Source: Microgenomates group bacterium (GTDB lineage Bacteria; Patescibacteriota; Microgenomatia; UBA1400; MFAQ01). Taken from it: a stretch of DNA of 64,000 nucleotides. Where the stretch lies: contig JBAQNH010000002.1 of the NCBI GenBank assembly GCA_049303575.1, positions 180,717-244,716 of the forward strand, written 5' to 3'. The notes beneath the pieces are model-generated. The model made no database searches and was not told the origin of the DNA. It saw only the letters and a list, made by a program, of their open reading frames with translations. Positions 1 to 64,000 of this stretch are shown piece after piece; position 1 is the first letter of the stretch, and each line of letters begins with the position of its first letter. The translations under genes and the position numbers were made by a program.

Positions 1-2
1 GC

Positions 3-620
3 GTCATTCCCGCCAATCTTTTTGGAAAAACCATCGAAAGCCAATCCATTCAGGTCAATGGTGTTGAATTCAATCGTATTTATAAAGAGGCCGGTGAAAC
101 CAGTCTTATTTACGTCAATGTCGAAGGTGAAGACAAAGAGCGACCCACCCTTGTTACCTCCGTTCACTTCAACCCCATTACCGGAGATAAACTCCACATC
201 GATTTTCACCAGGTTAATCTTAAAGAAAAAGTTACCGCCAACGTTCCGGTCGAAATTATTGGTGAATCAGAACTCGTCAACTCCAACGAAGCCGTTCTCT
301 CTCAATCTCTCAACGAAATTGAAATTGAGGCTCTACCTACCGAGATTCCTGAAAGTATTACCTTCGACATTAGTTCACTCAAAGCCATTGGTGATCACCT
401 CTTGGTCTCCGATGCCAAAGTGTCTGCCGATGTCGAAATTAAAACAGATCCAGAACAAATGGTTGTCTCTCTCCAAGAACCTATGAAAGAGGAAGTCATT
501 CCTGTCGAAGAAGTTCCTGAGGATGCCACCGGAGCAGAAACACCTGCCGAAGGTGAAGCCGTGGAAGGCGAGAAACCTGCCGAAGGTGAAGCCAAACAAG
601 AGGAACCATCCAAAGAATAA
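3..620 (+). CDS. rplY: 50S ribosomal protein L25 / general stress protein Ctc, 5'-partial (runs off window start)
   Basis: In-frame translation from nt 3 gives ...GKTIESQSIQVNGVEFNRIYKEAGETSLIYVNVEGEDKERPTLVTSVHFNPITGDKLHIDFHQVNL..., a typical L25/Ctc beta-barrel sequence, followed by an acidic E/P/A-rich tail. Stop at 618-620. Confidence 0.8.
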   Translation, partial: VIPANLFGKTIESQSIQVNGVEFNRIYKEAGETSLIYVNVEGEDKERPTLVTSVHFNPITGDKLHIDFHQVNLKEKVTANVPVEIIGESELVNSNEAVLSQSLNEIEIEALPTEIPESITFDISSLKAIGDHLLVSDAKVSADVEIKTDPEQMVVSLQEPMKEEVIPVEEVPEDATGAETPAEGEAVEGEKPAEGEAKQEEPSKE

Positions 621-643
621 GAATAATAATATTATTGAACTAG

Positions 644-668
644 AAAAGGCGCCCCTCGGCGCCTTTTT
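644..668. terminator. Bidirectional rho-independent terminator between rplY (+) and valS (-)
   Basis: aaaaGGCGCCcctcGGCGCCttttt: 6-bp GC stem, 4-nt loop, A-run on one side and T-run on the other, between two convergent genes. Confidence 0.7.
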
Positions 669-684
669 AGTATCTGTCAAATTT

Positions 685-2736
685 TTATTTCGGCCACGAA
701 TAGGAAATCAGTGGTCCTTCATCTTCAAACATCTCCTGCCAGATTGCTTCAGTGACAAAAGGTACGAAAGGATGTAGCAGGGTGAGCATTGTTTTATATC
801 CTTCTTTCAATACCACGTCACTCACTCTTTTTTGTTTATTCATTTCGATACCCTCATCACAAAACCAATGCCAGAACTCGTTGTATACCGTCTCAGACGC
901 CAACCCCACCTTCATCTGGTCAAGGAGCTTAGTCACTTCTTTTGAAACCGTAGAAAGCTTATTTTTAAAATCATCATCACCCTCGCTCTTTGCCACAACC
1001 TCCTCTTTTGGTTTTTCTGTTATATACCTTCCCGCATTCCAGATTTTATTACCAAAGTTTCTCATTCCTCGCACTTTGTTTTCTCCGGTATTACTATCCT
1101 GTCCGGCAGTCGTGCTCATCACCAAAGCCATACGCAGAGAATCAGTCCCATACTTTGTGCACAGTTCAAGGGGATTAATGGCATTTCCTACACTTTTGCT
1201 CATTTTTCTTCCCTGCTCATCACGCACTAGTCCGTGCAAATAAACATATTTAAAAGGTGATTTTCCTGTTAAATAAATTGACAACAACATCATTCTCATT
1301 ACCCAGAAGGGGAGAATATCATATGCCGTTTCCATTACACTGGTTGGATAATAAGCTTCAAAGTCTTTTGACTTGTTTGTTTTAAGCGTTACCACCGGCC
1401 ATTGCCCGGAAGAAAACCAGGTATCAAAAGTATCTGTTTCTTGAATATATCCCTCGCCAGGAGAAGACTCCGCTACTACATAGTCGGTTTTATTTTCATC
1501 TTTATACCAAACTGGGATTCTAATGCCCCAAACAATCTGTCGACTAATATTCCAGTCACGAAGATTTAAAAGCCAATGGCGCAAAATTTTATCCCTTCCG
1601 GCTCCCAAAATTACTGTTTCTTTCGAGTCCAGAGCCTTCAGAGCTTTGTCGGCCAAAGGTTTAACTTTAATAAAGAACTGTTTGATTGGTAGAGGTTCAA
1701 TAACCCGATGGCAACGGTAACAAATGCCGACGCTGTGAATATATGGTTTTACTTCAACTAATTTATCTCCCAAATCGGCAATTATTTTTTCTCTTGCGGC
1801 ACTCGTCGACATCCCCGCAAATTCTCCGGCCGCATCCGTAATTTTTCCATTTGTACCAATTACGGTAATCACTTCTAATTTATGTTTTACTCCCACTTCC
1901 CAATCATTAGGATCATGTGCCGGGGTAATTTTTACCGCTCCGGTACCAAACTCCATGTCTACCATTTCATCTCCAACTATCGGAATTTCTCGGTTAATCA
2001 ATGGTACGATTACGGATTTTCCAATCAAGTGACTATATCTTTTATCCTTTGGATTCACCGCTACCGCCGTGTCTCCAAGCATTGTCTCTGGTCTGGTAGT
2101 TGCCACCTTCAACAAACCATAATCTATGGTATATAGCTTATCTTCTCTCTCTTCATGTTCCACTTCCAACTCGGAATAAGCCGTGCCACATCTCGTACAA
2201 TAATTCACCAATTTTTCGGCTCGATAAACTAAACCATCCTCATGTAACTTTTTAAAAGTCTTTATTACTTCCTCAACAATTTCCGGATCCAGTGTAAATT
2301 TATATCTACTCCAGTCCGCACTAGCTCCCAGTTTTTTCATCTGGTTCAGGGCCACTCCGGTATTTTCTTGAACATAATCCCAGATCATTTTGTACAAAGT
2401 CTCGCGATCAAAATCAAATCTACTTTTACCTTCTTTAGACAGCTTCTTCTCAAATACAAACTGAGTTTCAACGCCCGCATGATCTGTTCCGGGAAGCCAC
2501 AAAGCCGCCTCACCTTTCATTCGGTGATAGCGAATGAAAATATCTTCCACCGTTACAAACATCGCGTGTCCAATGTGCAAAGGATCATTTGCATTCGGGG
2601 GAGGCATAATAATAGTAAATGGCTTCTTGCCACTCTTAATTAATTCTTCTCCTGTCGGGGGAGTAAAGACACCACTTTCCTCCCAAGTTTTGTAGATTTT
2701 ATCTTCGAACTGTGTATGATCGTAATTTTTCTGCAT
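685..2736 (-). CDS. valS: Valyl-tRNA synthetase (compact, 683 aa)
   Basis: HIGH-type motif PPPNANDPLHIGHA, KMSKS motif (KMSKSVGN), ValRS-like TPAHDPNDWEVG and the anticodon-binding region. It lacks the long C-terminal coiled coil of canonical ValRS. Confidence 0.85.
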   Translation of the reverse strand: MQKNYDHTQFEDKIYKTWEESGVFTPPTGEELIKSGKKPFTIIMPPPNANDPLHIGHAMFVTVEDIFIRYHRMKGEAALWLPGTDHAGVETQFVFEKKLSKEGKSRFDFDRETLYKMIWDYVQENTGVALNQMKKLGASADWSRYKFTLDPEIVEEVIKTFKKLHEDGLVYRAEKLVNYCTRCGTAYSELEVEHEEREDKLYTIDYGLLKVATTRPETMLGDTAVAVNPKDKRYSHLIGKSVIVPLINREIPIVGDEMVDMEFGTGAVKITPAHDPNDWEVGVKHKLEVITVIGTNGKITDAAGEFAGMSTSAAREKIIADLGDKLVEVKPYIHSVGICYRCHRVIEPLPIKQFFIKVKPLADKALKALDSKETVILGAGRDKILRHWLLNLRDWNISRQIVWGIRIPVWYKDENKTDYVVAESSPGEGYIQETDTFDTWFSSGQWPVVTLKTNKSKDFEAYYPTSVMETAYDILPFWVMRMMLLSIYLTGKSPFKYVYLHGLVRDEQGRKMSKSVGNAINPLELCTKYGTDSLRMALVMSTTAGQDSNTGENKVRGMRNFGNKIWNAGRYITEKPKEEVVAKSEGDDDFKNKLSTVSKEVTKLLDQMKVGLASETVYNEFWHWFCDEGIEMNKQKRVSDVVLKEGYKTMLTLLHPFVPFVTEAIWQEMFEDEGPLISYSWPK

Positions 2737-2804
2737 TTACTCCTTGATTTTATCATCACTCACGCTACATTCAGCCCCTTTATTTGTTCTTTCGTAGAAA
2801 ATCC

Positions 2805-3836
2805 TTAAACCGTCGCCACACTTGGGTCTGGCCTTAAACTTACTGGTTTTACCTCGCGAGGAGCAATTATCGCGGCTACCCCCACCATTGCCGCGTTGTC
2901 TCCACAATATCTAAGTTCCGGACAAAAGAATTTAACCCCCTCAACTCCTTCAACTGCCATTTTTAAACCTTCTCTCAGCTGTTTATTTGCTGCTACTCCA
3001 CCAGCCATCAGTACACTTTTTGGTTTGTACTTCTCCACCGCCATCATTGTTTTTTTAACTAATATCTCAATTACAGCTTCCGAAAACTCCCACGCCAACA
3101 TATCACGTGTTTCTTCTTCAACAGTCCCCAAAGCCGTGATTGTTTTGGAAATTGCCGCTTTCAGACCAGAAAAACTCATATCTAAATTATTTTCATTAAG
3201 AAGTGGTCTGGGTAATTTAAATTTTGTTCCAAATTTTTCTTTCATTTGCACCGTCACTCTTTCTACTGCCTTGGAAATCTCTGGCCCACCAGGATAGGGA
3301 AGACCCAATAATCTCGCCGCTTTATCAAAAGCTTCTCCGACAGCATCATCACGAGTTCCCCCAATCCACTCCCAGTCTTTAGTATTTTTCATCAATATCA
3401 AGTCGGTGTGTCCACCACTCACCACTAACCCTACCGCGGGGAACATCGGTACTTCGGTCGTTTTATCTTCGACTATCCAGTTGGCAAAAACATGTGCCGC
3501 CATGTGATTCACCGAGTAAAGTGGCTTCTTCCACGCCCAAGACAAAGCCTTTGCCGACTCTACCCCCACCAACAGACTCCCCATTAATCCTGGACCAAAA
3601 CTAACCGCAATCCCTTGAATTGAGTCTTTATTTTCTCCGACGGACTCGGTAACTACTGGAATTATACTTTTGATCTGTTCGCGTGCCGCCACCTCCGGTA
3701 CAATACCACCATATTTTTGGTGCATCAATACCGAGCTTGCCACCACACTATTAAGTATTTTTACTCCTCCTCCACAGTTTTCCACGACCGCCGCCGCCGT
3801 TTCGTCACAAGTACTTTCGATAGCTAAAACTTTCAT
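2805..3836 (-). CDS. tsaD: tRNA N6-adenosine threonylcarbamoyltransferase TsaD (Kae1/YgjD family)
   Basis: MKVLAIESTCDETAAAV..., GGHTDL, SFSGLK and ...AGGVAAN motifs typical of TsaD. Confidence 0.9.
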   Translation of the reverse strand: MKVLAIESTCDETAAAVVENCGGGVKILNSVVASSVLMHQKYGGIVPEVAAREQIKSIIPVVTESVGENKDSIQGIAVSFGPGLMGSLLVGVESAKALSWAWKKPLYSVNHMAAHVFANWIVEDKTTEVPMFPAVGLVVSGGHTDLILMKNTKDWEWIGGTRDDAVGEAFDKAARLLGLPYPGGPEISKAVERVTVQMKEKFGTKFKLPRPLLNENNLDMSFSGLKAAISKTITALGTVEEETRDMLAWEFSEAVIEILVKKTMMAVEKYKPKSVLMAGGVAANKQLREGLKMAVEGVEGVKFFCPELRYCGDNAAMVGVAAIIAPREVKPVSLRPDPSVATV

Positions 3837-3887
3837 CCCCTTATTTTAACCCAGATTGAAGCAAATTAAATCAAAATTAATCAAACC

Positions 3888-5603
3888 TTAAATTCTTGTC
3901 CCCTTAAGATATATTGCCCGCCAAGGTTGATAGTTACTATAAAAAGTCTTTTCAAATAATGTTTCGTCTCCCTTAGTCACCTTGTAATTAAAAGACACTT
4001 TTGCTCCCCAAGCTGACCAGTCAATTTGTTTCATTTGTCCAAGGGGAAGAGTAGGGTCATCAACATACAGAGTTGCCGGTGGCGGAGTTTGTGAGGAAAT
4101 TTTTGGAACGGAAATACTCGCCACCCTACCATCTTTTGTTCCATAAATCTGCACACTCATATTCATATTTTTTGTGTCAACTTTGGTTTGTATTAGGATA
4201 TGATTTCCTGTATCATTCAAAAACTTTAAATCTGCGGTAGGGTTGTACACCGTTGCATCAATTCCCGGCTTACTATCTTGTTCATAATAACCTACTCGAT
4301 AAGCATGCGCCTTTCTCTCAGTGATTGTGAGCCCTGCATTAAGAGCTGCTCTAAACACCGTTGTCGATACTTGACACACCCCACCTCCATCACCTAACAC
4401 CGTTTTTCCTCCACTGATAATGTACGCTGACTGATATCCCGATGCCTTTGAAATATCCCCGACAGCACTATTAAACGAAAATTCTTCACCCGGAGCAACT
4501 ATCGTGCTATTTATTCTCGACGCTGCCAAATTAACATTAAATACTCTTCCTGGAATTGAATGAGAAAACAACGATTTACCCTCTCCAATTAACTCTTTAA
4601 TGCCTAGATTATTTATATCCCCGGCCTTAATTTTTGGGTAAGAAAGAATTACTGGAATTTCTAAAGTCTCACTACTAGCCGTCAGCAAAATCTCAGCCAG
4701 CTTCTCATTGAAAGCAGGAACATCAATTACTCTTCCCACGACTTCGGGTTTAAACTCTAGAACCTTTCCCTCTTCAAATCTAAAAACTGCGTCCTTGGAC
4801 TCTGTTTCCACCAACTGTTGTATTCTTGCTAATAAATTTCCAAACTGATCTTTATTCACAGTCTCTCTTGTCAGTCCATAAAGAGCCACCATCTCCTCTC
4901 GACTAAGACTTGTTTCAAAACTTTCCTGTTTCAGTATTAATTTCTTCTCCCCCCACTTGTTTATAGAATCAATTGCCTTGTCCACCAACTCTTTGTTTTC
5001 CTTTGCTGAAATGACCACTTTGGGTACATCAATAATCTGTTTATCCGGCAGCGACCAACCCTCAACGATCTTACCTATAAGCTGGAGTTTATCTATCTCC
5101 AAGCCATCTTTACCTGATACAGCAACTATTTTATCTTTTTCGACGACTAATTTTGGCCAAACAGGTTTCTGATTAAAGTCAGTTGCCAGTTGATCGACAT
5201 ATCCCTCCAAATCATCTTTTTCATAACTAATCGGCACCGAAATATTTCTTGGAGAATAAATTGTTTTTAACTGTTCGGATACCTGAGTTAATATATTTCC
5301 GTTTCTTCCCACCGAATATGCTTGTTCGACTGCCCAATTGAAGTCTCGTTCCACCTTGATCTCATCTAATTTATTAATCTCTTTTTCATTAACTCTTAAG
5401 ATCACACTATTGGGATTTGTTGAAAAATATTTACTAACAAGTTTTAGAGCCGTTATTTTATCCATTCCACCCACTCCGATACCGGCTACGGACACTTTGG
5501 GGAAAATTAAATTTCTGAAAGCCAGTCTATACCCCGTAAAAGCGGCACTAATTACTAAAATACATATCGCAAAAATCCAGATGATGTTTTTAAATTTATT
5601 CAT
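3888..5603 (-). CDS. VanW-family protein with N-terminal TM anchor
   Basis: N-terminal hydrophobic helix. C-terminal block GGGVCQVSTTVFRAALNAGLTITERKAHAYRVGYY is the VanW signature. Confidence 0.7.
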   Translation of the reverse strand: MNKFKNIIWIFAICILVISAAFTGYRLAFRNLIFPKVSVAGIGVGGMDKITALKLVSKYFSTNPNSVILRVNEKEINKLDEIKVERDFNWAVEQAYSVGRNGNILTQVSEQLKTIYSPRNISVPISYEKDDLEGYVDQLATDFNQKPVWPKLVVEKDKIVAVSGKDGLEIDKLQLIGKIVEGWSLPDKQIIDVPKVVISAKENKELVDKAIDSINKWGEKKLILKQESFETSLSREEMVALYGLTRETVNKDQFGNLLARIQQLVETESKDAVFRFEEGKVLEFKPEVVGRVIDVPAFNEKLAEILLTASSETLEIPVILSYPKIKAGDINNLGIKELIGEGKSLFSHSIPGRVFNVNLAASRINSTIVAPGEEFSFNSAVGDISKASGYQSAYIISGGKTVLGDGGGVCQVSTTVFRAALNAGLTITERKAHAYRVGYYEQDSKPGIDATVYNPTADLKFLNDTGNHILIQTKVDTKNMNMSVQIYGTKDGRVASISVPKISSQTPPPATLYVDDPTLPLGQMKQIDWSAWGAKVSFNYKVTKGDETLFEKTFYSNYQPWRAIYLKGTRI

Positions 5604-5668
5604 TCTTGCTATACTCTAATACAGTGTCATTCGTAATCCAACTCTACTATTTTAGCTGATATTTTTAT

Positions 5669-7138
5669 ATGGACAACCAATTTCCAATTCCAGGCCCATC
5701 TGTACCAGGGGAAACCACTCCACTACCCACCCCCGAAGAAGCTGCTCCAACACCCCCAAGCTATCAAGCCCCAGTCTCTGTCAAGCCTCCTGTAGTCAAA
5801 CCCTCACCTCTTAAAATTATTCTTCCTCTTCTCGCGGGAATTCTTGTTATTGGTTTAATTGTCTATGGCCTAACCAAATTTATCGGTTCTAGAGCACCTT
5901 CGGAGTCTATTACCACGGGACAAACCGTTACCTTGACATACTACGGACTTTGGGAACCATCTTCCGTGATGAAACCACTAATTGATGAATTTGAAACTCA
6001 AAATCCCGGTATCAAAATTAGTTACCAGCTTCAGTCGCCTCAAGACTACCAAGATCGCCTCAAAACAGCCCTTGAAGGCCAAAACTCTCCTGATATTGTC
6101 AGGCTGCACTCTACCTGGCTTCCTCTTTTTGCAAAAAATCTTTTTCCTGCTCCTGCCAACTCTGTCTCAGCCACCGAAATCTCCACCAATTTTTACCCCA
6201 TCGTTGCCAAGATGTTAGTTTCCGGCACACAGGTTTATGGAGTTCCCCTGACCATGGACGGACTGGTGCTTTTTATGAACAACTCCATGTTTCAACAAAA
6301 ATCTCTCCTACCCCCCAAAACCTGGGAAGATGTTTTGTCTGCCGCCAAATCTCTCAAGGAAGTTGATCCTCTTACCGGCAAGTTAAATCGTGCCGGAATT
6401 GCCCTTGGTAATACCGGAAATGTTGATCACTGGCCGGATATTGTTAGTCTTATGCTCCTTCAGGCAGGAGTCAAACTAACCGACATCAAGGGTGCGGAGG
6501 CTTCCGCCACTCTAACTTACTACACCGATTTTGTTACCAAACACCGTGTTTGGGACGACACCCTGCCTCCTTCCACCGTTGCCTTTGCCAACGAAAAGGT
6601 TGCCATGATTATCGCCCCTCTTTGGAGGGCTCCTGAAATAAAAGCCATCAACCCCTCCCTTTCTTGGCAAACGGTTACCGTTCCCCAGCTTCCGGACTCG
6701 GATATTGTCAACTGGACCTCTTTTTGGTTTGAAGCCGTTGCTAAAAATAGCAAGCACCCTCAAGAGGCCTGGAAATTTATTAGTTTCTTAGCTTCGGCCA
6801 AAGCCCAACAACTTCTCTTCGATGCCGCAGCTACAGATAGAGAGTATCCCCAAGCCCCTGCCAATAAAGCCGTTGCTTCACTTGCCCAAAACAATCCCGT
6901 TGTTTCTCCCTTTGTCACTAGTCTTGAAACTGCTCATACTTTTTATACCGCCAGTAATACCAGAGACGCCAAAACGGCACTTAACTCTCGCCTAATTAAA
7001 TACCTGGAAGATGCTGTTAATGCCGTCTCTCAGAACCAAGATGTAGCCAAGGCTCTGATAACTCTAAACAGTGGCTTTGCTCAGGTTTTATCCCAGTATG
7101 GTTTAGTTGCAGCCCCCGTTGCCACCACCACTCCCTAA
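5669..7138 (+). CDS. Extracellular solute-binding protein (ABC transporter family 1 SBP-like), membrane-anchored with Pro-rich cytoplasmic N-terminus
   Basis: About 45 aa P/T-rich leader, then a TM helix (ILPLLAGILVIGLIVYGL), then an SBP-like domain (YYGLWEP..., GVPLTMDGLVLFMN...). Confidence 0.55.
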   Translation: MDNQFPIPGPSVPGETTPLPTPEEAAPTPPSYQAPVSVKPPVVKPSPLKIILPLLAGILVIGLIVYGLTKFIGSRAPSESITTGQTVTLTYYGLWEPSSVMKPLIDEFETQNPGIKISYQLQSPQDYQDRLKTALEGQNSPDIVRLHSTWLPLFAKNLFPAPANSVSATEISTNFYPIVAKMLVSGTQVYGVPLTMDGLVLFMNNSMFQQKSLLPPKTWEDVLSAAKSLKEVDPLTGKLNRAGIALGNTGNVDHWPDIVSLMLLQAGVKLTDIKGAEASATLTYYTDFVTKHRVWDDTLPPSTVAFANEKVAMIIAPLWRAPEIKAINPSLSWQTVTVPQLPDSDIVNWTSFWFEAVAKNSKHPQEAWKFISFLASAKAQQLLFDAAATDREYPQAPANKAVASLAQNNPVVSPFVTSLETAHTFYTASNTRDAKTALNSRLIKYLEDAVNAVSQNQDVAKALITLNSGFAQVLSQYGLVAAPVATTTP

Positions 7139-7141
7139 GTC

Positions 7142-7960
7142 ATGAATTTAGCCGCCGCCGTTGCTAAAACCATTGCCTACGGAGGTTATTTCAATTTCCC
7201 CCTTTCTCTCGAGGAAATTCACTTTTGGTTAATTTCTCCTCGTTTGGTACCCAAATCATTAATCAAAAAATACATAACCACCCTCAAGCCCAAGGACATA
7301 AAACTTAAAAAAAATCTTTTGGCAAACACCAAACAAAAGGAAATAATTGCACTCAAGCTTCTCAAATTTATCCGCCTATTTCCCTTCATTCGCCTCATTG
7401 CTTTTACCGGTTCTGTTGCCGCCAATAATACTAAAAAAAACGACGACCTTGATTTATTAATCATTACGGAACCAAATACCCTTTGGTTTACCCGACCCCT
7501 ACTTCTACTTCTTCTTTCCTTAGTTTTTAATCGTCGTCACCCGGGGGATAACTCTTCAAAAAAAACAAAAAATGCTTTCTGCCCCAATCTTTGGCTTGAC
7601 ACGCTTTCTCTTACCGTGCCCAAAAAACGCCAAAATATTTACACTGCCCATGAAGTTCTCCAGGTGAGACCTTTGTTTGACAGGGGAGATACCTATCAGA
7701 ACTTTATTAGGTCCAATCGCTGGACCAGTCGCTATTTAGCCAATGCCTACCACAAACTGTCTGCTGGAAAATACCCCAAAAAGAACTCGAGTCCTTTATT
7801 TTTTTTCATCGCCTCTCTTAATTACCTGTTGTTTATACTTCAATACCTCTACATGCTTCCCAAAAAAACCACCGAATCTGTTTCCCTTCATGCAGCCTAC
7901 TTCCACAAGAATGATCTTTCACTTGTCCTGACCAATTATCTCAAAACCAACTCGTTATAA
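7142..7960 (+). CDS. Hypothetical protein with nucleotidyltransferase-like motif
   Basis: Segment FTGSVAANNTKKNDDLDLLII resembles the GS...DxD motif of Pol-beta-superfamily nucleotidyltransferases. The rest is unassigned. Confidence 0.35.
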   Translation: MNLAAAVAKTIAYGGYFNFPLSLEEIHFWLISPRLVPKSLIKKYITTLKPKDIKLKKNLLANTKQKEIIALKLLKFIRLFPFIRLIAFTGSVAANNTKKNDDLDLLIITEPNTLWFTRPLLLLLLSLVFNRRHPGDNSSKKTKNAFCPNLWLDTLSLTVPKKRQNIYTAHEVLQVRPLFDRGDTYQNFIRSNRWTSRYLANAYHKLSAGKYPKKNSSPLFFFIASLNYLLFILQYLYMLPKKTTESVSLHAAYFHKNDLSLVLTNYLKTNSL

Positions 7961-7971
7961 TTACCTTAATA

Positions 7972-8778
7972 ATGGAAATCTTTACCACTTACTTCTACCA
8001 ACCATTTTTCAATATTTTAGTTGGTCTTTACTGGCTAGTTGGACAAGTTTTACCCAATCCGGACATGGGCATCGCCGTTATTTTATTTGCCGTTTCCGTT
8101 CGCCTCATTCTCTTGCCTGTTGATCTGGCCGGCGACCGCTCCGCCGAGGACAAGTACGAAATTGCCAAAAAGATAAAACAATTAAAAAAGGATTTGGCTT
8201 CTGATCCAATTCGTCTTAAAGCCGAAACTCGTCGGATTATGCGTACTCGCCCCGGCGCCATTATCTCGGAAATCATCAATGTCGTCATCCAAGTCATGGT
8301 CATTCTCATGCTTTATCGTATTTTTACCACCGGCCTAGAAGGTGCCGATCTCCACTTGCTCTACAAATTCATGCCCAAGATTCAAACACCCATCGACCTT
8401 ATGTTTCTGGGAATATATGACCTATCTCACACCAATAGTTCCCTAAACGTCCTTCAGAGTTTAATGATTGCCGCCAACGAAGCTATGCACCTTTATTTTT
8501 CTCCGGTTAAACCCGACAAAAAAGACTTCGTTTCCCTGGTTATCATTTTTCCCATTTTTTGTTTTATCATTTTTATGTTCCTCCCTGCCGGCAAAAAGGT
8601 CTATATCATTACTTCAATTGCCTTCACGATGGTTGTCCGTTTAGTCAGACAGCTTCTCTATCTTTACTACTCTCTCTCCAAAAAAACAGCCCTCGAAACT
8701 GCCACGGACTCGTCTCCTGAGGCAGGAACCCCTCTTTCTTCATTGCCGACTCCAACTTCACCTGAAAAGACGATATAA
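7972..8778 (+). CDS. yidC: YidC/Oxa1-family membrane protein insertase (short Gram-positive type)
   Basis: FFNILVGLYWLVG...GIAVILFAVSVRLILLPV core and multiple TM segments, with a Ser/Pro/Thr-rich C-terminal tail. Confidence 0.75.
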   Translation: MEIFTTYFYQPFFNILVGLYWLVGQVLPNPDMGIAVILFAVSVRLILLPVDLAGDRSAEDKYEIAKKIKQLKKDLASDPIRLKAETRRIMRTRPGAIISEIINVVIQVMVILMLYRIFTTGLEGADLHLLYKFMPKIQTPIDLMFLGIYDLSHTNSSLNVLQSLMIAANEAMHLYFSPVKPDKKDFVSLVIIFPIFCFIIFMFLPAGKKVYIITSIAFTMVVRLVRQLLYLYYSLSKKTALETATDSSPEAGTPLSSLPTPTSPEKTI

Positions 8779-8789
8779 TATGGAAAGCT

Positions 8790-9401
8790 ATGGCAGATTT
8801 TGATAAATTGGTTGTTTCCTTCCTCGTTGACGAAATCGTCGGCGGTTTTTTCATTTCCGTTCCTCCAGGACACGTTGCCTGTGTTTATGATCGCGGACTC
8901 GGTGTTCTCAAGCGCGTTTGGGGTCCCGGACTTCATCTTAAGATTCCTTTTTGGCAAATAGCCAAACTTTTTAATGCTCAAATTCTTGAGTACACCATTC
9001 GCCACGGCTTTGATCTTTCTCAAAAAGAGTCTCTCGGTGATGAACCTATTACCGCTAACACCAAGGACAATAAAACCATCTCCATCGAAGGCTCGGTTCT
9101 TTTTAAGCTCGATAAAGCCAACGCCCCAGAGCTCTGGGAAAACATCGGCGACAACTTCATTTCCAAAGTTGTCCGTCCCTATTCCAGAAGTCGTATTTCT
9201 TCTGCTTTTAGTCAGTTTGATCACACCGAAATTGGTCCGGAACGAACTCAAATTGAAAACACCATCAAAAACGAACTGAACAAACTTTTTGAAGACAAAG
9301 GTCTCATCATTGAGAATGTTCTTTTTTCCGAAGTAAAAATTGTTGATACAGGCTCCAAACAGCCAGTTCAAACCATACTTTCTACCCCCGCGACCGTCTA
9401 G
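8790..9401 (+). CDS. SPFH/band-7 (prohibitin/stomatin-like) domain protein
   Basis: VPPGHVACVYDRGLGVLKRVWGPGLHLKIPFWQ is a typical SPFH-domain start. Confidence 0.6.
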   Translation: MADFDKLVVSFLVDEIVGGFFISVPPGHVACVYDRGLGVLKRVWGPGLHLKIPFWQIAKLFNAQILEYTIRHGFDLSQKESLGDEPITANTKDNKTISIEGSVLFKLDKANAPELWENIGDNFISKVVRPYSRSRISSAFSQFDHTEIGPERTQIENTIKNELNKLFEDKGLIIENVLFSEVKIVDTGSKQPVQTILSTPATV

Positions 9402-9420
9402 TTTTGTATATACTTATCCT

Positions 9421-12400
9421 ATGGCCTTGCCCAAATATTCGGTACTGCAGATTCGTCCTGCCAAAGACTCACTCACTGGTCAGGCTGCCTTTGTTGAGTT
9501 TTTAGCCTCGATCAAGTCTTCTCTCAAGGCTGGTTTTATGGATAGGCTTCTCAGCTCCTACGAAACCATTACCTTAGAAATCGCCAATCTTAGTCAAACC
9601 ACTTACTTCATTATTGCTTGTCCGGAACGTCTGGAACACCTTGTTCGTTCTCAAATTGCCGCCCAGTATCCCACGGCTCTCATTACCCCCATGAAAGACT
9701 ATCTCGTCGACTGGTTGTCTCATGGTCAGCCTCAAATAGGTCAGTTGGTGCTCTCATCTCCCTCCCAACTTCCCCTCAACGTCACCGAAGATGAAAAAGT
9801 TGACCAAATGACCGCCATTCTCGGTAGTCTCTCACGTATTCCGTCAGGTCAGGCTGCCGTAATCCAAATTTGTCTCTTCGCCGCCCCTGGAAACTGGCAA
9901 AAATCTCTTCGTAAATCGCTCGAGCCTAGACCGGTTGCCGAAGGTGAAAAATCCCAACCTAGTGCCCAAAAACCCTTCATTGAAAAAAAACTTGCCTATC
10001 AAGCCTTTGGCTGTGATATTCGCCTTGCCGCCATTTCCCAGAATGAATCGAGTTCCAGACAACTTCTTTCTCAAATTTCTGCCGCTTTCGGTACCTATTC
10101 TCTTTCCGAAGGGAATAGCTTTAAGCTCAAAGTTGTCAAACCCTCCTCTCATAAAAAACTAAAAGAAATGATTGTCGAGCGTTCGGCTAAGTACTCTAAT
10201 CAGTACCAATATCTAAACTACGCCGAAATAGCCGCCATTTATCACTTGCCTGGTGTAAATCTCGCCAACATCAAAGGTATCGCTTGGGGAAAGACCTTAA
10301 GAGGGGAGCCACCAGCAAATCTCCCCATCGCCGAAGATCTTTCTGAAGAAGAGAAGCAAGATATTAATTTCTTTGCTAAAACGGAATACAAAAACAGAAT
10401 TGTCTCCTTTGGTATGAAAAAGGGGGAGGATCGTCGTCGTCACGTATATATCTTGGGTAAATCCGGTACTGGTAAATCAACCCTCCTGTCCAACATGGCC
10501 ATCAACGATATTCGTCATGGTGAAGGCATGGCATTAGTCGATCCTCACGGGGACACCGCCGAGCATCTCTTAGACTACATCCCCTCAGACAGAATTAATG
10601 ACGTCGCCTACCTCGATCCCTCCGTCGTTGGCAAATCTTTTCATCTCAATCCTCTCTATGTTAAAAATCCGGCTTACTCGGAACTAGTCGCCTCGGGCAT
10701 AGTTTCTATTTTTAGTAAACTCTACGGCAACTCCTGGGGTCCTCGTCTGGAATATATTTTAAGAAACACTCTCCTTACTCTCGTTGGTAAGCCGGGAGCG
10801 ACCCTTCTCGATGTTCCTCGACTCCTTACTAACAAGCCCTTTAGAGAAGAATATCTTTTGGCGGTTCAGGATCCGGTTCTCCATAACTTCTGGCACGACG
10901 AATACGACAAATACTCAGAAAAATTCCAATCCGAGGCTATTTCTCCCATTTTAAATAAAGTTGGCCAGTTCATTACCTCACCCACGATTAGAGATATCAT
11001 CAGCCATCCTACTTCTACCGTCGATTTTGAAGATCTCATGAACAACGGCAAAATTATTATTCTCAATCTTCCCCAAGGCAAGATTGGTGAAGATAATGCC
11101 GCTCTCCTGGGAGCCATGTTTATTTCCCAAATTCAGATCGCCGCCATGAATCGTGCCAATATGGCCGAGACGGAGCGTAAAGACTTCTTTCTTTATGTCG
11201 ATGAGTTTCAAAACTTTGCCACCACCTCTTTTATAAAAATTCTTTCCGAAGCTCGTAAATATCGTCTTAACCTTATTCTTGCTAATCAATACACCGCCCA
11301 GCTTCCGATAGAAATTCAAGACGCTATTTTTGGTAATGCTGGCACTCTCATAAGCTTTGTCGTTGGTGCTGCTGATGCTAATCGTCTCATGAATGAACTG
11401 GGAAACTTCTACACCCAAGATGATCTCGTTGGTCTTGCTCGTTACCAAATCATCGTCAAAATTTCTGTCAACGCCTCCATTTCCAATCCTTTCTCGGCCA
11501 CGACACTACCCCTTCCGGAAAACAAAGATAACAGCCGTCAAAAAATTGTCGCGGCCAGCGAAGAACAATACTATCGTAAAACCGAGGCTCTCGACATGGC
11601 TCAAGCCTCAATTTATGCTCCCAGTGCACCCCCCAAACCCCGCTCCTATTCTCCAACCACTCCTTATCGACCTCAGCAACAAACACCCTCTTCCTCTATT
11701 AATAAAAATGAAACAATAAAACCAAGCCCAACAGTTTTTTCAAAAGAACCCTCTTTGGAAGAACTGGACAAAGACAGAAGTGAAGGTCTTCGCCCTAGTG
11801 TTGTTGGTTGTTTCTTAAACTCCGGCAAAATTCTTTTCGTTTACCAAAAAATTCATCAACTCTGGCAACTACCGCAAGGGGGAGTGGATAATCGCGAGAC
11901 CACAATCGACGCTTTCAAACGTGAAATGACTGAAGAACTAGGTGAAGATTTTGTTAAACAGTCAAGTTTCAAACCCACTTTTTTTTCTGCCGACAAAATT
12001 GAGTTTCCTCCTGACAAACAGGGTTTGCGAGAACTTAAACTCGACTCCGGTAATCCGGTCAAAATGAAAGGTAAAAAATATTATTTTCTCTACGCCACTT
12101 CTTCATCTACCGATTTGAAATTTCCTTCAGATGAAGAATATAATGATTTCAAATGGGCAAATTACAGTGAAGCTTTGGAGCTAGCAAAAACTTCTACCCA
12201 AGGAGGTAAGCTTAGAATTACAACATCAGCACTAGATATTTTAAAAAACAAAGGCCTTCTTATTTCCGGAACCAATATTAATAATCAAAGCAACAACAAT
12301 GGATCCAGATCAAACTCCAAACCTCCAACCCAACCCACTCCCATCCGACGCCCCCCAAAACCAGACGTCAACCCCATTTTCTTCCCCGATAAGTCAGGAG

Positions 12401-12552
12401 ATAACCCCACCAGCAGCTTGGAGCAGCGACCAGACTCCACCGTTAGTGTCCTCGACACCCCCGACGAGTCCGGAGCCAATCTCCCCGCCAATGTACCAGG
12501 AGATACCCCCAAAATCACCCCTCCCGGTCAAGGGAATTCCCTCATCGTCTAA
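9421..12552 (+). CDS. TraD/VirD4-like (FtsK/HerA-superfamily) ATPase fused to a C-terminal NUDIX hydrolase domain, ending in a Pro/Ser-rich tail
   Basis: Walker A YILGKSGTGKSTLL followed by ALVDPHGD. Walker B FLYVDEFQNF and ARKYRLNLILANQ are coupling-protein-like. After a P/S linker comes the Nudix box GGVDNRETTIDAFKREMTEELGE. The start was moved to ATG 9421 (MALPKYSVLQ...); the track ORF began at 9340 with a non-ATG codon. Confidence 0.7.
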   Translation: MALPKYSVLQIRPAKDSLTGQAAFVEFLASIKSSLKAGFMDRLLSSYETITLEIANLSQTTYFIIACPERLEHLVRSQIAAQYPTALITPMKDYLVDWLSHGQPQIGQLVLSSPSQLPLNVTEDEKVDQMTAILGSLSRIPSGQAAVIQICLFAAPGNWQKSLRKSLEPRPVAEGEKSQPSAQKPFIEKKLAYQAFGCDIRLAAISQNESSSRQLLSQISAAFGTYSLSEGNSFKLKVVKPSSHKKLKEMIVERSAKYSNQYQYLNYAEIAAIYHLPGVNLANIKGIAWGKTLRGEPPANLPIAEDLSEEEKQDINFFAKTEYKNRIVSFGMKKGEDRRRHVYILGKSGTGKSTLLSNMAINDIRHGEGMALVDPHGDTAEHLLDYIPSDRINDVAYLDPSVVGKSFHLNPLYVKNPAYSELVASGIVSIFSKLYGNSWGPRLEYILRNTLLTLVGKPGATLLDVPRLLTNKPFREEYLLAVQDPVLHNFWHDEYDKYSEKFQSEAISPILNKVGQFITSPTIRDIISHPTSTVDFEDLMNNGKIIILNLPQGKIGEDNAALLGAMFISQIQIAAMNRANMAETERKDFFLYVDEFQNFATTSFIKILSEARKYRLNLILANQYTAQLPIEIQDAIFGNAGTLISFVVGAADANRLMNELGNFYTQDDLVGLARYQIIVKISVNASISNPFSATTLPLPENKDNSRQKIVAASEEQYYRKTEALDMAQASIYAPSAPPKPRSYSPTTPYRPQQQTPSSSINKNETIKPSPTVFSKEPSLEELDKDRSEGLRPSVVGCFLNSGKILFVYQKIHQLWQLPQGGVDNRETTIDAFKREMTEELGEDFVKQSSFKPTFFSADKIEFPPDKQGLRELKLDSGNPVKMKGKKYYFLYATSSSTDLKFPSDEEYNDFKWANYSEALELAKTSTQGGKLRITTSALDILKNKGLLISGTNINNQSNNNGSRSNSKPPTQPTPIRRPPKPDVNPIFFPDKSGDNPTSSLEQRPDSTVSVLDTPDESGANLPANVPGDTPKITPPGQGNSLIV

Positions 12553-12877
12553 AAAGTCTGGTTTTCTAAAAACTTTCTTTATTGTTATAGCCCTCGTTCT
12601 TTTCGGCATCTTCATCGGTGTTGTTGCCGCCCGTTTTCTCCCTATGCCTGGGACGGAAGTTCCCGTTGTTACCCCAACTCCGATAATTACTGTTACTCCC
12701 TCTCTTACTCCGGAGGTTACCCCAGTCTCTACCGCTTCGGCTAACTTTATTTGTCCAGCAAATGGCTGGGTAGACTGTATGCCAATACTTGACGAGGCAA
12801 AAACAATCTCTTGTTCTGCTGAAGCTATGGCTTGGTACAAAGTCAACTGTCCCAATTTTCAGGGAGCAGCTCTCTAG
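12299..12877 (+). CDS. Membrane-anchored hypothetical protein (Pro-rich N-terminus, one TM, Cys-containing ectodomain). Start uncertain; the 5' part overlaps the previous gene in another frame.
   Basis: LKTFFIVIALVLFGIFIGVVAARF TM helix, with 4 Cys in the C-terminal domain. An alternative start is ATG 12491 (MYQEIPPK...). Confidence 0.4.
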   Translation: MDPDQTPNLQPNPLPSDAPQNQTSTPFSSPISQEITPPAAWSSDQTPPLVSSTPPTSPEPISPPMYQEIPPKSPLPVKGIPSSSKKSGFLKTFFIVIALVLFGIFIGVVAARFLPMPGTEVPVVTPTPIITVTPSLTPEVTPVSTASANFICPANGWVDCMPILDEAKTISCSAEAMAWYKVNCPNFQGAAL

Positions 12878-12880
12878 GTC

Positions 12881-12909
12881 TTGACAATAGGTCAAATTAT
12901 AAGTAAAAA
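12881..12909 (+). promoter_or_regulatory. Sigma70-like promoter of groES-groEL (TTGACA -17- TAAAAT)
   Basis: TTGACA at 12881-12886, 17-nt spacer, TAAAAT at 12904-12909, immediately followed by CIRCE. Confidence 0.6.
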
Positions 12910-12934
12910 TAGCACTCGAGGAGTATGAGTGCTA
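12910..12934 (+). promoter_or_regulatory. CIRCE operator (HrcA binding site) upstream of groES
   Basis: TAGCACTC-gaggagtat-GAGTGCTA: perfect 8-bp inverted arms with a 9-nt spacer, matching the consensus TTAGCACTC-N9-GAGTGCTAA. Confidence 0.85.
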
Positions 12935-12984
12935 TTTAGTGTATACTCAACTCCTAAGCCTTATCAATTATCTACAAACAAAGC

Positions 12985-14915
<1,931 letters not shown>

Positions 14916-14944
14916 TTAAAAGGTACTAAAGGTATAAACACAAA

Positions 14945-14967
14945 AGACCCCTTACGGGGTCTTTTCT
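14945..14967 (+). terminator. Rho-independent terminator of groESL
   Basis: AGACCCC-ttac-GGGGTCT followed by TTTTCT. Confidence 0.75.
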
Positions 14968-14978
14968 ACATCCGAAGA

Positions 14979-15541
14979 ACCCCGTACAACCTACAACTGG
15001 AGCGAAGCGAAGTTGTACGGGGGTGAAGAGCACAGACTAACACACGAAGTGTGTTAATCTGTCATCATGGAAGCCAGAAGTTTGAATCACTCGGTTTACT
15101 ACCATCAGTATCACGTTGTGTGGGGTACGAAGTACAGGAGACAGTATCTCCAGGAGTACGTAAAGAAAGCCTTTGAAATATATGTCAAACGAGTAATATC
15201 TAAGTACCCCACAATTCAACTAATCAAGGTCAATACGGATATTGATCATGTTCATCTACAACTTTCAATACCGCCTAACATGGCTGTCTCACGGGTGGTG
15301 CAGAAGGTGAAACAGGAGACAAGTAAACTCCTCAAGAAAAGATTTAAGTTCATTCGAGAAATCTATCCCTTCGAGGGTATCTGGAGTGTTGGGTACTTCT
15401 CCTCAACCATCGGGCTGAATGAGGAAACTGTCACGCGGTATATCGACAGTCAAGGGAAGAGAGACAAGGGGAGACAGTACAAACTCTGGCTCCCATGATG
15501 CCGCCAAAGGAAACCCCGTACAAGCAAAGCGTAGTGCGGGG
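14979..15541 (+). mobile_element. IS200/IS605-family insertion sequence (tnpA only) with subterminal hairpins; boundaries approximate
   Basis: Left hairpin CCCCGTACAAC-(21 nt)-GTTGTACGGGG (14980-15022) and a second hairpin AACACAC-gaa-GTGTGTT (15038-15056) upstream of tnpA. Right hairpin CCCCGTAC-(9 nt)-GTAGTGCGGGG (15514-15541) downstream. Both ends share the CCCCGTACA arm, the arrangement expected for Y1-transposase IS. Confidence 0.65.
15067..15498 (+). CDS. tnpA: IS200/IS605-family Y1 (HUH) transposase TnpA
   Basis: 143 aa; YHQYHVVWGTKYRRQYL (IS200 N-terminal signature), HUH motif HVHLQLSIPP, catalytic-Tyr region GYFSSTIGLNEETVTRYIDSQ. Confidence 0.85.
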   Translation: MEARSLNHSVYYHQYHVVWGTKYRRQYLQEYVKKAFEIYVKRVISKYPTIQLIKVNTDIDHVHLQLSIPPNMAVSRVVQKVKQETSKLLKKRFKFIREIYPFEGIWSVGYFSSTIGLNEETVTRYIDSQGKRDKGRQYKLWLP

Positions 15542-15702
15542 AGGAGGTCATTTGTTGACTAAATTATTCTTATTCTTGCCATCACGTTGAAACTAGGGAA
15601 CTTAACCATCGATAATATTATCCACAAAATAAACAAGTTTTCCACACAGCACAAACAATTGATGAATCAATCAAATTATTATCTCAATCAGTTGAAAACT
15701 AT

Positions 15703-16299
15703 TTATCTCTTGTTTACCCTGCCCAAAGCCAAGTAAGGCTGAGGGTTAATATTTTTTTCGTTTTTGATCACTTCAAGATGAAGGTGGGGTCCGGTAGTTT
15801 TTCCTGTCAAACCAACCTCACCAATAGGCTTATCGGTTGTTACGGCGTCTCCCTCGTTAACGAAGACCTTACCCATGTGTGCATATAAAGAAACAGTATC
15901 ATTTCCATTATCAATCCACACGGCTCTACCATAGTCGTACCTAAGGTATTGAACCTTAATAACGACACCTTCTCTAATAGGGTAGATCTCAGACCCCAAA
16001 GGAGCTGTTAGGTCGATTCCGGGATGTCCGAAACGGAAACCCTGAGAAACGCCTGTATAAGCAGGAAGAACGTTGGCATAACTCTTACGGGTCTCAATAG
16101 GAATCTCCGTATTAAGAGTTTGTACATTTGCAGCGACCACAGACTGGTCGATTGGGAGGAATACTAGTCCGGAAGCCAAGGAGGTCATTGAAATGACTCC
16201 ACCTAAGGCGGCCTTAATAGTTTTTCCTTCGAACATCGGTCTGATGAGTTTTGAAACAGGGTTTGATGTTCTGGTTTTTGGTAGTATGTTTAGTATCAT
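15703..16299 (-). CDS. M23-family peptidase (LytM domain) with N-terminal TM
   Basis: HPGIDL..., YAHMGKV..., GLTGKTTGPHLHLEV motifs of M23 metallopeptidases. Confidence 0.85.
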   Translation of the reverse strand: MILNILPKTRTSNPVSKLIRPMFEGKTIKAALGGVISMTSLASGLVFLPIDQSVVAANVQTLNTEIPIETRKSYANVLPAYTGVSQGFRFGHPGIDLTAPLGSEIYPIREGVVIKVQYLRYDYGRAVWIDNGNDTVSLYAHMGKVFVNEGDAVTTDKPIGEVGLTGKTTGPHLHLEVIKNEKNINPQPYLALGRVNKR

Positions 16300-16426
16300 A
16301 AACGCGGGTATTGCCCCGCATCAGGTACAAAAAATGCTTGAATTTCTCAAGCGAACGGTATCATACCATATCAAATTGCCAATGTCAAACCTACAGCCCC
16401 TGACTTGGTATATCCTTAATCTAGAT

Positions 16427-17407
16427 ATGTTGACCAAAGAACAAATTCAAAACAAAAATGTCTTACTTCGAGCTGATCTAGACGTGCCTATACGCCAAGA
16501 CGGCAGGGTCGAAAACGACTACCGTCTCCTGGCTCTTCTACCCACGATAAAGCTTTGCCTTGAGTACGCCAAAAAAACGGTTATTATTGGCCACCTTGGC
16601 CGTCCAGCGGGGGAGGATTCATCTTTAAGCCTGGCTCCTGTAAGAGATAGCCTAAATAGATTGCTAAATCAATCTATTTTGCTTCTTCCTTCGGGTATTT
16701 CTCCAGGGGAGAGATGGAAGGGGGAATCTCCCTTAGTCCTCATGGAAAACTTAAGGTTTGATCCTCGAGAAGAAAAATTAGATAGGGGATTTGCCAGTGA
16801 ATTAGCCATCGGCGCTGATATTTACATTTATGAAGCCTTTGCTACATATCGTGACTCGACTAGTTTAACCTTAATACCCGAAATTTTACCAACCTTGACT
16901 GGTTTTAGGTTTGATGAGGAAGTCCAAACCCTCCAAAAGGTGCTTAATAATCCCCTTCACCCGACTCTTCTTTTAGCTTCAGGAGCGAAGCAAGACAAGC
17001 TGGAAATAATCAATAAAATAAGTCAAAAGTTCGATCAAGTCCTGCTCGGCGGGGTATTTGCCAAGCGGGAAGACAGAACTCCGGACGGGTTTGACCTTAA
17101 CGAAATAACTACTTCCCGGTTCGTAAGCTCGATTCTTGAGGCTAAAACCATTGTTCTTAATGGCCCCGTCGGCGCATATGAAGATGGTATCCACATCCAA
17201 GCTACCAAAGCCGTTTTTCAAGCCATTATAGACTCCCAAGCCTACTCCATTTTAGGTGGTGGCGATACTCTCGCCGCCATATCTACTCTGGGCTTCTCCC
17301 ATGCCTCCTTCAGCTTCGTTAGCACCGGAGGTGGAGCAATGCTCGAGTTTTTAGCTAATGGCACCCACCCTATGCTGGAAACCCTTAAAAATGCTAAACT
17401 GATTTAG
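16427..17407 (+). CDS. pgk: Phosphoglycerate kinase (compact, about 326 aa)
   Basis: NVLLRADLDVP, IIGHLGRP, LENLRFDPREE, GGGDT, STGGGAMLEFL motifs. Start set at ATG 16427; the track ORF start at 16193 would overlap the convergent peptidase gene. Confidence 0.8.
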   Translation: MLTKEQIQNKNVLLRADLDVPIRQDGRVENDYRLLALLPTIKLCLEYAKKTVIIGHLGRPAGEDSSLSLAPVRDSLNRLLNQSILLLPSGISPGERWKGESPLVLMENLRFDPREEKLDRGFASELAIGADIYIYEAFATYRDSTSLTLIPEILPTLTGFRFDEEVQTLQKVLNNPLHPTLLLASGAKQDKLEIINKISQKFDQVLLGGVFAKREDRTPDGFDLNEITTSRFVSSILEAKTIVLNGPVGAYEDGIHIQATKAVFQAIIDSQAYSILGGGDTLAAISTLGFSHASFSFVSTGGGAMLEFLANGTHPMLETLKNAKLI

Positions 17408-17427
17408 TTATATCTATAACCTGCCCT

Positions 17428-18513
17428 ATGGTTAATTTTTCGATTAATGGTTTTGGAAGGATCGGACGCTCCGCCATGCGTGTTTGGCTTCATAATCACC
17501 TTGAAGATGCCAATCTTGTCGCCATCAATACTTCCGGTTCCCAAAACGTCGCCAGTTGGGCTTATCTTCTCCGTCACGACACTGCCTACGGCACCCTTCC
17601 CTATTCCGTCTCCTCGGAGGAAGTTCAAGACCCCAAGGATGCTTCGGATGCCAAACCAATCATTGGCTATATCACAATTGAACACCCCAAAAAAACGCTT
17701 AAAATCCCTGTTCTTGCTCAGCGTGACCCAGCCAAAATTCCCTGGGTTCAATTTGGCGTCGAGGTCGTTATCGAGTCTACCGGAGCCTTTACCAGTCTAG
17801 ACAAAGCCATTCTTCATCTCCAGGGAGGCGCCAGATTCGTTGTTCTTTCTGCTCCGGCCAAAGGTGGAGGTGTGCCTACGGCTGTTTTAGGTGTCAACGA
17901 CCAAGACGTTATTACCAAAGATCGCACCGGCACACTTTCTGTGATTAGCAACGCTTCATGCACCACTAACAGTGTTGCCCCCGTAGCCGACATCCTTCAC
18001 TCCAAGATTGGCATTCTCAAGGCTATGCTCACCACAGTTCATGGCTACACCGATGACCAAAACCTCCAAGATAACTCTCATCGTGATCTTCGCCGTGCTC
18101 GTGCCGCCGCCCAAAATATTGTGCCTACTTCCACCGGAGCTGCCGTTGCTGCCACTCAGGCCATTCCCGAACTCCAGGGACTTTTTGATGGTATCTCCCT
18201 TCGCGTTCCTGTCATCACCGGTTCTATCACCGACTTTACCTTTGTCACTCGTCGCTCCACTTCCATTGAAGAAGTAAACCAAATTTTTATGGATGCCGCC
18301 AATGATCCCAGATATCGTGGTATTTTAGCCGTGACCGACGAACCCTTGGTTTCCTCCGATATTATTGGCCGTTCGGAATCTAGTATCGTTGATCTCGAAA
18401 TGACTCGTGTCGTCGACGGTACCTTAGTGAAAGTTCTCGCTTGGTATGACAACGAATGGGGTTATGCCAATCGTCTTATTGAGGAAGTCATTAAGGCTGG
18501 CGATCTCTACTAA
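17428..18513 (+). CDS. gap: Glyceraldehyde-3-phosphate dehydrogenase
   Basis: INGFGRIGR, ASCTTN active site, WYDNEWGY. Confidence 0.95.
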   Translation: MVNFSINGFGRIGRSAMRVWLHNHLEDANLVAINTSGSQNVASWAYLLRHDTAYGTLPYSVSSEEVQDPKDASDAKPIIGYITIEHPKKTLKIPVLAQRDPAKIPWVQFGVEVVIESTGAFTSLDKAILHLQGGARFVVLSAPAKGGGVPTAVLGVNDQDVITKDRTGTLSVISNASCTTNSVAPVADILHSKIGILKAMLTTVHGYTDDQNLQDNSHRDLRRARAAAQNIVPTSTGAAVAATQAIPELQGLFDGISLRVPVITGSITDFTFVTRRSTSIEEVNQIFMDAANDPRYRGILAVTDEPLVSSDIIGRSESSIVDLEMTRVVDGTLVKVLAWYDNEWGYANRLIEEVIKAGDLY

Positions 18514-18517
18514 AATT

Positions 18518-18548
18518 AAGGACGGAGAGGGAATCGAACCCTCGCGTG
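18518..18548 (-). pseudogene. Inverted partial copy (T-arm plus 3' acceptor, roughly 30-50 nt) of the tRNA-Cys gene. On the + strand it folds as a hairpin with a T-run directly after the gap stop codon.
   Basis: Minus-strand reading ...cacGCGAGGGTTCGATTCCCTCTCCGtcct matches 19396-19422 of tRNA-Cys with 2-3 mismatches. The + strand reads GAGGG-aatcgaa-CCCTC ... TTTTT. Confidence 0.55.
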
Positions 18549-18567
18549 GAGGTTTTTGCGGATAACA

Positions 18568-19269
18568 TTATCCATTTCTATCAAGATATGCAGAATATTT
18601 ATCACATTTGTATTTCAAGAATGGGGCATGGATAATGTCTCGGTAAATAAATTCTGAAACCATGATCGCATTTCTCCAGTTATATCTCAGTTTATAGGCC
18701 CCGTATCCATAAGAGATCGAACTCTTGATTTCTGGAAAAACACTCATAATTTTTGTTGTTAATTGTTCAAGAAACATTTTACTTCCACTCGTAAAAATAA
18801 TATTCATCCTATTCTTCTTGTTTTTCTCAATGTTGATACACCCATCTCCGTCAAAATAGCCTCGAAGGAAATATTCAAAATATTTGTTAGGTATTTCCGG
18901 TAATTTGATGACTAACGATTTTCTTGGACACAATCCTATTTTAACCAGGTCATCATAAATTTTTTTGTTTCCTATTCTGACACGATACGATGTCTTACAC
19001 CAATATTCTTTCTCTCGAATTTTAATTTTTCGAGGACCTCTTTTCTGGATTATTTGCTTAGTAGACATGGCGGCCATCATATCTTTAAGAATATCTAAGT
19101 CGTTATTTGCTAACAATATATAGCATGCCCTCGAAGATTCTCTACAATCTTCAACTGCTCCATCAGCATAAATAAATCCCAAAACGTAAGCCATTTTTGG
19201 TGACCACTTTTTAAAAAAGTTTTCATCAACCTTTTTTCTGTTATATCCACCTCTTTTGTCTTGTTCCAC
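18568..19269 (-). CDS. LAGLIDADG-family homing endonuclease (two LAGLIDADG motifs), free-standing
   Basis: Motif 1 YVLGFIYADGAV and motif 2 FLRGYFDGDGCI. GTG start at 19269. Confidence 0.8.
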   Translation of the reverse strand: MEQDKRGGYNRKKVDENFFKKWSPKMAYVLGFIYADGAVEDCRESSRACYILLANNDLDILKDMMAAMSTKQIIQKRGPRKIKIREKEYWCKTSYRVRIGNKKIYDDLVKIGLCPRKSLVIKLPEIPNKYFEYFLRGYFDGDGCINIEKNKKNRMNIIFTSGSKMFLEQLTTKIMSVFPEIKSSISYGYGAYKLRYNWRNAIMVSEFIYRDIIHAPFLKYKCDKYSAYLDRNG

Positions 19270-19274
19270 AATTT

Positions 19275-19303
19275 ATTATTACCAAACAAAACCCAAATGT
19301 CAA
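19275..19303 (-). promoter_or_regulatory. Putative promoter of the homing endonuclease gene (TTGACA -17- AATAAT), giving a leaderless transcript
   Basis: Minus-strand TTGACA (rc of 19298-19303), 17-nt spacer, AATAAT (rc of 19275-19280), start codon 5 nt downstream. Confidence 0.45.
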
Positions 19304-19350
19304 TGATTTATATCAACCCTTTTGATAAATGATAAAATAGTGCCTGAAGT

Positions 19351-19422
19351 GGCCGGATGGTGAAGAGGAAACACGATTGTCTGCAAAACAATCATGCGAG
19401 GGTTCGATTCCCTCTCCGGCCT
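19351..19422 (+). tRNA. tRNA-Cys (anticodon GCA)
   Basis: Manual cloverleaf: acceptor GGCCGGA/TCCGGCC, U8, D-arm GTG-AAGAGGAAA-CAC, anticodon stem ATTGT/ACAAT with loop CTGCAAA (GCA), T-arm GAGGG-TTCGATT-CCCTC, discriminator U73 (a Cys identity element). CCA is not encoded. Confidence 0.8.
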
Positions 19423-19471
19423 CAATATTTCATGTTCGACATCTTGACATAATCTGCTATCATAGACACAA

Positions 19472-20353
19472 ATGAAGACAAACTTATTCAAGCTCTTTGC
19501 TCTCCTTATTTTTTCTGTTTTTCTTGCCGGATGCAATCTTAATCCCTTCGCCAAAAAAGCCGGTATTCAAGTTACCTCTAGTCCCGAAGCTAATGTGATG
19601 ATAAACGGCGAGTCCGTAGGCAAAACTCCCGTATATATCGACAACAAAAAACCAGGTTCCTACACTGTCCAAATGACGGCTGTTGATAGCGGTCAAACCT
19701 GGGAAACCAAAGTTGATCTTCTTGGTGGTACTTTGACTACTGTTCACCGTGAATTTGGTGAAACTCTGGACAAATCTCACAGCTATACTCTTTCCTTTGA
19801 AAAACTCAGTAACAATAAAGCTGCCGCAGTCAGTATCGTTAGTCTCCCCGCCAGTGCCACAATAAGTATCGACGGCAAACCGGAAGGCTTTTCCCCTAGA
19901 AGTATTGATATTGAACCAGGTCCTCACGTCTTTACTTTTACCAACCCCGGCTATCAAGATAAAATAGTTAATGCTTCAGTTCAGGCTGGATATCGTCTAG
20001 TTTTAAACTTCACCATGTCTGCTCTCGACATAACTCCAACGCCCACTCCTACCATTGCCACTCCCTCGGCAGCCCTTGTTACCCCCACCCCCGCCAAAAC
20101 TGTTACCCCTCTTCCCAAGCAAGCAACTTCTTCAGCAACCATAGCTAAACCCTACGTTGAGATTCTCTCAACCCCAACAGGTTGGTTAAAGGTTCGCGAA
20201 ACAGCTTCAACAGAAAGTAATGAGTTGGCTAAGGTCAACCCCGGTGATGTTTTCCCCTACAAAGAATCCACAACCTCAGGCTGGTATCAAATTGAATACA
20301 TCAAAGGCTCTTGGGGATTTGTCTCCTCCACTTACGCCAAGCTGGTTAAGTAA
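19472..20353 (+). CDS. Lipoprotein with PEGA-like repeats and C-terminal SH3b domain
   Basis: Signal peptide with lipobox LAGC, two PEGA-like segments, a Thr/Pro linker, and C-terminal GWLKVRETAS...GWYQIEY (bacterial SH3-like). Confidence 0.55.
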   Translation: MKTNLFKLFALLIFSVFLAGCNLNPFAKKAGIQVTSSPEANVMINGESVGKTPVYIDNKKPGSYTVQMTAVDSGQTWETKVDLLGGTLTTVHREFGETLDKSHSYTLSFEKLSNNKAAAVSIVSLPASATISIDGKPEGFSPRSIDIEPGPHVFTFTNPGYQDKIVNASVQAGYRLVLNFTMSALDITPTPTPTIATPSAALVTPTPAKTVTPLPKQATSSATIAKPYVEILSTPTGWLKVRETASTESNELAKVNPGDVFPYKESTTSGWYQIEYIKGSWGFVSSTYAKLVK

Positions 20354-20355
20354 TT

Positions 20356-21288
20356 CTAGGCGATATAGTACAAAACGCCGATTATCACCACCACCCACAA
20401 GCCGACGGTGATGATTAAAGGTTTGTCCGAAAATATCACTCTCTCTGGGCTTTCTCCTTCATTTTTCTCGTAGATAAGCTGCAAATATCTCATGATGCCA
20501 TAAACCACAAAGGGAATTGTAATCATCATCCACTTCTCGGAGATTAGAGTCTTTGGTAGTATCGAAATTAAGGACAATGCTCTACCATCTGGCACAATCC
20601 TGGGATGATTAAAGGTAAACAAAGAATAGGTAATCCAAGTTGCCGTTGCAAACATAGCCGTGTAAATATCCAAAAGTTTCTCGGTATAGTGCTTCAGAGT
20701 TTCTCTCGTCGAAGCACCACTTCCTCGTGACATCATTAGTGTCATCTCTCCTCTTCGTTTTCCCACAGCTAAAAACAGAGAAGCTGAAATCACAGTCAGC
20801 AAAAACCACACATCCATGTGTGCTGAAATTACGAAAGCTCCTGCATAAACTCGAATTAGATAGCCTAAGGCAATTACAATTACATCAATAATTGCCACCT
20901 TTTTCAAAAACCCGGTATACAAAACCTGAACAAAAAGGTACACCAAACAGCTAATAAAGAAAAACAGATTTAAGGTATACGCCCAAGTCAGGCCAATAAT
21001 TACTCCGGCAATTAATGCAAAAAGAGCTACCGATATAGGTAAAGCACCGGAAGCAATCGGTCTATTTTTTTTAAATGGGTGCAATCGGTCGGTACCAACA
21101 TCCAAAAGATCGTTAAAAATATAAGTCGCGCTGGATAAAATCGTAAAAACAAAAAAGGCCTGTGTTACTAATCCAAATGCTCCTTTTTGATAAAGCAGAC
21201 CCGTAAATATCAAAGCTCCAAATAAAGCGAAATTTTTCAGCCACTGTCTTGGTCTTACTGTTTTGAGTAACGCAATGAGTATTGCCAT
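20356..21288 (-). CDS. UbiA-family prenyltransferase (decaprenyl-phosphate phosphoribosyltransferase-like)
   Basis: RPRQWLKNFALFGALIF...NDLLDVGTDRLHPFKKNRPIASG (UbiA Asp-rich motif), 8-9 TM helices. Start adjusted to ATG 21288 to avoid overlap with the upstream gene. Confidence 0.7.
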   Translation of the reverse strand: MAILIALLKTVRPRQWLKNFALFGALIFTGLLYQKGAFGLVTQAFFVFTILSSATYIFNDLLDVGTDRLHPFKKNRPIASGALPISVALFALIAGVIIGLTWAYTLNLFFFISCLVYLFVQVLYTGFLKKVAIIDVIVIALGYLIRVYAGAFVISAHMDVWFLLTVISASLFLAVGKRRGEMTLMMSRGSGASTRETLKHYTEKLLDIYTAMFATATWITYSLFTFNHPRIVPDGRALSLISILPKTLISEKWMMITIPFVVYGIMRYLQLIYEKNEGESPERVIFSDKPLIITVGLWVVVIIGVLYYIA

Positions 21289-22328
21289 ACGATAAATACG
21301 GTCATTAATATTACCAATCCTATCATAATTATAAGTTTTGTCCGAGCTTCGAAGCTCAAAGCTGCGACTCCGAGAACCACTGCCGCAAACCAATAAAACA
21401 GAGCTACTCTTCTTTTTCCCCAGCCCATAGCCAGTAGTTTGTGATGCAAATGGCTCTTATCTCCCCACACCGGCGACTTTCCCGACACCAATCTTTTAAT
21501 CATAATATATAAAAAGTCAATTAATGGGATCCCCAAGACAATTATCAAGGCTCCCACCTTGGCCGTTGCTAAAATAGATATTACCCCCAGAAGTAAACCA
21601 GCCAAAGAAGTCGCCGAGTACCCCGGCATAATTTTTTGCGGATAAAAGTGAAAAACCGTCAGCCCAGCGAAAGCTCCTGCCGTCGCAAACGCGAGTATAG
21701 CCACCGGCCACTGCGTAATATCTGCACTAAAGTTCAAAGAAATGAGCCCCAAAACTATGGCCGCAATTGTAATTACCCCGCTAATTTGTCCGTCTACCCC
21801 AGATGACCAGTTAATGGCATTCATAAGGGACGGAATCCAAAGTAGGGCAAACAAATCAGCGAGGAGCCAAATCTCATGATGTTCTCCTAGCAAATCAAAG
21901 CCCAGTTTGGGAGTCGATAAGTCAATCACCCCCCCCAAAGGATTACTTATAAATGCGATTCCAATTCCGGAACCGACAATAATAGCCGTTACCAAAAAAT
22001 TCATTCCCAATCTGAGGTATGGACTCGAGCCTCTGATATCGTCTATAAGTCCCACCATCAAAGTTAACAATCCTGCCACGCCAATTGCCAGTAAGTGGCT
22101 ATCCGGTTTTAACAAAAGCATTATCGTCACCAACACTGCAAAAAAGATCGGAAGTCCTCCACCTTTGGGCACCGGGGTTTTATGAATATGTGCAGGGTGA
22201 GGAGTTTTGGTTGGGTCAATCACCCACCCCATTTTTTTAAAAAATATAATCGTCAAAGGCGTTACTACCAGGCTGATTATCAAAGCCAAGAAAAAAGGAA
22301 TTACCGTAATCACCATTGCTGGATTCAT
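21255..22328 (-). CDS. Glycosyltransferase family 4 (MraY/WecA-like polyprenyl-phosphate sugar-1-phosphate transferase)
   Basis: Multi-TM; GLIDDIRG, NAINWSSGVDG and other MraY/WecA-type motifs. Confidence 0.65.
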   Translation of the reverse strand: MNPAMVITVIPFFLALIISLVVTPLTIIFFKKMGWVIDPTKTPHPAHIHKTPVPKGGGLPIFFAVLVTIMLLLKPDSHLLAIGVAGLLTLMVGLIDDIRGSSPYLRLGMNFLVTAIIVGSGIGIAFISNPLGGVIDLSTPKLGFDLLGEHHEIWLLADLFALLWIPSLMNAINWSSGVDGQISGVITIAAIVLGLISLNFSADITQWPVAILAFATAGAFAGLTVFHFYPQKIMPGYSATSLAGLLLGVISILATAKVGALIIVLGIPLIDFLYIMIKRLVSGKSPVWGDKSHLHHKLLAMGWGKRRVALFYWFAAVVLGVAALSFEARTKLIIMIGLVILMTVFIVWQYSLRYSKQ

Positions 22329-22672
22329 ACGTTTAGAAAGATCATCATAACTCGGAAAAAACTCGCTGCCATCAAAAATACTGCCGTCACTACCCCGATC
22401 ATAATCGTGTTTTGCACGGTGACGTCATCTTTACCTGCCCAATTAGCCAAAAGCCTTGTCAAAAACAAAACTCCTTCCATGCCAGCAAAAATCCAAACAA
22501 ACCACACCTTTTCGATTAACTGTCTTTCACCCAAAGGAAAAGAATAAAGCCAGGGTAATTGGGGTGGTAACTTACTCCAAAACAAAGCCATTACTCCAGC
22601 CATAATTAATACCACGATCACTCCTATCCAAAATAACGTTACCGAGGTAGTATTTTTTTGTCTTTCTGCCAC
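22325..22672 (-). CDS. Small hypothetical membrane protein (3-4 TM)
   Basis: Hydrophobic ORF in an operon position between the GT4 and GT2 genes. Confidence 0.35.
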   Translation of the reverse strand: MAERQKNTTSVTLFWIGVIVVLIMAGVMALFWSKLPPQLPWLYSFPLGERQLIEKVWFVWIFAGMEGVLFLTRLLANWAGKDDVTVQNTIMIGVVTAVFLMAASFFRVMMIFLNV

Positions 22673-22700
22673 AACTTGAGTATATATCAGGCAAGTATTG

Positions 22701-24206
22701 TTATGCCTTTTTTTCTGTTACTCGATACTCCATGTATCTTCCCATCATCAAGCGAGTGTGAGCGTCCAGTCCCGGCAAGGCCGAGAAAAAGAAGCCTACT
22801 ACGGGCAATAAGACAAATTCAAAAGGGGACGCAATTTTTCTCCACCAGGGTAGATCTTTTACTTTAGGTCGAGCTTTTAGATCGATGAGAATCATCGCAA
22901 TCATACTAACAAGAGATAAAGTCAAAATAGCCGAAGACACCTGGGGAAGGGTTTTTCCCATCACCGTTCTGGAAAATGTCGGGTTCAAAAGTGGTGGTAG
23001 GTTAGCCGCGACCGTAATAATAAACCAGTTTACAGGCCACATAAAGTGATCCTCAATTACCTTAAATACTCTAATGGTTTTATCCCAAAACGGAGCTTTA
23101 GTGTCCAAAATATATCGTTTGATGATATAAGAATCATCCGAAGCTCCCCATGCCCAACGTTTTACCTGCTCGTACGTATTGGTGTAAGTACTCCAGAAAC
23201 CATCGGCTTCGGCAGCATCGGCAAACACCGAAATATACAAAGGCTCTACCTCTACTTTTCCTTCGGTGGCAAAATATGTCTTAAAGAAAATACGATAATC
23301 CTCGGGAATAACATCGGTATCCCAGTAATCAATGTCGTCCATCAACCTCAAACTCATTGAATAAGTCGAGAAGTTTATCAAACGGTCCGGTCGTGACAAC
23401 TGTGCCATATTAATTACACTACTCATGCGGTTAAACACTCTCATCGGCCATGGGATACGCTCAATATTATTGTAAAAAACAATTGCTCCCTGCCAAATCT
23501 TGTGGTATCTATTTGGATCATCAAGGAACATGTAGGTTAGGGCCGCCAAGTGATTTGGGTGTAGTGCTACGTCACAATCGACCGATGAAATGGTCATCTT
23601 GTCCATATCCCAGTCTTTGTGTTTTTTTAACTCTTTTCTAAACTCTTTTCCTGCCCAAGCAGCATTTGAAGATTTCCCAACAACTTCTCCCGTTAGATTG
23701 GCGGGGTGATAAGTAAAGAGTAGTTCTGCAAATTTTCCTTTAAATTTATCTCGAAGTTGTCTCTCTCTACTTCCGTTAATTTCTTCTCCCGCTCTTGCTT
23801 CCATTGCAATTAAAGGGATTATTTGTTTTGCTCCAAGAGTTTGTTTTTCCAAAGCATCCAAAGTACGTACCAAAATATCTCCCGGTTCCTTATATGTAGG
23901 CAACACAATCACATGTTTAACCTCCATCCAGTCTGCAAATCCTTTTACATCTCCCATCCAGTCATACTTTTCTGCCGCTTTAATTCTAAAATATGACATC
24001 ACCGAAGCAACCGATAAAGTTAGCGATCTGTAAAGCCAGTAAACATTAAAACTGATGATGAAATAAGCAACTCCCACGGGCCAAAAAATTGATCCCCATA
24101 CCGGAAAAAGAATAAATGACCAGCTCACAAATCCGGGCAAAATTTCAAGTACCCTTTGACTTTGGTGGGGATATTTATTGATTAGATATCTAAGGAATAC
24201 AAACAT
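22701..24206 (-). CDS. Membrane glycosyltransferase family 2 (processive, cellulose-synthase-like fold)
   Basis: N- and C-terminal TM segments. GT2 catalytic domain with DxD region (VDCDVALHPNH) and QxxRW-like motif (EQVKRWAWG). Confidence 0.65.
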   Translation of the reverse strand: MFVFLRYLINKYPHQSQRVLEILPGFVSWSFILFPVWGSIFWPVGVAYFIISFNVYWLYRSLTLSVASVMSYFRIKAAEKYDWMGDVKGFADWMEVKHVIVLPTYKEPGDILVRTLDALEKQTLGAKQIIPLIAMEARAGEEINGSRERQLRDKFKGKFAELLFTYHPANLTGEVVGKSSNAAWAGKEFRKELKKHKDWDMDKMTISSVDCDVALHPNHLAALTYMFLDDPNRYHKIWQGAIVFYNNIERIPWPMRVFNRMSSVINMAQLSRPDRLINFSTYSMSLRLMDDIDYWDTDVIPEDYRIFFKTYFATEGKVEVEPLYISVFADAAEADGFWSTYTNTYEQVKRWAWGASDDSYIIKRYILDTKAPFWDKTIRVFKVIEDHFMWPVNWFIITVAANLPPLLNPTFSRTVMGKTLPQVSSAILTLSLVSMIAMILIDLKARPKVKDLPWWRKIASPFEFVLLPVVGFFFSALPGLDAHTRLMMGRYMEYRVTEKKA

Positions 24207-24958
24207 AAGGCATTATTTCCGGTTTGTTCAACTATTGTTTCATCATCTAAATGTAGCTCTTGGGCAATTGCTGTAGCTACTATTTTAACATTCGCAGGGG
24301 TATTTACCGTTCCACGAACAGGTTCCGGGGCAAGATAGGGGCTATCCGTTTCCAAAAGGAGCCTCGAAAGAGGCACTAAAGCCAAAAGTCTGCGCAGTTC
24401 CGATGCCGATTTATAGGTAATATTTCCGGCAAAACTCACATAAAAACCCTTACCCAGGATATATTTTAGAAAATCTTCACTTCCTGCAAAACAATGAAAT
24501 TGACCCCTTGGGAGCTTCTCCATTTTTTCCAAAATAGCTTTCATCTCCACCTCTGCCTCTCTCATGTGAATCACTACCGGCAGCCGTAACCTTACTGCCA
24601 GCTCCATCTGAGCTACAAATATCTCCGTCTGTTTTTCTTCAGTCTTTTTTTCTTTGTCGTAATAGAAGTCCAGGCCAATCTCTCCAATTCCAATCACCCT
24701 ATCCGACTTACTATTTATCTCTTCCAATTCATAAATCATTTTCTCAACGTCCGTTACATCCTCAATATTTTCAGGGTGAACTCCCACCATCGCATACAAC
24801 TTCTCTTGTTCGGCAACAATAACCGTTCTCTTTGCATTTTCAATACTCCCCGACGGCATAAATATTTTTTCCACACCGGTTTTACGGGCATCCGCAATCA
24901 CTTCTTTTACATCCGTAAATTTCTCGTCTGTCAGATGACAATGTGTGTCGATTAACAT
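24182..24958 (-). CDS. tatD: TatD-family metal-dependent DNase
   Basis: MLIDTHCHL..., ...IGEIGLDFYY..., ...LLLETDSPYL. Confidence 0.9.
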   Translation of the reverse strand: MLIDTHCHLTDEKFTDVKEVIADARKTGVEKIFMPSGSIENAKRTVIVAEQEKLYAMVGVHPENIEDVTDVEKMIYELEEINSKSDRVIGIGEIGLDFYYDKEKKTEEKQTEIFVAQMELAVRLRLPVVIHMREAEVEMKAILEKMEKLPRGQFHCFAGSEDFLKYILGKGFYVSFAGNITYKSASELRRLLALVPLSRLLLETDSPYLAPEPVRGTVNTPANVKIVATAIAQELHLDDETIVEQTGNNALCLYSLDI

Positions 24959-26370
24959 TAAGGTAGTCTTTGAAACAGGTTTTCCGCTTTTTTAATTTCC
25001 TCAACGCCATACTGCGCCAGAATTTTCTCGGCGGTAATCGGCATAAAAGGCACAAGGTCTGTCCCAATCTGGCGAATCATTTTTACGAGCTCGGCCAATG
25101 CGACACCCTTTTCTTCTCCTTCTAGTTTCCAAACCTGTCTTTGATTAATTAAAGCGTCGGCATTTCTTATATCTTCCCAAATCAAAGCCACTGCCTCGTC
25201 AAACTTGTATCCTGAAAGTTTTTCCACCACTTCTTTTCGAATCGATAATTTTTCGGGAGTCACTTTCAAGTTTTCTTTTTCCGACATCGCCGCCACGCGG
25301 GCACACAAGTTACCGATACCATTGGCGAGATTTGCTTGGAAAGCTTCTTCAAATCGCTCCTTCGTCATATCCGAGTCCTCAAAAACAGACAACTCGGCCG
25401 TTAGGAAATATCGTACGGCATCTGTGCCATATTTTTTCGCGTATTCCAGGGGGTCAATTACATTTCCCAAACTCTTACTCATCTTCGTTCCACCGGAAGT
25501 AATAAAACCTTCAACAAGTATTTGTTTCGAAGTTGGCAAACCGGCTGACATTAGCATTGCCTGCCACATCGCTGTTTGCTGCCTTAGGTTGTCTTTTCCG
25601 CAAATCTGTACTCCAGGCCAGTATTCTTTAAATTTAACTTCATTTTCCGGCCAGCCAAGACAAGAAATATAGTTGACCAAAGCGTCAAACCAAACAAACA
25701 TCACTTGTTCAGAATCTCCGGGAACATCTACTCCCCAAGGCATCTTTGATTTCAAACGGGAAATACTAAAGTCCTGCAATCCACCTTCCACAAAAATTTT
25801 CATCTCATTCTGACGGAAAGACGGTTGCACAAAATCCGGCTGATTTTCGTAAAGCGCCAAAAGTTTTTCCTGATAGTTAGAGAATTTAAAGAAATAATTT
25901 TCTTCCTCGCGAATCTCCAGTTCCATTTGAGGATGAATCGGACATTTACCATTCACCAGATCGGAGTCCGTTTTTTCCAGCTCACATCCCACGCAGTATT
26001 TAATTTTGTAGTTCTTTTTGTAAATATCTCCTTTGGCATCACAAAGTTTCCAAAACTCCTGTGCCGCTTTAACGTGGTGTTCATCGGTAGTACGAACAAA
26101 ACTGTTGTAAGACAAATTTAATGCTTCTTTTAAAACAGAAAACTTTGCCGCACTTTCATCGCAGTATTTTTGTGGATCAATTCCTAGTTCAACAGCCTTT
26201 TGATAAATTTTCTGCCCATGTTCATCTGTACCGGTATTAAAGAAGACGTCATCCCCTAAAACTCGGTGTAATCTCGCCATCACATCCGCGCGCACTATCT
26301 CCATGGCAAAGCCAATATGTGGCTCCGCATTAACGTAAGGTAATGTTGTGGTGATGTAATACTTTCCCAT
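24958..26370 (-). CDS. metG: Methionyl-tRNA synthetase (minimal form)
   Basis: YVNAEPHIGFA (HIGH-type), KMSKSLGN, Zn-knuckle CVGCE...C. Confidence 0.9.
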   Translation of the reverse strand: MGKYYITTTLPYVNAEPHIGFAMEIVRADVMARLHRVLGDDVFFNTGTDEHGQKIYQKAVELGIDPQKYCDESAAKFSVLKEALNLSYNSFVRTTDEHHVKAAQEFWKLCDAKGDIYKKNYKIKYCVGCELEKTDSDLVNGKCPIHPQMELEIREEENYFFKFSNYQEKLLALYENQPDFVQPSFRQNEMKIFVEGGLQDFSISRLKSKMPWGVDVPGDSEQVMFVWFDALVNYISCLGWPENEVKFKEYWPGVQICGKDNLRQQTAMWQAMLMSAGLPTSKQILVEGFITSGGTKMSKSLGNVIDPLEYAKKYGTDAVRYFLTAELSVFEDSDMTKERFEEAFQANLANGIGNLCARVAAMSEKENLKVTPEKLSIRKEVVEKLSGYKFDEAVALIWEDIRNADALINQRQVWKLEGEEKGVALAELVKMIRQIGTDLVPFMPITAEKILAQYGVEEIKKAENLFQRLP

Positions 26371-26384
26371 GCCTCAATTGTAGC

Positions 26385-26747
26385 TCATCCAAAAATCCTC
26401 TTTATTCCTCCGGAAATCTTATTTGTCCACCCGGATGCCCATTCTTCGGCCTTAATTCTTTTAATCATCTCCTGCCATCCGGAATTGCCCAAATTTTCGG
26501 CGACGGAAGCAATCGTTGCCGAACTCACCTTAATATTATTTTTTATATCTTCGTAATTTCTTCCCTTATCAAGATACACGGCAATTCCTAATCTTTTCAA
26601 AATTGCTATTCTTTCGCCATCGGTTAGGACATCATTCATTACCATTTTGACATCCTCAGGGGTCTTGAGCTCCGCCAAGATTCCATACATCATCTCTGAT
26701 AATTGTTTCTCAATTGTTTTGTTAAGGGGGTTATTTGAAAGTTGCAT
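26385..26747 (-). CDS. TrpR-like YerC/YecD-family protein
   Basis: Around 100-120 aa helical protein with ...TDGERIAILKRLGIA..., characteristic of the YerC/YecD Trp-repressor-like family. Confidence 0.55.
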   Translation of the reverse strand: MQLSNNPLNKTIEKQLSEMMYGILAELKTPEDVKMVMNDVLTDGERIAILKRLGIAVYLDKGRNYEDIKNNIKVSSATIASVAENLGNSGWQEMIKRIKAEEWASGWTNKISGGIKRIFG

Positions 26748-26772
26748 ATTCTGTCCTAAATAATAACTTTAA

Positions 26773-27141
26773 TTAATCAAAGTGTAACACATCTTTTGGT
26801 TTTTTCTTGTAGATATATACCTCCCATACCGAAAGTAATCCAAGAATCAAAATGCCATTTAAGACAGACCCCAACCCCCAAATCCGTAAATAAATATAGA
26901 TAATAATTCCCAGAGTCCAACGCAAAGCTCTAATCGATGACATTGTTAGTATCGATAACAACCAAAAAATTCCTCCCATCAACAACAATCCCATTGGCAG
27001 ATAGCTTCCTGGAAAAAGGAAGTTGGCCATATTATCAGGATCTATTTTCCACACGGCCAAGGCAATTACCAGCCAGTTAACAACGGCAAAAAAAACTAGC
27101 CATCCATATTTCTTATTTCTTTCGTGTTTGTTTCGTTCCAT
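26773..27141 (-). CDS. Hypothetical membrane protein (4 TM)
   Basis: Hydrophobicity pattern only. Confidence 0.35.
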   Translation of the reverse strand: MERNKHERNKKYGWLVFFAVVNWLVIALAVWKIDPDNMANFLFPGSYLPMGLLLMGGIFWLLSILTMSSIRALRWTLGIIIYIYLRIWGLGSVLNGILILGLLSVWEVYIYKKKPKDVLHFD

Positions 27142-27158
27142 TAATGTAAAATGAATCT

Positions 27159-28148
27159 ATGTCAACTGATACCTTAATTGTAATAGCATTTCTCTTCTTC
27201 GGCTTATTAATTCTTTATTTTCTTCTGAAGTCCCAACTTCAAAAACCAAACACCGATCCCACACTTAATGCTTGGCTCAAATCTCTCCAGCAATCTTTTG
27301 ATACTACAAACAGAACTACAACCGCCTCTCTCCAACAAAACTATCGTGAACTTTTCTCCCGTCTCGATCAAGCGACGGCCGTCATCGGTGATCTCAAAAA
27401 AGAAGCCGGTGCTTTTGGTGAAGTTAGTCGCTCCATGAAAGATCTCCAAGACTATTTAAAATCTCCCAAACTAAGAGGCAACATCGGCGAACAAGTCCTC
27501 ACCGACTTGATTGGTCAGATGTTCCCCAAAACTGGTTATGTCTTGCAACACCATTTCAAAGACGGTCAGATAGTTGACGCTGCCATCAAAACCCAAGCCG
27601 GTATTCTCCCCATAGACTCCAAGTTTCCTATGGAAAATTTCCAAAAAATATATCAAGCCACCTCTCCTTCGGAAAAATCTCTAGCCAAATCAAGCTTTAT
27701 TCGCGACGTCAAAAGACATTTGAAGGATATCTCCAGCAAATATATTCTTCCCGATGAGGGCACTCTCGATTTTGCCCTCATGTATATTCCTTCAGAATCC
27801 GTCTACTACGAAATAGTAAATGAGGAAGAAATAATGAACCTTAGTCGCGACGCACGCGTCTTCCCTGTTTCCCCAACTACTCTCTACGCCAACCTGCAAA
27901 CAATTCTCCTTTCCCTGGAAGGTCAAAAAATTGCGGGCAAAACTGCCGAAGTCTTTACCCTTTTAAGAGCTGTCCAAAAAGACTACGAAAAATTAAATGA
28001 GAACTTCACTCTTCTGGGTAAGCACTTAACCAATGCTTACAACTCCATGAACTCCACCGCCCAAACCATGAATCAGATAGGTAACAAGCTCGAGTCTTCT
28101 CATAGTCTCAAGTCTGGCTTAGATTCCGACAAAAATAAAATAGAATAA
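27159..28148 (+). CDS. rmuC: DNA recombination protein RmuC
   Basis: N-terminal TM/coiled coil and a conserved RmuC core (...LRGNIGEQVLTDLIG..., ...LPIDSKFPMENF...). Confidence 0.8.
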   Translation: MSTDTLIVIAFLFFGLLILYFLLKSQLQKPNTDPTLNAWLKSLQQSFDTTNRTTTASLQQNYRELFSRLDQATAVIGDLKKEAGAFGEVSRSMKDLQDYLKSPKLRGNIGEQVLTDLIGQMFPKTGYVLQHHFKDGQIVDAAIKTQAGILPIDSKFPMENFQKIYQATSPSEKSLAKSSFIRDVKRHLKDISSKYILPDEGTLDFALMYIPSESVYYEIVNEEEIMNLSRDARVFPVSPTTLYANLQTILLSLEGQKIAGKTAEVFTLLRAVQKDYEKLNENFTLLGKHLTNAYNSMNSTAQTMNQIGNKLESSHSLKSGLDSDKNKIE

Positions 28149-28152
28149 CTAA

Positions 28153-31100
28153 ATGCCGAAGACCACTCCTGAATTTGATCAAGCATACAAAAAATTAAAC
28201 GACGCCCAACGCCAAGCCGTCGATACTACCGAAGGCCCTGTTTTGGTTCTTGCTGGACCGGGTACAGGCAAAACTCAAGTTCTGGCGACAAGAATAGCCA
28301 ACATTCTTAAAGAAACCGATGCTGCTCCGGAGTCCATTCTTGCACTAACTTACACCGACGCTGCCACTCGTGAGATGAAAGAACGCCTTATAAAATTAAT
28401 CGGCAAAGATGGCTACTACGTCAAAGTCACCTCCTATCACTCCTTCTGTTCCGACATCATCTCCGAAAACCCAGAAAGATTTAGCCGACCCAAGGGTCTA
28501 AGTATTGCCACAGACCTTGAAAAAATTCAATTAATTAAAGATATTTTGGAAGGAGATACTTTTCCTCTTTTAAAACCGGCAGGTGACCCCACTTACTATC
28601 TCAAATATATTCTTGGTGCCATTGCCGATCTCAAGCGCGAAGGCTACCCCATCGATAAATACAAACAGATGGTTAATCTCCTAAAAGAAGAATTTGAAAT
28701 TGAAAAAGGGGATTTAAAAAAAGTTGCTCTCAAAGAAAAAGAAACTCTCGTCGGTAAAAATACCGACCTTCTCAAAATTTACGAAAAATATCAGGAAAAA
28801 TTGGTCGAACTTGGCCGCTACGATTTTGAAGACATGATTAACTGGGTGGTCGACGCCTTTGAAAAAGACTCCGATTTTCTCCTCACCTATCAAGAAAAAT
28901 TTCAGTACATTCTGGGAGACGAATATCAAGATACCAATAACTCCCAAAACCGCCTCATCTTTTCTCTCGCGAACTTCTGGGGTGAAGAAGCCAATGTTTT
29001 TGTTGTCGGCGACCCTAATCAAAGTATTTTTAGATTTCAGGGCGCCTCCAAAGAAAATGTACTAGAGTTCCAAAAAAGATTTCCTAATCTCAAGAAAATT
29101 GTCCTCGAACAAAACTATCGTTCCACCAAAAATCTTCTTACCGCCTCTGCTGGCTTAATCAGCGAAAGCCCTCTCCACCACACCGTCAAATTCCAAGATC
29201 TACCCATCAAGGTTGCCAAATTTAGCTCTCCTCTTTTTGAAGATGAGTTTATAACAGACACCATCAAAAGAAAAATAAGAGCAGGGGCTAAAGCCGCCGA
29301 CTTTGCCGTCATCACCAAAGACAACGCTGACATCGAAAATCTGGTGAACCTTTTCAAATCCAAAGGACTTCCATATCGCCTTGAAGGAGGTGTCGACATC
29401 CTCTCTACCCCGCTCATTTCTCAGCTCCTTAAGATTATTTCTCTCGTCACTACTTTCCAAAGCAAAACTGACGACCTCGATCTCTTTTTAGTTCTCAACT
29501 TTCCTTACTTTAAATTAAACCCGCTTTCTATTCTCAAAATTTCCCGTTACGCCCACGAAAAACACGAATCCCTTATGGACACCCTTTTCGATGCCCACCC
29601 CGAGATAAATCCAGCTGTCATTGATGTTTTCCATTTACTTCTCAGCTGGAATTCTAAAGCCTCCACTCACACTGTCCCTGAGATGTTTCAGATGATATTT
29701 CAAGAATCAGGACTCCTGGATTACATTCTTGCTCTACCCCAACCAATTCAACAGTTAAACCGTTTCGGTACTCTTTTTGAAGATGTCAAAAAACAGGCCG
29801 AAGCTTTTCCCGGTCTCGACCTATTCGGTTACGTCATTAATCTCAAAACTATGGCCGAGAATGGTTTGAAACTAGAGGAAATGGCTCTCATTGGCGACAA
29901 AAATGCCGTTACCCTCACCACCGTTTATAAAGCCAAAGGTTTGGAATGGAAAACAGTTTTCATTTATCGTTTTGCCGACACTCACTGGGGTAATCACACC
30001 AAAAGACAAATGATTAAGCTTCCTCCCGGAATTTTATCTCTCGAAGATGTAGACAAAGAAGACAAAAATGCTGAGGAACGTCGCGTCTTTTATGTCGCAC
30101 TTACCCGAGCCAAAAAAAATCTCTACCTCACCGGCTCCACCCAATATCCGTCTGCTCAAAAAATGGTTTTTCCTTCTATGTTTCTTGAGGAAATTCCCAA
30201 AAACACTCGCCAACTTATCAAAGTCAGTAAGTACCAAAAAAATGCTGAAAAAATTCTAGGCAAGCTCATGTCTGTCTCGACAACCCCGGTTCTCCATGAT
30301 GGCGAAAAAGAATACCTCAAGGAAATTATCAAAGACCTCAAACTTTCCCCAACCGCTTTAAATAAATACTTAGAATGTCACTACAAATTCAAGCTGGATA
30401 ATCTCTATCGCATTCCCCGAACTACCCCTCCATCTGCGAGTTTTGGTACCGCCGTTCACACCGCTCTTCAGTATCTCTATCTCAATTTGGAAAACACCAA
30501 AAAAGTCGAGCCGTTAAAAGTTTTTTTAAGCGACTTTGAAGTTGCCCTTCGCCGTGAAATTCTTTCAGACAGTGACTTTAAAAACTACTTGGAAAAAGGT
30601 AAAAAAGTTCTCTCCGCTTACTACGATTTTTATAAAGAAAGTTTTACTCCCGCTCTCTTCACCGAGAAAAAGTTTGGCTCCTCTCTCACTTCTCAAATTG
30701 TTCTCGATGACATTCCTCTCACCGGCAAGGCCGACAGAATTGATTTAGTGAGCAAAGCAGACAAACATGTCCGTTTCGTCGACTACAAAACCGGTCAACC
30801 AAAATCTAGAAACGACATTGAGGGTTTAAACAAAAACACGAACGGCGACTACAAACGCCAGCTGGTTTTTTACCAGCTCCTAGCCGACCTCGACAGATCC
30901 TTCTCCTACAAAGTAACCCAAAATGAACTTCAATTTATTGAAACCGACAAGGGCGGCAATTTTCACCAAGAGAGATTCAACATCACCAAAGAAGAAGTTA
31001 ATGATTTAAAGAAATTAATCAGGGAAACCATGGCCAGCATTCGTGCCCTCAACTTTGACCGCACTACAGAGTATCGTCACTGCGAACGCTGTGATTTCCG

Positions 31101-31158
31101 ATCTCACTGTTGGCCGGAAGGCTTACCGGTCACTACATCAGGATTCGAAGAGGAATAA
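28153..31158 (+). CDS. UvrD/PcrA-type SF1 helicase fused to a C-terminal Cas4/AddB-like PD-(D/E)XK Fe-S nuclease domain (AddA-like single-chain helicase-nuclease)
   Basis: Helicase motifs LNDAQRQAVD...LAGPGTGKTQVL, DEYQDTN. Nuclease motifs GKADRIDLV, VDYKTG, QLVFYQLL. Cys cluster C...C-x2-C-x5-C (HCERCDFRSHC). Confidence 0.8.
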   Translation: MPKTTPEFDQAYKKLNDAQRQAVDTTEGPVLVLAGPGTGKTQVLATRIANILKETDAAPESILALTYTDAATREMKERLIKLIGKDGYYVKVTSYHSFCSDIISENPERFSRPKGLSIATDLEKIQLIKDILEGDTFPLLKPAGDPTYYLKYILGAIADLKREGYPIDKYKQMVNLLKEEFEIEKGDLKKVALKEKETLVGKNTDLLKIYEKYQEKLVELGRYDFEDMINWVVDAFEKDSDFLLTYQEKFQYILGDEYQDTNNSQNRLIFSLANFWGEEANVFVVGDPNQSIFRFQGASKENVLEFQKRFPNLKKIVLEQNYRSTKNLLTASAGLISESPLHHTVKFQDLPIKVAKFSSPLFEDEFITDTIKRKIRAGAKAADFAVITKDNADIENLVNLFKSKGLPYRLEGGVDILSTPLISQLLKIISLVTTFQSKTDDLDLFLVLNFPYFKLNPLSILKISRYAHEKHESLMDTLFDAHPEINPAVIDVFHLLLSWNSKASTHTVPEMFQMIFQESGLLDYILALPQPIQQLNRFGTLFEDVKKQAEAFPGLDLFGYVINLKTMAENGLKLEEMALIGDKNAVTLTTVYKAKGLEWKTVFIYRFADTHWGNHTKRQMIKLPPGILSLEDVDKEDKNAEERRVFYVALTRAKKNLYLTGSTQYPSAQKMVFPSMFLEEIPKNTRQLIKVSKYQKNAEKILGKLMSVSTTPVLHDGEKEYLKEIIKDLKLSPTALNKYLECHYKFKLDNLYRIPRTTPPSASFGTAVHTALQYLYLNLENTKKVEPLKVFLSDFEVALRREILSDSDFKNYLEKGKKVLSAYYDFYKESFTPALFTEKKFGSSLTSQIVLDDIPLTGKADRIDLVSKADKHVRFVDYKTGQPKSRNDIEGLNKNTNGDYKRQLVFYQLLADLDRSFSYKVTQNELQFIETDKGGNFHQERFNITKEEVNDLKKLIRETMASIRALNFDRTTEYRHCERCDFRSHCWPEGLPVTTSGFEEE

Positions 31159-31169
31159 TATATAAATAT

Positions 31170-31853
31170 ATGCCCTTACTTTTTGTTATCCTTAGTCTCC
31201 TCGGACTCCTTCTTACCAAAAAGAAAATGACCATTGATCTATCACGTCTCGTTCATCGTTTTGGTGGTAGTCAACACTCCGCCATTATTGTTTGGAGTAT
31301 TATTTTTCTTCCGGGCACTATTGTTCATGAAATTTCCCATTTTCTTTTTGCTGCTCTTACCGGTGCCCGCACCGGTAAAGTAGAAATCTTTCCTGAGTAT
31401 TTGGAAGAAGAATTAGATGAAAAGAAAAACACACGAGTAACTCTAGGCTCCGTCCGAACTCAAAAGTTAAATCCCCTTCAGGGCTTCCTCGTCGGCATCG
31501 CCCCTTTTATTTCCGGTATGGCGCTACTCATCTGGTTAGCATCACTGCTCCAAACCAGTTATTACGCAGGCAACACCTGGATTCTTGTTTTAGAGGGATA
31601 TCTCTTCTTCACCATTGCCAACTCCTTCTTTCCTAGCTGGACGGATATTAAACAAACACTTCCTTTCGTAGTCATTTCCCTCGTCGTTGCTCTTCTTGCC
31701 TGGTATTTTGGTTTCCAAATTTTCCTCGACTCTAGCTCCTATGTTTGGACAGTTCTTGACGCTCTCTGGAAAGCTGTCTTAATCAGTATTTTCTTCAATC
31801 TTGCCATAGTTGGTATACTCTTCTTTCTACGTAAACTCTTTGAGAAAAAATAA
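31170..31853 (+). CDS. Hypothetical polytopic membrane protein with HExxH motif (putative zincin-like membrane metalloprotease)
   Basis: VHEISHFLFAALTG within a TM region, about 6 TM helices. Start set at ATG 31170. Confidence 0.45.
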   Translation: MPLLFVILSLLGLLLTKKKMTIDLSRLVHRFGGSQHSAIIVWSIIFLPGTIVHEISHFLFAALTGARTGKVEIFPEYLEEELDEKKNTRVTLGSVRTQKLNPLQGFLVGIAPFISGMALLIWLASLLQTSYYAGNTWILVLEGYLFFTIANSFFPSWTDIKQTLPFVVISLVVALLAWYFGFQIFLDSSSYVWTVLDALWKAVLISIFFNLAIVGILFFLRKLFEKK

Positions 31854-31917
31854 AAGCAAATCTTGATTTCGGGTAATATATGGTATTAAATGATATATAG
31901 ATAAACTTAATTCAACG

Positions 31918-32871
31918 ATGAATTCAATTCAGACTATTCAAGATACCTTCGATGTAAATGCAATTTATGCACATAAATTGCATAGTCTCACCAAAGGTGA
32001 TAATTATATTGAGGAAGTTAGAAGGACCATTAGCGAAAAACCAAAACCAATCGTCAAATGGGTCGGGGGAAAACGACAGTTATTGTCGCAATTTCGATTA
32101 TTAAACCTCTATCCCCCAAGTGGTTTCAACCCAAATAAATCTACATATTACGAACCGTTTGTTGGAGGCGCCGCCGTTTTTTTTGATCTTCTTCCAGAAA
32201 AAGCTTTCTTGTCAGATCTAAACAATGATCTAGTGATAACTTACAACGTAATAAAAAACGATGTTGATGAGCTGATCGATTCACTTAAAAAACACGTCTA
32301 TGAAAAAGAATATTTTCTTAGAGTTAGAAAACTCGACCCAAGGAAGCTATCGAAGATTGAAATTGCATCTCGTTTTATCTACTTAAATCGCACGTGTTTC
32401 AACGGTATGTATAGAGTAAACAAAAGTGGACAATTCAACGTTCCCTTCGGAAGATATTCAAACCCACAAATTTGTGATGAGCTCAATTTACGCAGGGCTT
32501 CAAAAGCTTTAAAAAACATTGAAATAAACTGTGAGGATTATAAAGAAGTATTAAATAAAGCCAAAAAAGGTGATTTTATTTATTTTGATCCACCATATTA
32601 CCCAATTAATTCCACGTCGTCATTTACTTCTTACACCCCTAACGCCTTTTTAGATAAAGAACAAATTGAGCTTCGGGAGACATTTGCACAGCTCAGCGAT
32701 AGAGGGTGTTACGTAATGCTTTCAAACTCAGACACTCCATTTATCAACAAAATATATTCTGAATTAAAAAATAAAGGAGTCAAAATAACAAAGATTCTAG
32801 CCGGAAGGGCAATCAACTCAAAGGCTTCGAGAAGAGGTAAAATTACCGAAGTGTTAATAACAAATTACTAA
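31918..32871 (+). CDS. Dam-family DNA N6-adenine methyltransferase (alpha class)
   Basis: KWVGGKRQLL (Dam motif I), PFVGGAAVFF, FIYFDPPYY (motif IV DPPY). It lies in an AT-rich block distinct from the flanks. Confidence 0.85.
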   Translation: MNSIQTIQDTFDVNAIYAHKLHSLTKGDNYIEEVRRTISEKPKPIVKWVGGKRQLLSQFRLLNLYPPSGFNPNKSTYYEPFVGGAAVFFDLLPEKAFLSDLNNDLVITYNVIKNDVDELIDSLKKHVYEKEYFLRVRKLDPRKLSKIEIASRFIYLNRTCFNGMYRVNKSGQFNVPFGRYSNPQICDELNLRRASKALKNIEINCEDYKEVLNKAKKGDFIYFDPPYYPINSTSSFTSYTPNAFLDKEQIELRETFAQLSDRGCYVMLSNSDTPFINKIYSELKNKGVKITKILAGRAINSKASRRGKITEVLITNY

Positions 32872-32884
32872 AAATACAAAATAA

Positions 32885-33406
32885 ATGATTACAAACGGAT
32901 TTGGAGGAGGAAATACAATTACCGGTTTAAACTTCGAAAAAGAAACAGACATACTTAGTTTGTTGAAAACTAAGAGAGACTACTCCGTTGCCGACAATAT
33001 TATTTATTTTAAAAAGAAAGAAGTAGCAAAAAGTTTCAAAAAGCATGCATTGTATCCTTTTTTAAAAACAAAAGGTGTCGATTATAAGAAAATAATTTCA
33101 AAAAAATTATTACCTGATGAAGCAATTTATGTAATTGTGAACAACACACTTTTTGTAATTGAAGTAAAGTTTCAAAAAGTCGCAGGGTCAGTCGATGAAA
33201 AATTACAAACATGTGACTTTAAAAGGAAGCAGTATGCAAAACTGATGGCACCATTAAATATTGAGGTTGAATATATCTATATTCTTAGCGATTGGTTTAG
33301 AAAATCAGAATACAAAGATGTGTTGGATTATATAATTTCAGTTGGCTGTCAGTATTATTTTCAATATCTACCATTACAAAAGTTGGGACTTCCTATCCCT
33401 GAATAA
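32885..33406 (+). CDS. Small PD-(D/E)XK nuclease-fold protein (candidate restriction endonuclease subunit)
   Basis: ...KGVDYKKIISKKLLPDEAIYVIVNNTLFVIEVKFQK...: a D...(D/E)-x-K arrangement like Hjc/REase catalytic cores. 173 aa. Confidence 0.45.
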   Translation: MITNGFGGGNTITGLNFEKETDILSLLKTKRDYSVADNIIYFKKKEVAKSFKKHALYPFLKTKGVDYKKIISKKLLPDEAIYVIVNNTLFVIEVKFQKVAGSVDEKLQTCDFKRKQYAKLMAPLNIEVEYIYILSDWFRKSEYKDVLDYIISVGCQYYFQYLPLQKLGLPIPE

Positions 33407-33431
33407 AGTCAGATTACTATTATTATCAGTA

Positions 33432-34190
33432 TTGATTAAAAAAGACATTGTACTTAATCCAGATGAGTTTGAATTGGAATGCACATCTGTGTGGGCATTC
33501 CCTCGAAGAGGAAATTGGGCAACACACACTTCTGACTGGCGAGGAAATTGGGCTCCAGAAGTAGCTAGAAATTTAATACTACGCTACACATCAGAAAATG
33601 ATTGGTTGCTTGATCCGATGGTGGGAGGTGGTACTTCCGCGATAGAAGCCAAGATTCTTAATAGACACATTATTTGCACGGATATTAACGAATTAGCTCT
33701 TATAAGAACAAAGAAATCGCTTGAATTTGATGCAAAAAACAATGCAGAGCAAAGGTTATATAAGTGTGATGCTCGAGACCTGAAAAAAATAAGTAACGGG
33801 AAAATTGACTTTGTATTAACCCATCCACCTTACGTTGATATCATCAAATACAGTGAAGGAAACATAGAAGAAGATCTTTCAAATATCCACGACTTAGATA
33901 TTTTCGCAAATGAAATGAAAAAAGTTGCAGATGAACTTTATAGGGTCCTTAAAAATGGAAAATACTGTGCAATTTTAATCGGTGATACTAGAAGAAATAA
34001 AATGTATCAACCCCTTGCCTTTAAGGTTATGGAAAGATTTATTAATGCCGGTTTTGTATTGAAAGAAGACATAATAAAAAGGCAGTTTAATTGCAAAGCA
34101 ACTGGGTTTTGGGTAAACAAATCAAAACTAAACAACTTCCTGTTAATTATGCACGAACATTTATTCGTATTTCAAAAACCTACTGTTTAG
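33432..34190 (+). CDS. SAM-dependent DNA methyltransferase (N6-adenine/N4-cytosine type; motif I before motif IV). Start uncertain: TTG 33432 or TTG 33342.
   Basis: Motif I LDPMVGGGTSAIEAKILNRHIICTDINE and motif IV FVLTHPPYVD. No in-frame ATG near the 5' end; the track ORF begins at TTG 33342 and would overlap the upstream gene by 64 nt. Confidence 0.6.
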   Translation: MIKKDIVLNPDEFELECTSVWAFPRRGNWATHTSDWRGNWAPEVARNLILRYTSENDWLLDPMVGGGTSAIEAKILNRHIICTDINELALIRTKKSLEFDAKNNAEQRLYKCDARDLKKISNGKIDFVLTHPPYVDIIKYSEGNIEEDLSNIHDLDIFANEMKKVADELYRVLKNGKYCAILIGDTRRNKMYQPLAFKVMERFINAGFVLKEDIIKRQFNCKATGFWVNKSKLNNFLLIMHEHLFVFQKPTV

Positions 34191-34194
34191 AAAA

Positions 34195-34647
34195 ATGAAT
34201 AAGCTGTTAACAGAAGATTTTGTCCAAAATAATATAATTAAATATCTTTCCAGAACTGGATGGAGTAAAAGCTTGAAATCGAAAACACTTAAGGAACACG
34301 GAGTTGATATTAAGGTCAGGAACAACAATTTTGCAAGATATTGGCTGATCGAAGTCAAGGGTGATGCAAGCGAAACAGCGAAATATCCTAGATCTCATAG
34401 AGAAGTAAACTTTAATCTCGCCTTGGGGCAAATTATCACCCGTATGCAATCGAACGGAACAAGGGGTTATAAATACAGGTATAAATATGGTGTGGGGTAC
34501 CCAACTTCATTTAAAAATCTAATTGTTCGAAGATTACCTTATGATGTGTGCGACAAACTAAATCTTTATATATTTTTAGTTGACGAAACTGGAGAAGTTG
34601 AGCTGCTCGATTGGAAAGGATTAAAGAAAATCCAATCTTCTCATTAG
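34195..34647 (+). CDS. Small Hjc-like PD-(D/E)XK nuclease-fold protein (candidate second restriction endonuclease subunit)
   Basis: ...LKEHGVDIKVRNNNFARYWLIEVKGD... closely resembles the Hjc/archaeal-resolvase and REase core (VDxx...IEVK). 150 aa. Confidence 0.45.
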   Translation: MNKLLTEDFVQNNIIKYLSRTGWSKSLKSKTLKEHGVDIKVRNNNFARYWLIEVKGDASETAKYPRSHREVNFNLALGQIITRMQSNGTRGYKYRYKYGVGYPTSFKNLIVRRLPYDVCDKLNLYIFLVDETGEVELLDWKGLKKIQSSH

Positions 34648-34661
34648 CAAAATCAATTTTA

Positions 34662-34689
34662 TTATTCCTTCACAACCTTTTTCTTAGCC
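34662..34689 (+). repeat. Imperfect direct repeat (28 nt) copying the 3' end of the zinc-ribbon gene; partner at 35147-35174
   Basis: TTATTCCTTCACAACCTTTTTCTTAGCC versus TTATTCTTTTACAACCTTCTTCTTAGCC (25/28 identical), with similarity extending about 15 nt further with an indel. Confidence 0.6.
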
Positions 34690-34904
34690 CCTTCTTTTTC
34701 TAAATTGTTCGCATACAACTTTTCCAAATGGTCACCGACAAACCTGGAAACAAATTTCTTGATACATAAATAAAATACTAATAATTTGCCCCTTTTTTCC
34801 GCAAAATTTGCTGGTTGTATTTTTGTTTTTAACAGCATAGGATTAAGGTGTAAAAAATAAAAAGGCCCCCTACAGGGAGCTCTTTAACAGAATAATGGTT
34901 TTGC

Positions 34905-34916
34905 TCTGAATAGCGC
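34905..34916 (+). repeat. 12-bp inverted repeat arm flanking the tRNA-like gene (partner 35015-35026)
   Basis: TCTGAATAGCGC ... GCGCTATTCAGA, perfect complement, 98 nt apart, enclosing the tRNA-like sequence. Confidence 0.7.
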
Positions 34917-34927
34917 ACCCGTCATTA

Positions 34928-35001
34928 CCGGGTGTAGCTCAATTGGTTAGAGCAGCTGCCTATTAAGCAGAGCGTTGGGAGATCATTCCTCCCCACCCGG
35001 A
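34928..35001 (+). tRNA. tRNA-like gene with noncanonical anticodon loop (CUAUUAA, formal anticodon AUU) and noncanonical T-loop; possible pseudo- or specialised tRNA
   Basis: Acceptor CCGGGTG/CACCCGG (7 bp), U8-A9, canonical D-arm GCTC-AATTGGTTA-GAGC, anticodon stem GCTGC/GCAGA (one G.A mismatch) with loop CTATTAA, T-stem GGGAG/CTCCC with loop ATCATTC (not TTCRANN), discriminator A. Confidence 0.45.
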
Positions 35002-35146
35002 CACCAATTAAGTCGCGCTATTCAGAACAAAGCCATCATTCAATGTACTAATTAACTATATTGACATGGTACACCCAATGTCAAGTCATAGTTCGACGAG
35101 ATTCTAGCATTTATATCAAAATGTTTCAATAAAGGATATTAATGCC

Positions 35147-35785
35147 TTATTCTTTTACAACCTTCTTCTTAGCCACTTTAGCCTTTTTAGGCTTAGCTAC
35201 TTCTTTTCCGGAAGTCATTTCAATAGTCTCAAGAATTTTTTCCGTCATATTCTTCGGTTCGGTAGGAGTCAAAAGCTTTATGATTTTGTCCAGTTTGGCG
35301 TTTAGTTCACTCAAATCCATATTTCCGGCTGCCGGTCTTTGGGAAGGAGCAAAAGATCTGGACTCACCTCTTCCACCGTCTTTTTTGGCAAAACAATCAC
35401 TACAAAGTACCGGTTTACCGTTTCTTGGTTCAAAAGGAACCTGACAATTGTCTCCACACTCATCACAAATAGCACTAAACATGGGTTTATCAAATCTGTT
35501 TCTGTCTCCAAACCCTCTGTCATTGCCTCTACTTTCGAATCTGTTTCCGCCTCTGGGTTCTTCGCCATTCATTTCACCAAAACACTTACTGCAGAAAACT
35601 TCTTTTCTACCATTAGGCTTGAAAGGAACCTGGCAACTGGAACCACATTTGGCGCACACGGCGTCAAACATTTCCTTTCGCTCGGAACCTCTGTCGTTTC
35701 CGCCTCTTGAGCCGAAACTACCCTCTCTTGGGCTGTAATACTGGCTTCTACTGTCTCCACTTCCACCTCGGTTAAAATATGTCAT
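35147..35785 (-). CDS. Protein with two CxxC-x17-CxxC zinc-ribbon repeats, an RGG/Gly-Arg-rich N-terminus and a Lys-rich C-terminus
   Basis: Repeat 1 CAKCGSSCQVPFKPNGRKEVFCSKCF and repeat 2 CDECGDNCQVPFEPRNGKPVLCSDCF. N-terminal ...NRGGSGDSRSQYYSPREGSFGSRGGNDRGSERK..., C-terminal ...KPKKAKVAKKKVVKE. Confidence 0.6.
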   Translation of the reverse strand: MTYFNRGGSGDSRSQYYSPREGSFGSRGGNDRGSERKEMFDAVCAKCGSSCQVPFKPNGRKEVFCSKCFGEMNGEEPRGGNRFESRGNDRGFGDRNRFDKPMFSAICDECGDNCQVPFEPRNGKPVLCSDCFAKKDGGRGESRSFAPSQRPAAGNMDLSELNAKLDKIIKLLTPTEPKNMTEKILETIEMTSGKEVAKPKKAKVAKKKVVKE

Positions 35786-35857
35786 ATCCTATATTATAAC
35801 ACGCTTCTCGTTTCTCACACCACTGTGTCGCGCGAGCACAGTGGACTGAGTCTCTTA

Positions 35858-35911
35858 ACAACAACTACCACCGCCACAACATCCTCCTCCGCAACATGTT
35901 TCGTTCTTCAT
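35858..35911 (-). CDS. 18-codon Cys-rich peptide ORF (MKNETCCGGGCCGGGSCC), translationally coupled to the upstream MerR-family gene; putative
   Basis: ATG lies 1 nt after the merR TAA stop. The SD-like GAGGTGA sits 6 nt upstream, inside the merR 3' end. It encodes 6 Cys in three CC pairs separated by GGG and ends TAA at 35855-35857. Downstream hairpin CCACTGTG-(9 nt)-CACAGTGG at 35819-35843. Confidence 0.4.
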
Positions 35912-35912
35912 A

Positions 35913-36323
35913 TTATTCACCTCGCCTTCCGTCGTTAATTGATAATTGATGAAGTATTTCACAGCAATAAGGCCCGTTTGCCATTAGTTTTTTCAGGCGC
36001 GATTTCAATTTTTCCATCTGAGTGATACGCTCGGTCAATAGACCCAAATACCCCTCAATCGTCTTTTGAACATACTCCTTTGAGTGTGAACAGTCTCCCT
36101 TTTCGCAACCAACAGTCAGTTTTTTAATCTCGCTCAAAGGCAACCCGAGATCTCTAGCATTCTTTATCAGCTTAATTTCTCCCAAATTTTCCTCACTATA
36201 AAATCTATACCCGTTTTCCTCCCGTGAAGGGCTTTCGATCACCCCTTGTTCTTCGTAAAATCGGATAGTTTTCGCCGGCAACCCGGTAATTTTTGCCACT
36301 TGTCCTATTGAATATTTGCTCAC
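35913..36323 (-). CDS. MerR-family transcriptional regulator with C-terminal Cys cluster (metal-sensor type, CueR/ZntR-like)
   Basis: N-terminal HTH (YSIGQVAKITGLPAKTIRFYEEQGVI...), dimerisation helix, and C-terminal cysteines (GCEKGDCSHS ... GPYCCE). GTG start at 36323. Confidence 0.8.
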   Translation of the reverse strand: MSKYSIGQVAKITGLPAKTIRFYEEQGVIESPSREENGYRFYSEENLGEIKLIKNARDLGLPLSEIKKLTVGCEKGDCSHSKEYVQKTIEGYLGLLTERITQMEKLKSRLKKLMANGPYCCEILHQLSINDGRRGE

Positions 36324-36330
36324 TTAGAAG

Positions 36331-36361
36331 ACTATACACCTTCCAGTAACTAGAAGGTCAA
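36331..36361 (-). promoter_or_regulatory. MerR-type promoter with 19-bp spacer containing a CueR-box-like palindrome (ACCTTC-N9-GAAGGT)
   Basis: Minus strand reads TTGACC (-35, rc of 36356-36361), a 19-nt spacer containing CCTTCTAGTTACTGGAAGG, then TATAGT (-10, rc of 36331-36336). The dyad ACCTTCCAGTAACTAGAAGGT spans 36338-36358. This is the same architecture as E. coli PcopA. The start codon of the MerR gene is 7 nt downstream of the -10. Confidence 0.6.
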
Positions 36362-36382
36362 TAGATAGATATAATCAAACTA

Positions 36383-36982
36383 ATGGAAAACACTCAAGCC
36401 GTTTCTCACCTTAGAAAAGACAAGGTTCTTAATTTGATTATCGACAAATACAAGGTTTCTTCTCCAAAAATTTCTGTCAATCTTTTCCAAGATCTCTTAG
36501 AGTCCATTATTAGTCAACAACTCTCCAATAAAGCTGCCACCACAATTTTCAATCGTTTTCTTAGTCTATTTCCTAAAGAACAAGTTCCCCAGCCAGAAGA
36601 AATTTTAAAACTTAACGAAGAAACCCTTCGCTCTTGCGGTGTCTCACACCAAAAAGCCTCATATCTTAAATCTCTTGCCGAGGAAATAGCTTCTCAAAAA
36701 TTAGTTTTGGATAATTTACACCTTTTAGAAGATGAAGAGGTCATTTTGGAACTTACCAAAGTCAAAGGAATTGGTCGTTGGACGGCTGAAATGTTCCTCA
36801 TTTTTTCTCTCGGTAGGCAAAATATTTTTTCGGTCGGAGACCTTGGACTTCGTTCCGCAGTTGCCAAACTTTATGGAGTAAATAGGGAAGATAAAATAAA
36901 AATTGAAGAAATTTCAAAAAGTTGGAGTCCGTATCGATCTCTTGCCAGTCTTTACCTTTGGAAAAGTCTTGAAAACAGTTAG
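36383..36982 (+). CDS. HhH-GPD superfamily DNA glycosylase (AlkA-like 3-methyladenine DNA glycosylase II)
   Basis: ...VKGIGRWTAEMFLIF... HhH-GPD motif with catalytic Asp region (SVGDLGLR). Confidence 0.75.
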   Translation: MENTQAVSHLRKDKVLNLIIDKYKVSSPKISVNLFQDLLESIISQQLSNKAATTIFNRFLSLFPKEQVPQPEEILKLNEETLRSCGVSHQKASYLKSLAEEIASQKLVLDNLHLLEDEEVILELTKVKGIGRWTAEMFLIFSLGRQNIFSVGDLGLRSAVAKLYGVNREDKIKIEEISKSWSPYRSLASLYLWKSLENS

Positions 36983-36991
36983 AATAGTCCT

Positions 36992-37654
36992 ATGGCAGTT
37001 CGTCTGGAAAAATCATGGAAGGAATTACTTAAAAACGAGTTTGATAAACCATATTTCAAATCGTTAAGTGAGTTTGTTCACAACGAATACAAAACAAACA
37101 CCGTTTATCCTCCCGCCAAATTTATTTTCAACGCCCTCGATAGTCTTCCTGTTGACAAAGTCAAAGTAGTAATCATCGGCCAAGATCCATATCACGGTGA
37201 AGGCCAAGCCCATGGACTTTCTTTTTCCGTTCCCGACGGTATTTCTCTGCCTCCCTCGTTGCAAAATATATATAAAGAACTCGGTACAGACCTTGGTAAA
37301 AACCACTCCCAGTCTGGAAATCTTGAACGCTGGGTCAAAGAGGGGGTTTTACTTCTCAACGCTACTCTCACGGTAAGAGCTCACCAGGCCGGTAGTCATC
37401 AAAATAAAGGTTGGGAACAGTTTACCGACGCCATCATCCATCACCTTGCTGACAGCAAAGAAAACTTGGTTTTCATTCTCTGGGGTAACTATGCTCAACG
37501 AAAGGGTGCCTTTATCGACACACAAAAACACCTGGTTATCAAATCCGCCCATCCCTCACCGCTTTCTGCCCACAATGGCTTCTTTGGTAGCCAGCCTTTC
37601 AGCAAAACCAACAAATATTTAGAAGCTCACGGTCGCTCCTCCATAAATTGGTAA
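36992..37654 (+). CDS. ung: Uracil-DNA glycosylase (family 1)
   Basis: GQDPYH, LLLNATLTV, HPSPLSA motifs. Confidence 0.9.
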   Translation: MAVRLEKSWKELLKNEFDKPYFKSLSEFVHNEYKTNTVYPPAKFIFNALDSLPVDKVKVVIIGQDPYHGEGQAHGLSFSVPDGISLPPSLQNIYKELGTDLGKNHSQSGNLERWVKEGVLLLNATLTVRAHQAGSHQNKGWEQFTDAIIHHLADSKENLVFILWGNYAQRKGAFIDTQKHLVIKSAHPSPLSAHNGFFGSQPFSKTNKYLEAHGRSSINW

Positions 37655-37655
37655 C

Positions 37656-37922
37656 ATGCATCTCACTATCGTCGCCAAAGCAAAAAAGAAACAAGAAAAG
37701 GTAGTCCAAATTAACTCCGACACCTACGCTGTTTCGGTGAAAGAACCTCCCTCCGAAGGGCGAGCTAACGGTGCCATTATCAAATCTCTGGCCAAATATT
37801 TCTCTATTTCTCCCTCTCAAATTACTCTCGTCTCTGGTCATACAACCAAAATAAAGGTTGTCGAGGTACCAGACCACCTCGTCGACTTTGAGCTACTTCC
37901 CAAGCAAAAACCTCTTTTTTAA
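37656..37922 (+). CDS. DUF167/YggU-family protein
   Basis: 88 aa; ...AVSVKEPPSEGRANGAIIKSLAKYFSI...ITLVSGHTTKIKVVEV is the YggU-like pattern. Confidence 0.55.
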   Translation: MHLTIVAKAKKKQEKVVQINSDTYAVSVKEPPSEGRANGAIIKSLAKYFSISPSQITLVSGHTTKIKVVEVPDHLVDFELLPKQKPLF

Positions 37923-38016
37923 CCCTATATTCAGGCACAATCTTTTTCTTTTGTCCTATAACTAAAATATTTGCTATAATACCCCCAAACACTCGTACTT
38001 TAATAAGGAGGATAAA

Positions 38017-38667
38017 ATGGAAGATAAAGAAGCTTTTGACAATACCTGGATTGAAATTGGTGGTAATATCGCCAACGGTGATCGCCGACTTAGCCTGGGT
38101 AATCTTCTGGCTATCCATCACAATCTCGAACTTGAAAAAATAGACCTGCTTTTTCTACCTGATATCCAAACTGTCACCGGCACGGTGAAGCAACGGCGAG
38201 AAGCTATTTTCTACACGGCCGAAACTCTTTGGGGCAAAACTCCAGAAGAATGGCAGGAGATGGAGATTGGCTGGCTTGCCGTAGCCCGTAGTATCTACTC
38301 ACTTCCAAGATCTTCGGGAAAACACAGATTAAGTGAAGTTGTCTCGGCTGAAATTCTTGTCCGCATTGTCGCCGCCGCCAACCTGGCCATCAAGGTGGTA
38401 AACAAAAATCATTCCCATCTGACTGGTCTCTACCGTGAAGCTCTTTGGAGCATTAATATCATCCTGATGGAAGTCTGTGCCAAGGGGCGCACTCGAACAC
38501 AACGAATGAGTGATATGAGTGATACCACAGTCTTTGATATCCTCAAGGGGGGTGGTTTAATGATCGGCACTGGTGAAAAATATCTACCCAATCCGTCATA
38601 CGCCCTCCCCAAGCTGCTGATGATGCTCCACCGCGACTATCTTCGCCCTGAGGTCTATCTGTCATAA
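38017..38667 (+). CDS. Hypothetical protein (strong SD, own terminator, higher GC than its neighbours)
   Basis: AAGGAGGATAAAATG, 216 aa, no recognisable family; followed by the terminator at 38677-38701. Confidence 0.5.
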   Translation: MEDKEAFDNTWIEIGGNIANGDRRLSLGNLLAIHHNLELEKIDLLFLPDIQTVTGTVKQRREAIFYTAETLWGKTPEEWQEMEIGWLAVARSIYSLPRSSGKHRLSEVVSAEILVRIVAAANLAIKVVNKNHSHLTGLYREALWSINIILMEVCAKGRTRTQRMSDMSDTTVFDILKGGGLMIGTGEKYLPNPSYALPKLLMMLHRDYLRPEVYLS

Positions 38668-38676
38668 CAGCTACCT

Positions 38677-38701
38677 AACCCACTCACCCGAGTGGGTTTT
38701 T
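38677..38701. terminator. Bidirectional rho-independent terminator
   Basis: aaCCCACTC-accc-GAGTGGGttttt between convergent genes. Confidence 0.75.
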
Positions 38702-38714
38702 AAACCTAAAATGT

Positions 38715-39536
38715 TCAAAGCCAACGAAAAAATCCTCCTGGAAACTGGACTAGTTTCCCTCCGAATCTTCTCTTAAACTCAGTAAAACCTCTCCATCTTT
38801 TTTGTGGCCAGCGCGGATCAAATACTCCTTCAAAATCCCAGTACTTCAAACCCATTTTTTTTGACCTAAGCATCTCGTCCCAGACCAGTTTGTAGTGCGC
38901 TCCGGACTTTCTTCCCTCTTCACTCGTCCAAGTCATGTAATAGTTGGCGGTGTCTTTGGAGTAAACAATCATCAATCCGGAATGATATTCATCGCCCACC
39001 CGACTCACTACCAACCGTACCTTTCCCTTAAAACTTTTTATCAAATTCTCTACCTCATCGGATTTCATAATCCAAATTTTTGACGATTTTTTCCACAGCT
39101 CACAAAATTTTTTTGGTTCGGCGTCCTCAATTATTACTCCCACGTTTTTGTTAATTAATCTTTTGGCATTATCCGACAGACCACCCCACAACTCCTTTTC
39201 ACTTTTAGTCAAGTCGTTAATATATGAACTCATTGCCAAATAGGGAAAACGAGTCAAATAATAACCCGCTTGTCTAAAGGCCTCCGGGTTTTGCACTCTT
39301 TGCGGCTCGATAATTGAATTTGCCACCCAGTACTTTCTTTTGAGTCTCCTCAACTCTTTAAAGTCTGGATCATAGTTTGACCTTTGGATTTTCATCATCG
39401 AAAAAGGCCACCAGCCAAGACGTAAAATAAAAGCCTGCATTGTATGTCTCCCGTCGGACGCTTTTAACTGCACCGTTTTCCAACCACGGTGTTTTAGATG
39501 TCCTTCCCACCCTTTATTTTGGCGAATATCTTCCAT
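38715..39536 (-). CDS. FemAB-family peptidoglycan interpeptide-bridge aminoacyltransferase (paralog 2)
   Basis: ...YYMTWTSEEGRKSGAHYKLVWDEMLRSKKMGLKYWDFEGV... is the FemAB C-terminal domain. Start set at ATG 39536, overlapping the upstream stop as TAATG. Confidence 0.65.
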   Translation of the reverse strand: MEDIRQNKGWEGHLKHRGWKTVQLKASDGRHTMQAFILRLGWWPFSMMKIQRSNYDPDFKELRRLKRKYWVANSIIEPQRVQNPEAFRQAGYYLTRFPYLAMSSYINDLTKSEKELWGGLSDNAKRLINKNVGVIIEDAEPKKFCELWKKSSKIWIMKSDEVENLIKSFKGKVRLVVSRVGDEYHSGLMIVYSKDTANYYMTWTSEEGRKSGAHYKLVWDEMLRSKKMGLKYWDFEGVFDPRWPQKRWRGFTEFKRRFGGKLVQFPGGFFRWL

Positions 39537-40552
39537 TATTTTCTCAGCCCTGCCAGTAATTTTAGTCCCACCCATCGTAAACTATCTGTTAGTCCATAAA
39601 GCTTATACAAGGTTGGCTTAACTACCAAATCAAAACTTCCCAAAAACTCGACCAACTCCGCGCCATATCCCTGCTTAAATTTATGGAAGCCATACCATGG
39701 ATCCTTTAAATCTGGTGTCGGTCCCAAACTTCCCCACATATCAAACAAACGGCAACCCTGTTTTTTTCCAAAGCGAATCACTTCCCACATCATCAAGTTA
39801 CTCGCCATCACCTCTCTGTTTTCATTACTTGAAGCTCCATATGGATAATAGATTGTGTCATTGAGAATAAAAACCATCCACGCCGTCAACGTTTTTCCCT
39901 CATAAATAGCTTTAAACAAATGCCCCATTCCGGACTCGGTCATTGTTTGCCACATTTTATAGTGATAACTTTTTCCATGAGCAAAAAAACCCTGTCGTCT
40001 AGTTGTTTCTTCCATCAATTTCCAATAGTCTTCAAATCCAGTTTCGCTGTTATCTTCAATTATTTGTACTCCTCTTTTTTCTGCCAATCTTAAGTTGTAT
40101 CTCGTTTTTTGGTGCATGTTTTTCAACAATTCTTCCTCACTTTTGGAAATATCTAGTTGGAAAGTGAATTTTGTGAACAATGGTTTACCCTTTACCCAGT
40201 TAAAATCCTTTTCCAACTCTGTAATTTTCTTTTCCGTTTTGGCATTTATCTTTTCGTTCGGTTCAAACTTTACAAAAATTGCTCTTTTTTTCTCCGCCTC
40301 TTTTTTTATAGCTTCGATTTCTTCCTTGTTTGGCACTGTTGATTTTGGACAATACCCGATACAAAACTTGGTGTAGGGGATCCGGTGCCAGGTAATCTGA
40401 AAAACTTTATCAATATTTTTTTCTCCAAAACCAAGTCGGGACAAACCCACACCAGTTTTTTTGCGGAACTCACCCCACGCCCACGACTGCAACGGATGTT
40501 TTGCCGCTTTGTCAAAATTTCGTTTCTCAATTTCGGAAATTTCTTTAATCAC
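39536..40552 (-). CDS. FemAB-family peptidoglycan interpeptide-bridge aminoacyltransferase (paralog 1)
   Basis: ...QSWAWGEF..., ...YYPYGASSNENREVMASNLMMWEVIRFGKKQGCRLFDMWG... Confidence 0.7.
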   Translation of the reverse strand: MIKEISEIEKRNFDKAAKHPLQSWAWGEFRKKTGVGLSRLGFGEKNIDKVFQITWHRIPYTKFCIGYCPKSTVPNKEEIEAIKKEAEKKRAIFVKFEPNEKINAKTEKKITELEKDFNWVKGKPLFTKFTFQLDISKSEEELLKNMHQKTRYNLRLAEKRGVQIIEDNSETGFEDYWKLMEETTRRQGFFAHGKSYHYKMWQTMTESGMGHLFKAIYEGKTLTAWMVFILNDTIYYPYGASSNENREVMASNLMMWEVIRFGKKQGCRLFDMWGSLGPTPDLKDPWYGFHKFKQGYGAELVEFLGSFDLVVKPTLYKLYGLTDSLRWVGLKLLAGLRK

Positions 40553-40578
40553 CTTTCTATTTTATCCCTTTTTTATGC

Positions 40579-42495
40579 TTACCAATTATCAATCTCGGCA
40601 AAATCGTCCTTTGTTGCTTCCGCAATCTCCCAGTCTTGGATAATAATTCTTTTCTTCTCTCCAAACTCATCCGTCTCCGCTAAAGGTTTAGTCATTTTTC
40701 GCTCGACTTCTCGTACCCCACCCACTCTTTTTAACAGCCTCTCCGGTATCTCGGACAAAAATCTTGATGGTATCGAAGAATGGCGTCCGCCAAAAACCAA
40801 TCTATTCCTTGCCCAAGACAAGGTCAATTTTCTTTTTGCTCGTGTCATGGCTACATAAATAAGGCGTCGTTCTTCTTCAATCTGTTCCTTCTCTCCGGAA
40901 AGCATTGATCGTGAATGGGGGAACAGTCCCTCTTCCAACCCCACCACAAACACGTTTTCAAACTCTAGTCCTTTGGCGGCATGCACTGTCATCAAAGTAA
41001 TTTTTGCATTTGATTTATGTTGTTTAATTTCCGATTCGGACAAAGCCGCACTCTCCAAAAATTTCTCCACATTTTTGTAATCAGAGGCCACAGCCAAAAG
41101 TTCGTTGATGTTTTCAATTCGTGCCACATCATCATCGTCCCGTTCATCAAATCTCTCCAAAAAACCAACGGCGTTAATAATCTCCTCCAAAAGTTTTCCC
41201 GGATTTTCCTGTTTTTCCTCGTCCGTTTTTTGCTCAAGCCACCTGTCAAAAACATCAGCCCTTCTTTTTCCTAGCTTTTCAATTCTTGTTCGGCTAATTT
41301 CCTCCTCCGGATTATTCAGTACCCGTAAATAGGCAATTAAATCTTTAATCTCGGCTCGGTTATAAAATCGTAAACCACCCACCAACTTGTAGGGAATATC
41401 TCGCCGCATTAGTTCGTCCTCAAAAGCACGTGACTGAGCGTTTGTCCTATAAAGTATGGCCACGGCACCATCTTCTTCTGCGGTTTTTCTCCCCTGCTCC
41501 ACCACATATTTTGCTTCATCTCGCTCATCACCCGCCTCAAAAAAATTCACCATTTCACCCGATCCTTCCACTGTTTCCAAATGTAAAGTTGGGTGTGTCG
41601 TGTTGTGGCTGATTACGCCATAGGCGGTATCCAGAATATTTTGAGTGCTTCGATAATTCATTGGCAAACTTACCATTGCTGCTTTAGGGTACTCTGTTTT
41701 AAACAAAACTAAGTTTCGGTAATCGGCTCCACGGAAAGAATAAATTGCCTGAGCCGCATCTCCCACGGCTGTAATATTTTGTTTTTCTCCTGCCAGCAGT
41801 CTGGTTATTTCAAACTGCGCTCTATTGGTATCTTGATACTCATCCACCAAAATCCATTCCAACTTTTTATTTACATCTTCTCTGATTCGGTTGTTTTTCA
41901 AAAGTTCTACCGCCTTAACTAATAGATCATCAAAATCTACCGCATTATTTTTCTTCAGTTTGTCTTGATAGGCTTTCCACACCTTCACCACCAATCGGCG
42001 AAAATAGTCACCAGCCTTAGTTTCTGCCTCGGTTACACTCACCAAATCGTTTTTCATTTTACTGATTATGGCCAAAAACATTGCCGGCTTAGACTCCTTT
42101 GGGTCCATGTCTAACTCTTTAAGAACCTTTTTCATTGTTGCTTCAGAGTCATCGCTATCAAATATGACATAATTTGGCATTACTGCCACATTTTGACCAT
42201 ACTCTCGCAACAGTTTGGCGCAAAAAGTGTGGAATGTTCCCGCAAAACCCAACGATCCAGCTTCTCCACCTAAATTCTTTACTCTTTGTCTCATCTCTTC
42301 AGCCGCCTTGTTTGTAAAAGTTAGTAAAGCAATTTTTTCTGCACCAATACCCATTTTCTGAATCAAATATGCCGCTCTATATGTTAGTACTCTCGTCTTT
42401 CCGGAACCAGCTCCAGCCAAAATTAGAAGAGGCCCCTTTCCATAAGTCACCGCCTCCTTTTGTTCTTTGTTTAGTCCTTTTAAAAAATCATCCAT
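40579..42495 (-). CDS. pcrA: ATP-dependent DNA helicase PcrA/UvrD
   Basis: LNKEQKEAV...LAGAGSGKTRVLT, DEYQDTN, ...VHAAKGLEF.... Start set at ATG 42495 (MDDFLKGLN...). Confidence 0.9.
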   Translation of the reverse strand: MDDFLKGLNKEQKEAVTYGKGPLLILAGAGSGKTRVLTYRAAYLIQKMGIGAEKIALLTFTNKAAEEMRQRVKNLGGEAGSLGFAGTFHTFCAKLLREYGQNVAVMPNYVIFDSDDSEATMKKVLKELDMDPKESKPAMFLAIISKMKNDLVSVTEAETKAGDYFRRLVVKVWKAYQDKLKKNNAVDFDDLLVKAVELLKNNRIREDVNKKLEWILVDEYQDTNRAQFEITRLLAGEKQNITAVGDAAQAIYSFRGADYRNLVLFKTEYPKAAMVSLPMNYRSTQNILDTAYGVISHNTTHPTLHLETVEGSGEMVNFFEAGDERDEAKYVVEQGRKTAEEDGAVAILYRTNAQSRAFEDELMRRDIPYKLVGGLRFYNRAEIKDLIAYLRVLNNPEEEISRTRIEKLGKRRADVFDRWLEQKTDEEKQENPGKLLEEIINAVGFLERFDERDDDDVARIENINELLAVASDYKNVEKFLESAALSESEIKQHKSNAKITLMTVHAAKGLEFENVFVVGLEEGLFPHSRSMLSGEKEQIEEERRLIYVAMTRAKRKLTLSWARNRLVFGGRHSSIPSRFLSEIPERLLKRVGGVREVERKMTKPLAETDEFGEKKRIIIQDWEIAEATKDDFAEIDNW

Positions 42496-42528
42496 GCCAA
42501 TATATTGTAGTAGAAAGTTAGCATATAA

Positions 42529-43233
42529 TTGACTCAAACCATGAAGTACGTTATTGGCAACTGGAAAAGTAATCAAAACCTCACCGAGTCCTTAATTTGG
42601 ATTGACGGAATTCATGCCCTTAAGCCAAAATTTCCTGCCGACATCGCCATTATTCTTTGTCTTCCCTTTACCGACATCGCCGCTTTTAATCACAAAATTG
42701 CCGATCTTAATATCCCTATTATTACCGGTGCCCAAGACGTTTCCCATCTTGCTCCTGGAAAACACACCGGCGAAATTACCGCTAACATGCTTGGGGAACT
42801 TGTCAGTTACTGTATCGTTGGGCACTCGGAACGCCGTCGTGATTTTAACGAGACAAGTCAGATGGTAGCCGAAAAAGCCAAGCTTCTTCTGGAAAACTCC
42901 ATTACTCCCATAGTTTGTCTTGATCTACCGTACTTAGATGAACAAATCAAAGAACTTTTTCAAAGAAACGTCGACGTTTCTCGCTGTTTCTTCGTGTACG
43001 AACCGATAGCCGCCATTGGTACTGGCCATCCTCTGGATCCAATCGAAGCCAATCACACCACCAACCAGATTGGTTTCTTGCTAGACAACGTCGCCCCGGT
43101 TCTTTACGGCGGTTCGGTCACCGCCGACAACGTCAAATCTTTTGTGGATCAAAGTCGTATCGACGGAGTCCTGGTAGGTACCGATAGTCTTGAACCGACT
43201 CTTTTTGCCGGAATCATCAACAGTCTTACCTAA
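42529..43233 (+). CDS. tpiA: Triosephosphate isomerase
   Basis: GNWK, GHSERR, YEPIAAIGTG motifs. Confidence 0.9.
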   Translation: MTQTMKYVIGNWKSNQNLTESLIWIDGIHALKPKFPADIAIILCLPFTDIAAFNHKIADLNIPIITGAQDVSHLAPGKHTGEITANMLGELVSYCIVGHSERRRDFNETSQMVAEKAKLLLENSITPIVCLDLPYLDEQIKELFQRNVDVSRCFFVYEPIAAIGTGHPLDPIEANHTTNQIGFLLDNVAPVLYGGSVTADNVKSFVDQSRIDGVLVGTDSLEPTLFAGIINSLT

Positions 43234-44304
43234 ATGAAATTAATCCACATCAGACCTGCCAGAGTTTTCATTCGCCTCGTTTCCTTTATCAGGCGTCATC
43301 TTGTAATTATTTTTGCTGCTCTTCTTATTACCGGACTGGGATTTCTGGGTGCACAAGGACTGAGTCTCCTTTCAAGATTTCACATCAAACCCCAAGACCT
43401 TTTAAGTTTTTTTGGTACACCGTCAGAAAATCTCGATAACACCAATGGGGTTACTAATTTTTTGATTCTCGGCATCAGAGGAGAAGGTACTGACTCACCA
43501 AACCTTGCCGACACCATCATCGTTGTTTCCTACAATCACGAAACCAAAACCCCAACCATGATTAGTGTTCCTCGTGATCTTTGGGTGCCTTCAATTCAAG
43601 CAAAGATAAACACTGCCTATTACTACGGTGAACAAAAGGACCCTCCCGCTGGAATTCAAATGGCCGAAGCTGCCATTCTCGAAGATCTGGGTACTCCAAT
43701 TCATTACACCGCCATCATAAACTTCACCATTTTTAAGGAAACAATTGATCTTCTCGACGGCATTGATGTTGATATTAATCCGGGGTTTTCTGACACCGAA
43801 TTTCCCGTCCTCGGCAAGGAAAATGCAATACCAATCTCTGACCGATACGAAACCATTACCTTTGCTACTGGCTCGGCTCATCTAAATGGCGAAATGGCCC
43901 TCAAGTTTGTCCGCTCCCGTCACTCGGTAGGGGACGAGGGTACCGATTTTGCCCGTTCTCGTCGTCAACAGTCAGTCATCTCCGCTCTTCGCCAAAAAAT
44001 GCTCACCCCAGCCTTTCTCTTGGATAAAAATAAGCTAGATGCCTTCTTTGAAATTCTCGACCGTAATCTCATCACCAATCTGGATAACAAACTCTATCCA
44101 ACTTTAGCAAAAATTGCTCTCGACACTAGAAATAATCCTGTTAAATCGGTCACCTTTTCCGACCAGCCAGATGAAAACGGCATCACCATTTTATATAACC
44201 CACCCGTCAATCAGTTCAAAGGTGAGTGGGTTCTTATTCCTAAAGATAACAACTGGTCTGCCCTCAAAAAATATCTGGATAATCTCCTCAAAGGTAAGCA
44301 ATAG
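43234..44304 (+). CDS. LytR-CpsA-Psr (LCP) family cell-envelope glycopolymer transferase
   Basis: N-terminal TM, then ...FLILGIRGEG...LADTIIVVSYN...MISVPRDLWV.... Confidence 0.8.
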   Translation: MKLIHIRPARVFIRLVSFIRRHLVIIFAALLITGLGFLGAQGLSLLSRFHIKPQDLLSFFGTPSENLDNTNGVTNFLILGIRGEGTDSPNLADTIIVVSYNHETKTPTMISVPRDLWVPSIQAKINTAYYYGEQKDPPAGIQMAEAAILEDLGTPIHYTAIINFTIFKETIDLLDGIDVDINPGFSDTEFPVLGKENAIPISDRYETITFATGSAHLNGEMALKFVRSRHSVGDEGTDFARSRRQQSVISALRQKMLTPAFLLDKNKLDAFFEILDRNLITNLDNKLYPTLAKIALDTRNNPVKSVTFSDQPDENGITILYNPPVNQFKGEWVLIPKDNNWSALKKYLDNLLKGKQ

Positions 44305-46260
44305 CTAATCGACCTTGATTAAGTAAGTGTCGCCTTCTTTCCAAACCATTTCTCCAAGTTGCCATATTTTTTCTTCATTAACCTTGTAGGTTATTTTTTC
44401 GTCAAGACCAACCAGTATCCAGCCTATGTTGTACTTATCAAGTATTTCTTTTGTTTTCTCAATACTCGCTCCCTGGTATATCTCCTTAACTTCGGTTTCT
44501 CGGGAAGCCACCGCACTATAACCACCCCTCCACAACCACTCGTGTACCCGCCAACCTTGAATTGTTGGCACTCCGGAAAATACCGACACGGCATTAAATA
44601 GGGTATAGCTGTCACCGACCGCCTCAACCATATTTTTCCCGTCCATATTTTTTCTCAGATATTTCACTGCTCCATAATTTTCCGGGACTTTAGTCTGCAT
44701 CCATTTTTCACCATCCAAACCATAATAATTCGAAAAATTATCATAGTAAGTGGTGAAGGCTATAAACGAGAAGTTCATCGTTCCTACAAAGATAAAGAAA
44801 ATAATAAATGTTGCCGCGACTCTCAAACCTAAAACAATTTTTTTACCTCTATCTAATAAATTTCCCAAAGTCACTCCCAATAAAATTCCCATCAGAATAA
44901 ACGCTTGATAAGTTAGTTTGAACATTGTATTTGCCCTTGGATGGTTTGGGTAAATGTCTCGGGCGAAGACAAACTCTGGAATCGCTATCAAAAACACGGC
45001 ACTTAGAGCCAGTGTTCGAATAACTATTTTTTTCTCACCTCTCCCCTCGATAATCATTGCCAAAATATTAACCACCATTCCTCCGCTCCACAGAACTAAT
45101 AACTGCCAAAAAGGCGATCTTTCCGTTACCACCTCTACCCCGCTTGAAATCGAAGTAAACGACAGCCACCAGGGTAAAGCCACCAATAAAAACGATACCA
45201 ACATTATTCCCGCCGTTTCCAAAAGCTTTTTCAATTCCCCGGTGTTCGCCACAATCATCTGTATCCCCAAAACCAAAAGTACCAAACCATAAACCGCTAC
45301 ATCCCAGGTATTGGTCATCATCATTACTCCAAACAAAACTCCCATTACTATCTCGTAAACTCTTTTTTTATTTTCAACCCAGGAAAACAGTACTACTAAA
45401 AAAGTCAGAATAATTGGCAAATCCAATACGTGGCCATGCAAATCGGAAACCACAAAACTATAGCTAGGAAACTCATGAATGGTATTGTGGATGAATCTGG
45501 TGGCTTCAGCATACCAATAATTGTCAAGACTCCTGTTCTTAATTAGATACCAGATTACATGACTATTCCCGGCTACCATCACCGCCAGGGCGCCAACTAT
45601 TCCCCCAATTGTGGATGCTCTGGAATTTTTGTTTCCGGCGAGCATTACACATACCAAAAATACCAAACTCATCGAAGTACCAAAGATAAAAGCTAACATC
45701 AAGTTATAACCTACTGCCGGTGTCACCCCCCAAACTCTTACCCAAATACTGGCCCAAAAATGTCCAAAGGAATAGTAATTAATTGTTTGCCCTGCTTGCC
45801 ACATATCCGGAGCCGGTAATGTGGGTGACAATAAATATTGTTTTAGAAAACCGAAGTCCATAAATTTTTCCAAGCTATCCAAATTTGGCGCGTGTGCTCG
45901 AATCAAAGCCATCACTCCAAATCCGACTAAAAAAAGATATTCTTCAATGGCGATTATTTTGGCCGTCGTTCTTGCTACGGTAAAAGCTTTTACTCCGTGA
46001 GTAATAATTTGCCACAAACTTAATAGACCAAACAAAGCTAGAATTGCGAACAGTTTTCCGCTATTATTTTCCGCAATACCCAAGTAGCTCAACTGCCAAA
46101 TTAAAAGAGCTGCCACCAAGGTGGCCATCACCCTCCCCAAAGCCCAACCCTGATCCGGTAGTTTAGAAAAATACTTTTTAATTAAAGGCCAAACTAAAAA
46201 TTGCAAGCCAAGACTGATGACATATGTCCTAAGGATCGTTATCAAGTCAACACTCCACAT
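44305..46260 (-). CDS. Large polytopic membrane protein (DUF2298/YYY-family-like, putative glycosyltransferase) with C-terminal soluble domain
   Basis: At least 12 TM helices followed by about 150 aa of soluble C-terminus. Family assignment is tentative. Confidence 0.45.
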   Translation of the reverse strand: MWSVDLITILRTYVISLGLQFLVWPLIKKYFSKLPDQGWALGRVMATLVAALLIWQLSYLGIAENNSGKLFAILALFGLLSLWQIITHGVKAFTVARTTAKIIAIEEYLFLVGFGVMALIRAHAPNLDSLEKFMDFGFLKQYLLSPTLPAPDMWQAGQTINYYSFGHFWASIWVRVWGVTPAVGYNLMLAFIFGTSMSLVFLVCVMLAGNKNSRASTIGGIVGALAVMVAGNSHVIWYLIKNRSLDNYWYAEATRFIHNTIHEFPSYSFVVSDLHGHVLDLPIILTFLVVLFSWVENKKRVYEIVMGVLFGVMMMTNTWDVAVYGLVLLVLGIQMIVANTGELKKLLETAGIMLVSFLLVALPWWLSFTSISSGVEVVTERSPFWQLLVLWSGGMVVNILAMIIEGRGEKKIVIRTLALSAVFLIAIPEFVFARDIYPNHPRANTMFKLTYQAFILMGILLGVTLGNLLDRGKKIVLGLRVAATFIIFFIFVGTMNFSFIAFTTYYDNFSNYYGLDGEKWMQTKVPENYGAVKYLRKNMDGKNMVEAVGDSYTLFNAVSVFSGVPTIQGWRVHEWLWRGGYSAVASRETEVKEIYQGASIEKTKEILDKYNIGWILVGLDEKITYKVNEEKIWQLGEMVWKEGDTYLIKVD

Positions 46261-46267
46261 ACTACTA

Positions 46268-47518
46268 TCATAAGTCCCTTTCTATCATTTTGGCGACATC
46301 GTTCCCCATCTTCACAGCATAATTTGTTCCTCGGTCAAACGGGTAAACCATACTCATGTTGGCCAAATATAAACCTTTATGTTTAGTCTTTATCTTGGGT
46401 AATTCTTTTGAGTAGTTCACCGGGAAAACCGGCTGAGCAAAAGGTTTTCGGAAAACGGCCGCACCCTTAATCCACTTTTTTCTGAAAAGTCGATTCACTT
46501 TCCGTAGATAAGGAAGATACATCGTAATCAGCTCTTCTTGAGTCATCTTTAGTTGTTTACTGTCTTCCGGTAAATAATTTCCTAGGTATAAAACCCTGTT
46601 GTTTCCATAATATTTTTTATCAATCATATTAGTATGTTCCACTACCACTAAAAACGGCCAATTCTTTTCCAAAATATTCATCCAATAGCCTCTTATAAGT
46701 TTTTTATTAAGTTTCAACATCACTGTCTGTCCCCATAGATACGAAATCTTCGGGAAGGGATCCATTTCAACGTCTAATATTTTTTCCATCACTGGTGCGG
46801 GCACCGTCACCACCACTCCATCAAAATCAGCATCGTCAACAAGCCACTTACCGTCCTCTCTTTTTTTAATCTGATTGATTTTTCTTCCCAGTATGATTTT
46901 TCCACCCAGTCTGATGATTTTTTCGCCGGTTTTTTCTGCCAATTTTTGGAAACCTTCTTCAAAATATCCCAAATTTTTGGTTCTTTTAGCAACTCTGGTC
47001 CAAAACCAAGACATATTTACAGTAGAGGCAAAAGGTCCAAACTTTGCTTTCAGAAGTTTTTCCCAAATAATTCGATATCCTTCTTTCCCGATTAATCGAG
47101 GTAACATCTCTACCACTTTATATTTCTCAAAAAACAAACCATTTGGAATAAGCTTCAATATCGCCAGCCCGATACCCATTTGTACTCGACTAAAAATACT
47201 CAACCCGGAAAACTTTAACAGTGAAACAGGAGAGTCGAGCTGGACCTCTTTTTTGTTAAGAAAGCTTGTGGTTACCGGGTTTTTAACCAACGTCTTAGCT
47301 CCGACATCTTTAGCCAGCTCCAGAATATCTCTGTCGTTTGTAAAAACGTGATGATAAAAATACTCCAAACTCCACTTCCAATTCTTCTCGCGTACCCCTC
47401 CGGCCAATCCTCCCAAAGTATTTGCCTCTTCATACAAAACAACATCAACATTTTTTTTCACTAGAGCAAGAGCACAAGCAAGTCCGGTAAAACCACCCCC
47501 AATTACGGCAATCTTCAT
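46268..47518 (-). CDS. FAD/NAD(P)-binding oxidoreductase (amine-oxidase/desaturase-like)
   Basis: N-terminal Rossmann dinucleotide-binding MKIAVIGGGFTGLACALAL...LYEEANTLGG. Confidence 0.6.
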   Translation of the reverse strand: MKIAVIGGGFTGLACALALVKKNVDVVLYEEANTLGGLAGGVREKNWKWSLEYFYHHVFTNDRDILELAKDVGAKTLVKNPVTTSFLNKKEVQLDSPVSLLKFSGLSIFSRVQMGIGLAILKLIPNGLFFEKYKVVEMLPRLIGKEGYRIIWEKLLKAKFGPFASTVNMSWFWTRVAKRTKNLGYFEEGFQKLAEKTGEKIIRLGGKIILGRKINQIKKREDGKWLVDDADFDGVVVTVPAPVMEKILDVEMDPFPKISYLWGQTVMLKLNKKLIRGYWMNILEKNWPFLVVVEHTNMIDKKYYGNNRVLYLGNYLPEDSKQLKMTQEELITMYLPYLRKVNRLFRKKWIKGAAVFRKPFAQPVFPVNYSKELPKIKTKHKGLYLANMSMVYPFDRGTNYAVKMGNDVAKMIERDL

Positions 47519-47520
47519 GT

Positions 47521-48897
47521 TTACAAGGCTAACAAGATTCCTACAATCGCGAGTAATAGTCCTCCACCAAAGGCTGCGATCCCGGGAAGATCAAAGATAC
47601 CAGCTTCTGGAAGAATTGTCGGTGTGGGTGTTGTTGTTACCACCGCTACAACTGTTTGCGTCGGTGTTGGTACGGATACCGTCGGCGCGGAAGTGACCAC
47701 AACTGTTTGCGTCGTGGCTGCACAGGTACAATCATCTTCAGCTGTACAGGCTGCGGTTCGACATTTACTCGTTGTAGTGTCACAGGTTAGTCCGGTTGTA
47801 CACTCGGCGTTGGTGGTACAGGTATTGTTACATCCAACTACTGTGCTCACAGTTAGATCCTTAACGAGACTCAGTGTTCCACCCGGGAATGTCACTTTTC
47901 CCGTATTAGTAATTACCGTACCGTTAGCAACTCCCTCACTAGCCTTTACTCTGAAGTTAAACTTCTTTGTTTCAGCAGGACTAATTGTTGTATTACATGT
48001 TAGTTCCGTATCTGTTGCACTCCAAGTACATCCGGCACTGGCGTCCATAAATGTGACCGGCATATCTTTCAACGAGTCTTTAATCACGACACTGGTAGCA
48101 TTTGCCGTACCCGTATTTGTCAGTGAAATTGAATAAACGTATATTTGGCTCTTAGACACGGTACTCATCTCGGACGTCAGTGTATAAGTTCCAGCCACAT
48201 TTTCCGTCTCGTTTTTAAAGGCGGTCTTGCTTCCTGAGAGAGTTATGACAACCGGAGGTTCAACCCTTAAGCTATTTAGCCCTGTAAAAGTCTGGCTACC
48301 CAAAGTAGCAATCGCCGCGTTATCAATAGTAGAAGCTAGTGTAAAATCACCCGTTACCTTTACCCTGAAATACTTTTCTATACTTTGTCCGGCTGTAAGG
48401 TTGAAAGCGGTGCAACTATATTTTCTTGTCGCAGCATCAAAACTACAACTTTGATTGGCTGGTGAGTCAACGAAAGTTAGCTTGTCTAAGTTTCCCCCCA
48501 TCAGAGTATCACTCAAAACCACCCCACTTACAGGATCAGCTCCGATGTTTTTTACTTGAATTCGGTATACAAAAGTAGCTCCCATCGTCGCCATATCTGT
48601 GTCAGTTCTTATGGTGTAACCTTCAGTTTTTGCAGCATCATCTACGTATGTCGAGGCTTTCTTCACCACGGTTACGTTCGTCTCTGCTGCCGTTGCTGTT
48701 CCGGTCACTGTACAGGCAGGGTCACCAACCCACTGAGTTCCGATTGGTGTTATTTCTGCTGCTGCGGGTTCACTCTCTGGCGCAGTCGGAGCCACGGCTT
48801 CTCGAGTAGAAAGCTGAGTTGCCACGTAAATCGAAGCGCCTCCAAGAAGAATCACAATTAGTACAAGGGCAATGGCTAGTATTTTTTTCTTATTCAT
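47521..48897 (-). CDS. Cell-surface protein with N-terminal TM anchor, DUF11-like beta domains, Cys-rich region and C-terminal LPEAG + TM sorting-like signal
   Basis: N-terminal ILAIALVLIVILLGG then YVATQLSTREAVAPTAPESEP. C-terminal ...TPTILPEAGIFDLPGIAAFGGGLLLAIVGILLAL. Confidence 0.6.
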   Translation of the reverse strand: MNKKKILAIALVLIVILLGGASIYVATQLSTREAVAPTAPESEPAAAEITPIGTQWVGDPACTVTGTATAAETNVTVVKKASTYVDDAAKTEGYTIRTDTDMATMGATFVYRIQVKNIGADPVSGVVLSDTLMGGNLDKLTFVDSPANQSCSFDAATRKYSCTAFNLTAGQSIEKYFRVKVTGDFTLASTIDNAAIATLGSQTFTGLNSLRVEPPVVITLSGSKTAFKNETENVAGTYTLTSEMSTVSKSQIYVYSISLTNTGTANATSVVIKDSLKDMPVTFMDASAGCTWSATDTELTCNTTISPAETKKFNFRVKASEGVANGTVITNTGKVTFPGGTLSLVKDLTVSTVVGCNNTCTTNAECTTGLTCDTTTSKCRTAACTAEDDCTCAATTQTVVVTSAPTVSVPTPTQTVVAVVTTTPTPTILPEAGIFDLPGIAAFGGGLLLAIVGILLAL

Positions 48898-48902
48898 TTA
48901 TC

Positions 48903-50795
48903 TTATGGTGTGGTACTAACTTGTGCTTCAAACTGATAACTTCCGGGTGATCCAACTAGATAATCTGAGTAACTTGATACCTTTGCTACGGTTGAACTTG
49001 CAGACATCCAGTTTCCAGGAATGTTATTTACATGTACTCTAAACTGTGCCCTCAAATTATCAAGACTTCCTGTTACTGAGAATTTGAGCAAGTCACCCAC
49101 CTTTAAACTTTGTAGTTGAGTCGCGGTTAGTGGTGTGGCTGGATATACTCCGTTTACGGCCTTGTAAATCTTGACATTTACACACGCTCCTACAACTGGT
49201 GTTGTTGGCGTTGTCGCTTTATATCCAACTACGACGTCAAAATCGTTAAAGTCATAGTTTGCATCCAACTGTCCTCTGGTATCGTTGTCAGCTCCTTGAA
49301 TTGTATCCGCCCAACACTGGAATGGTGAACTAATTCCTGCTGTCGTAGAAATTCCAAAGCTGCTTAATGCCGATGGTGTTATCCTCGAACTGATATCTCT
49401 TAACTCGCCATATCTTCGACAACTTCCTCCAGAAGGATTAATATAGCCCAAGGAGTTTGTTGTTTCGTTTCCCAACTTTATGGTAACTGTATAAGTTCCC
49501 GGTTGGATCACTGCATCAAAATTATTGTCGTCAACTTTTGTTATGGCTGCACTGGTTCCGGTTCCAGCCAAGGTAACCGTTGTTCCGGCACTTGCTCCTG
49601 TAAGGTGAATACGTACTGTTCCTGCCGTTGTGAAGTTTATGGTGTTAATTTTGCTTCTGTCTGGATTACAAATCAGCTGGTTCTCTTGGCTACTCGTTGC
49701 CCCCGCTATATATGTATATGACACACACACATCAGTTCCACCAACAGGAGCTGTTGGTGCTGCTGTCGTGGTTGGAGCAGCCGTTGGAGCAGCTGTTGGT
49801 GCTGCTGTCGTGGTTGGAGCAGCCGTTGCTGTTGGCACTACCGGAGTACACGAACCCCATTCTCCGCAAGCTGGCTTTGATGCAATTCCTAATGAAATAC
49901 AAGTTCTTGTACCAGCCACTCCCGCGATACCGGAAGTACAACCAGATGTCTGAGCGGTTACACACTCACAAGCTTGTGTCGGTGTTGGTGTTGATGCGGC
50001 AGCACAGCTACTATTGTCTACACAATTTGAAGAGGGACAAGCTTGGGTATAACCAACTGTTGTCGTTGTTGTAGCACAAACGCTTCCGGAACAATTACGA
50101 ACGGTACAAGTTTTTGTAGTAGGAGTAGCTGTTGGTGTTGGTTGGGTAGTACAAGTCGCATCTGGAGTACAGTAATAACCTGCAAAAGAAGTCCCTGGAG
50201 CCTGAACTTTACACCTTTCACCTGTTTGACAGCCTGCTGCAACTCCACACGTTCCCTCTTTGTCGGCGGCACATCTACTGCCAGCCAAAGGTTCACTCTC
50301 TGGTGCTGTTGGAGCTATTGCCTGCCTTGTCGATAATTGATTGGAAACATAGTAAGCCGCTCCGGCTACACCAACAACCAGTAGCAAAGCCACAATACCT
50401 CCAATAATTGGAAACATCTTTTTCTTGGGGCTTTCTGCCGGCATTGATACTTCTTCTGGAGCAGGTGTCGGTGCCGAAAAAGGTTCCGGTGAAGGAATGG
50501 TTGTTGTTGTGGTCGTGGTTGTAATTGGTTCCGATTGGGGAGTAGGTGTGGGCAAAGATTCTGGACTTGGCCACGGCGTTATTGGAGCCGTTTCGGCTGG
50601 TGGGGTCATCGTTTCGGCGGGAGTTACTGCAGTTTGTTCAACGGGAGTAACTGGTTCAGTATAAGTTGTTGTCGTTGTCGTCGTTACTGGAGTCGGGGTC
50701 GGGGATTCGACGGGAGTTATGTCTTCGGCCACCTCGGGGGTAACCGGAGTCGTACCCGAAACCAAAGGCTGATTAATTTTATTTTGATCGTCCAT
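48903..50795 (-). CDS. Thr/Pro-rich, Cys-rich cell-surface protein with internal TM anchor
   Basis: About 130-aa T/P-rich N-terminus, TM (MFPIIGGIVALLLVVGVAGAAYYV), then SNQLSTRQAIAPTAPESEP (shared with the previous gene), a Cys-rich module, TAAPT tandem repeats and beta-rich C-terminal domains. Confidence 0.6.
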   Translation of the reverse strand: MDDQNKINQPLVSGTTPVTPEVAEDITPVESPTPTPVTTTTTTTYTEPVTPVEQTAVTPAETMTPPAETAPITPWPSPESLPTPTPQSEPITTTTTTTTIPSPEPFSAPTPAPEEVSMPAESPKKKMFPIIGGIVALLLVVGVAGAAYYVSNQLSTRQAIAPTAPESEPLAGSRCAADKEGTCGVAAGCQTGERCKVQAPGTSFAGYYCTPDATCTTQPTPTATPTTKTCTVRNCSGSVCATTTTTVGYTQACPSSNCVDNSSCAAASTPTPTQACECVTAQTSGCTSGIAGVAGTRTCISLGIASKPACGEWGSCTPVVPTATAAPTTTAAPTAAPTAAPTTTAAPTAPVGGTDVCVSYTYIAGATSSQENQLICNPDRSKINTINFTTAGTVRIHLTGASAGTTVTLAGTGTSAAITKVDDNNFDAVIQPGTYTVTIKLGNETTNSLGYINPSGGSCRRYGELRDISSRITPSALSSFGISTTAGISSPFQCWADTIQGADNDTRGQLDANYDFNDFDVVVGYKATTPTTPVVGACVNVKIYKAVNGVYPATPLTATQLQSLKVGDLLKFSVTGSLDNLRAQFRVHVNNIPGNWMSASSTVAKVSSYSDYLVGSPGSYQFEAQVSTTP

Positions 50796-50857
50796 GCGTT
50801 TAAGTACGGTCCATTAAAGAGGGCCTGTCTACACTATAAAGAAGTTTTGGTAATTTA

Positions 50858-52243
50858 TCAATCTCTCCACCATTTTTTTGATGTTCGTCCAAAAATAAAT
50901 AATATAATTCCCAGTATTCCCATTAAAATAGTAAAGTCCAAAGCTCCGGCTTCTTCCAACGTCCCCGAGCTGGTTGCGGGCATACTTGGTTCCTCAGTTG
51001 GTGTTGCCGACACGGGTGCCGACACCGTTGCTGTCGGTGAAATTGGTGAAACAGTAACCGTCGCCGAAGGTGTCGCTGTAAATGCCGGCAATCCTGCCGT
51101 ACTGTCCGACGCCAAAACGGTAAAGGTTCTGATTACTTTCTGGAAGATATTGTTTTCATCGGTGTACTCCAATGTCAGAGTATGTACTCCCGGTTCTAAA
51201 TTTTGAGGAGGAGTCCACTTCCAAACGCCATCTTTATCAGCCTTAATAATCTGTGTCAATTCAATCGGAGAGTTTACTGTAACTCTGATGGTTGTTCCGG
51301 GGGTCGCTTTTCCCGCAAACTCCGGTGAACTAGTGGCTATCATTTCTCCGTTTATTGCCGGATTCATAATTATCATCGAACCAGCCGCCTCGGTCGCTTC
51401 TGGTGCGAGAACGGGAGCCGCTTCTTCGGTGATATTTTTAAAACCACCACTTTTTATATCGGACTCGACCAATGTTCCCGAACCTGTTGCCACAGTTGTC
51501 TCCACAAAACTTTGATTTTTTCCTAATACAATGTCGGGTACCGGTTTGGTTTTTTCGGTATTAGTAATCGCCGTTGCGGTTCCCGAGATGCCCGCCTGAA
51601 CAAAAATTGAGACAAGTGACGTCTTGGGATCATACGTCAAAACCGCTCCGTCTTTGTCCCGCGATAAAGCCAAGTTTAGTCTCCAAGATCCATTGTTTGT
51701 CATCGCCGACAAAGTCTCTCCCCCCTGAACCTCGACATAAACAATCGCGTTGTTTATGGGACTAGAATCAGCGCCAATTACTTTTCCGCTTATGACGTCT
51801 TCAGGAGGTGCAATCACTTGTTGCCCCGTTCGTACCTCAAAAGGTTTTCCGGAGTCATCGTATGTCTGGGATCCTGATCCAATCATAAAATAAATAGTCT
51901 TGTCCGGATTTAATCCAGTTACTTTTACATAGTGATTGGTATAGCCCTGAGAACTTCCCGATATTTGATCACGGATATCACCCGCAGGTGTTGTGATTTT
52001 TGCTGGATTTTCCGAGTAACTTAGATATCCCGTTACTGGTGTATCGGTTGTCCAGCTAACGGTGAAGGTATTTGCTCCTCTATCGGATATCTTTACATTT
52101 TTTGGAGCTTCCGTCGGCCCGGCTTTGGTTAAAAGACCTTGGCGGTTATTTACGAGAACCACACCCGCAACCAAGCCTCCTAATAATATTAGGACTCCGA
52201 GGGCTGTTGGTATTTTCTTGGCCATCAGGCCTGTTTTATTCAC
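50858..52243 (-). CDS. Cell-surface protein with FN3-like and Ig-like domains and C-terminal LEEAG + TM + basic-tail sorting-like signal
   Basis: Signal/TM, FN3-like (NVKISDRGANTFTVSWTTDTPVTGYLSYSEN...YVKVTGLNPDKTIYFMI). C-terminal ...SSGTLEEAGALDFTILMGILGIILFIFGRTSKKWWRD. Confidence 0.6.
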   Translation of the reverse strand: MNKTGLMAKKIPTALGVLILLGGLVAGVVLVNNRQGLLTKAGPTEAPKNVKISDRGANTFTVSWTTDTPVTGYLSYSENPAKITTPAGDIRDQISGSSQGYTNHYVKVTGLNPDKTIYFMIGSGSQTYDDSGKPFEVRTGQQVIAPPEDVISGKVIGADSSPINNAIVYVEVQGGETLSAMTNNGSWRLNLALSRDKDGAVLTYDPKTSLVSIFVQAGISGTATAITNTEKTKPVPDIVLGKNQSFVETTVATGSGTLVESDIKSGGFKNITEEAAPVLAPEATEAAGSMIIMNPAINGEMIATSSPEFAGKATPGTTIRVTVNSPIELTQIIKADKDGVWKWTPPQNLEPGVHTLTLEYTDENNIFQKVIRTFTVLASDSTAGLPAFTATPSATVTVSPISPTATVSAPVSATPTEEPSMPATSSGTLEEAGALDFTILMGILGIILFIFGRTSKKWWRD

Positions 52244-52562
52244 TTATTTGTATTTGTGTTGTTGCCGAACCTGTAGACTCCGGTACTACTGGTTCGGTTG
52301 TCTCGGTTATCTCGGGCGTTGGGGTAGTAATCAATAGTAACCCCATCTCGGCTTCGGTATATACAGTTCTCTTTTCGAGATTGTCGATTACTGTTTGGTT
52401 GATTGCACCATCTAAAGATTTAATTGCTTTTGCTTGCTGTGTTGTCGTCTGACTTTTTACTGAGGCGGAGTAGATCTGGTAAGCCACTATTCCACCCACA
52501 ATAGATAGTCCCATTACTCCTACCAATAATATATAAGAAGATAGCGTTCTGGTTGCTTTCAT
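52236..52562 (-). CDS. Small membrane-anchored hypothetical protein in the pilNO operon
   Basis: N-terminal TM (YILLVGVMGLSIVGGIVAY) and a Thr/Pro-rich C-terminus. Confidence 0.4.
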   Translation of the reverse strand: MKATRTLSSYILLVGVMGLSIVGGIVAYQIYSASVKSQTTTQQAKAIKSLDGAINQTVIDNLEKRTVYTEAEMGLLLITTPTPEITETTEPVVPESTGSATTQIQISE

Positions 52563-53218
52563 TGTTTGTCGGTATAGAAGTAAAAGGTCATTTGTCCGGT
52601 AGCATTAAGTGAATCTTCTGTCCTAGTCAAACCAACTTGTTTAGTAAGAGAGACACTATTAAGTAAAACCAACCGATCCATATTTTCAACATCTTTAAGA
52701 AAAACAATCACATCTTGCGGTTTTCCTCTCACAGAAAACGTTAACTGATTAGACAAAATGTTTGCACTCGGTTTAATTAATTTTGTAGCCCATTCACCTC
52801 CAGTTTTTCCCTCACCAAGAAGAGAAATTCCTGGAAAAGCCAACGAATCGAGAACCAAATTATTTTTTTTTGCCACATATTCCAATCTAAGAGAACTATC
52901 AATATAGGAGAAGTTATCCGGAACAGCCTCGTCAAAAAGTCTCAACTTGCCTCTGAACGTATTTAGTTGATTCTGTGCATTCAAGAGTTGGACAATTTTA
53001 TTGTCGGCCTTTTTATTAATTACTTCTTGATCCTCAATTTTTTTCTGTAGGGAGACAATGTTGGTAAGTGTTGGTCTTATCGCGGCAAATATCAATATCG
53101 CTATGGTAAATACCGACAAAATTACTTCCAAAGATGCTCGTATCTCCGGACGTTTATACATCAGACTCACCCTTTGAAAGTAAAGAGAGTATTTTTCGTT
53201 GTTTAGTATGCTTGCCAT
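52559..53218 (-). CDS. pilO: Type IV pilus assembly protein PilO-like
   Basis: N-terminal TM followed by a coiled coil and a C-terminal ferredoxin-like region; positioned directly after pilN with a 1-nt overlap. Confidence 0.45.
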   Translation of the reverse strand: MASILNNEKYSLYFQRVSLMYKRPEIRASLEVILSVFTIAILIFAAIRPTLTNIVSLQKKIEDQEVINKKADNKIVQLLNAQNQLNTFRGKLRLFDEAVPDNFSYIDSSLRLEYVAKKNNLVLDSLAFPGISLLGEGKTGGEWATKLIKPSANILSNQLTFSVRGKPQDVIVFLKDVENMDRLVLLNSVSLTKQVGLTRTEDSLNATGQMTFYFYTDKQ

Positions 53219-53763
53219 TATTTAAAAGTAATTTGAACACCAAACTTCACTCCTCCGGTTGTTTGATCAAAGCTGGTTTCTTTCATGGTAATTGTTGCCA
53301 CCCCGGGCATTCTCTTGATCCCGCTAATAAACTGGGCAAATCCATACTCCGATTGTGCTTTTCCTACAACCATCAGACCGTCTTTATCAAGAGATAGACT
53401 GTCAAGGGAAGTTCCCACGGGTAAAATCTGTGTCAGGCCATCAATTTTTGATGCAAAAACAAGACCACTTCTTTGTGAAGTCTCCACCGGAAGTTGTTTG
53501 GCCAAAACCTTTCGCATCTCTACTTCCACCTCGGCATAAGCCGCAATCTGAGCTTCTTTTTGTATCAAAACTTCTCCCAAGTCGTCAAGTTTTTTATCAA
53601 AATAAAACCGAGATGCAAATGCCAGCAACACCACGAACTCAGTTAAGACCACCAAAACCCTGCCTGCTGTTGTAATCCACTTTAAAGTTTTCCCTGCAGT
53701 AGAGAACTCGAAACTATCCTTTGGCAATAAGTTAATACTAGAAACACTATGAGCAGTAGCCAC
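53218..53763 (-). CDS. pilN: Type IV pilus assembly protein PilN-like
   Basis: N-terminal INLLP motif (characteristic of PilN), then a single TM and coiled coil. Confidence 0.5.
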   Translation of the reverse strand: MATAHSVSSINLLPKDSFEFSTAGKTLKWITTAGRVLVVLTEFVVLLAFASRFYFDKKLDDLGEVLIQKEAQIAAYAEVEVEMRKVLAKQLPVETSQRSGLVFASKIDGLTQILPVGTSLDSLSLDKDGLMVVGKAQSEYGFAQFISGIKRMPGVATITMKETSFDQTTGGVKFGVQITFK

Positions 53764-53785
53764 ACCTTCAGTGTACCAAAAATCC

Positions 53786-54028
53786 TTACTTTTTGGGGGA
53801 GATTTTCTTGGACAAACGAGCCTTTATTCTGTCGGCCTTACCTTTTTTTAAAACACCCTTTTTTGCGGCTTTATCTACCATTGAGAAAGCAACAGACAGC
53901 GTTTCGATGGAGAGAACTTTCTTAAATGTATCGATGGCCGACTTTGCCTTAGTCTTAGTGGCTTTGTTAAATCCGGCCTTTTTTACGTCGGATCTGAGTT
54001 TTTTTATTGCTGATTTTGTTATTGGCAT
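53786..54028 (-). CDS. rpsT: 30S ribosomal protein S20
   Basis: 80 aa, very basic helical protein: MPITKSAIKKLRSDVKKAGFNKATKTKAKSAI.... Confidence 0.85.
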   Translation of the reverse strand: MPITKSAIKKLRSDVKKAGFNKATKTKAKSAIDTFKKVLSIETLSVAFSMVDKAAKKGVLKKGKADRIKARLSKKISPKK

Positions 54029-54090
54029 GCGCTAATTTTACCACGAGCTCCACCTAGCGCAAGTGAAGCTCATGAATTAAAATAACGACA

Positions 54091-55737
54091 GTGGTTCAAA
54101 AACTGTTAACTAAGTCGCAAGCAATACTAAATCGCAAGAGTTCAAGTATTCTTTCGGCCGCTACTATTATTGCTGCTTCCTTTCTCCTTTCAGCCTTTTT
54201 AGGGCTGGTCAGGAATCGTTTGCTTGCCGCCAGATTTTTTGGTGGTCTCGAAGGGGATCTCGATGTTTACTTTGCTGCCTTCATTGTCCCGGACACTATT
54301 TTTCAGCTTTTGGTTGTTGGTGCTGTTTCGGCCGCCTTCATTCCCATTTACCAAGGCTATCTTAAAAAATCGGTCAGGAAAGCCAATTTTATGGCCAACG
54401 TTGCCCTCACTCTCGTTACCACTACTCTTTTTATTTTATCAATCATCATTGCCATTTTTGCGCGCCCGTTTTCTCAAGTACTTTCGCATTACACCGGTTC
54501 ACAGCTTGACTTAATGGTTAATCTAATTCGACTTATGTCGATTGCCCAGATGTTTTTTTCGATTTCCTCTTTCCTTACAGGTATTCTTCAGGCCCATCGT
54601 CGTTTTTTAATACCCGCTGTTGCTCCTCTTTTTTATAATCTCGGCACGATTCTCGGAATTCTGATTCTGACCCCCTACATTGGCATTTACGCCGCTGCCA
54701 TTGGTGTCATTTTTGGTTCCTTTCTTCACGTTATCGTTCAGCTACCCGCCGCCCTCCATACCGGTTATCTTCTCAAATTCCACCTTCGGTTTAACCACAA
54801 AGGTGTTCGTCGGATGCTTCGTCTTATGCCACCCCGCTCTTTTTCTCTTGCTCTTGTTCAAGTTGAACGCATTGTTTCTTTAAATATTGCCTCCGCCTTG
54901 TCCGCCGGATCCTTTACTATTTTCAACTTCGCTCGTCAGGTTTATGTTCTGCCCATCTCTCTTTTTGGTGTTTCACTGGGACAGGCTTCTTTTCCGACCC
55001 TAGCCGAAGAAGCACTCAACAAGGATAAAACCAAGTTTGCCGATACTCTCGGAAAAACAATTTTGCAGATCTTTTTCTTCTGTCTTCCGGCCGCCATTCT
55101 CATTCTTATCTTGAGAATCCCTATTGTTCGTATTATTTTTGGTGCCAGAAATTTCCCTTGGGAAGCGACTCTTCTGACTGGTAAGGCTCTTGCTATTTTT
55201 TCCCTTTCCATCGCCCCCCAAGCCGCCGTTCAGCTACTCACTCGCGCTTTCTATGCCCAAAAAAACACTCGCACTCCCCTCATCGTCAACGTTGCCACTT
55301 TGATACTTTTTATCCTCACTTCCTATCTTTTTACCCACACTTTTTCTTGGGGAATTTTGGGACTGAGTACCGCTATGAGTCTTAGTAACGCTCTCAACTT
55401 TTTGATACTTTATCTTACGATTCGTGCCACTCTACCCAGTCTTGGAATTACTCTGGAAATTATTAAAATGCTTTTTGTCAGCGTCCTTACCTCCTTTGCT
55501 CTCTGGATACCCATGAGGCTTCTCGATCAGTTTGTTTTTGACACCACTCGTACCGTACCCCTTCTCATTCTTACGGTAATCGTCAGCCTTATTGGTCTCG
55601 TTGTTTATTTTGGTCTTGCCAATCTTCTCAAGGTTAAACAGTACGCCGATGTTAGAAGACTCTTTGTTAAGCTCGGCAACTGGCGTCAGGTGCTCGGAGA
55701 AACCGATGAGGTTATCGAGACACCGATTGTCGGTTAA
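54091..55737 (+). CDS. murJ: Lipid II flippase MurJ (MviN)
   Basis: 14-TM MOP-superfamily pattern with MurJ-like conserved N-terminal half (...AAFIPIY..., ...FYNLGTILGIL...). Confidence 0.8.
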   Translation: MVQKLLTKSQAILNRKSSSILSAATIIAASFLLSAFLGLVRNRLLAARFFGGLEGDLDVYFAAFIVPDTIFQLLVVGAVSAAFIPIYQGYLKKSVRKANFMANVALTLVTTTLFILSIIIAIFARPFSQVLSHYTGSQLDLMVNLIRLMSIAQMFFSISSFLTGILQAHRRFLIPAVAPLFYNLGTILGILILTPYIGIYAAAIGVIFGSFLHVIVQLPAALHTGYLLKFHLRFNHKGVRRMLRLMPPRSFSLALVQVERIVSLNIASALSAGSFTIFNFARQVYVLPISLFGVSLGQASFPTLAEEALNKDKTKFADTLGKTILQIFFFCLPAAILILILRIPIVRIIFGARNFPWEATLLTGKALAIFSLSIAPQAAVQLLTRAFYAQKNTRTPLIVNVATLILFILTSYLFTHTFSWGILGLSTAMSLSNALNFLILYLTIRATLPSLGITLEIIKMLFVSVLTSFALWIPMRLLDQFVFDTTRTVPLLILTVIVSLIGLVVYFGLANLLKVKQYADVRRLFVKLGNWRQVLGETDEVIETPIVG

Positions 55738-55743
55738 ACTCAC

Positions 55744-57513
55744 ATGGAAAACAAAATCAGAAACTTTTCGATTATCGCCCATATAGATGCTGGCAAGTCC
55801 ACTCTGGCCGATCGTATGTTGGAAATCACCGGTACCGTCCAAAAGGACAAGATGACTCCTCAGCTTCTGGACAGCAACCCAATTGAACGCGAAAGGGGAA
55901 TCACCATCAAGCTTGCTCCCGTCACCATGAACTACCATGGATACACCCTAAATCTTATCGACACTCCTGGTCACGTGGATTTCAACTACGAGGTTGAACG
56001 CGCCCTGGAAGCTTGCGACGGCGCCGTTCTTCTTGTCGACGCCACTAAAGGAGTCCAGGCCCAAACGGTCGCCAATCTTAGACTTGCTCGAAATCTCGGA
56101 CTTACCATCATTCCCGTCATCAATAAAATTGATGCTCCTCTTGCTGACATTTCTGCCGCCACGAGGCAGATTAAACAACTTCTCAACATTTCTTCCGAAC
56201 CCTTTTTTATCTCTGCCAAAACCGGCGAGGGAGTCGCTAATCTTCTCGATAAAATAATCTTCGACTTGCCCTCTCCCAAAATCGAAGACAAACCACTTCA
56301 AGCCCTCGTTTTTAACTCTGTTTTTGACACTCACCTTGGCGTTATTACCTTTGTTCGCGTTATTACCGGGGACCTGCACACCGGTGACAAGCTGGAGTTT
56401 CTTAACTCCGGCCAAGTTTTAACCGCTTCAGAAATTGGTGTTTTTAGTCCCAAACGTGAGGAGAAAAAAGTCATCACAGCTGGCAACGTCGGCTACATCA
56501 TCACCGGACTCAAAGACATCCATCGCATTTTGGTCGGGGACACTCTCTGTCTTGCCACCCAAAGCAAAGAAGTTACTCCCTTGCCAGGCTTCCGCAAAAT
56601 TCACCCCAATGTTTTCTTGGATATGTATCCGGCTGATGGTTCTCAGTATCGCGATCTTGTTGATGCTCTGGAAAAACTCAAACTCAACGACTCTGCCCTA
56701 ACCACACAGGGTATTAACTCTCCCATTCTTGGTCAGGGTGTAAAAGTGGGTTTCTTGGGGTTACTTCACTCCGAGGTTGTTGGGGAACGTTTGGAGCGAG
56801 AGTTCGGCCTTCCCGTTATTGCCGTTTCTCCTTCCGTTGAGTACAAGGTTAAACTCAGAAATGGCACCGAAAAAATCTTTAGCTCAGCCAGTGATTTTCC
56901 GGACCCAGCCATCATTGCCCAAGGTTTCGAACCCATGGCGACAGTCAAGATTGTTGTTACCGATAAATATGTTGGCGCTGTCATGCAACTTTGTCAGGAT
57001 CTCCGTGGCAACCTGGTGAACGTTTCATACCTTGACCAACTTGTCGAAATCGACTACTTGCTTCCCCTTATTGAAGTAATTACCGCTCTCCACGACAGTC
57101 TCAAAAGCGTCTCCCAAGGGTTTGCTTCTCTGGATTACGAACTTACCGGCTGGCACGAAGCCGAATTGGTACGTCTTGATGTACTTCTTAATCACGAAGT
57201 CTTTACACCAATGAGTATCATCACGGTCAAAGAAAAGTCGCCGTTTAAAGCCAAAGCTATCGCCGAAAAACTAAAGGAAGCCATTCCCCGTCAACAATTT
57301 GAAATTCCCATTCAAGTTGCCATTGGTGGCCAGATCATTGCCAGAGAAACAATTACCGCCTACAGAAAAGATGTCGACGCCAAACTCCACGGGGGCGACT
57401 TTACCAGAAATCTAAAACTCCTCCAAAAACAGAAAAAGGGTAAGGCTCGTATGAAACAGTTTGGCAAAGTCCAGCTTCCTCAGTCCGCTTTCCTCGCCGT
57501 CGTCAAGGCATAA
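55744..57513 (+). CDS. lepA: Translation elongation factor 4 (LepA)
   Basis: IRNFSIIAHIDAGKSTLADR, DTPGHVDF, NKID, LepA-specific C-terminal domain. Confidence 0.9.
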   Translation: MENKIRNFSIIAHIDAGKSTLADRMLEITGTVQKDKMTPQLLDSNPIERERGITIKLAPVTMNYHGYTLNLIDTPGHVDFNYEVERALEACDGAVLLVDATKGVQAQTVANLRLARNLGLTIIPVINKIDAPLADISAATRQIKQLLNISSEPFFISAKTGEGVANLLDKIIFDLPSPKIEDKPLQALVFNSVFDTHLGVITFVRVITGDLHTGDKLEFLNSGQVLTASEIGVFSPKREEKKVITAGNVGYIITGLKDIHRILVGDTLCLATQSKEVTPLPGFRKIHPNVFLDMYPADGSQYRDLVDALEKLKLNDSALTTQGINSPILGQGVKVGFLGLLHSEVVGERLEREFGLPVIAVSPSVEYKVKLRNGTEKIFSSASDFPDPAIIAQGFEPMATVKIVVTDKYVGAVMQLCQDLRGNLVNVSYLDQLVEIDYLLPLIEVITALHDSLKSVSQGFASLDYELTGWHEAELVRLDVLLNHEVFTPMSIITVKEKSPFKAKAIAEKLKEAIPRQQFEIPIQVAIGGQIIARETITAYRKDVDAKLHGGDFTRNLKLLQKQKKGKARMKQFGKVQLPQSAFLAVVKA

Positions 57514-57558
57514 AATTGCCCGCTTGACTCCCCATTATCACTCATGCTATATTACTGC

Positions 57559-57585
57559 TAATCACTGTCTTAATGAGAGTGATAA
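57559..57585 (+). promoter_or_regulatory. Degenerate CIRCE-like operator upstream of hrcA (TAATCACTG-N9-GAGTGATAA)
   Basis: 9-nt spacer as in CIRCE, arms 7/9 complementary, C-to-A variant of the GCACTC core. An extra perfect-complement half-site TTATCACTC lies at 57535-57543; TTGACT (-35-like) at 57523-57528. Confidence 0.5.
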
Positions 57586-57591
57586 AAAATT

Positions 57592-58317
57592 ATGGATCTA
57601 ACCGAAAGACAGACTCAAATAATTAAAACGATAGTCGAAGAGTTTACCGAAACGGCGGAAGCAGTTGGTTCGGTTACTCTGGAAAACAAATATCGCCTCG
57701 GTGTTTCTCCTGCCACTCTCCGAAATGAGATGGCTGTTCTTGAGGAAAAAGGTTTTCTTACTCAACCTCACACTTCAGCTGGCCGCATTCCTACTCCCAT
57801 GGCCATCAAGTTTTATGTCAACGAACTGATGAAAGAAAAAGATCTGTCTGTTGCCGAAGAAGTTAATGTCAAATCTCGTGTTTGGGACCACCGTTATAAC
57901 CGCGACGACCTACTTCGTGAAGCCACCAAGGTTCTTTCTGAAAGAACCAAGTCTCTCTGTATTGCGACCACCGAAGAAGGCCAAATGTATCACGCTGGTT
58001 ACGCCAACATTTTCAACGAAATTGAATTTCAAGATTTTGAAACCGCTAAAGAAGTTTTTTTCCTTCTCGACCAACATCAACGCCTTCTAGATATTTTTAA
58101 TCGCGCCGGAAACAACTCCCCAATCCACATTCTAGTCGGTGACGAAATGGGTGTTACTCTTCTCCGTCCCGCCAGCTGTGTCTTTGCTGATTTAAATATT
58201 GGAGGTCATCGCGGCAGTCTCGGTATCATTGGTTCCAGTCGTCAGGAATATGACCGCAACATTCCCTTTGTTCGTTACATTGCCAATTTAGTTAATCAAA
58301 TAGCTCAAGAATGGTAA
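57592..58317 (+). CDS. hrcA: Heat-inducible transcription repressor HrcA
   Basis: N-terminal winged HTH (LTERQTQIIKTIVEEF...VGSVTL...LGVSPATLRNEMAVLEEKGFL) and a C-terminal HrcA domain. Confidence 0.85.
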   Translation: MDLTERQTQIIKTIVEEFTETAEAVGSVTLENKYRLGVSPATLRNEMAVLEEKGFLTQPHTSAGRIPTPMAIKFYVNELMKEKDLSVAEEVNVKSRVWDHRYNRDDLLREATKVLSERTKSLCIATTEEGQMYHAGYANIFNEIEFQDFETAKEVFFLLDQHQRLLDIFNRAGNNSPIHILVGDEMGVTLLRPASCVFADLNIGGHRGSLGIIGSSRQEYDRNIPFVRYIANLVNQIAQEW

Positions 58318-58760
58318 AAAAAATTCAATCATCCAAAAAAGAAATTGAAAATCTCAATTTCCAAGTTAACGAACTGGAAGGTAACTATCGCCGCGCTTTG
58401 GCCGATTACCAAAACCAGGAACGTCGCTTCAGAGAGACCCAAAGTCAAATCGTCAAATTTGCCAATGCCACTCTTCTTGAAAAAATTGTTCTCAATCTTG
58501 ACTCACTCGAAATGGCTCAAAACCACCTCAAAAATGCCGGCTTGGAAATTGTTATCAAACAACTTTTGGAAACATTGAAAAATGAAGGACTTCAATTAAT
58601 TGAATCGGACGACAAACTATTTGACCCTTTAACCATGGACTGCATTGAAGTTGTTCCTGGCAAAAAAAATCACGTTGTTTCTACTCTTACCAAAGGTTAT
58701 TACCTTTTTGACAAAGTTCTCCGCCCCGCCAAAGTTAAGGTCGGTTCGGGAACAAAATAA
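58311..58760 (+). CDS. grpE: Nucleotide exchange factor GrpE
   Basis: 149 aa; coiled-coil N-terminus (...YRRALADYQNQERRFRE...) and C-terminal beta domain. Sits between hrcA and dnaK. Confidence 0.85.
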   Translation: MVKKIQSSKKEIENLNFQVNELEGNYRRALADYQNQERRFRETQSQIVKFANATLLEKIVLNLDSLEMAQNHLKNAGLEIVIKQLLETLKNEGLQLIESDDKLFDPLTMDCIEVVPGKKNHVVSTLTKGYYLFDKVLRPAKVKVGSGTK

Positions 58761-58791
58761 CTAGCATTTATAAATTAATTAAACAAAACAT

Positions 58792-60693
58792 ATGTCCAAA
58801 ATAATCGGCATCGATCTCGGAACCACCAACAGCGCTATTGCTGTTATGGAGGGAGGAAAAGCCAAAATTATTCCTACCTCTGAAGGCAGAAATACTTTCC
58901 CTTCAATCGTAGAACCAATTAAAAATTTAGTTGGTGACGTTGCCAAACGTCAAATGGTTCTCAACTCTGAAAACACTGTCTTTAGTGTCAAGAGATTAAT
59001 GGGCCAAAAATTTTCCGGCAAACAAGCTCAAAAAACCAAAGAAATTTCTCCTTACGATATTGAAGCCGGCAAAGATGGTTTGGCCATCATTAAAATTGGA
59101 GGTAAAACCTATACTCCTCAAGAAATCTCCGCCAAAATATTGCAAAAGGCCAAAGCTGACGCTGAAGCCTATCTTGGTCAGACAGTTACCGACGCCGTTA
59201 TCACAGTTCCCGCCTACTTTGATGACTCTCAACGTCAGGCCACTAAACAAGCCGGTGAAATCGCCGGACTCAATGTCCAACGTATCGTCAACGAACCAAC
59301 TGCGGCCGCCCTTGCTTATGGTTTAGACAAAGGTAAAAACGAAACCGTCGTTGTCTACGACTTAGGTGGTGGAACTTTTGACGTTTCTATTCTCGAGTTG
59401 GGCGATGGTGTTTTTGAAGTTAAATCTACCAATGGAGACACTTTCCTCGGAGGAGATGACTTTGACCACAAAATCATCGAGTACATCGTTTCCGAGTTCA
59501 AAAAAGAAAACGGAGTCGATCTTTCTCTTGATAAACAAGCGCTTCAGCGTATCAAAGACGCAGCCGAAAAAGCCAAAATCGAACTTTCCAGTACCACCGA
59601 AACAGAGATCAACCAACCCTTCATTACCCAGCGTGATGGTCAACCTCTTCACTTAACCATGAAGATTACCAGAGCCAAACTTGAGGAACTTGTTGATGAT
59701 CTGATTCAAAAAACTATCGAACCCATGAAAAAGGCTCTTGCTGACGCCAAGATTGAAAAATCGACCATTGCCGAAATAATCTTGGTCGGTGGTATGACTC
59801 GTATGCCCAAAGTTCAGCAAGTAGTCAAAGACTTCTTTGGCAAAGAGCCCAACAAGTCCGTTAACCCCGACGAAGCTGTTGCCCTCGGTGCCGCTATCCA
59901 AGGAGGCGTTATCTCTGGTGACGTCAAAGACGTTTTACTTCTCGATGTCACTCCTCTTACTCTTGGTATTGAAACTATGGGTAGTATCATGACCCCTCTT
60001 ATCGAGCGCAATACTACTGTTCCTTCCAGTAAGTCTCAAGTCTTCTCTACCGCGAGCGATAATCAACCCCAGGTGGAAATTCACATTCTTCAGGGAGAAC
60101 GTCCTATGGCCGCTGACAACAAGACACTAGGTAGCTTCGTCCTCGATGGTATTCCCGCCGCTCCTCGTGGTATTCCTCAAATTGAAGTCACCTTTGACAT
60201 CGATGCCAACGGTATCTTAAATGTACAAGCCAAAGACAAAGCCACTGGTAAAGAGCAAAAGATTACCATTAAAAACGCTACCAACCTTTCGGACGAAGAA
60301 GTTGAAAGAATGAAACAAGAGGCCGAAAAATTCGCCGAAGACGACAAGAAGAAAAAAGAACTTGTCGACAAGAAAAACGAGGCCGATACTCTAATCATTC
60401 AAACTCGTAAAGTTCTCAAAGACTCCGGTGATAAATTTGACACCGCCGCCAAAGAAGAAATTGAAAAGTCTCTCAACGAGTTGGAAGAGGAGATTAAGAA
60501 GACCGACACAACCACCGAGTCTGTTGATACCAAACTAAAAGCTGCCACCGAACTTGTCCAAAAACACGCCGAAGCTTTATACAAAGCCGCCGGTGAAAAG
60601 GACAAGAAAGAAGAACCAAAATCCGAAGACTCAAAAGGCGAAGAAACCAAGGCCGACACAAAACAAGCGGAGGAAGGCGAAGTCGTTGAATAG
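58792..60693 (+). CDS. dnaK: Molecular chaperone DnaK (Hsp70)
   Basis: [33 protein letters not shown]-like acidic C-terminus. Confidence 0.95.
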
Positions 60694-60700
60694 GAAATTT

Positions 60701-60725
60701 CAGGGGCTGAAAGCGTCAGCCCCTG
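60701..60725 (+). terminator. Stable hairpin (attenuator/partial terminator) between dnaK and dnaJ
   Basis: CAGGGGCTGA-aagcg-TCAGCCCCTG, a 10-bp stem. It is followed by ATAAAAT rather than a clean U-tract, so it is probably an RNA-processing or partial termination site. Confidence 0.5.
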
Positions 60726-60745
60726 ATAAAATGGTTTGATCCAAT

Positions 60746-61603
60746 ATGGCCACAACTCGCGACTACTACGATATTTTAGGTGTTTCCAAGTCTGCCACAG
60801 CCGCGGAGATAAAGTCGGCCTACAGAAAACTTGCTCTTAAGTGGCACCCGGACAGAAATAAAGAAAAGGATGCCCACGAAAAATTCAAAGAAATAAACGA
60901 AGCCTACGAGGTCTTAAGTAACTCCGAGAAAAAAAGCAAATACGACCAGTTCGGTCACGCTGCTTTCGGCGGCGGTACAGGTTTCAATCCAAGTGGCGGT
61001 GCTTCAGGAAATCCTTTTGCCGGTTATTACAGTTCGGGTGGCAACATCAATTTTGAAGACCTATTCGGCGGAGCCGGTGGTTTTTCCGACCCGTTTGATA
61101 TTTTTAGTAACTTCTTTGGTGGGGGATTTGGAGCACAAAGACGGCCCCAAAAAACCCACTACTCCCTAAAGATTGATTTTGACGAAGCCATTCACGGAGC
61201 CGAAAAAACTATTGTTCATCAAGGAAAAGAATACACTGTAAAAATCCCAGCCGGCGCCAACGAGGGCACTCAAATCCGTTACTCCGATTTTGATATTAGC
61301 TTCGACGTCAAACCCAGTAAAATTTTCAAACGTGAAGGCGATGATGTTATTGTCAACCATGAAATTCCCTTCACTCTCGCCATGCTTGGTGGAGACACAG
61401 TAGTTCCGACACTCGATGGTGACTTAAAAATAAAAGTCCGATCTGGCACCCAGCCGGAAACTGTTATTCGCCTCACCGGCAAAGGCGTAAAACACCTACA
61501 AAGCAATCAGCATGGAGACCTGTATATTCGATACATCATCAAGTTTCCAACCCGTCTCTCCGGCAGACAAAAGGACTTTTTACGGGAGTTTGAACAGGAA
61601 TAG
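60746..61603 (+). CDS. dnaJ: DnaJ-family co-chaperone lacking the zinc-finger (CxxCxGxG) domain (type II/CbpA-like)
   Basis: J-domain with HPD (YYDILGVSKSA...KWHPDRN), Gly/Phe-rich region, C-terminal substrate-binding domains. No Cys repeats. Confidence 0.85.
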   Translation: MATTRDYYDILGVSKSATAAEIKSAYRKLALKWHPDRNKEKDAHEKFKEINEAYEVLSNSEKKSKYDQFGHAAFGGGTGFNPSGGASGNPFAGYYSSGGNINFEDLFGGAGGFSDPFDIFSNFFGGGFGAQRRPQKTHYSLKIDFDEAIHGAEKTIVHQGKEYTVKIPAGANEGTQIRYSDFDISFDVKPSKIFKREGDDVIVNHEIPFTLAMLGGDTVVPTLDGDLKIKVRSGTQPETVIRLTGKGVKHLQSNQHGDLYIRYIIKFPTRLSGRQKDFLREFEQE

Positions 61604-62090
61604 CCAAGTTCACTATCTCAGCAAGAACAATTTTTTCTTCAATTGTCATCATTCTTGGGTGGTGAGCCACCACCACGTTTCCAATTACCCTACCTAAAAC
61701 ATCGGCAAACTTCATCCCCGTCACTGCTTCCGCCGCCTTTTCCCCAAGACACAAAACGATTTCCGGTTGAATATTTTTGATCTGATCTAAAATATTTATG
61801 GCACACATTGAGAACTCTCTCGTATTCGGTTTTCTTTTTCCTCCATCAAATAAACACTTGGCAGCATTGGTAATAATTGTTTGTTCAAATCTATCCCCAA
61901 TTATATTTTTTAATACTTGTCCGGTTCTCGACTCAAACAAACCTTTTTCATAATCTATCCCAATTGCCCTAAAATCTGAACACTCCAAGACAACCATAAT
62001 GGTTTTCCTTTTCGCTTCACCTTCTATACCCCAGTTGGGATGTTCTGCTCCCTGACATCTCAAGCAATCCGGGATCTCAACACTTCTCAT
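61539..62090 (-). CDS. Uracil-DNA glycosylase superfamily protein (family 4/5-like)
   Basis: ...GIEGEAKRKT... (GEx motif region), ...NAAKC..., ...VAHHPRM... . The 3' end overlaps the dnaJ 3' end by 65 nt (convergent). Confidence 0.5.
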   Translation of the reverse strand: MRSVEIPDCLRCQGAEHPNWGIEGEAKRKTIMVVLECSDFRAIGIDYEKGLFESRTGQVLKNIIGDRFEQTIITNAAKCLFDGGKRKPNTREFSMCAINILDQIKNIQPEIVLCLGEKAAEAVTGMKFADVLGRVIGNVVVAHHPRMMTIEEKIVLAEIVNLAIPVQTPVKSPFVCRRDGLET

Positions 62091-62746
62091 GCTTCACTCG
62101 ACTGTCGTTTCATTATCTCCCTCATCGCTTTTACGTATGATTTCTTTTCCGGTGGGTCAATACCGATTACCTTCTCCAAGATAATTTTTATATTTGGATT
62201 TTGGATCATCTGCCCTAATGCCAAACCCAAATAAATCCTCTGCCACTCTTGCATCTCACTTTTCATTTCCATATCCCAATCAACTATTACTCGGTCACAA
62301 TTTCGCATGTTTTCAATGGTTTTTTTTATTACATCGCCATGTAAACCTGCCAGTATCTGCATACACAATGTGGGACCGGTCTTATTTTCGGCATTAAAGA
62401 TATCCACAATGTTCGTTTCCAGTCCTAAAGACCACGCTATTCCCATATCTACCCTCGACCCTTCCGACGGAGTGCCTCCCGAATTCCACAAAATATCCAC
62501 CCGTCCTCCATTTTTAGCCGCCTCGTGTAAAAAATTTAGCTCCTTCATCACAATGTTGTACCCGGTCGGGTCTTCTTGGGGTGCATCATCTACCGGATTA
62601 AATAAAACTGCCCCCGCCTCTTCCAACTTTTTGGCATGCTCGGCAATTACTATCTTCTGATCGTCTGTGACGTAGCGCACGGGGGATAACAGATATACGT
62701 ATCGTCCTTGCAAATTCTCAAAGTTCCCTCCTTGTTCTGTTTTCAT
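62087..62746 (-). CDS. Hypothetical protein (possible nucleoside 2-deoxyribosyltransferase-like Rossmann fold)
   Basis: 219 aa, no secure family assignment; co-oriented with the UDG-like gene with a 4-nt overlap. Confidence 0.4.
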   Translation of the reverse strand: MKTEQGGNFENLQGRYVYLLSPVRYVTDDQKIVIAEHAKKLEEAGAVLFNPVDDAPQEDPTGYNIVMKELNFLHEAAKNGGRVDILWNSGGTPSEGSRVDMGIAWSLGLETNIVDIFNAENKTGPTLCMQILAGLHGDVIKKTIENMRNCDRVIVDWDMEMKSEMQEWQRIYLGLALGQMIQNPNIKIILEKVIGIDPPEKKSYVKAMREIMKRQSSEA

Positions 62747-62838
62747 ATTTTGGATTGTAACATGTTATAATAAGCTCGATTAAGTGAGTTAGGGCGGCGT
62801 AGGTCGTCCTTTTTTAAACAAACAAATAAAAAACAAAA

Positions 62839-64000
62839 ATGGATACACAAACCCTTTCGGCCAGAACCGAGTTTGCCGCTGCGATTAACCAAATTTGTTC
62901 CGAACGTGGAATCGCCCCGGAAACAGTTCTTGCAGCCATCAACACCGCCCTTATTGCTTCTTTCAAAAAAGACTACCCCGAACAATCTCTAAAACTTGAA
63001 GAAGAAGGCAAAATCATCACTGCTGACGTCGACTCCGATAACGGCCAGTTCCGTTTATTCGTCGGAGAAGAAGGCGCTAAGAAAAAAGATCTTAAAGAAA
63101 TTACCCCTCCAGGTTTTGGTCGTATCGCCGCTCAAGCCGCCAAGCAGGTAATTTTACAAACCATTCGTGAGGCCGAACGTGATTCCGTTCTTGCCGATTA
63201 CCAGGACCACATTGGCGAAGTCATGACCGGTATGGTTCAGCGTATGGACGGCAGAAATGTCATCATTGACCTTGGTCGCGGACAGGCAGTCATGCCTCCG
63301 GAAGAGCAATCACCCACCGAGTTCTATCGTCTCAACTCTCGTCTCAGCGTTTACCTAAAAGAAATAGCCGACACCGTCAAAGGTCGTCAAATTATTGTTT
63401 CTAGAGCCGACGACAGACTCTTGTCTGGTCTTTTCCAAAGAGAAGTTCCTGAAGTCAGTGCCGGAAGTGTCGTCATCAAGGGTGTCGCTCGTGAACCGGG
63501 AAGCCGTTCCAAGGTTTCCGTCGAGTCCACTCAACCCGGAGTTGACCCAGTTGGTTCTTGCGTCGGTCAAAAAGGTGTTCGTGTTCAGGCTGTCATCAAC
63601 GAACTAAACAACGAAAAAATCGATATCATCCAGTACTCCGAGGATAAAGACAAATACATTAAGGCAGCTTTGGCTCCGGCCGAAGGCCTTGATATCAGCT
63701 ACGACAAAACCACTGGTGAAACCATTGTTACTGTTCCTTCCGATCAACTTTCTCTAGCCATCGGTCGTGGAGGTCAAAACGTCAAACTCGCCGCCAAACT
63801 AACTCAGACCAAACTTCGTATCATCTCGGATGAGACCAAAGACATCCAAACCGGTATCGTCGCTACGGGGACAGAAGAGTTTGAGATCGATCAACTCGGT
63901 CTAGACACCAAAACCAGAAATCTTCTTGTCGAAGCGGAGCTAACTCATATCGAGGATCTCACATCTGATAAACTCGACTCAGTCAAAGGCCTCGGCCCCA
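62839..64000 (+). CDS. nusA: Transcription termination/antitermination factor NusA, 3'-partial (runs off window end)
   Basis: Translation from ATG 62839: N-terminal domain (MDTQTLSARTEFAAAINQICSERGI...), S1 domain (IGEVMTGMVQRMDGRNVIIDLGRGQAVMPP), KH domains (GSCVGQKGVRVQAVINELNNEKIDII, AIGRGGQNVKLAAKLT). No stop before nt 64000. Confidence 0.85.
   Translation, partial: MDTQTLSARTEFAAAINQICSERGIAPETVLAAINTALIASFKKDYPEQSLKLEEEGKIITADVDSDNGQFRLFVGEEGAKKKDLKEITPPGFGRIAAQAAKQVILQTIREAERDSVLADYQDHIGEVMTGMVQRMDGRNVIIDLGRGQAVMPPEEQSPTEFYRLNSRLSVYLKEIADTVKGRQIIVSRADDRLLSGLFQREVPEVSAGSVVIKGVAREPGSRSKVSVESTQPGVDPVGSCVGQKGVRVQAVINELNNEKIDIIQYSEDKDKYIKAALAPAEGLDISYDKTTGETIVTVPSDQLSLAIGRGGQNVKLAAKLTQTKLRIISDETKDIQTGIVATGTEEFEIDQLGLDTKTRNLLVEAELTHIEDLTSDKLDSVKGLGP

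Follow-up and report, generated by a model that had tools for sequence, protein, structure and literature searches.

The window analyzed here, a 64-kb stretch of Microgenomates DNA, probably encodes sortase-type, wall-anchored, adhesin-like proteins within a conserved envelope operon. Judged from its genes, the region would be the distal part of a conserved cell-envelope operon of an uncultured, ultra-small, Collierbacteria-like member of the Microgenomates (CPR/Patescibacteria), an operon that runs in the order rpsT, pilN, pilO, a small transmembrane (TM) protein, an FN3 protein, a variable set of surface proteins, a flavoprotein and a DUF2298 protein. Its three large proteins are predicted to be exported surface proteins inserted into the membrane at their N-termini, and they are likely adhesin- or stalk-like because they are built of beta-sandwich (FN3, Big_13, CnaA-like CLIPPER, lectin-like) and Cys-rich modules. 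In the most likely mechanism, a housekeeping sortase whose gene lies in another part of the genome would cleave the C-terminal signal of the DUF11 protein, which would then be moved onto peptidoglycan with cross-bridges made by two nearby FemAB homologues. The monoderm envelope genes of the window comprise the two FemAB genes together with LCP and MurJ.

Six open reading frames from pilN to the DUF11 gene were found on the minus strand, each at the place given by an earlier sequence-only reading of this DNA. The first, pilN (53218..53763), encodes a bitopic type IV pilus alignment protein with INLLP at its N-terminus and scores 27.3 bits against the Pfam PilN model (PF05137, E=3.7e-6; cut-off 22.8). 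It is overlapped by 1 nt by a pilO-like gene (52559..53218), the conserved partner of pilN in all loci, whose product, at 18.7 bits, stays under the cut-off of 22 for the Pfam PilO model (PF04350). A conserved, single-pass TM protein of 108 aa follows with a 4-nt overlap with pilO (52236..52562) and has no family match in Pfam or NCBIfam. The three large proteins are an FN3/CarboxypepD_reg-like/Big_13 protein (50858..52243), a Thr/Pro/Cys-rich, type-II anchored protein (48903..50795) and a surface protein with DUF11 (now CLIPPER) and DUF7619 domains (47521..48897). The same tightly packed string, also on the minus strand, continues into genes identified with Pfam as an amine-oxidase-like flavoprotein (46268-47518) and, at its downstream end, a large DUF2298 membrane protein (44305-46260); from pilN to DUF2298, the successive intergenic gaps are -1, -4, 10, 62, 5, 2 and 7 nt.

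This arrangement was compared among about 45 related loci, some of them too short to show the full order. In every sufficiently long locus, pilN occupied the same position and the order pilN-pilO-small TM-FN3, followed by one to five such surface proteins and then DUF2298 or PMT, was the same, even where PilN/PilO identity drops to 28-35%. An orthologue of the small TM protein was found in nearly all loci. The flavoprotein and DUF2298 genes are constant neighbours in the closer loci, and PMT is present instead in the distant loci L013 and L045. The flanking genes (murJ, lepA, hrcA-grpE-dnaK, tpi, uvrD and femAB) are also collinear across loci. The tight same-strand packing behind pilN-pilO that the sequence-only reading had pointed out is thus borne out by the conserved order and the small gaps, and it fits co-transcription. 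A scan for promoters and terminators gave site counts no higher than in shuffled sequence, with the sole 10-of-12 promoter-like match lying in the gap between the FN3 and Thr/Pro/Cys-rich genes.

The DUF11 protein is predicted to hold CnaA-like adhesin domains of the CLIPPER (DUF11) and DUF7619 types, with scores above the cut-off for PF01345 (48.7 bits), PF24595 (45.6 bits) and TIGR01451 (42.3 bits); its profile found no match in the PDB. CLIPPER/DUF11 domains are of a CnaA-like isopeptide type that typifies fibrillar adhesins as well as pilins with sorting signals (PMC12617251). At its C-terminus (LPEAGIFDLPGIAAFGGGLLLAIVGILLAL, 47524..47613, minus strand), LPEAG is followed by 25 mostly hydrophobic residues, without a basic tail. 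An exact look-up of the DUF11 protein gave no identical entry, whereas a search for homologues gave 107. Among homologues, the pentapeptide is LPETG in 65, LPEAG in 15, LPESG in 7 and LTDAG in 6, and the consensus reads LPx[T/A/S]G-[IL][FL]D[FL]PG-AAFGGGLLLAxxGILLAL, again tail-less. Nearly all of the roughly 105 homologues with a C-terminal signal end in GILLAL (a few in LLAF or LLAI), and the full-length alignment A2 shows no variation at L429, P430, G433, D436, G439 and FGGGL (443-447). Since LPETG is the majority form among orthologues, the LPEAG of the DUF11 protein is best read, on this alignment, as a lineage variant of canonical LPXTG and not as a new kind of motif; the earlier statement that the signal does not match LPXTG is not supported for this protein.

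The FN3 protein ends in a looser signal. As the sequence-only reading had noted, L[PE]EAG followed by a hydrophobic helix occurs at the C-termini of both the DUF11 and the FN3 protein, with a membrane-spanning segment after the pentapeptide in each, and the FN3 protein carries LEEAG, a helix and the basic tail GRTSKKWWRD (50861..50959, minus strand). A sorting-signal pentapeptide is present in the DUF11 type only, whereas that of the FN3 family varies as L[ETA][EDN][TAS]G and lacks the Pro. Classical sorting signals need a positively charged tail; the extreme C-terminus is positively charged in the FN3 type and not in the DUF11 type. Among the matches listed, there were 120 FN3 protein homologues (identity 49-100%), of which 114 hold at least 3 K/R in their last 12 residues. 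An invariant MPxT lies just upstream of the signal, which continues as L-x-x-[TAS]-G, helix and basic tail. By its sequence, the FN3 C-terminus appears to be a looser relative of the LPXTG-type signal, and it would serve either as another sortase signal or as a second anchor that holds the protein permanently in the membrane. A database protein, P0242, is 100% identical to the FN3 protein, and its start points to ATG 52225 as the likely start of the gene. In the AF2 model, helices at residues 14-34 and 434-460, one membrane helix at each end, enclose three beta-sandwich domains; Foldseek with this model returned generic tandem FN3/Ig matches and nothing more specific, and a sequence search of the PDB gave no match.

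The Thr/Pro/Cys-rich protein lacks a C-terminal sorting signal at its end. It consists of a P/T-rich cytoplasmic N-terminus of about 125 aa, a TM helix, the N-terminal motif described below, a Cys-rich region and two beta-sandwich domains. AF2 pLDDT is mostly 80-95 over aa 380-630, and Foldseek gave weak matches to GH2 sugar-binding/Ig domains and LecB-type lectins.

The second shared element is an N-terminal juxtamembrane module, which consists of one TM helix, about 12 residues and then [VI]AP[TN]APxSxPxA. It is found in the DUF11 protein (YVATQLSTREAVAPTAPESEP, 48766..48828) and in the Thr/Pro/Cys-rich protein (YVSNQLSTRQAIAPTAPESEP, 50289..50351), both on the minus strand. The near-identity of these segments had been recorded before and is real, over 21 residues and not the 19 then given: the two agree at 17 of 21 residues and at 42 of 63 nt, and the longest identical DNA run is exactly 14 nt, as claimed. 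The motif had been assigned to these two proteins only, and the FN3 protein carries a weaker version of it as well (NNRQGLLTKAGPTEAP, 52103..52150, minus strand), conserved as [KQ]AGP[TS]x[AS]P in 111 of the 120 listed FN3 homologues. Recent module exchange, an explanation offered by the sequence-only reading, was rejected because the differing codons are mostly synonymous (12 of 16). Chance similarity was rejected as well, since both the N- and the C-terminal modules recur in more than 100 homologues with unrelated middle parts.

A profile search with the module identified 311 representative proteins (clusters) at E<=1e-3, 46 of them at E<=1e-10, and every match with a named source was from Patescibacteria/Microgenomates, in agreement with the earlier description of conserved, lineage-specific modules. 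The proteins that bear it range from 59 to 996 aa, with C-termini of several kinds. One single helix always precedes the module, which lies near residue 15-50 or, in 53 of 128 representative proteins, after a partly conserved N-terminal extension of 80-210 aa (MDDQNQTNQP...). Its distance from the membrane is fixed, and conservation ends directly after PxA, where the sequences turn variable. With a pLDDT below 50 in the AF2 model, this part is predicted to lack structure. The isolated N- and C-terminal segments had no meaningful match in Pfam or NCBIfam, a 50-residue N-terminal query found nothing in a word-indexed protein search, and a literature search on motif strings returned a single, unrelated paper and none matching the N-motif. 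Taken from these comparisons, the N-module appears to be a conserved, lineage-wide and previously undescribed tag, apparently maintained by purifying selection. The earlier notion of surface proteins with sorting-like modules at both ends agrees with the conservation of these modules across homologues.

A membrane-bound partner may read the N-module. One candidate step is O-glycosylation of its Thr/Ser residues by the constantly adjacent large membrane enzyme, DUF2298 here and PMT in the distant relatives; the other is proteolytic processing after PxA. From its Pfam clan membership, DUF2298 is a putative glycosyltransferase. A point against this reading is that BLASTP detected no similarity between DUF2298 and PMT; a sequence search of the PDB with DUF2298 gave no match. 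In Actinomyces oris, LCP-dependent glycosylation of the LPXTG protein GspA precedes sortase anchoring (PMC6381275). This pathway is a precedent for glycosylation coupled to anchoring, and the present locus is similar in that genes for an LCP enzyme and for large (glycosyl)transferase-like membrane proteins lie close to those of sortase-type substrates with Thr/Pro-rich segments. The adjacent enzymes, however, are DUF2298 or PMT and not the A. oris set, and the likeness is an analogy only.

The module could also be explained without any further role, as part of a Sec signal peptide of Gram-positive style, namely its long hydrophobic core plus its polar end, that ordinary signal peptidase I cuts off. 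Proteins with a short leader do have basic residues, then about 20 hydrophobic ones, and a polar stretch before an invariant Ala, and the halt of conservation after PxA is what such a peptide would predict. This explanation is nevertheless unlikely: the invariant Ala lies about 24 residues past the helix with Pro at -3, and by signal-peptidase rules both a Pro at -3 and a cut far beyond the helix are unfavourable. Other exported proteins encoded in the window moreover lack the module, and the extension of 80-210 aa that precedes it in 53 of 128 representatives argues for a retained type-II anchor. YSIRK-G/S signal peptides offer a parallel, as they add a conserved motif to the N-terminal export signal in some of the wall-anchored surface proteins; YSIRK precedes the hydrophobic core, whereas the N-module follows the helix by about 12-24 residues, has another sequence and is also found behind long extensions. 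For the C-terminal signal, the choice lies between a sortase and some other enzyme. The DUF11 signal resembles LPXTG substrates in its LPx[T/A/S]G (mostly LPETG) followed by a hydrophobic helix, in the Thr/Pro-rich linker before it, in the adhesin-type Ig-like domains and in belonging to a monoderm lineage that commonly encodes sortase. It differs from the substrates covered by TIGR01167 and PF00746 in its conserved spacer and glycine-rich helix and in the frequent A for T. Further points against a sortase are the missing basic tail, the Pro-less FN3-type signal, the failure of TIGR01167, PF00746 and other curated sorting-signal models to match at E<=10 (window or consensus LPETG C-termini, and full proteins), and the lack of a sortase in the 64-kb window and in the about 45 related loci, where sortase-like TLxTC open reading frames were only spurious regular-expression matches in about 800 kb. 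[quoted passage not shown] Alternatively, the tail-less domain (LPxTG..PG..FGGGLLLA..LLAL) may not be a sortase substrate and may be read by an unknown membrane-embedded enzyme resembling exosortase, archaeosortase or rhombosortase. Its helix and spacer are far more conserved than those of ordinary LPXTG signals (invariant D436, G439 and FGGGL 443-447), as is typical of xxx-CTERM domains, and both the missing basic tail and the failure of LPXTG models speak for such an enzyme. Like xxx-CTERM domains, it combines a short conserved motif with a helix that is strongly conserved, both at the very C-terminal end of otherwise unrelated proteins of one lineage; unlike them, it has another motif, no basic cluster, no NCBIfam model and no sorting enzyme detected nearby. 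PEP-CTERM, PGF-CTERM and GlyGly-CTERM gave no NCBIfam match and had no cognate enzyme in the window or neighbourhoods, where exosortase, archaeosortase and rhomboid families were likewise unmatched. Given also the canonical LPETG of most homologues and the near-universal sortase of the lineage, we regard this alternative as quite improbable. Least credible of all is a Gram-positive-type, sortase-polymerised pilus with the DUF11 protein as pilin and the N-module as polymerisation nucleophile. CnaA-like isopeptide-type domains with an LPXTG-like signal do recall pilins, and many homologues have Lys at the xSKPxA position; both proteins of the window have E there, K/E/R/Q/L/V all occur at it, and no locus has an adjacent pilus-specific (class C) sortase. 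A Gram-positive pilin motif was rejected, there being neither a YPK motif nor an E-box.

A rival reading concerns PilN and PilO. Structural partners or cargo of the PilN/PilO alignment complex might include the FN3 protein and perhaps the proteins with the N-module, and one variant would make them a wall-spanning part substituting for PilP/PilQ in monoderm cells. The pilN, pilO, small TM and FN3 genes nearly abut or overlap and stay contiguous in all long-enough loci, even at a PilN/PilO identity of 28-35%, the FN3 protein matches PilN in its degree of conservation, and 4 of 5 blindly sampled N-module proteins lay in the pilN-pilO cluster. The type IV pilus (T4P) locus listed for a complete Microgenomates genome has PilM and lacks PilN/PilO (PMC7143001). 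Synteny is weak evidence for a pilus link because unrelated flanking genes are equally conserved in order, and one giant N-module protein is encoded outside the cluster. The likeness to the PilM-PilN-PilO subcomplex consists of an INLLP-bearing PilN and a PilO-like partner in overlapping genes heading the cluster. Unlike a type IV pilus locus, the window contains no PilM, PilB, PilC, PilT or PilD (ATPases, platform protein and prepilin peptidase included) and no pilin gene by Pfam on its open reading frames, the genes downstream of pilO have no counterpart in described T4P loci, and the prepilin motif G-[FMLIVYW]-[TS]-[LIVM]-x-E is absent in any frame. Type IV prepilins with class III signal peptides were rejected for the three large proteins, whose N-termini lack a short basic leader that ends in Gly before F/M-T-L-x-E and a hydrophobic helix. 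The missing pilin genes, machine genes and motif, and the merely generic Foldseek matches of the FN3 protein, count against a pilus machine, and the partnership with PilN/PilO is accordingly tentative and rather doubtful. Somewhat less likely still is a Microgenomates-specific surface-assembly system. Its substrates, a family of proteins marked twice, by the N-module and by the tail-less LPx[T/A]G-FGGGLLLA domain, would be handled by a PilN/PilO-type membrane platform acting with the small TM protein and a doubly anchored FN3 protein. Such a system would amount to a new sorting pathway with two signals or, alternatively, to the wall-spanning part that the CPR type IV pilus is missing.

CPR/Patescibacteria probably live attached to host cells, and little is known of how they build their surface. 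The N-module and the tail-less LPx[T/A]G domain provide two searchable tags that pick out an adhesin-like family across Collierbacteria/Woesebacteria-type genomes, and the conserved operon links these tagged proteins with PilN/PilO as well as with a large membrane enzyme. Should the tags serve as processing signals, they would define the sortase substrate set of this lineage, possibly with a glycosylation or protease step, and a sorting signal would work here without the basic tail deemed necessary in Firmicutes. If the link to PilN/PilO is functional, it would also bear on how type IV pili cross the walls of monoderm ultra-small bacteria.

Nine closely packed genes run along the minus strand from 54028 to 44305: rpsT, pilN (Pfam PilN above the cut-off, plus an N-terminal INLLP motif), a pilO-like gene (Pfam score below the cut-off), and genes for a 108-aa single-pass protein, an FN3/CarboxypepD_reg-like/Big_13 protein (50858–52243), a Thr/Pro/Cys-rich protein of 630 aa (48903–50795), a DUF11 (now CLIPPER) plus DUF7619 protein (47521–48897), an amine-oxidase-like flavoprotein and a DUF2298 membrane protein, the domains of the FN3, DUF11, flavoprotein and DUF2298 products being assigned with Pfam. 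From pilN onward, the intergenic distances are −1, −4, 10, 62, 5, 2 and 7 nt. The sole sizeable gap, that of 62 nt after the FN3 gene, holds the region's closest approach to a promoter consensus (TTGATA-17-TATAGT, 10/12 positions; 50833–50861, minus strand), a possible internal promoter; promoter-like sites were no more numerous than in shuffled sequence. Divergent murJ lies upstream of the string, which is followed by an LCP gene, tpi, uvrD and two femAB genes.

The remainder of the window comprises housekeeping genes and a low-GC (0.34) island at 31900–34650, whose two DNA methyltransferase genes and PD-(D/E)XK-like genes probably represent an acquired restriction-modification cassette. The window also contains an IS200-like transposase gene (15067–15498), a free-standing LAGLIDADG endonuclease gene (18568–19269) and a gene (31110–31853) whose multi-pass membrane product contains an HExxH motif, matches no Pfam or NCBIfam family and is possibly an intramembrane metalloprotease. 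Across the whole window, nearly all 2-kb bins have a negative GC skew irrespective of gene orientation (cumulative −5.2), resembling the strand composition disparity reported in another Microgenomates genome (PMC7143001).

The ORFs, common segment and C-termini described in the sequence-only reading were all found where it had placed them; its observations are thus confirmed and its interpretation is partly supported. The segment common to the DUF11 and Thr/Pro/Cys-rich proteins does exist and spans 21 residues rather than 19, 17 of them the same in both proteins; the underlying DNA agrees at 42 of 63 positions, the longest identical run being exactly the 14 nt described. Because 12 of the 16 codons that differ are synonymous, the peptide has been kept by selection on the protein, and the proposed recent module exchange is not borne out.

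Searching a 38-position profile of this juxtamembrane segment (the N-motif) and its surroundings against 1.84 billion representative proteins yielded 311 proteins at E ≤ 1e-3, of which 46 reached E ≤ 1e-10. The match always follows immediately after a single hydrophobic helix, with which it forms an N-terminal module (N-module), located at residues ~15–50 or behind an 80–210 aa Pro/Thr-rich N-terminal extension. Its invariant positions are A-P-[TN]-A-P-x-S-x-P-x-A, indels between helix and N-motif are almost absent, and conservation ends directly after the final Ala; the AF2 pLDDT is below 50 over this stretch, which is therefore probably extended or disordered. In the profile-search set, proteins range from 59 to 996 aa and include two LPx[TA]G C-terminal classes, a YxFEAQV end (the Thr/Pro/Cys-rich family), small Cys-rich proteins and fragments; where named, their sources are all Patescibacteria/Microgenomates. 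The FN3 protein carries a weaker version of the N-motif, NNRQGLLTKAGPTEAP, and [KQ]AGP[TS]x[AS]P is kept in 111 of 120 FN3-protein homologues among the matches listed. The N-motif is absent elsewhere among the window's exported proteins (VanW, solute-binding protein, M23 peptidase, PEGA, LCP). A 192-aa protein (12299–12877), whose gene and the 3′ end of a 1070-aa HerA/NUDIX ORF overlap, shares the layout of the Thr/Pro/Cys-rich protein, with a Pro/Thr-rich N-terminus, a single helix and an ectodomain that contains Cys, but lacks the N-motif.

Nearly all of the 107 DUF11-protein homologues end, within their last 30 residues, in LPx[T/A/S]G-[IL][FL]D[FL]PG-[VI]AAFGGGLLLA[VI][VI]GILLAL, even where the protein middles are unrelated. 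The pentapeptide is LPETG in 65, LPEAG in 15, LPESG in 7 and LTDAG in 6, so that, by these alignments, the LPEAG of the window is a minority form of canonical LPXTG, which it had been said not to match. This signal differs from the classical one in lacking a basic tail and is unusual in its nearly invariant spacer and helix (D436, G439 and FGGGL 443–447 in the full-length alignment A2). A second, more distant class, LP[ED]AG-x-S/T-x-PT plus helix, is likewise tail-less. In the FN3 family, a proline-less pentapeptide, L[ETA][EDN][TAS]G, precedes a helix and basic tail, and an invariant M-P-x-T lies ~8 residues upstream of it (50960–50995, aa 417–428); MPxT, instead of LEEAG, might be the true recognition site. 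By sequence, each family thus departs from the classical sorting signal in one respect, and the sorting-signal models of Pfam and NCBIfam gave no match to these C-termini, the LPETG consensus included.

In its structural model, the FN3 protein has a helix at each end, with three beta-sandwich domains and then a disordered Thr/Pro linker in between; Foldseek returned only generic tandem FN3/Ig stalks (the adhesins SiiE and ice-binding adhesin; an S-layer protein). In the Thr/Pro/Cys-rich protein, AF2 predicted two confident beta-sandwich domains (aa 380–630), weakly similar to GH2 sugar-binding/Ig domains and LecB-type lectins, and short AAPT/TAAP tandem repeats (TAAPTTTAAPTAAPTAAPTTTAAPTAP; 49715–49830) form a linker. 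The CLIPPER/DUF11 domain is CnaA-like, often contains an isopeptide bond and forms stalks in fibrillar adhesins and pilins, proteins that usually bear sorting signals (PMC12617251). From these folds and domains, all three proteins have the appearance of stalks or adhesins at the cell surface. The Thr/Pro/Cys-rich family begins with a conserved MDDQNQTNQP, then ~120 Pro/Thr-rich residues before the helix (50420–50795), implying that the cytoplasmic portion is functional and that the type-II anchor is retained.

A database protein from a Microgenomates group bacterium matches the FN3 protein at 100% identity, and the closest usably named species-representative genome, Candidatus Collierbacteria GW2011_GWA2_42_17, shows 87–94% protein identity across the cluster; further relatives belong to Collierbacteria, Woesebacteria and the 'Patescibacteria group'. 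Many Patescibacteria MAG records with the same cluster (up to 94% identity; loci L015, L017, L018 and others) bear the title 'uncultured Pseudomonadales bacterium', and one that of 'Spirochaetia'; these appear to be taxonomic mislabels. Some 45 loci were gathered by looking up exact proteins and by a single genome scan; in every sufficiently long one the genes run pilN, pilO, small TM, FN3, then one to five N-module proteins (L008, L024, L025, L036, L045), flavoprotein and DUF2298, except that two distant loci, L013 and L045, differ downstream. These two, with PilN/PilO at 28–35% identity and an N-module of different flavour, retain the string through the surface proteins and carry a PMT-family protein O-mannosyltransferase and multi-pass proteins (L013:9075–13667, L045:11544–15199) in place of the flavoprotein and DUF2298 (window 44305–47518). 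LCP and femAB genes are always near the cluster; together with the PMT swap, this hints at glycosylation of Thr/Pro-rich surface proteins. Four of five N-module proteins picked blind to location fall in the cluster, and a 2526-aa giant lies outside it. Paralogues within a locus have only their end modules in common, suggesting in-situ duplication followed by diversification.

With conserved modules at either end, domains of adhesin type, envelope genes of a monoderm around them and a conserved operon-like arrangement, these are best read as sortase-type wall-anchored, adhesin-like proteins, an interpretation somewhat more probable than not. A role in a pilus machine, to which the linkage with pilN and pilO would point, is possible but doubtful: no pilin, PilB, PilC, PilM, PilT or PilD was found within the 64-kb window, and conserved order by itself is weak evidence for a functional link, since these loci also preserve the collinearity of the unrelated flanking genes murJ, lepA, hrcA-grpE-dnaK, tpi, uvrD and femAB. 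A Gram-positive-type pilus, despite the CnaA-like domain, is highly improbable. That the tail-less signal is read by a non-sortase sorting enzyme seems unlikely given the LPETG majority; neither sortase nor exosortase was found in the window. For the N-module only, a plain long Sec signal peptide, compatible with wall anchoring, is also unlikely, if slightly less so.

Under sortase-type anchoring, the DUF11-type signal would be cut by a housekeeping sortase encoded elsewhere in the genome, as sortase is near-ubiquitous in Microgenomates (PMC6744442) and present in a complete genome of that group (PMC7143001), and the cleaved protein would then be joined to peptidoglycan. The FN3 protein would be a second substrate or be anchored permanently at both ends, and the Thr/Pro/Cys-rich protein, with no C-terminal signal and a conserved cytoplasmic N-terminus, would be held by its N-terminal helix. 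Given its fixed membrane distance, Pro/Thr/Ser composition and constant large membrane enzyme neighbour, the N-module may be a site read by a membrane-bound enzyme, for O-glycosylation or for a cut behind PxA. A precedent, in kind only, is the GspA pathway of A. oris, in which LCP-dependent glycosylation is coupled to sortase (PMC6381275). The N-module matched no curated family (Pfam, NCBIfam) and no description emerged from a literature search; it and the conserved pilN-pilO-linked cluster appear to be hitherto undescribed.
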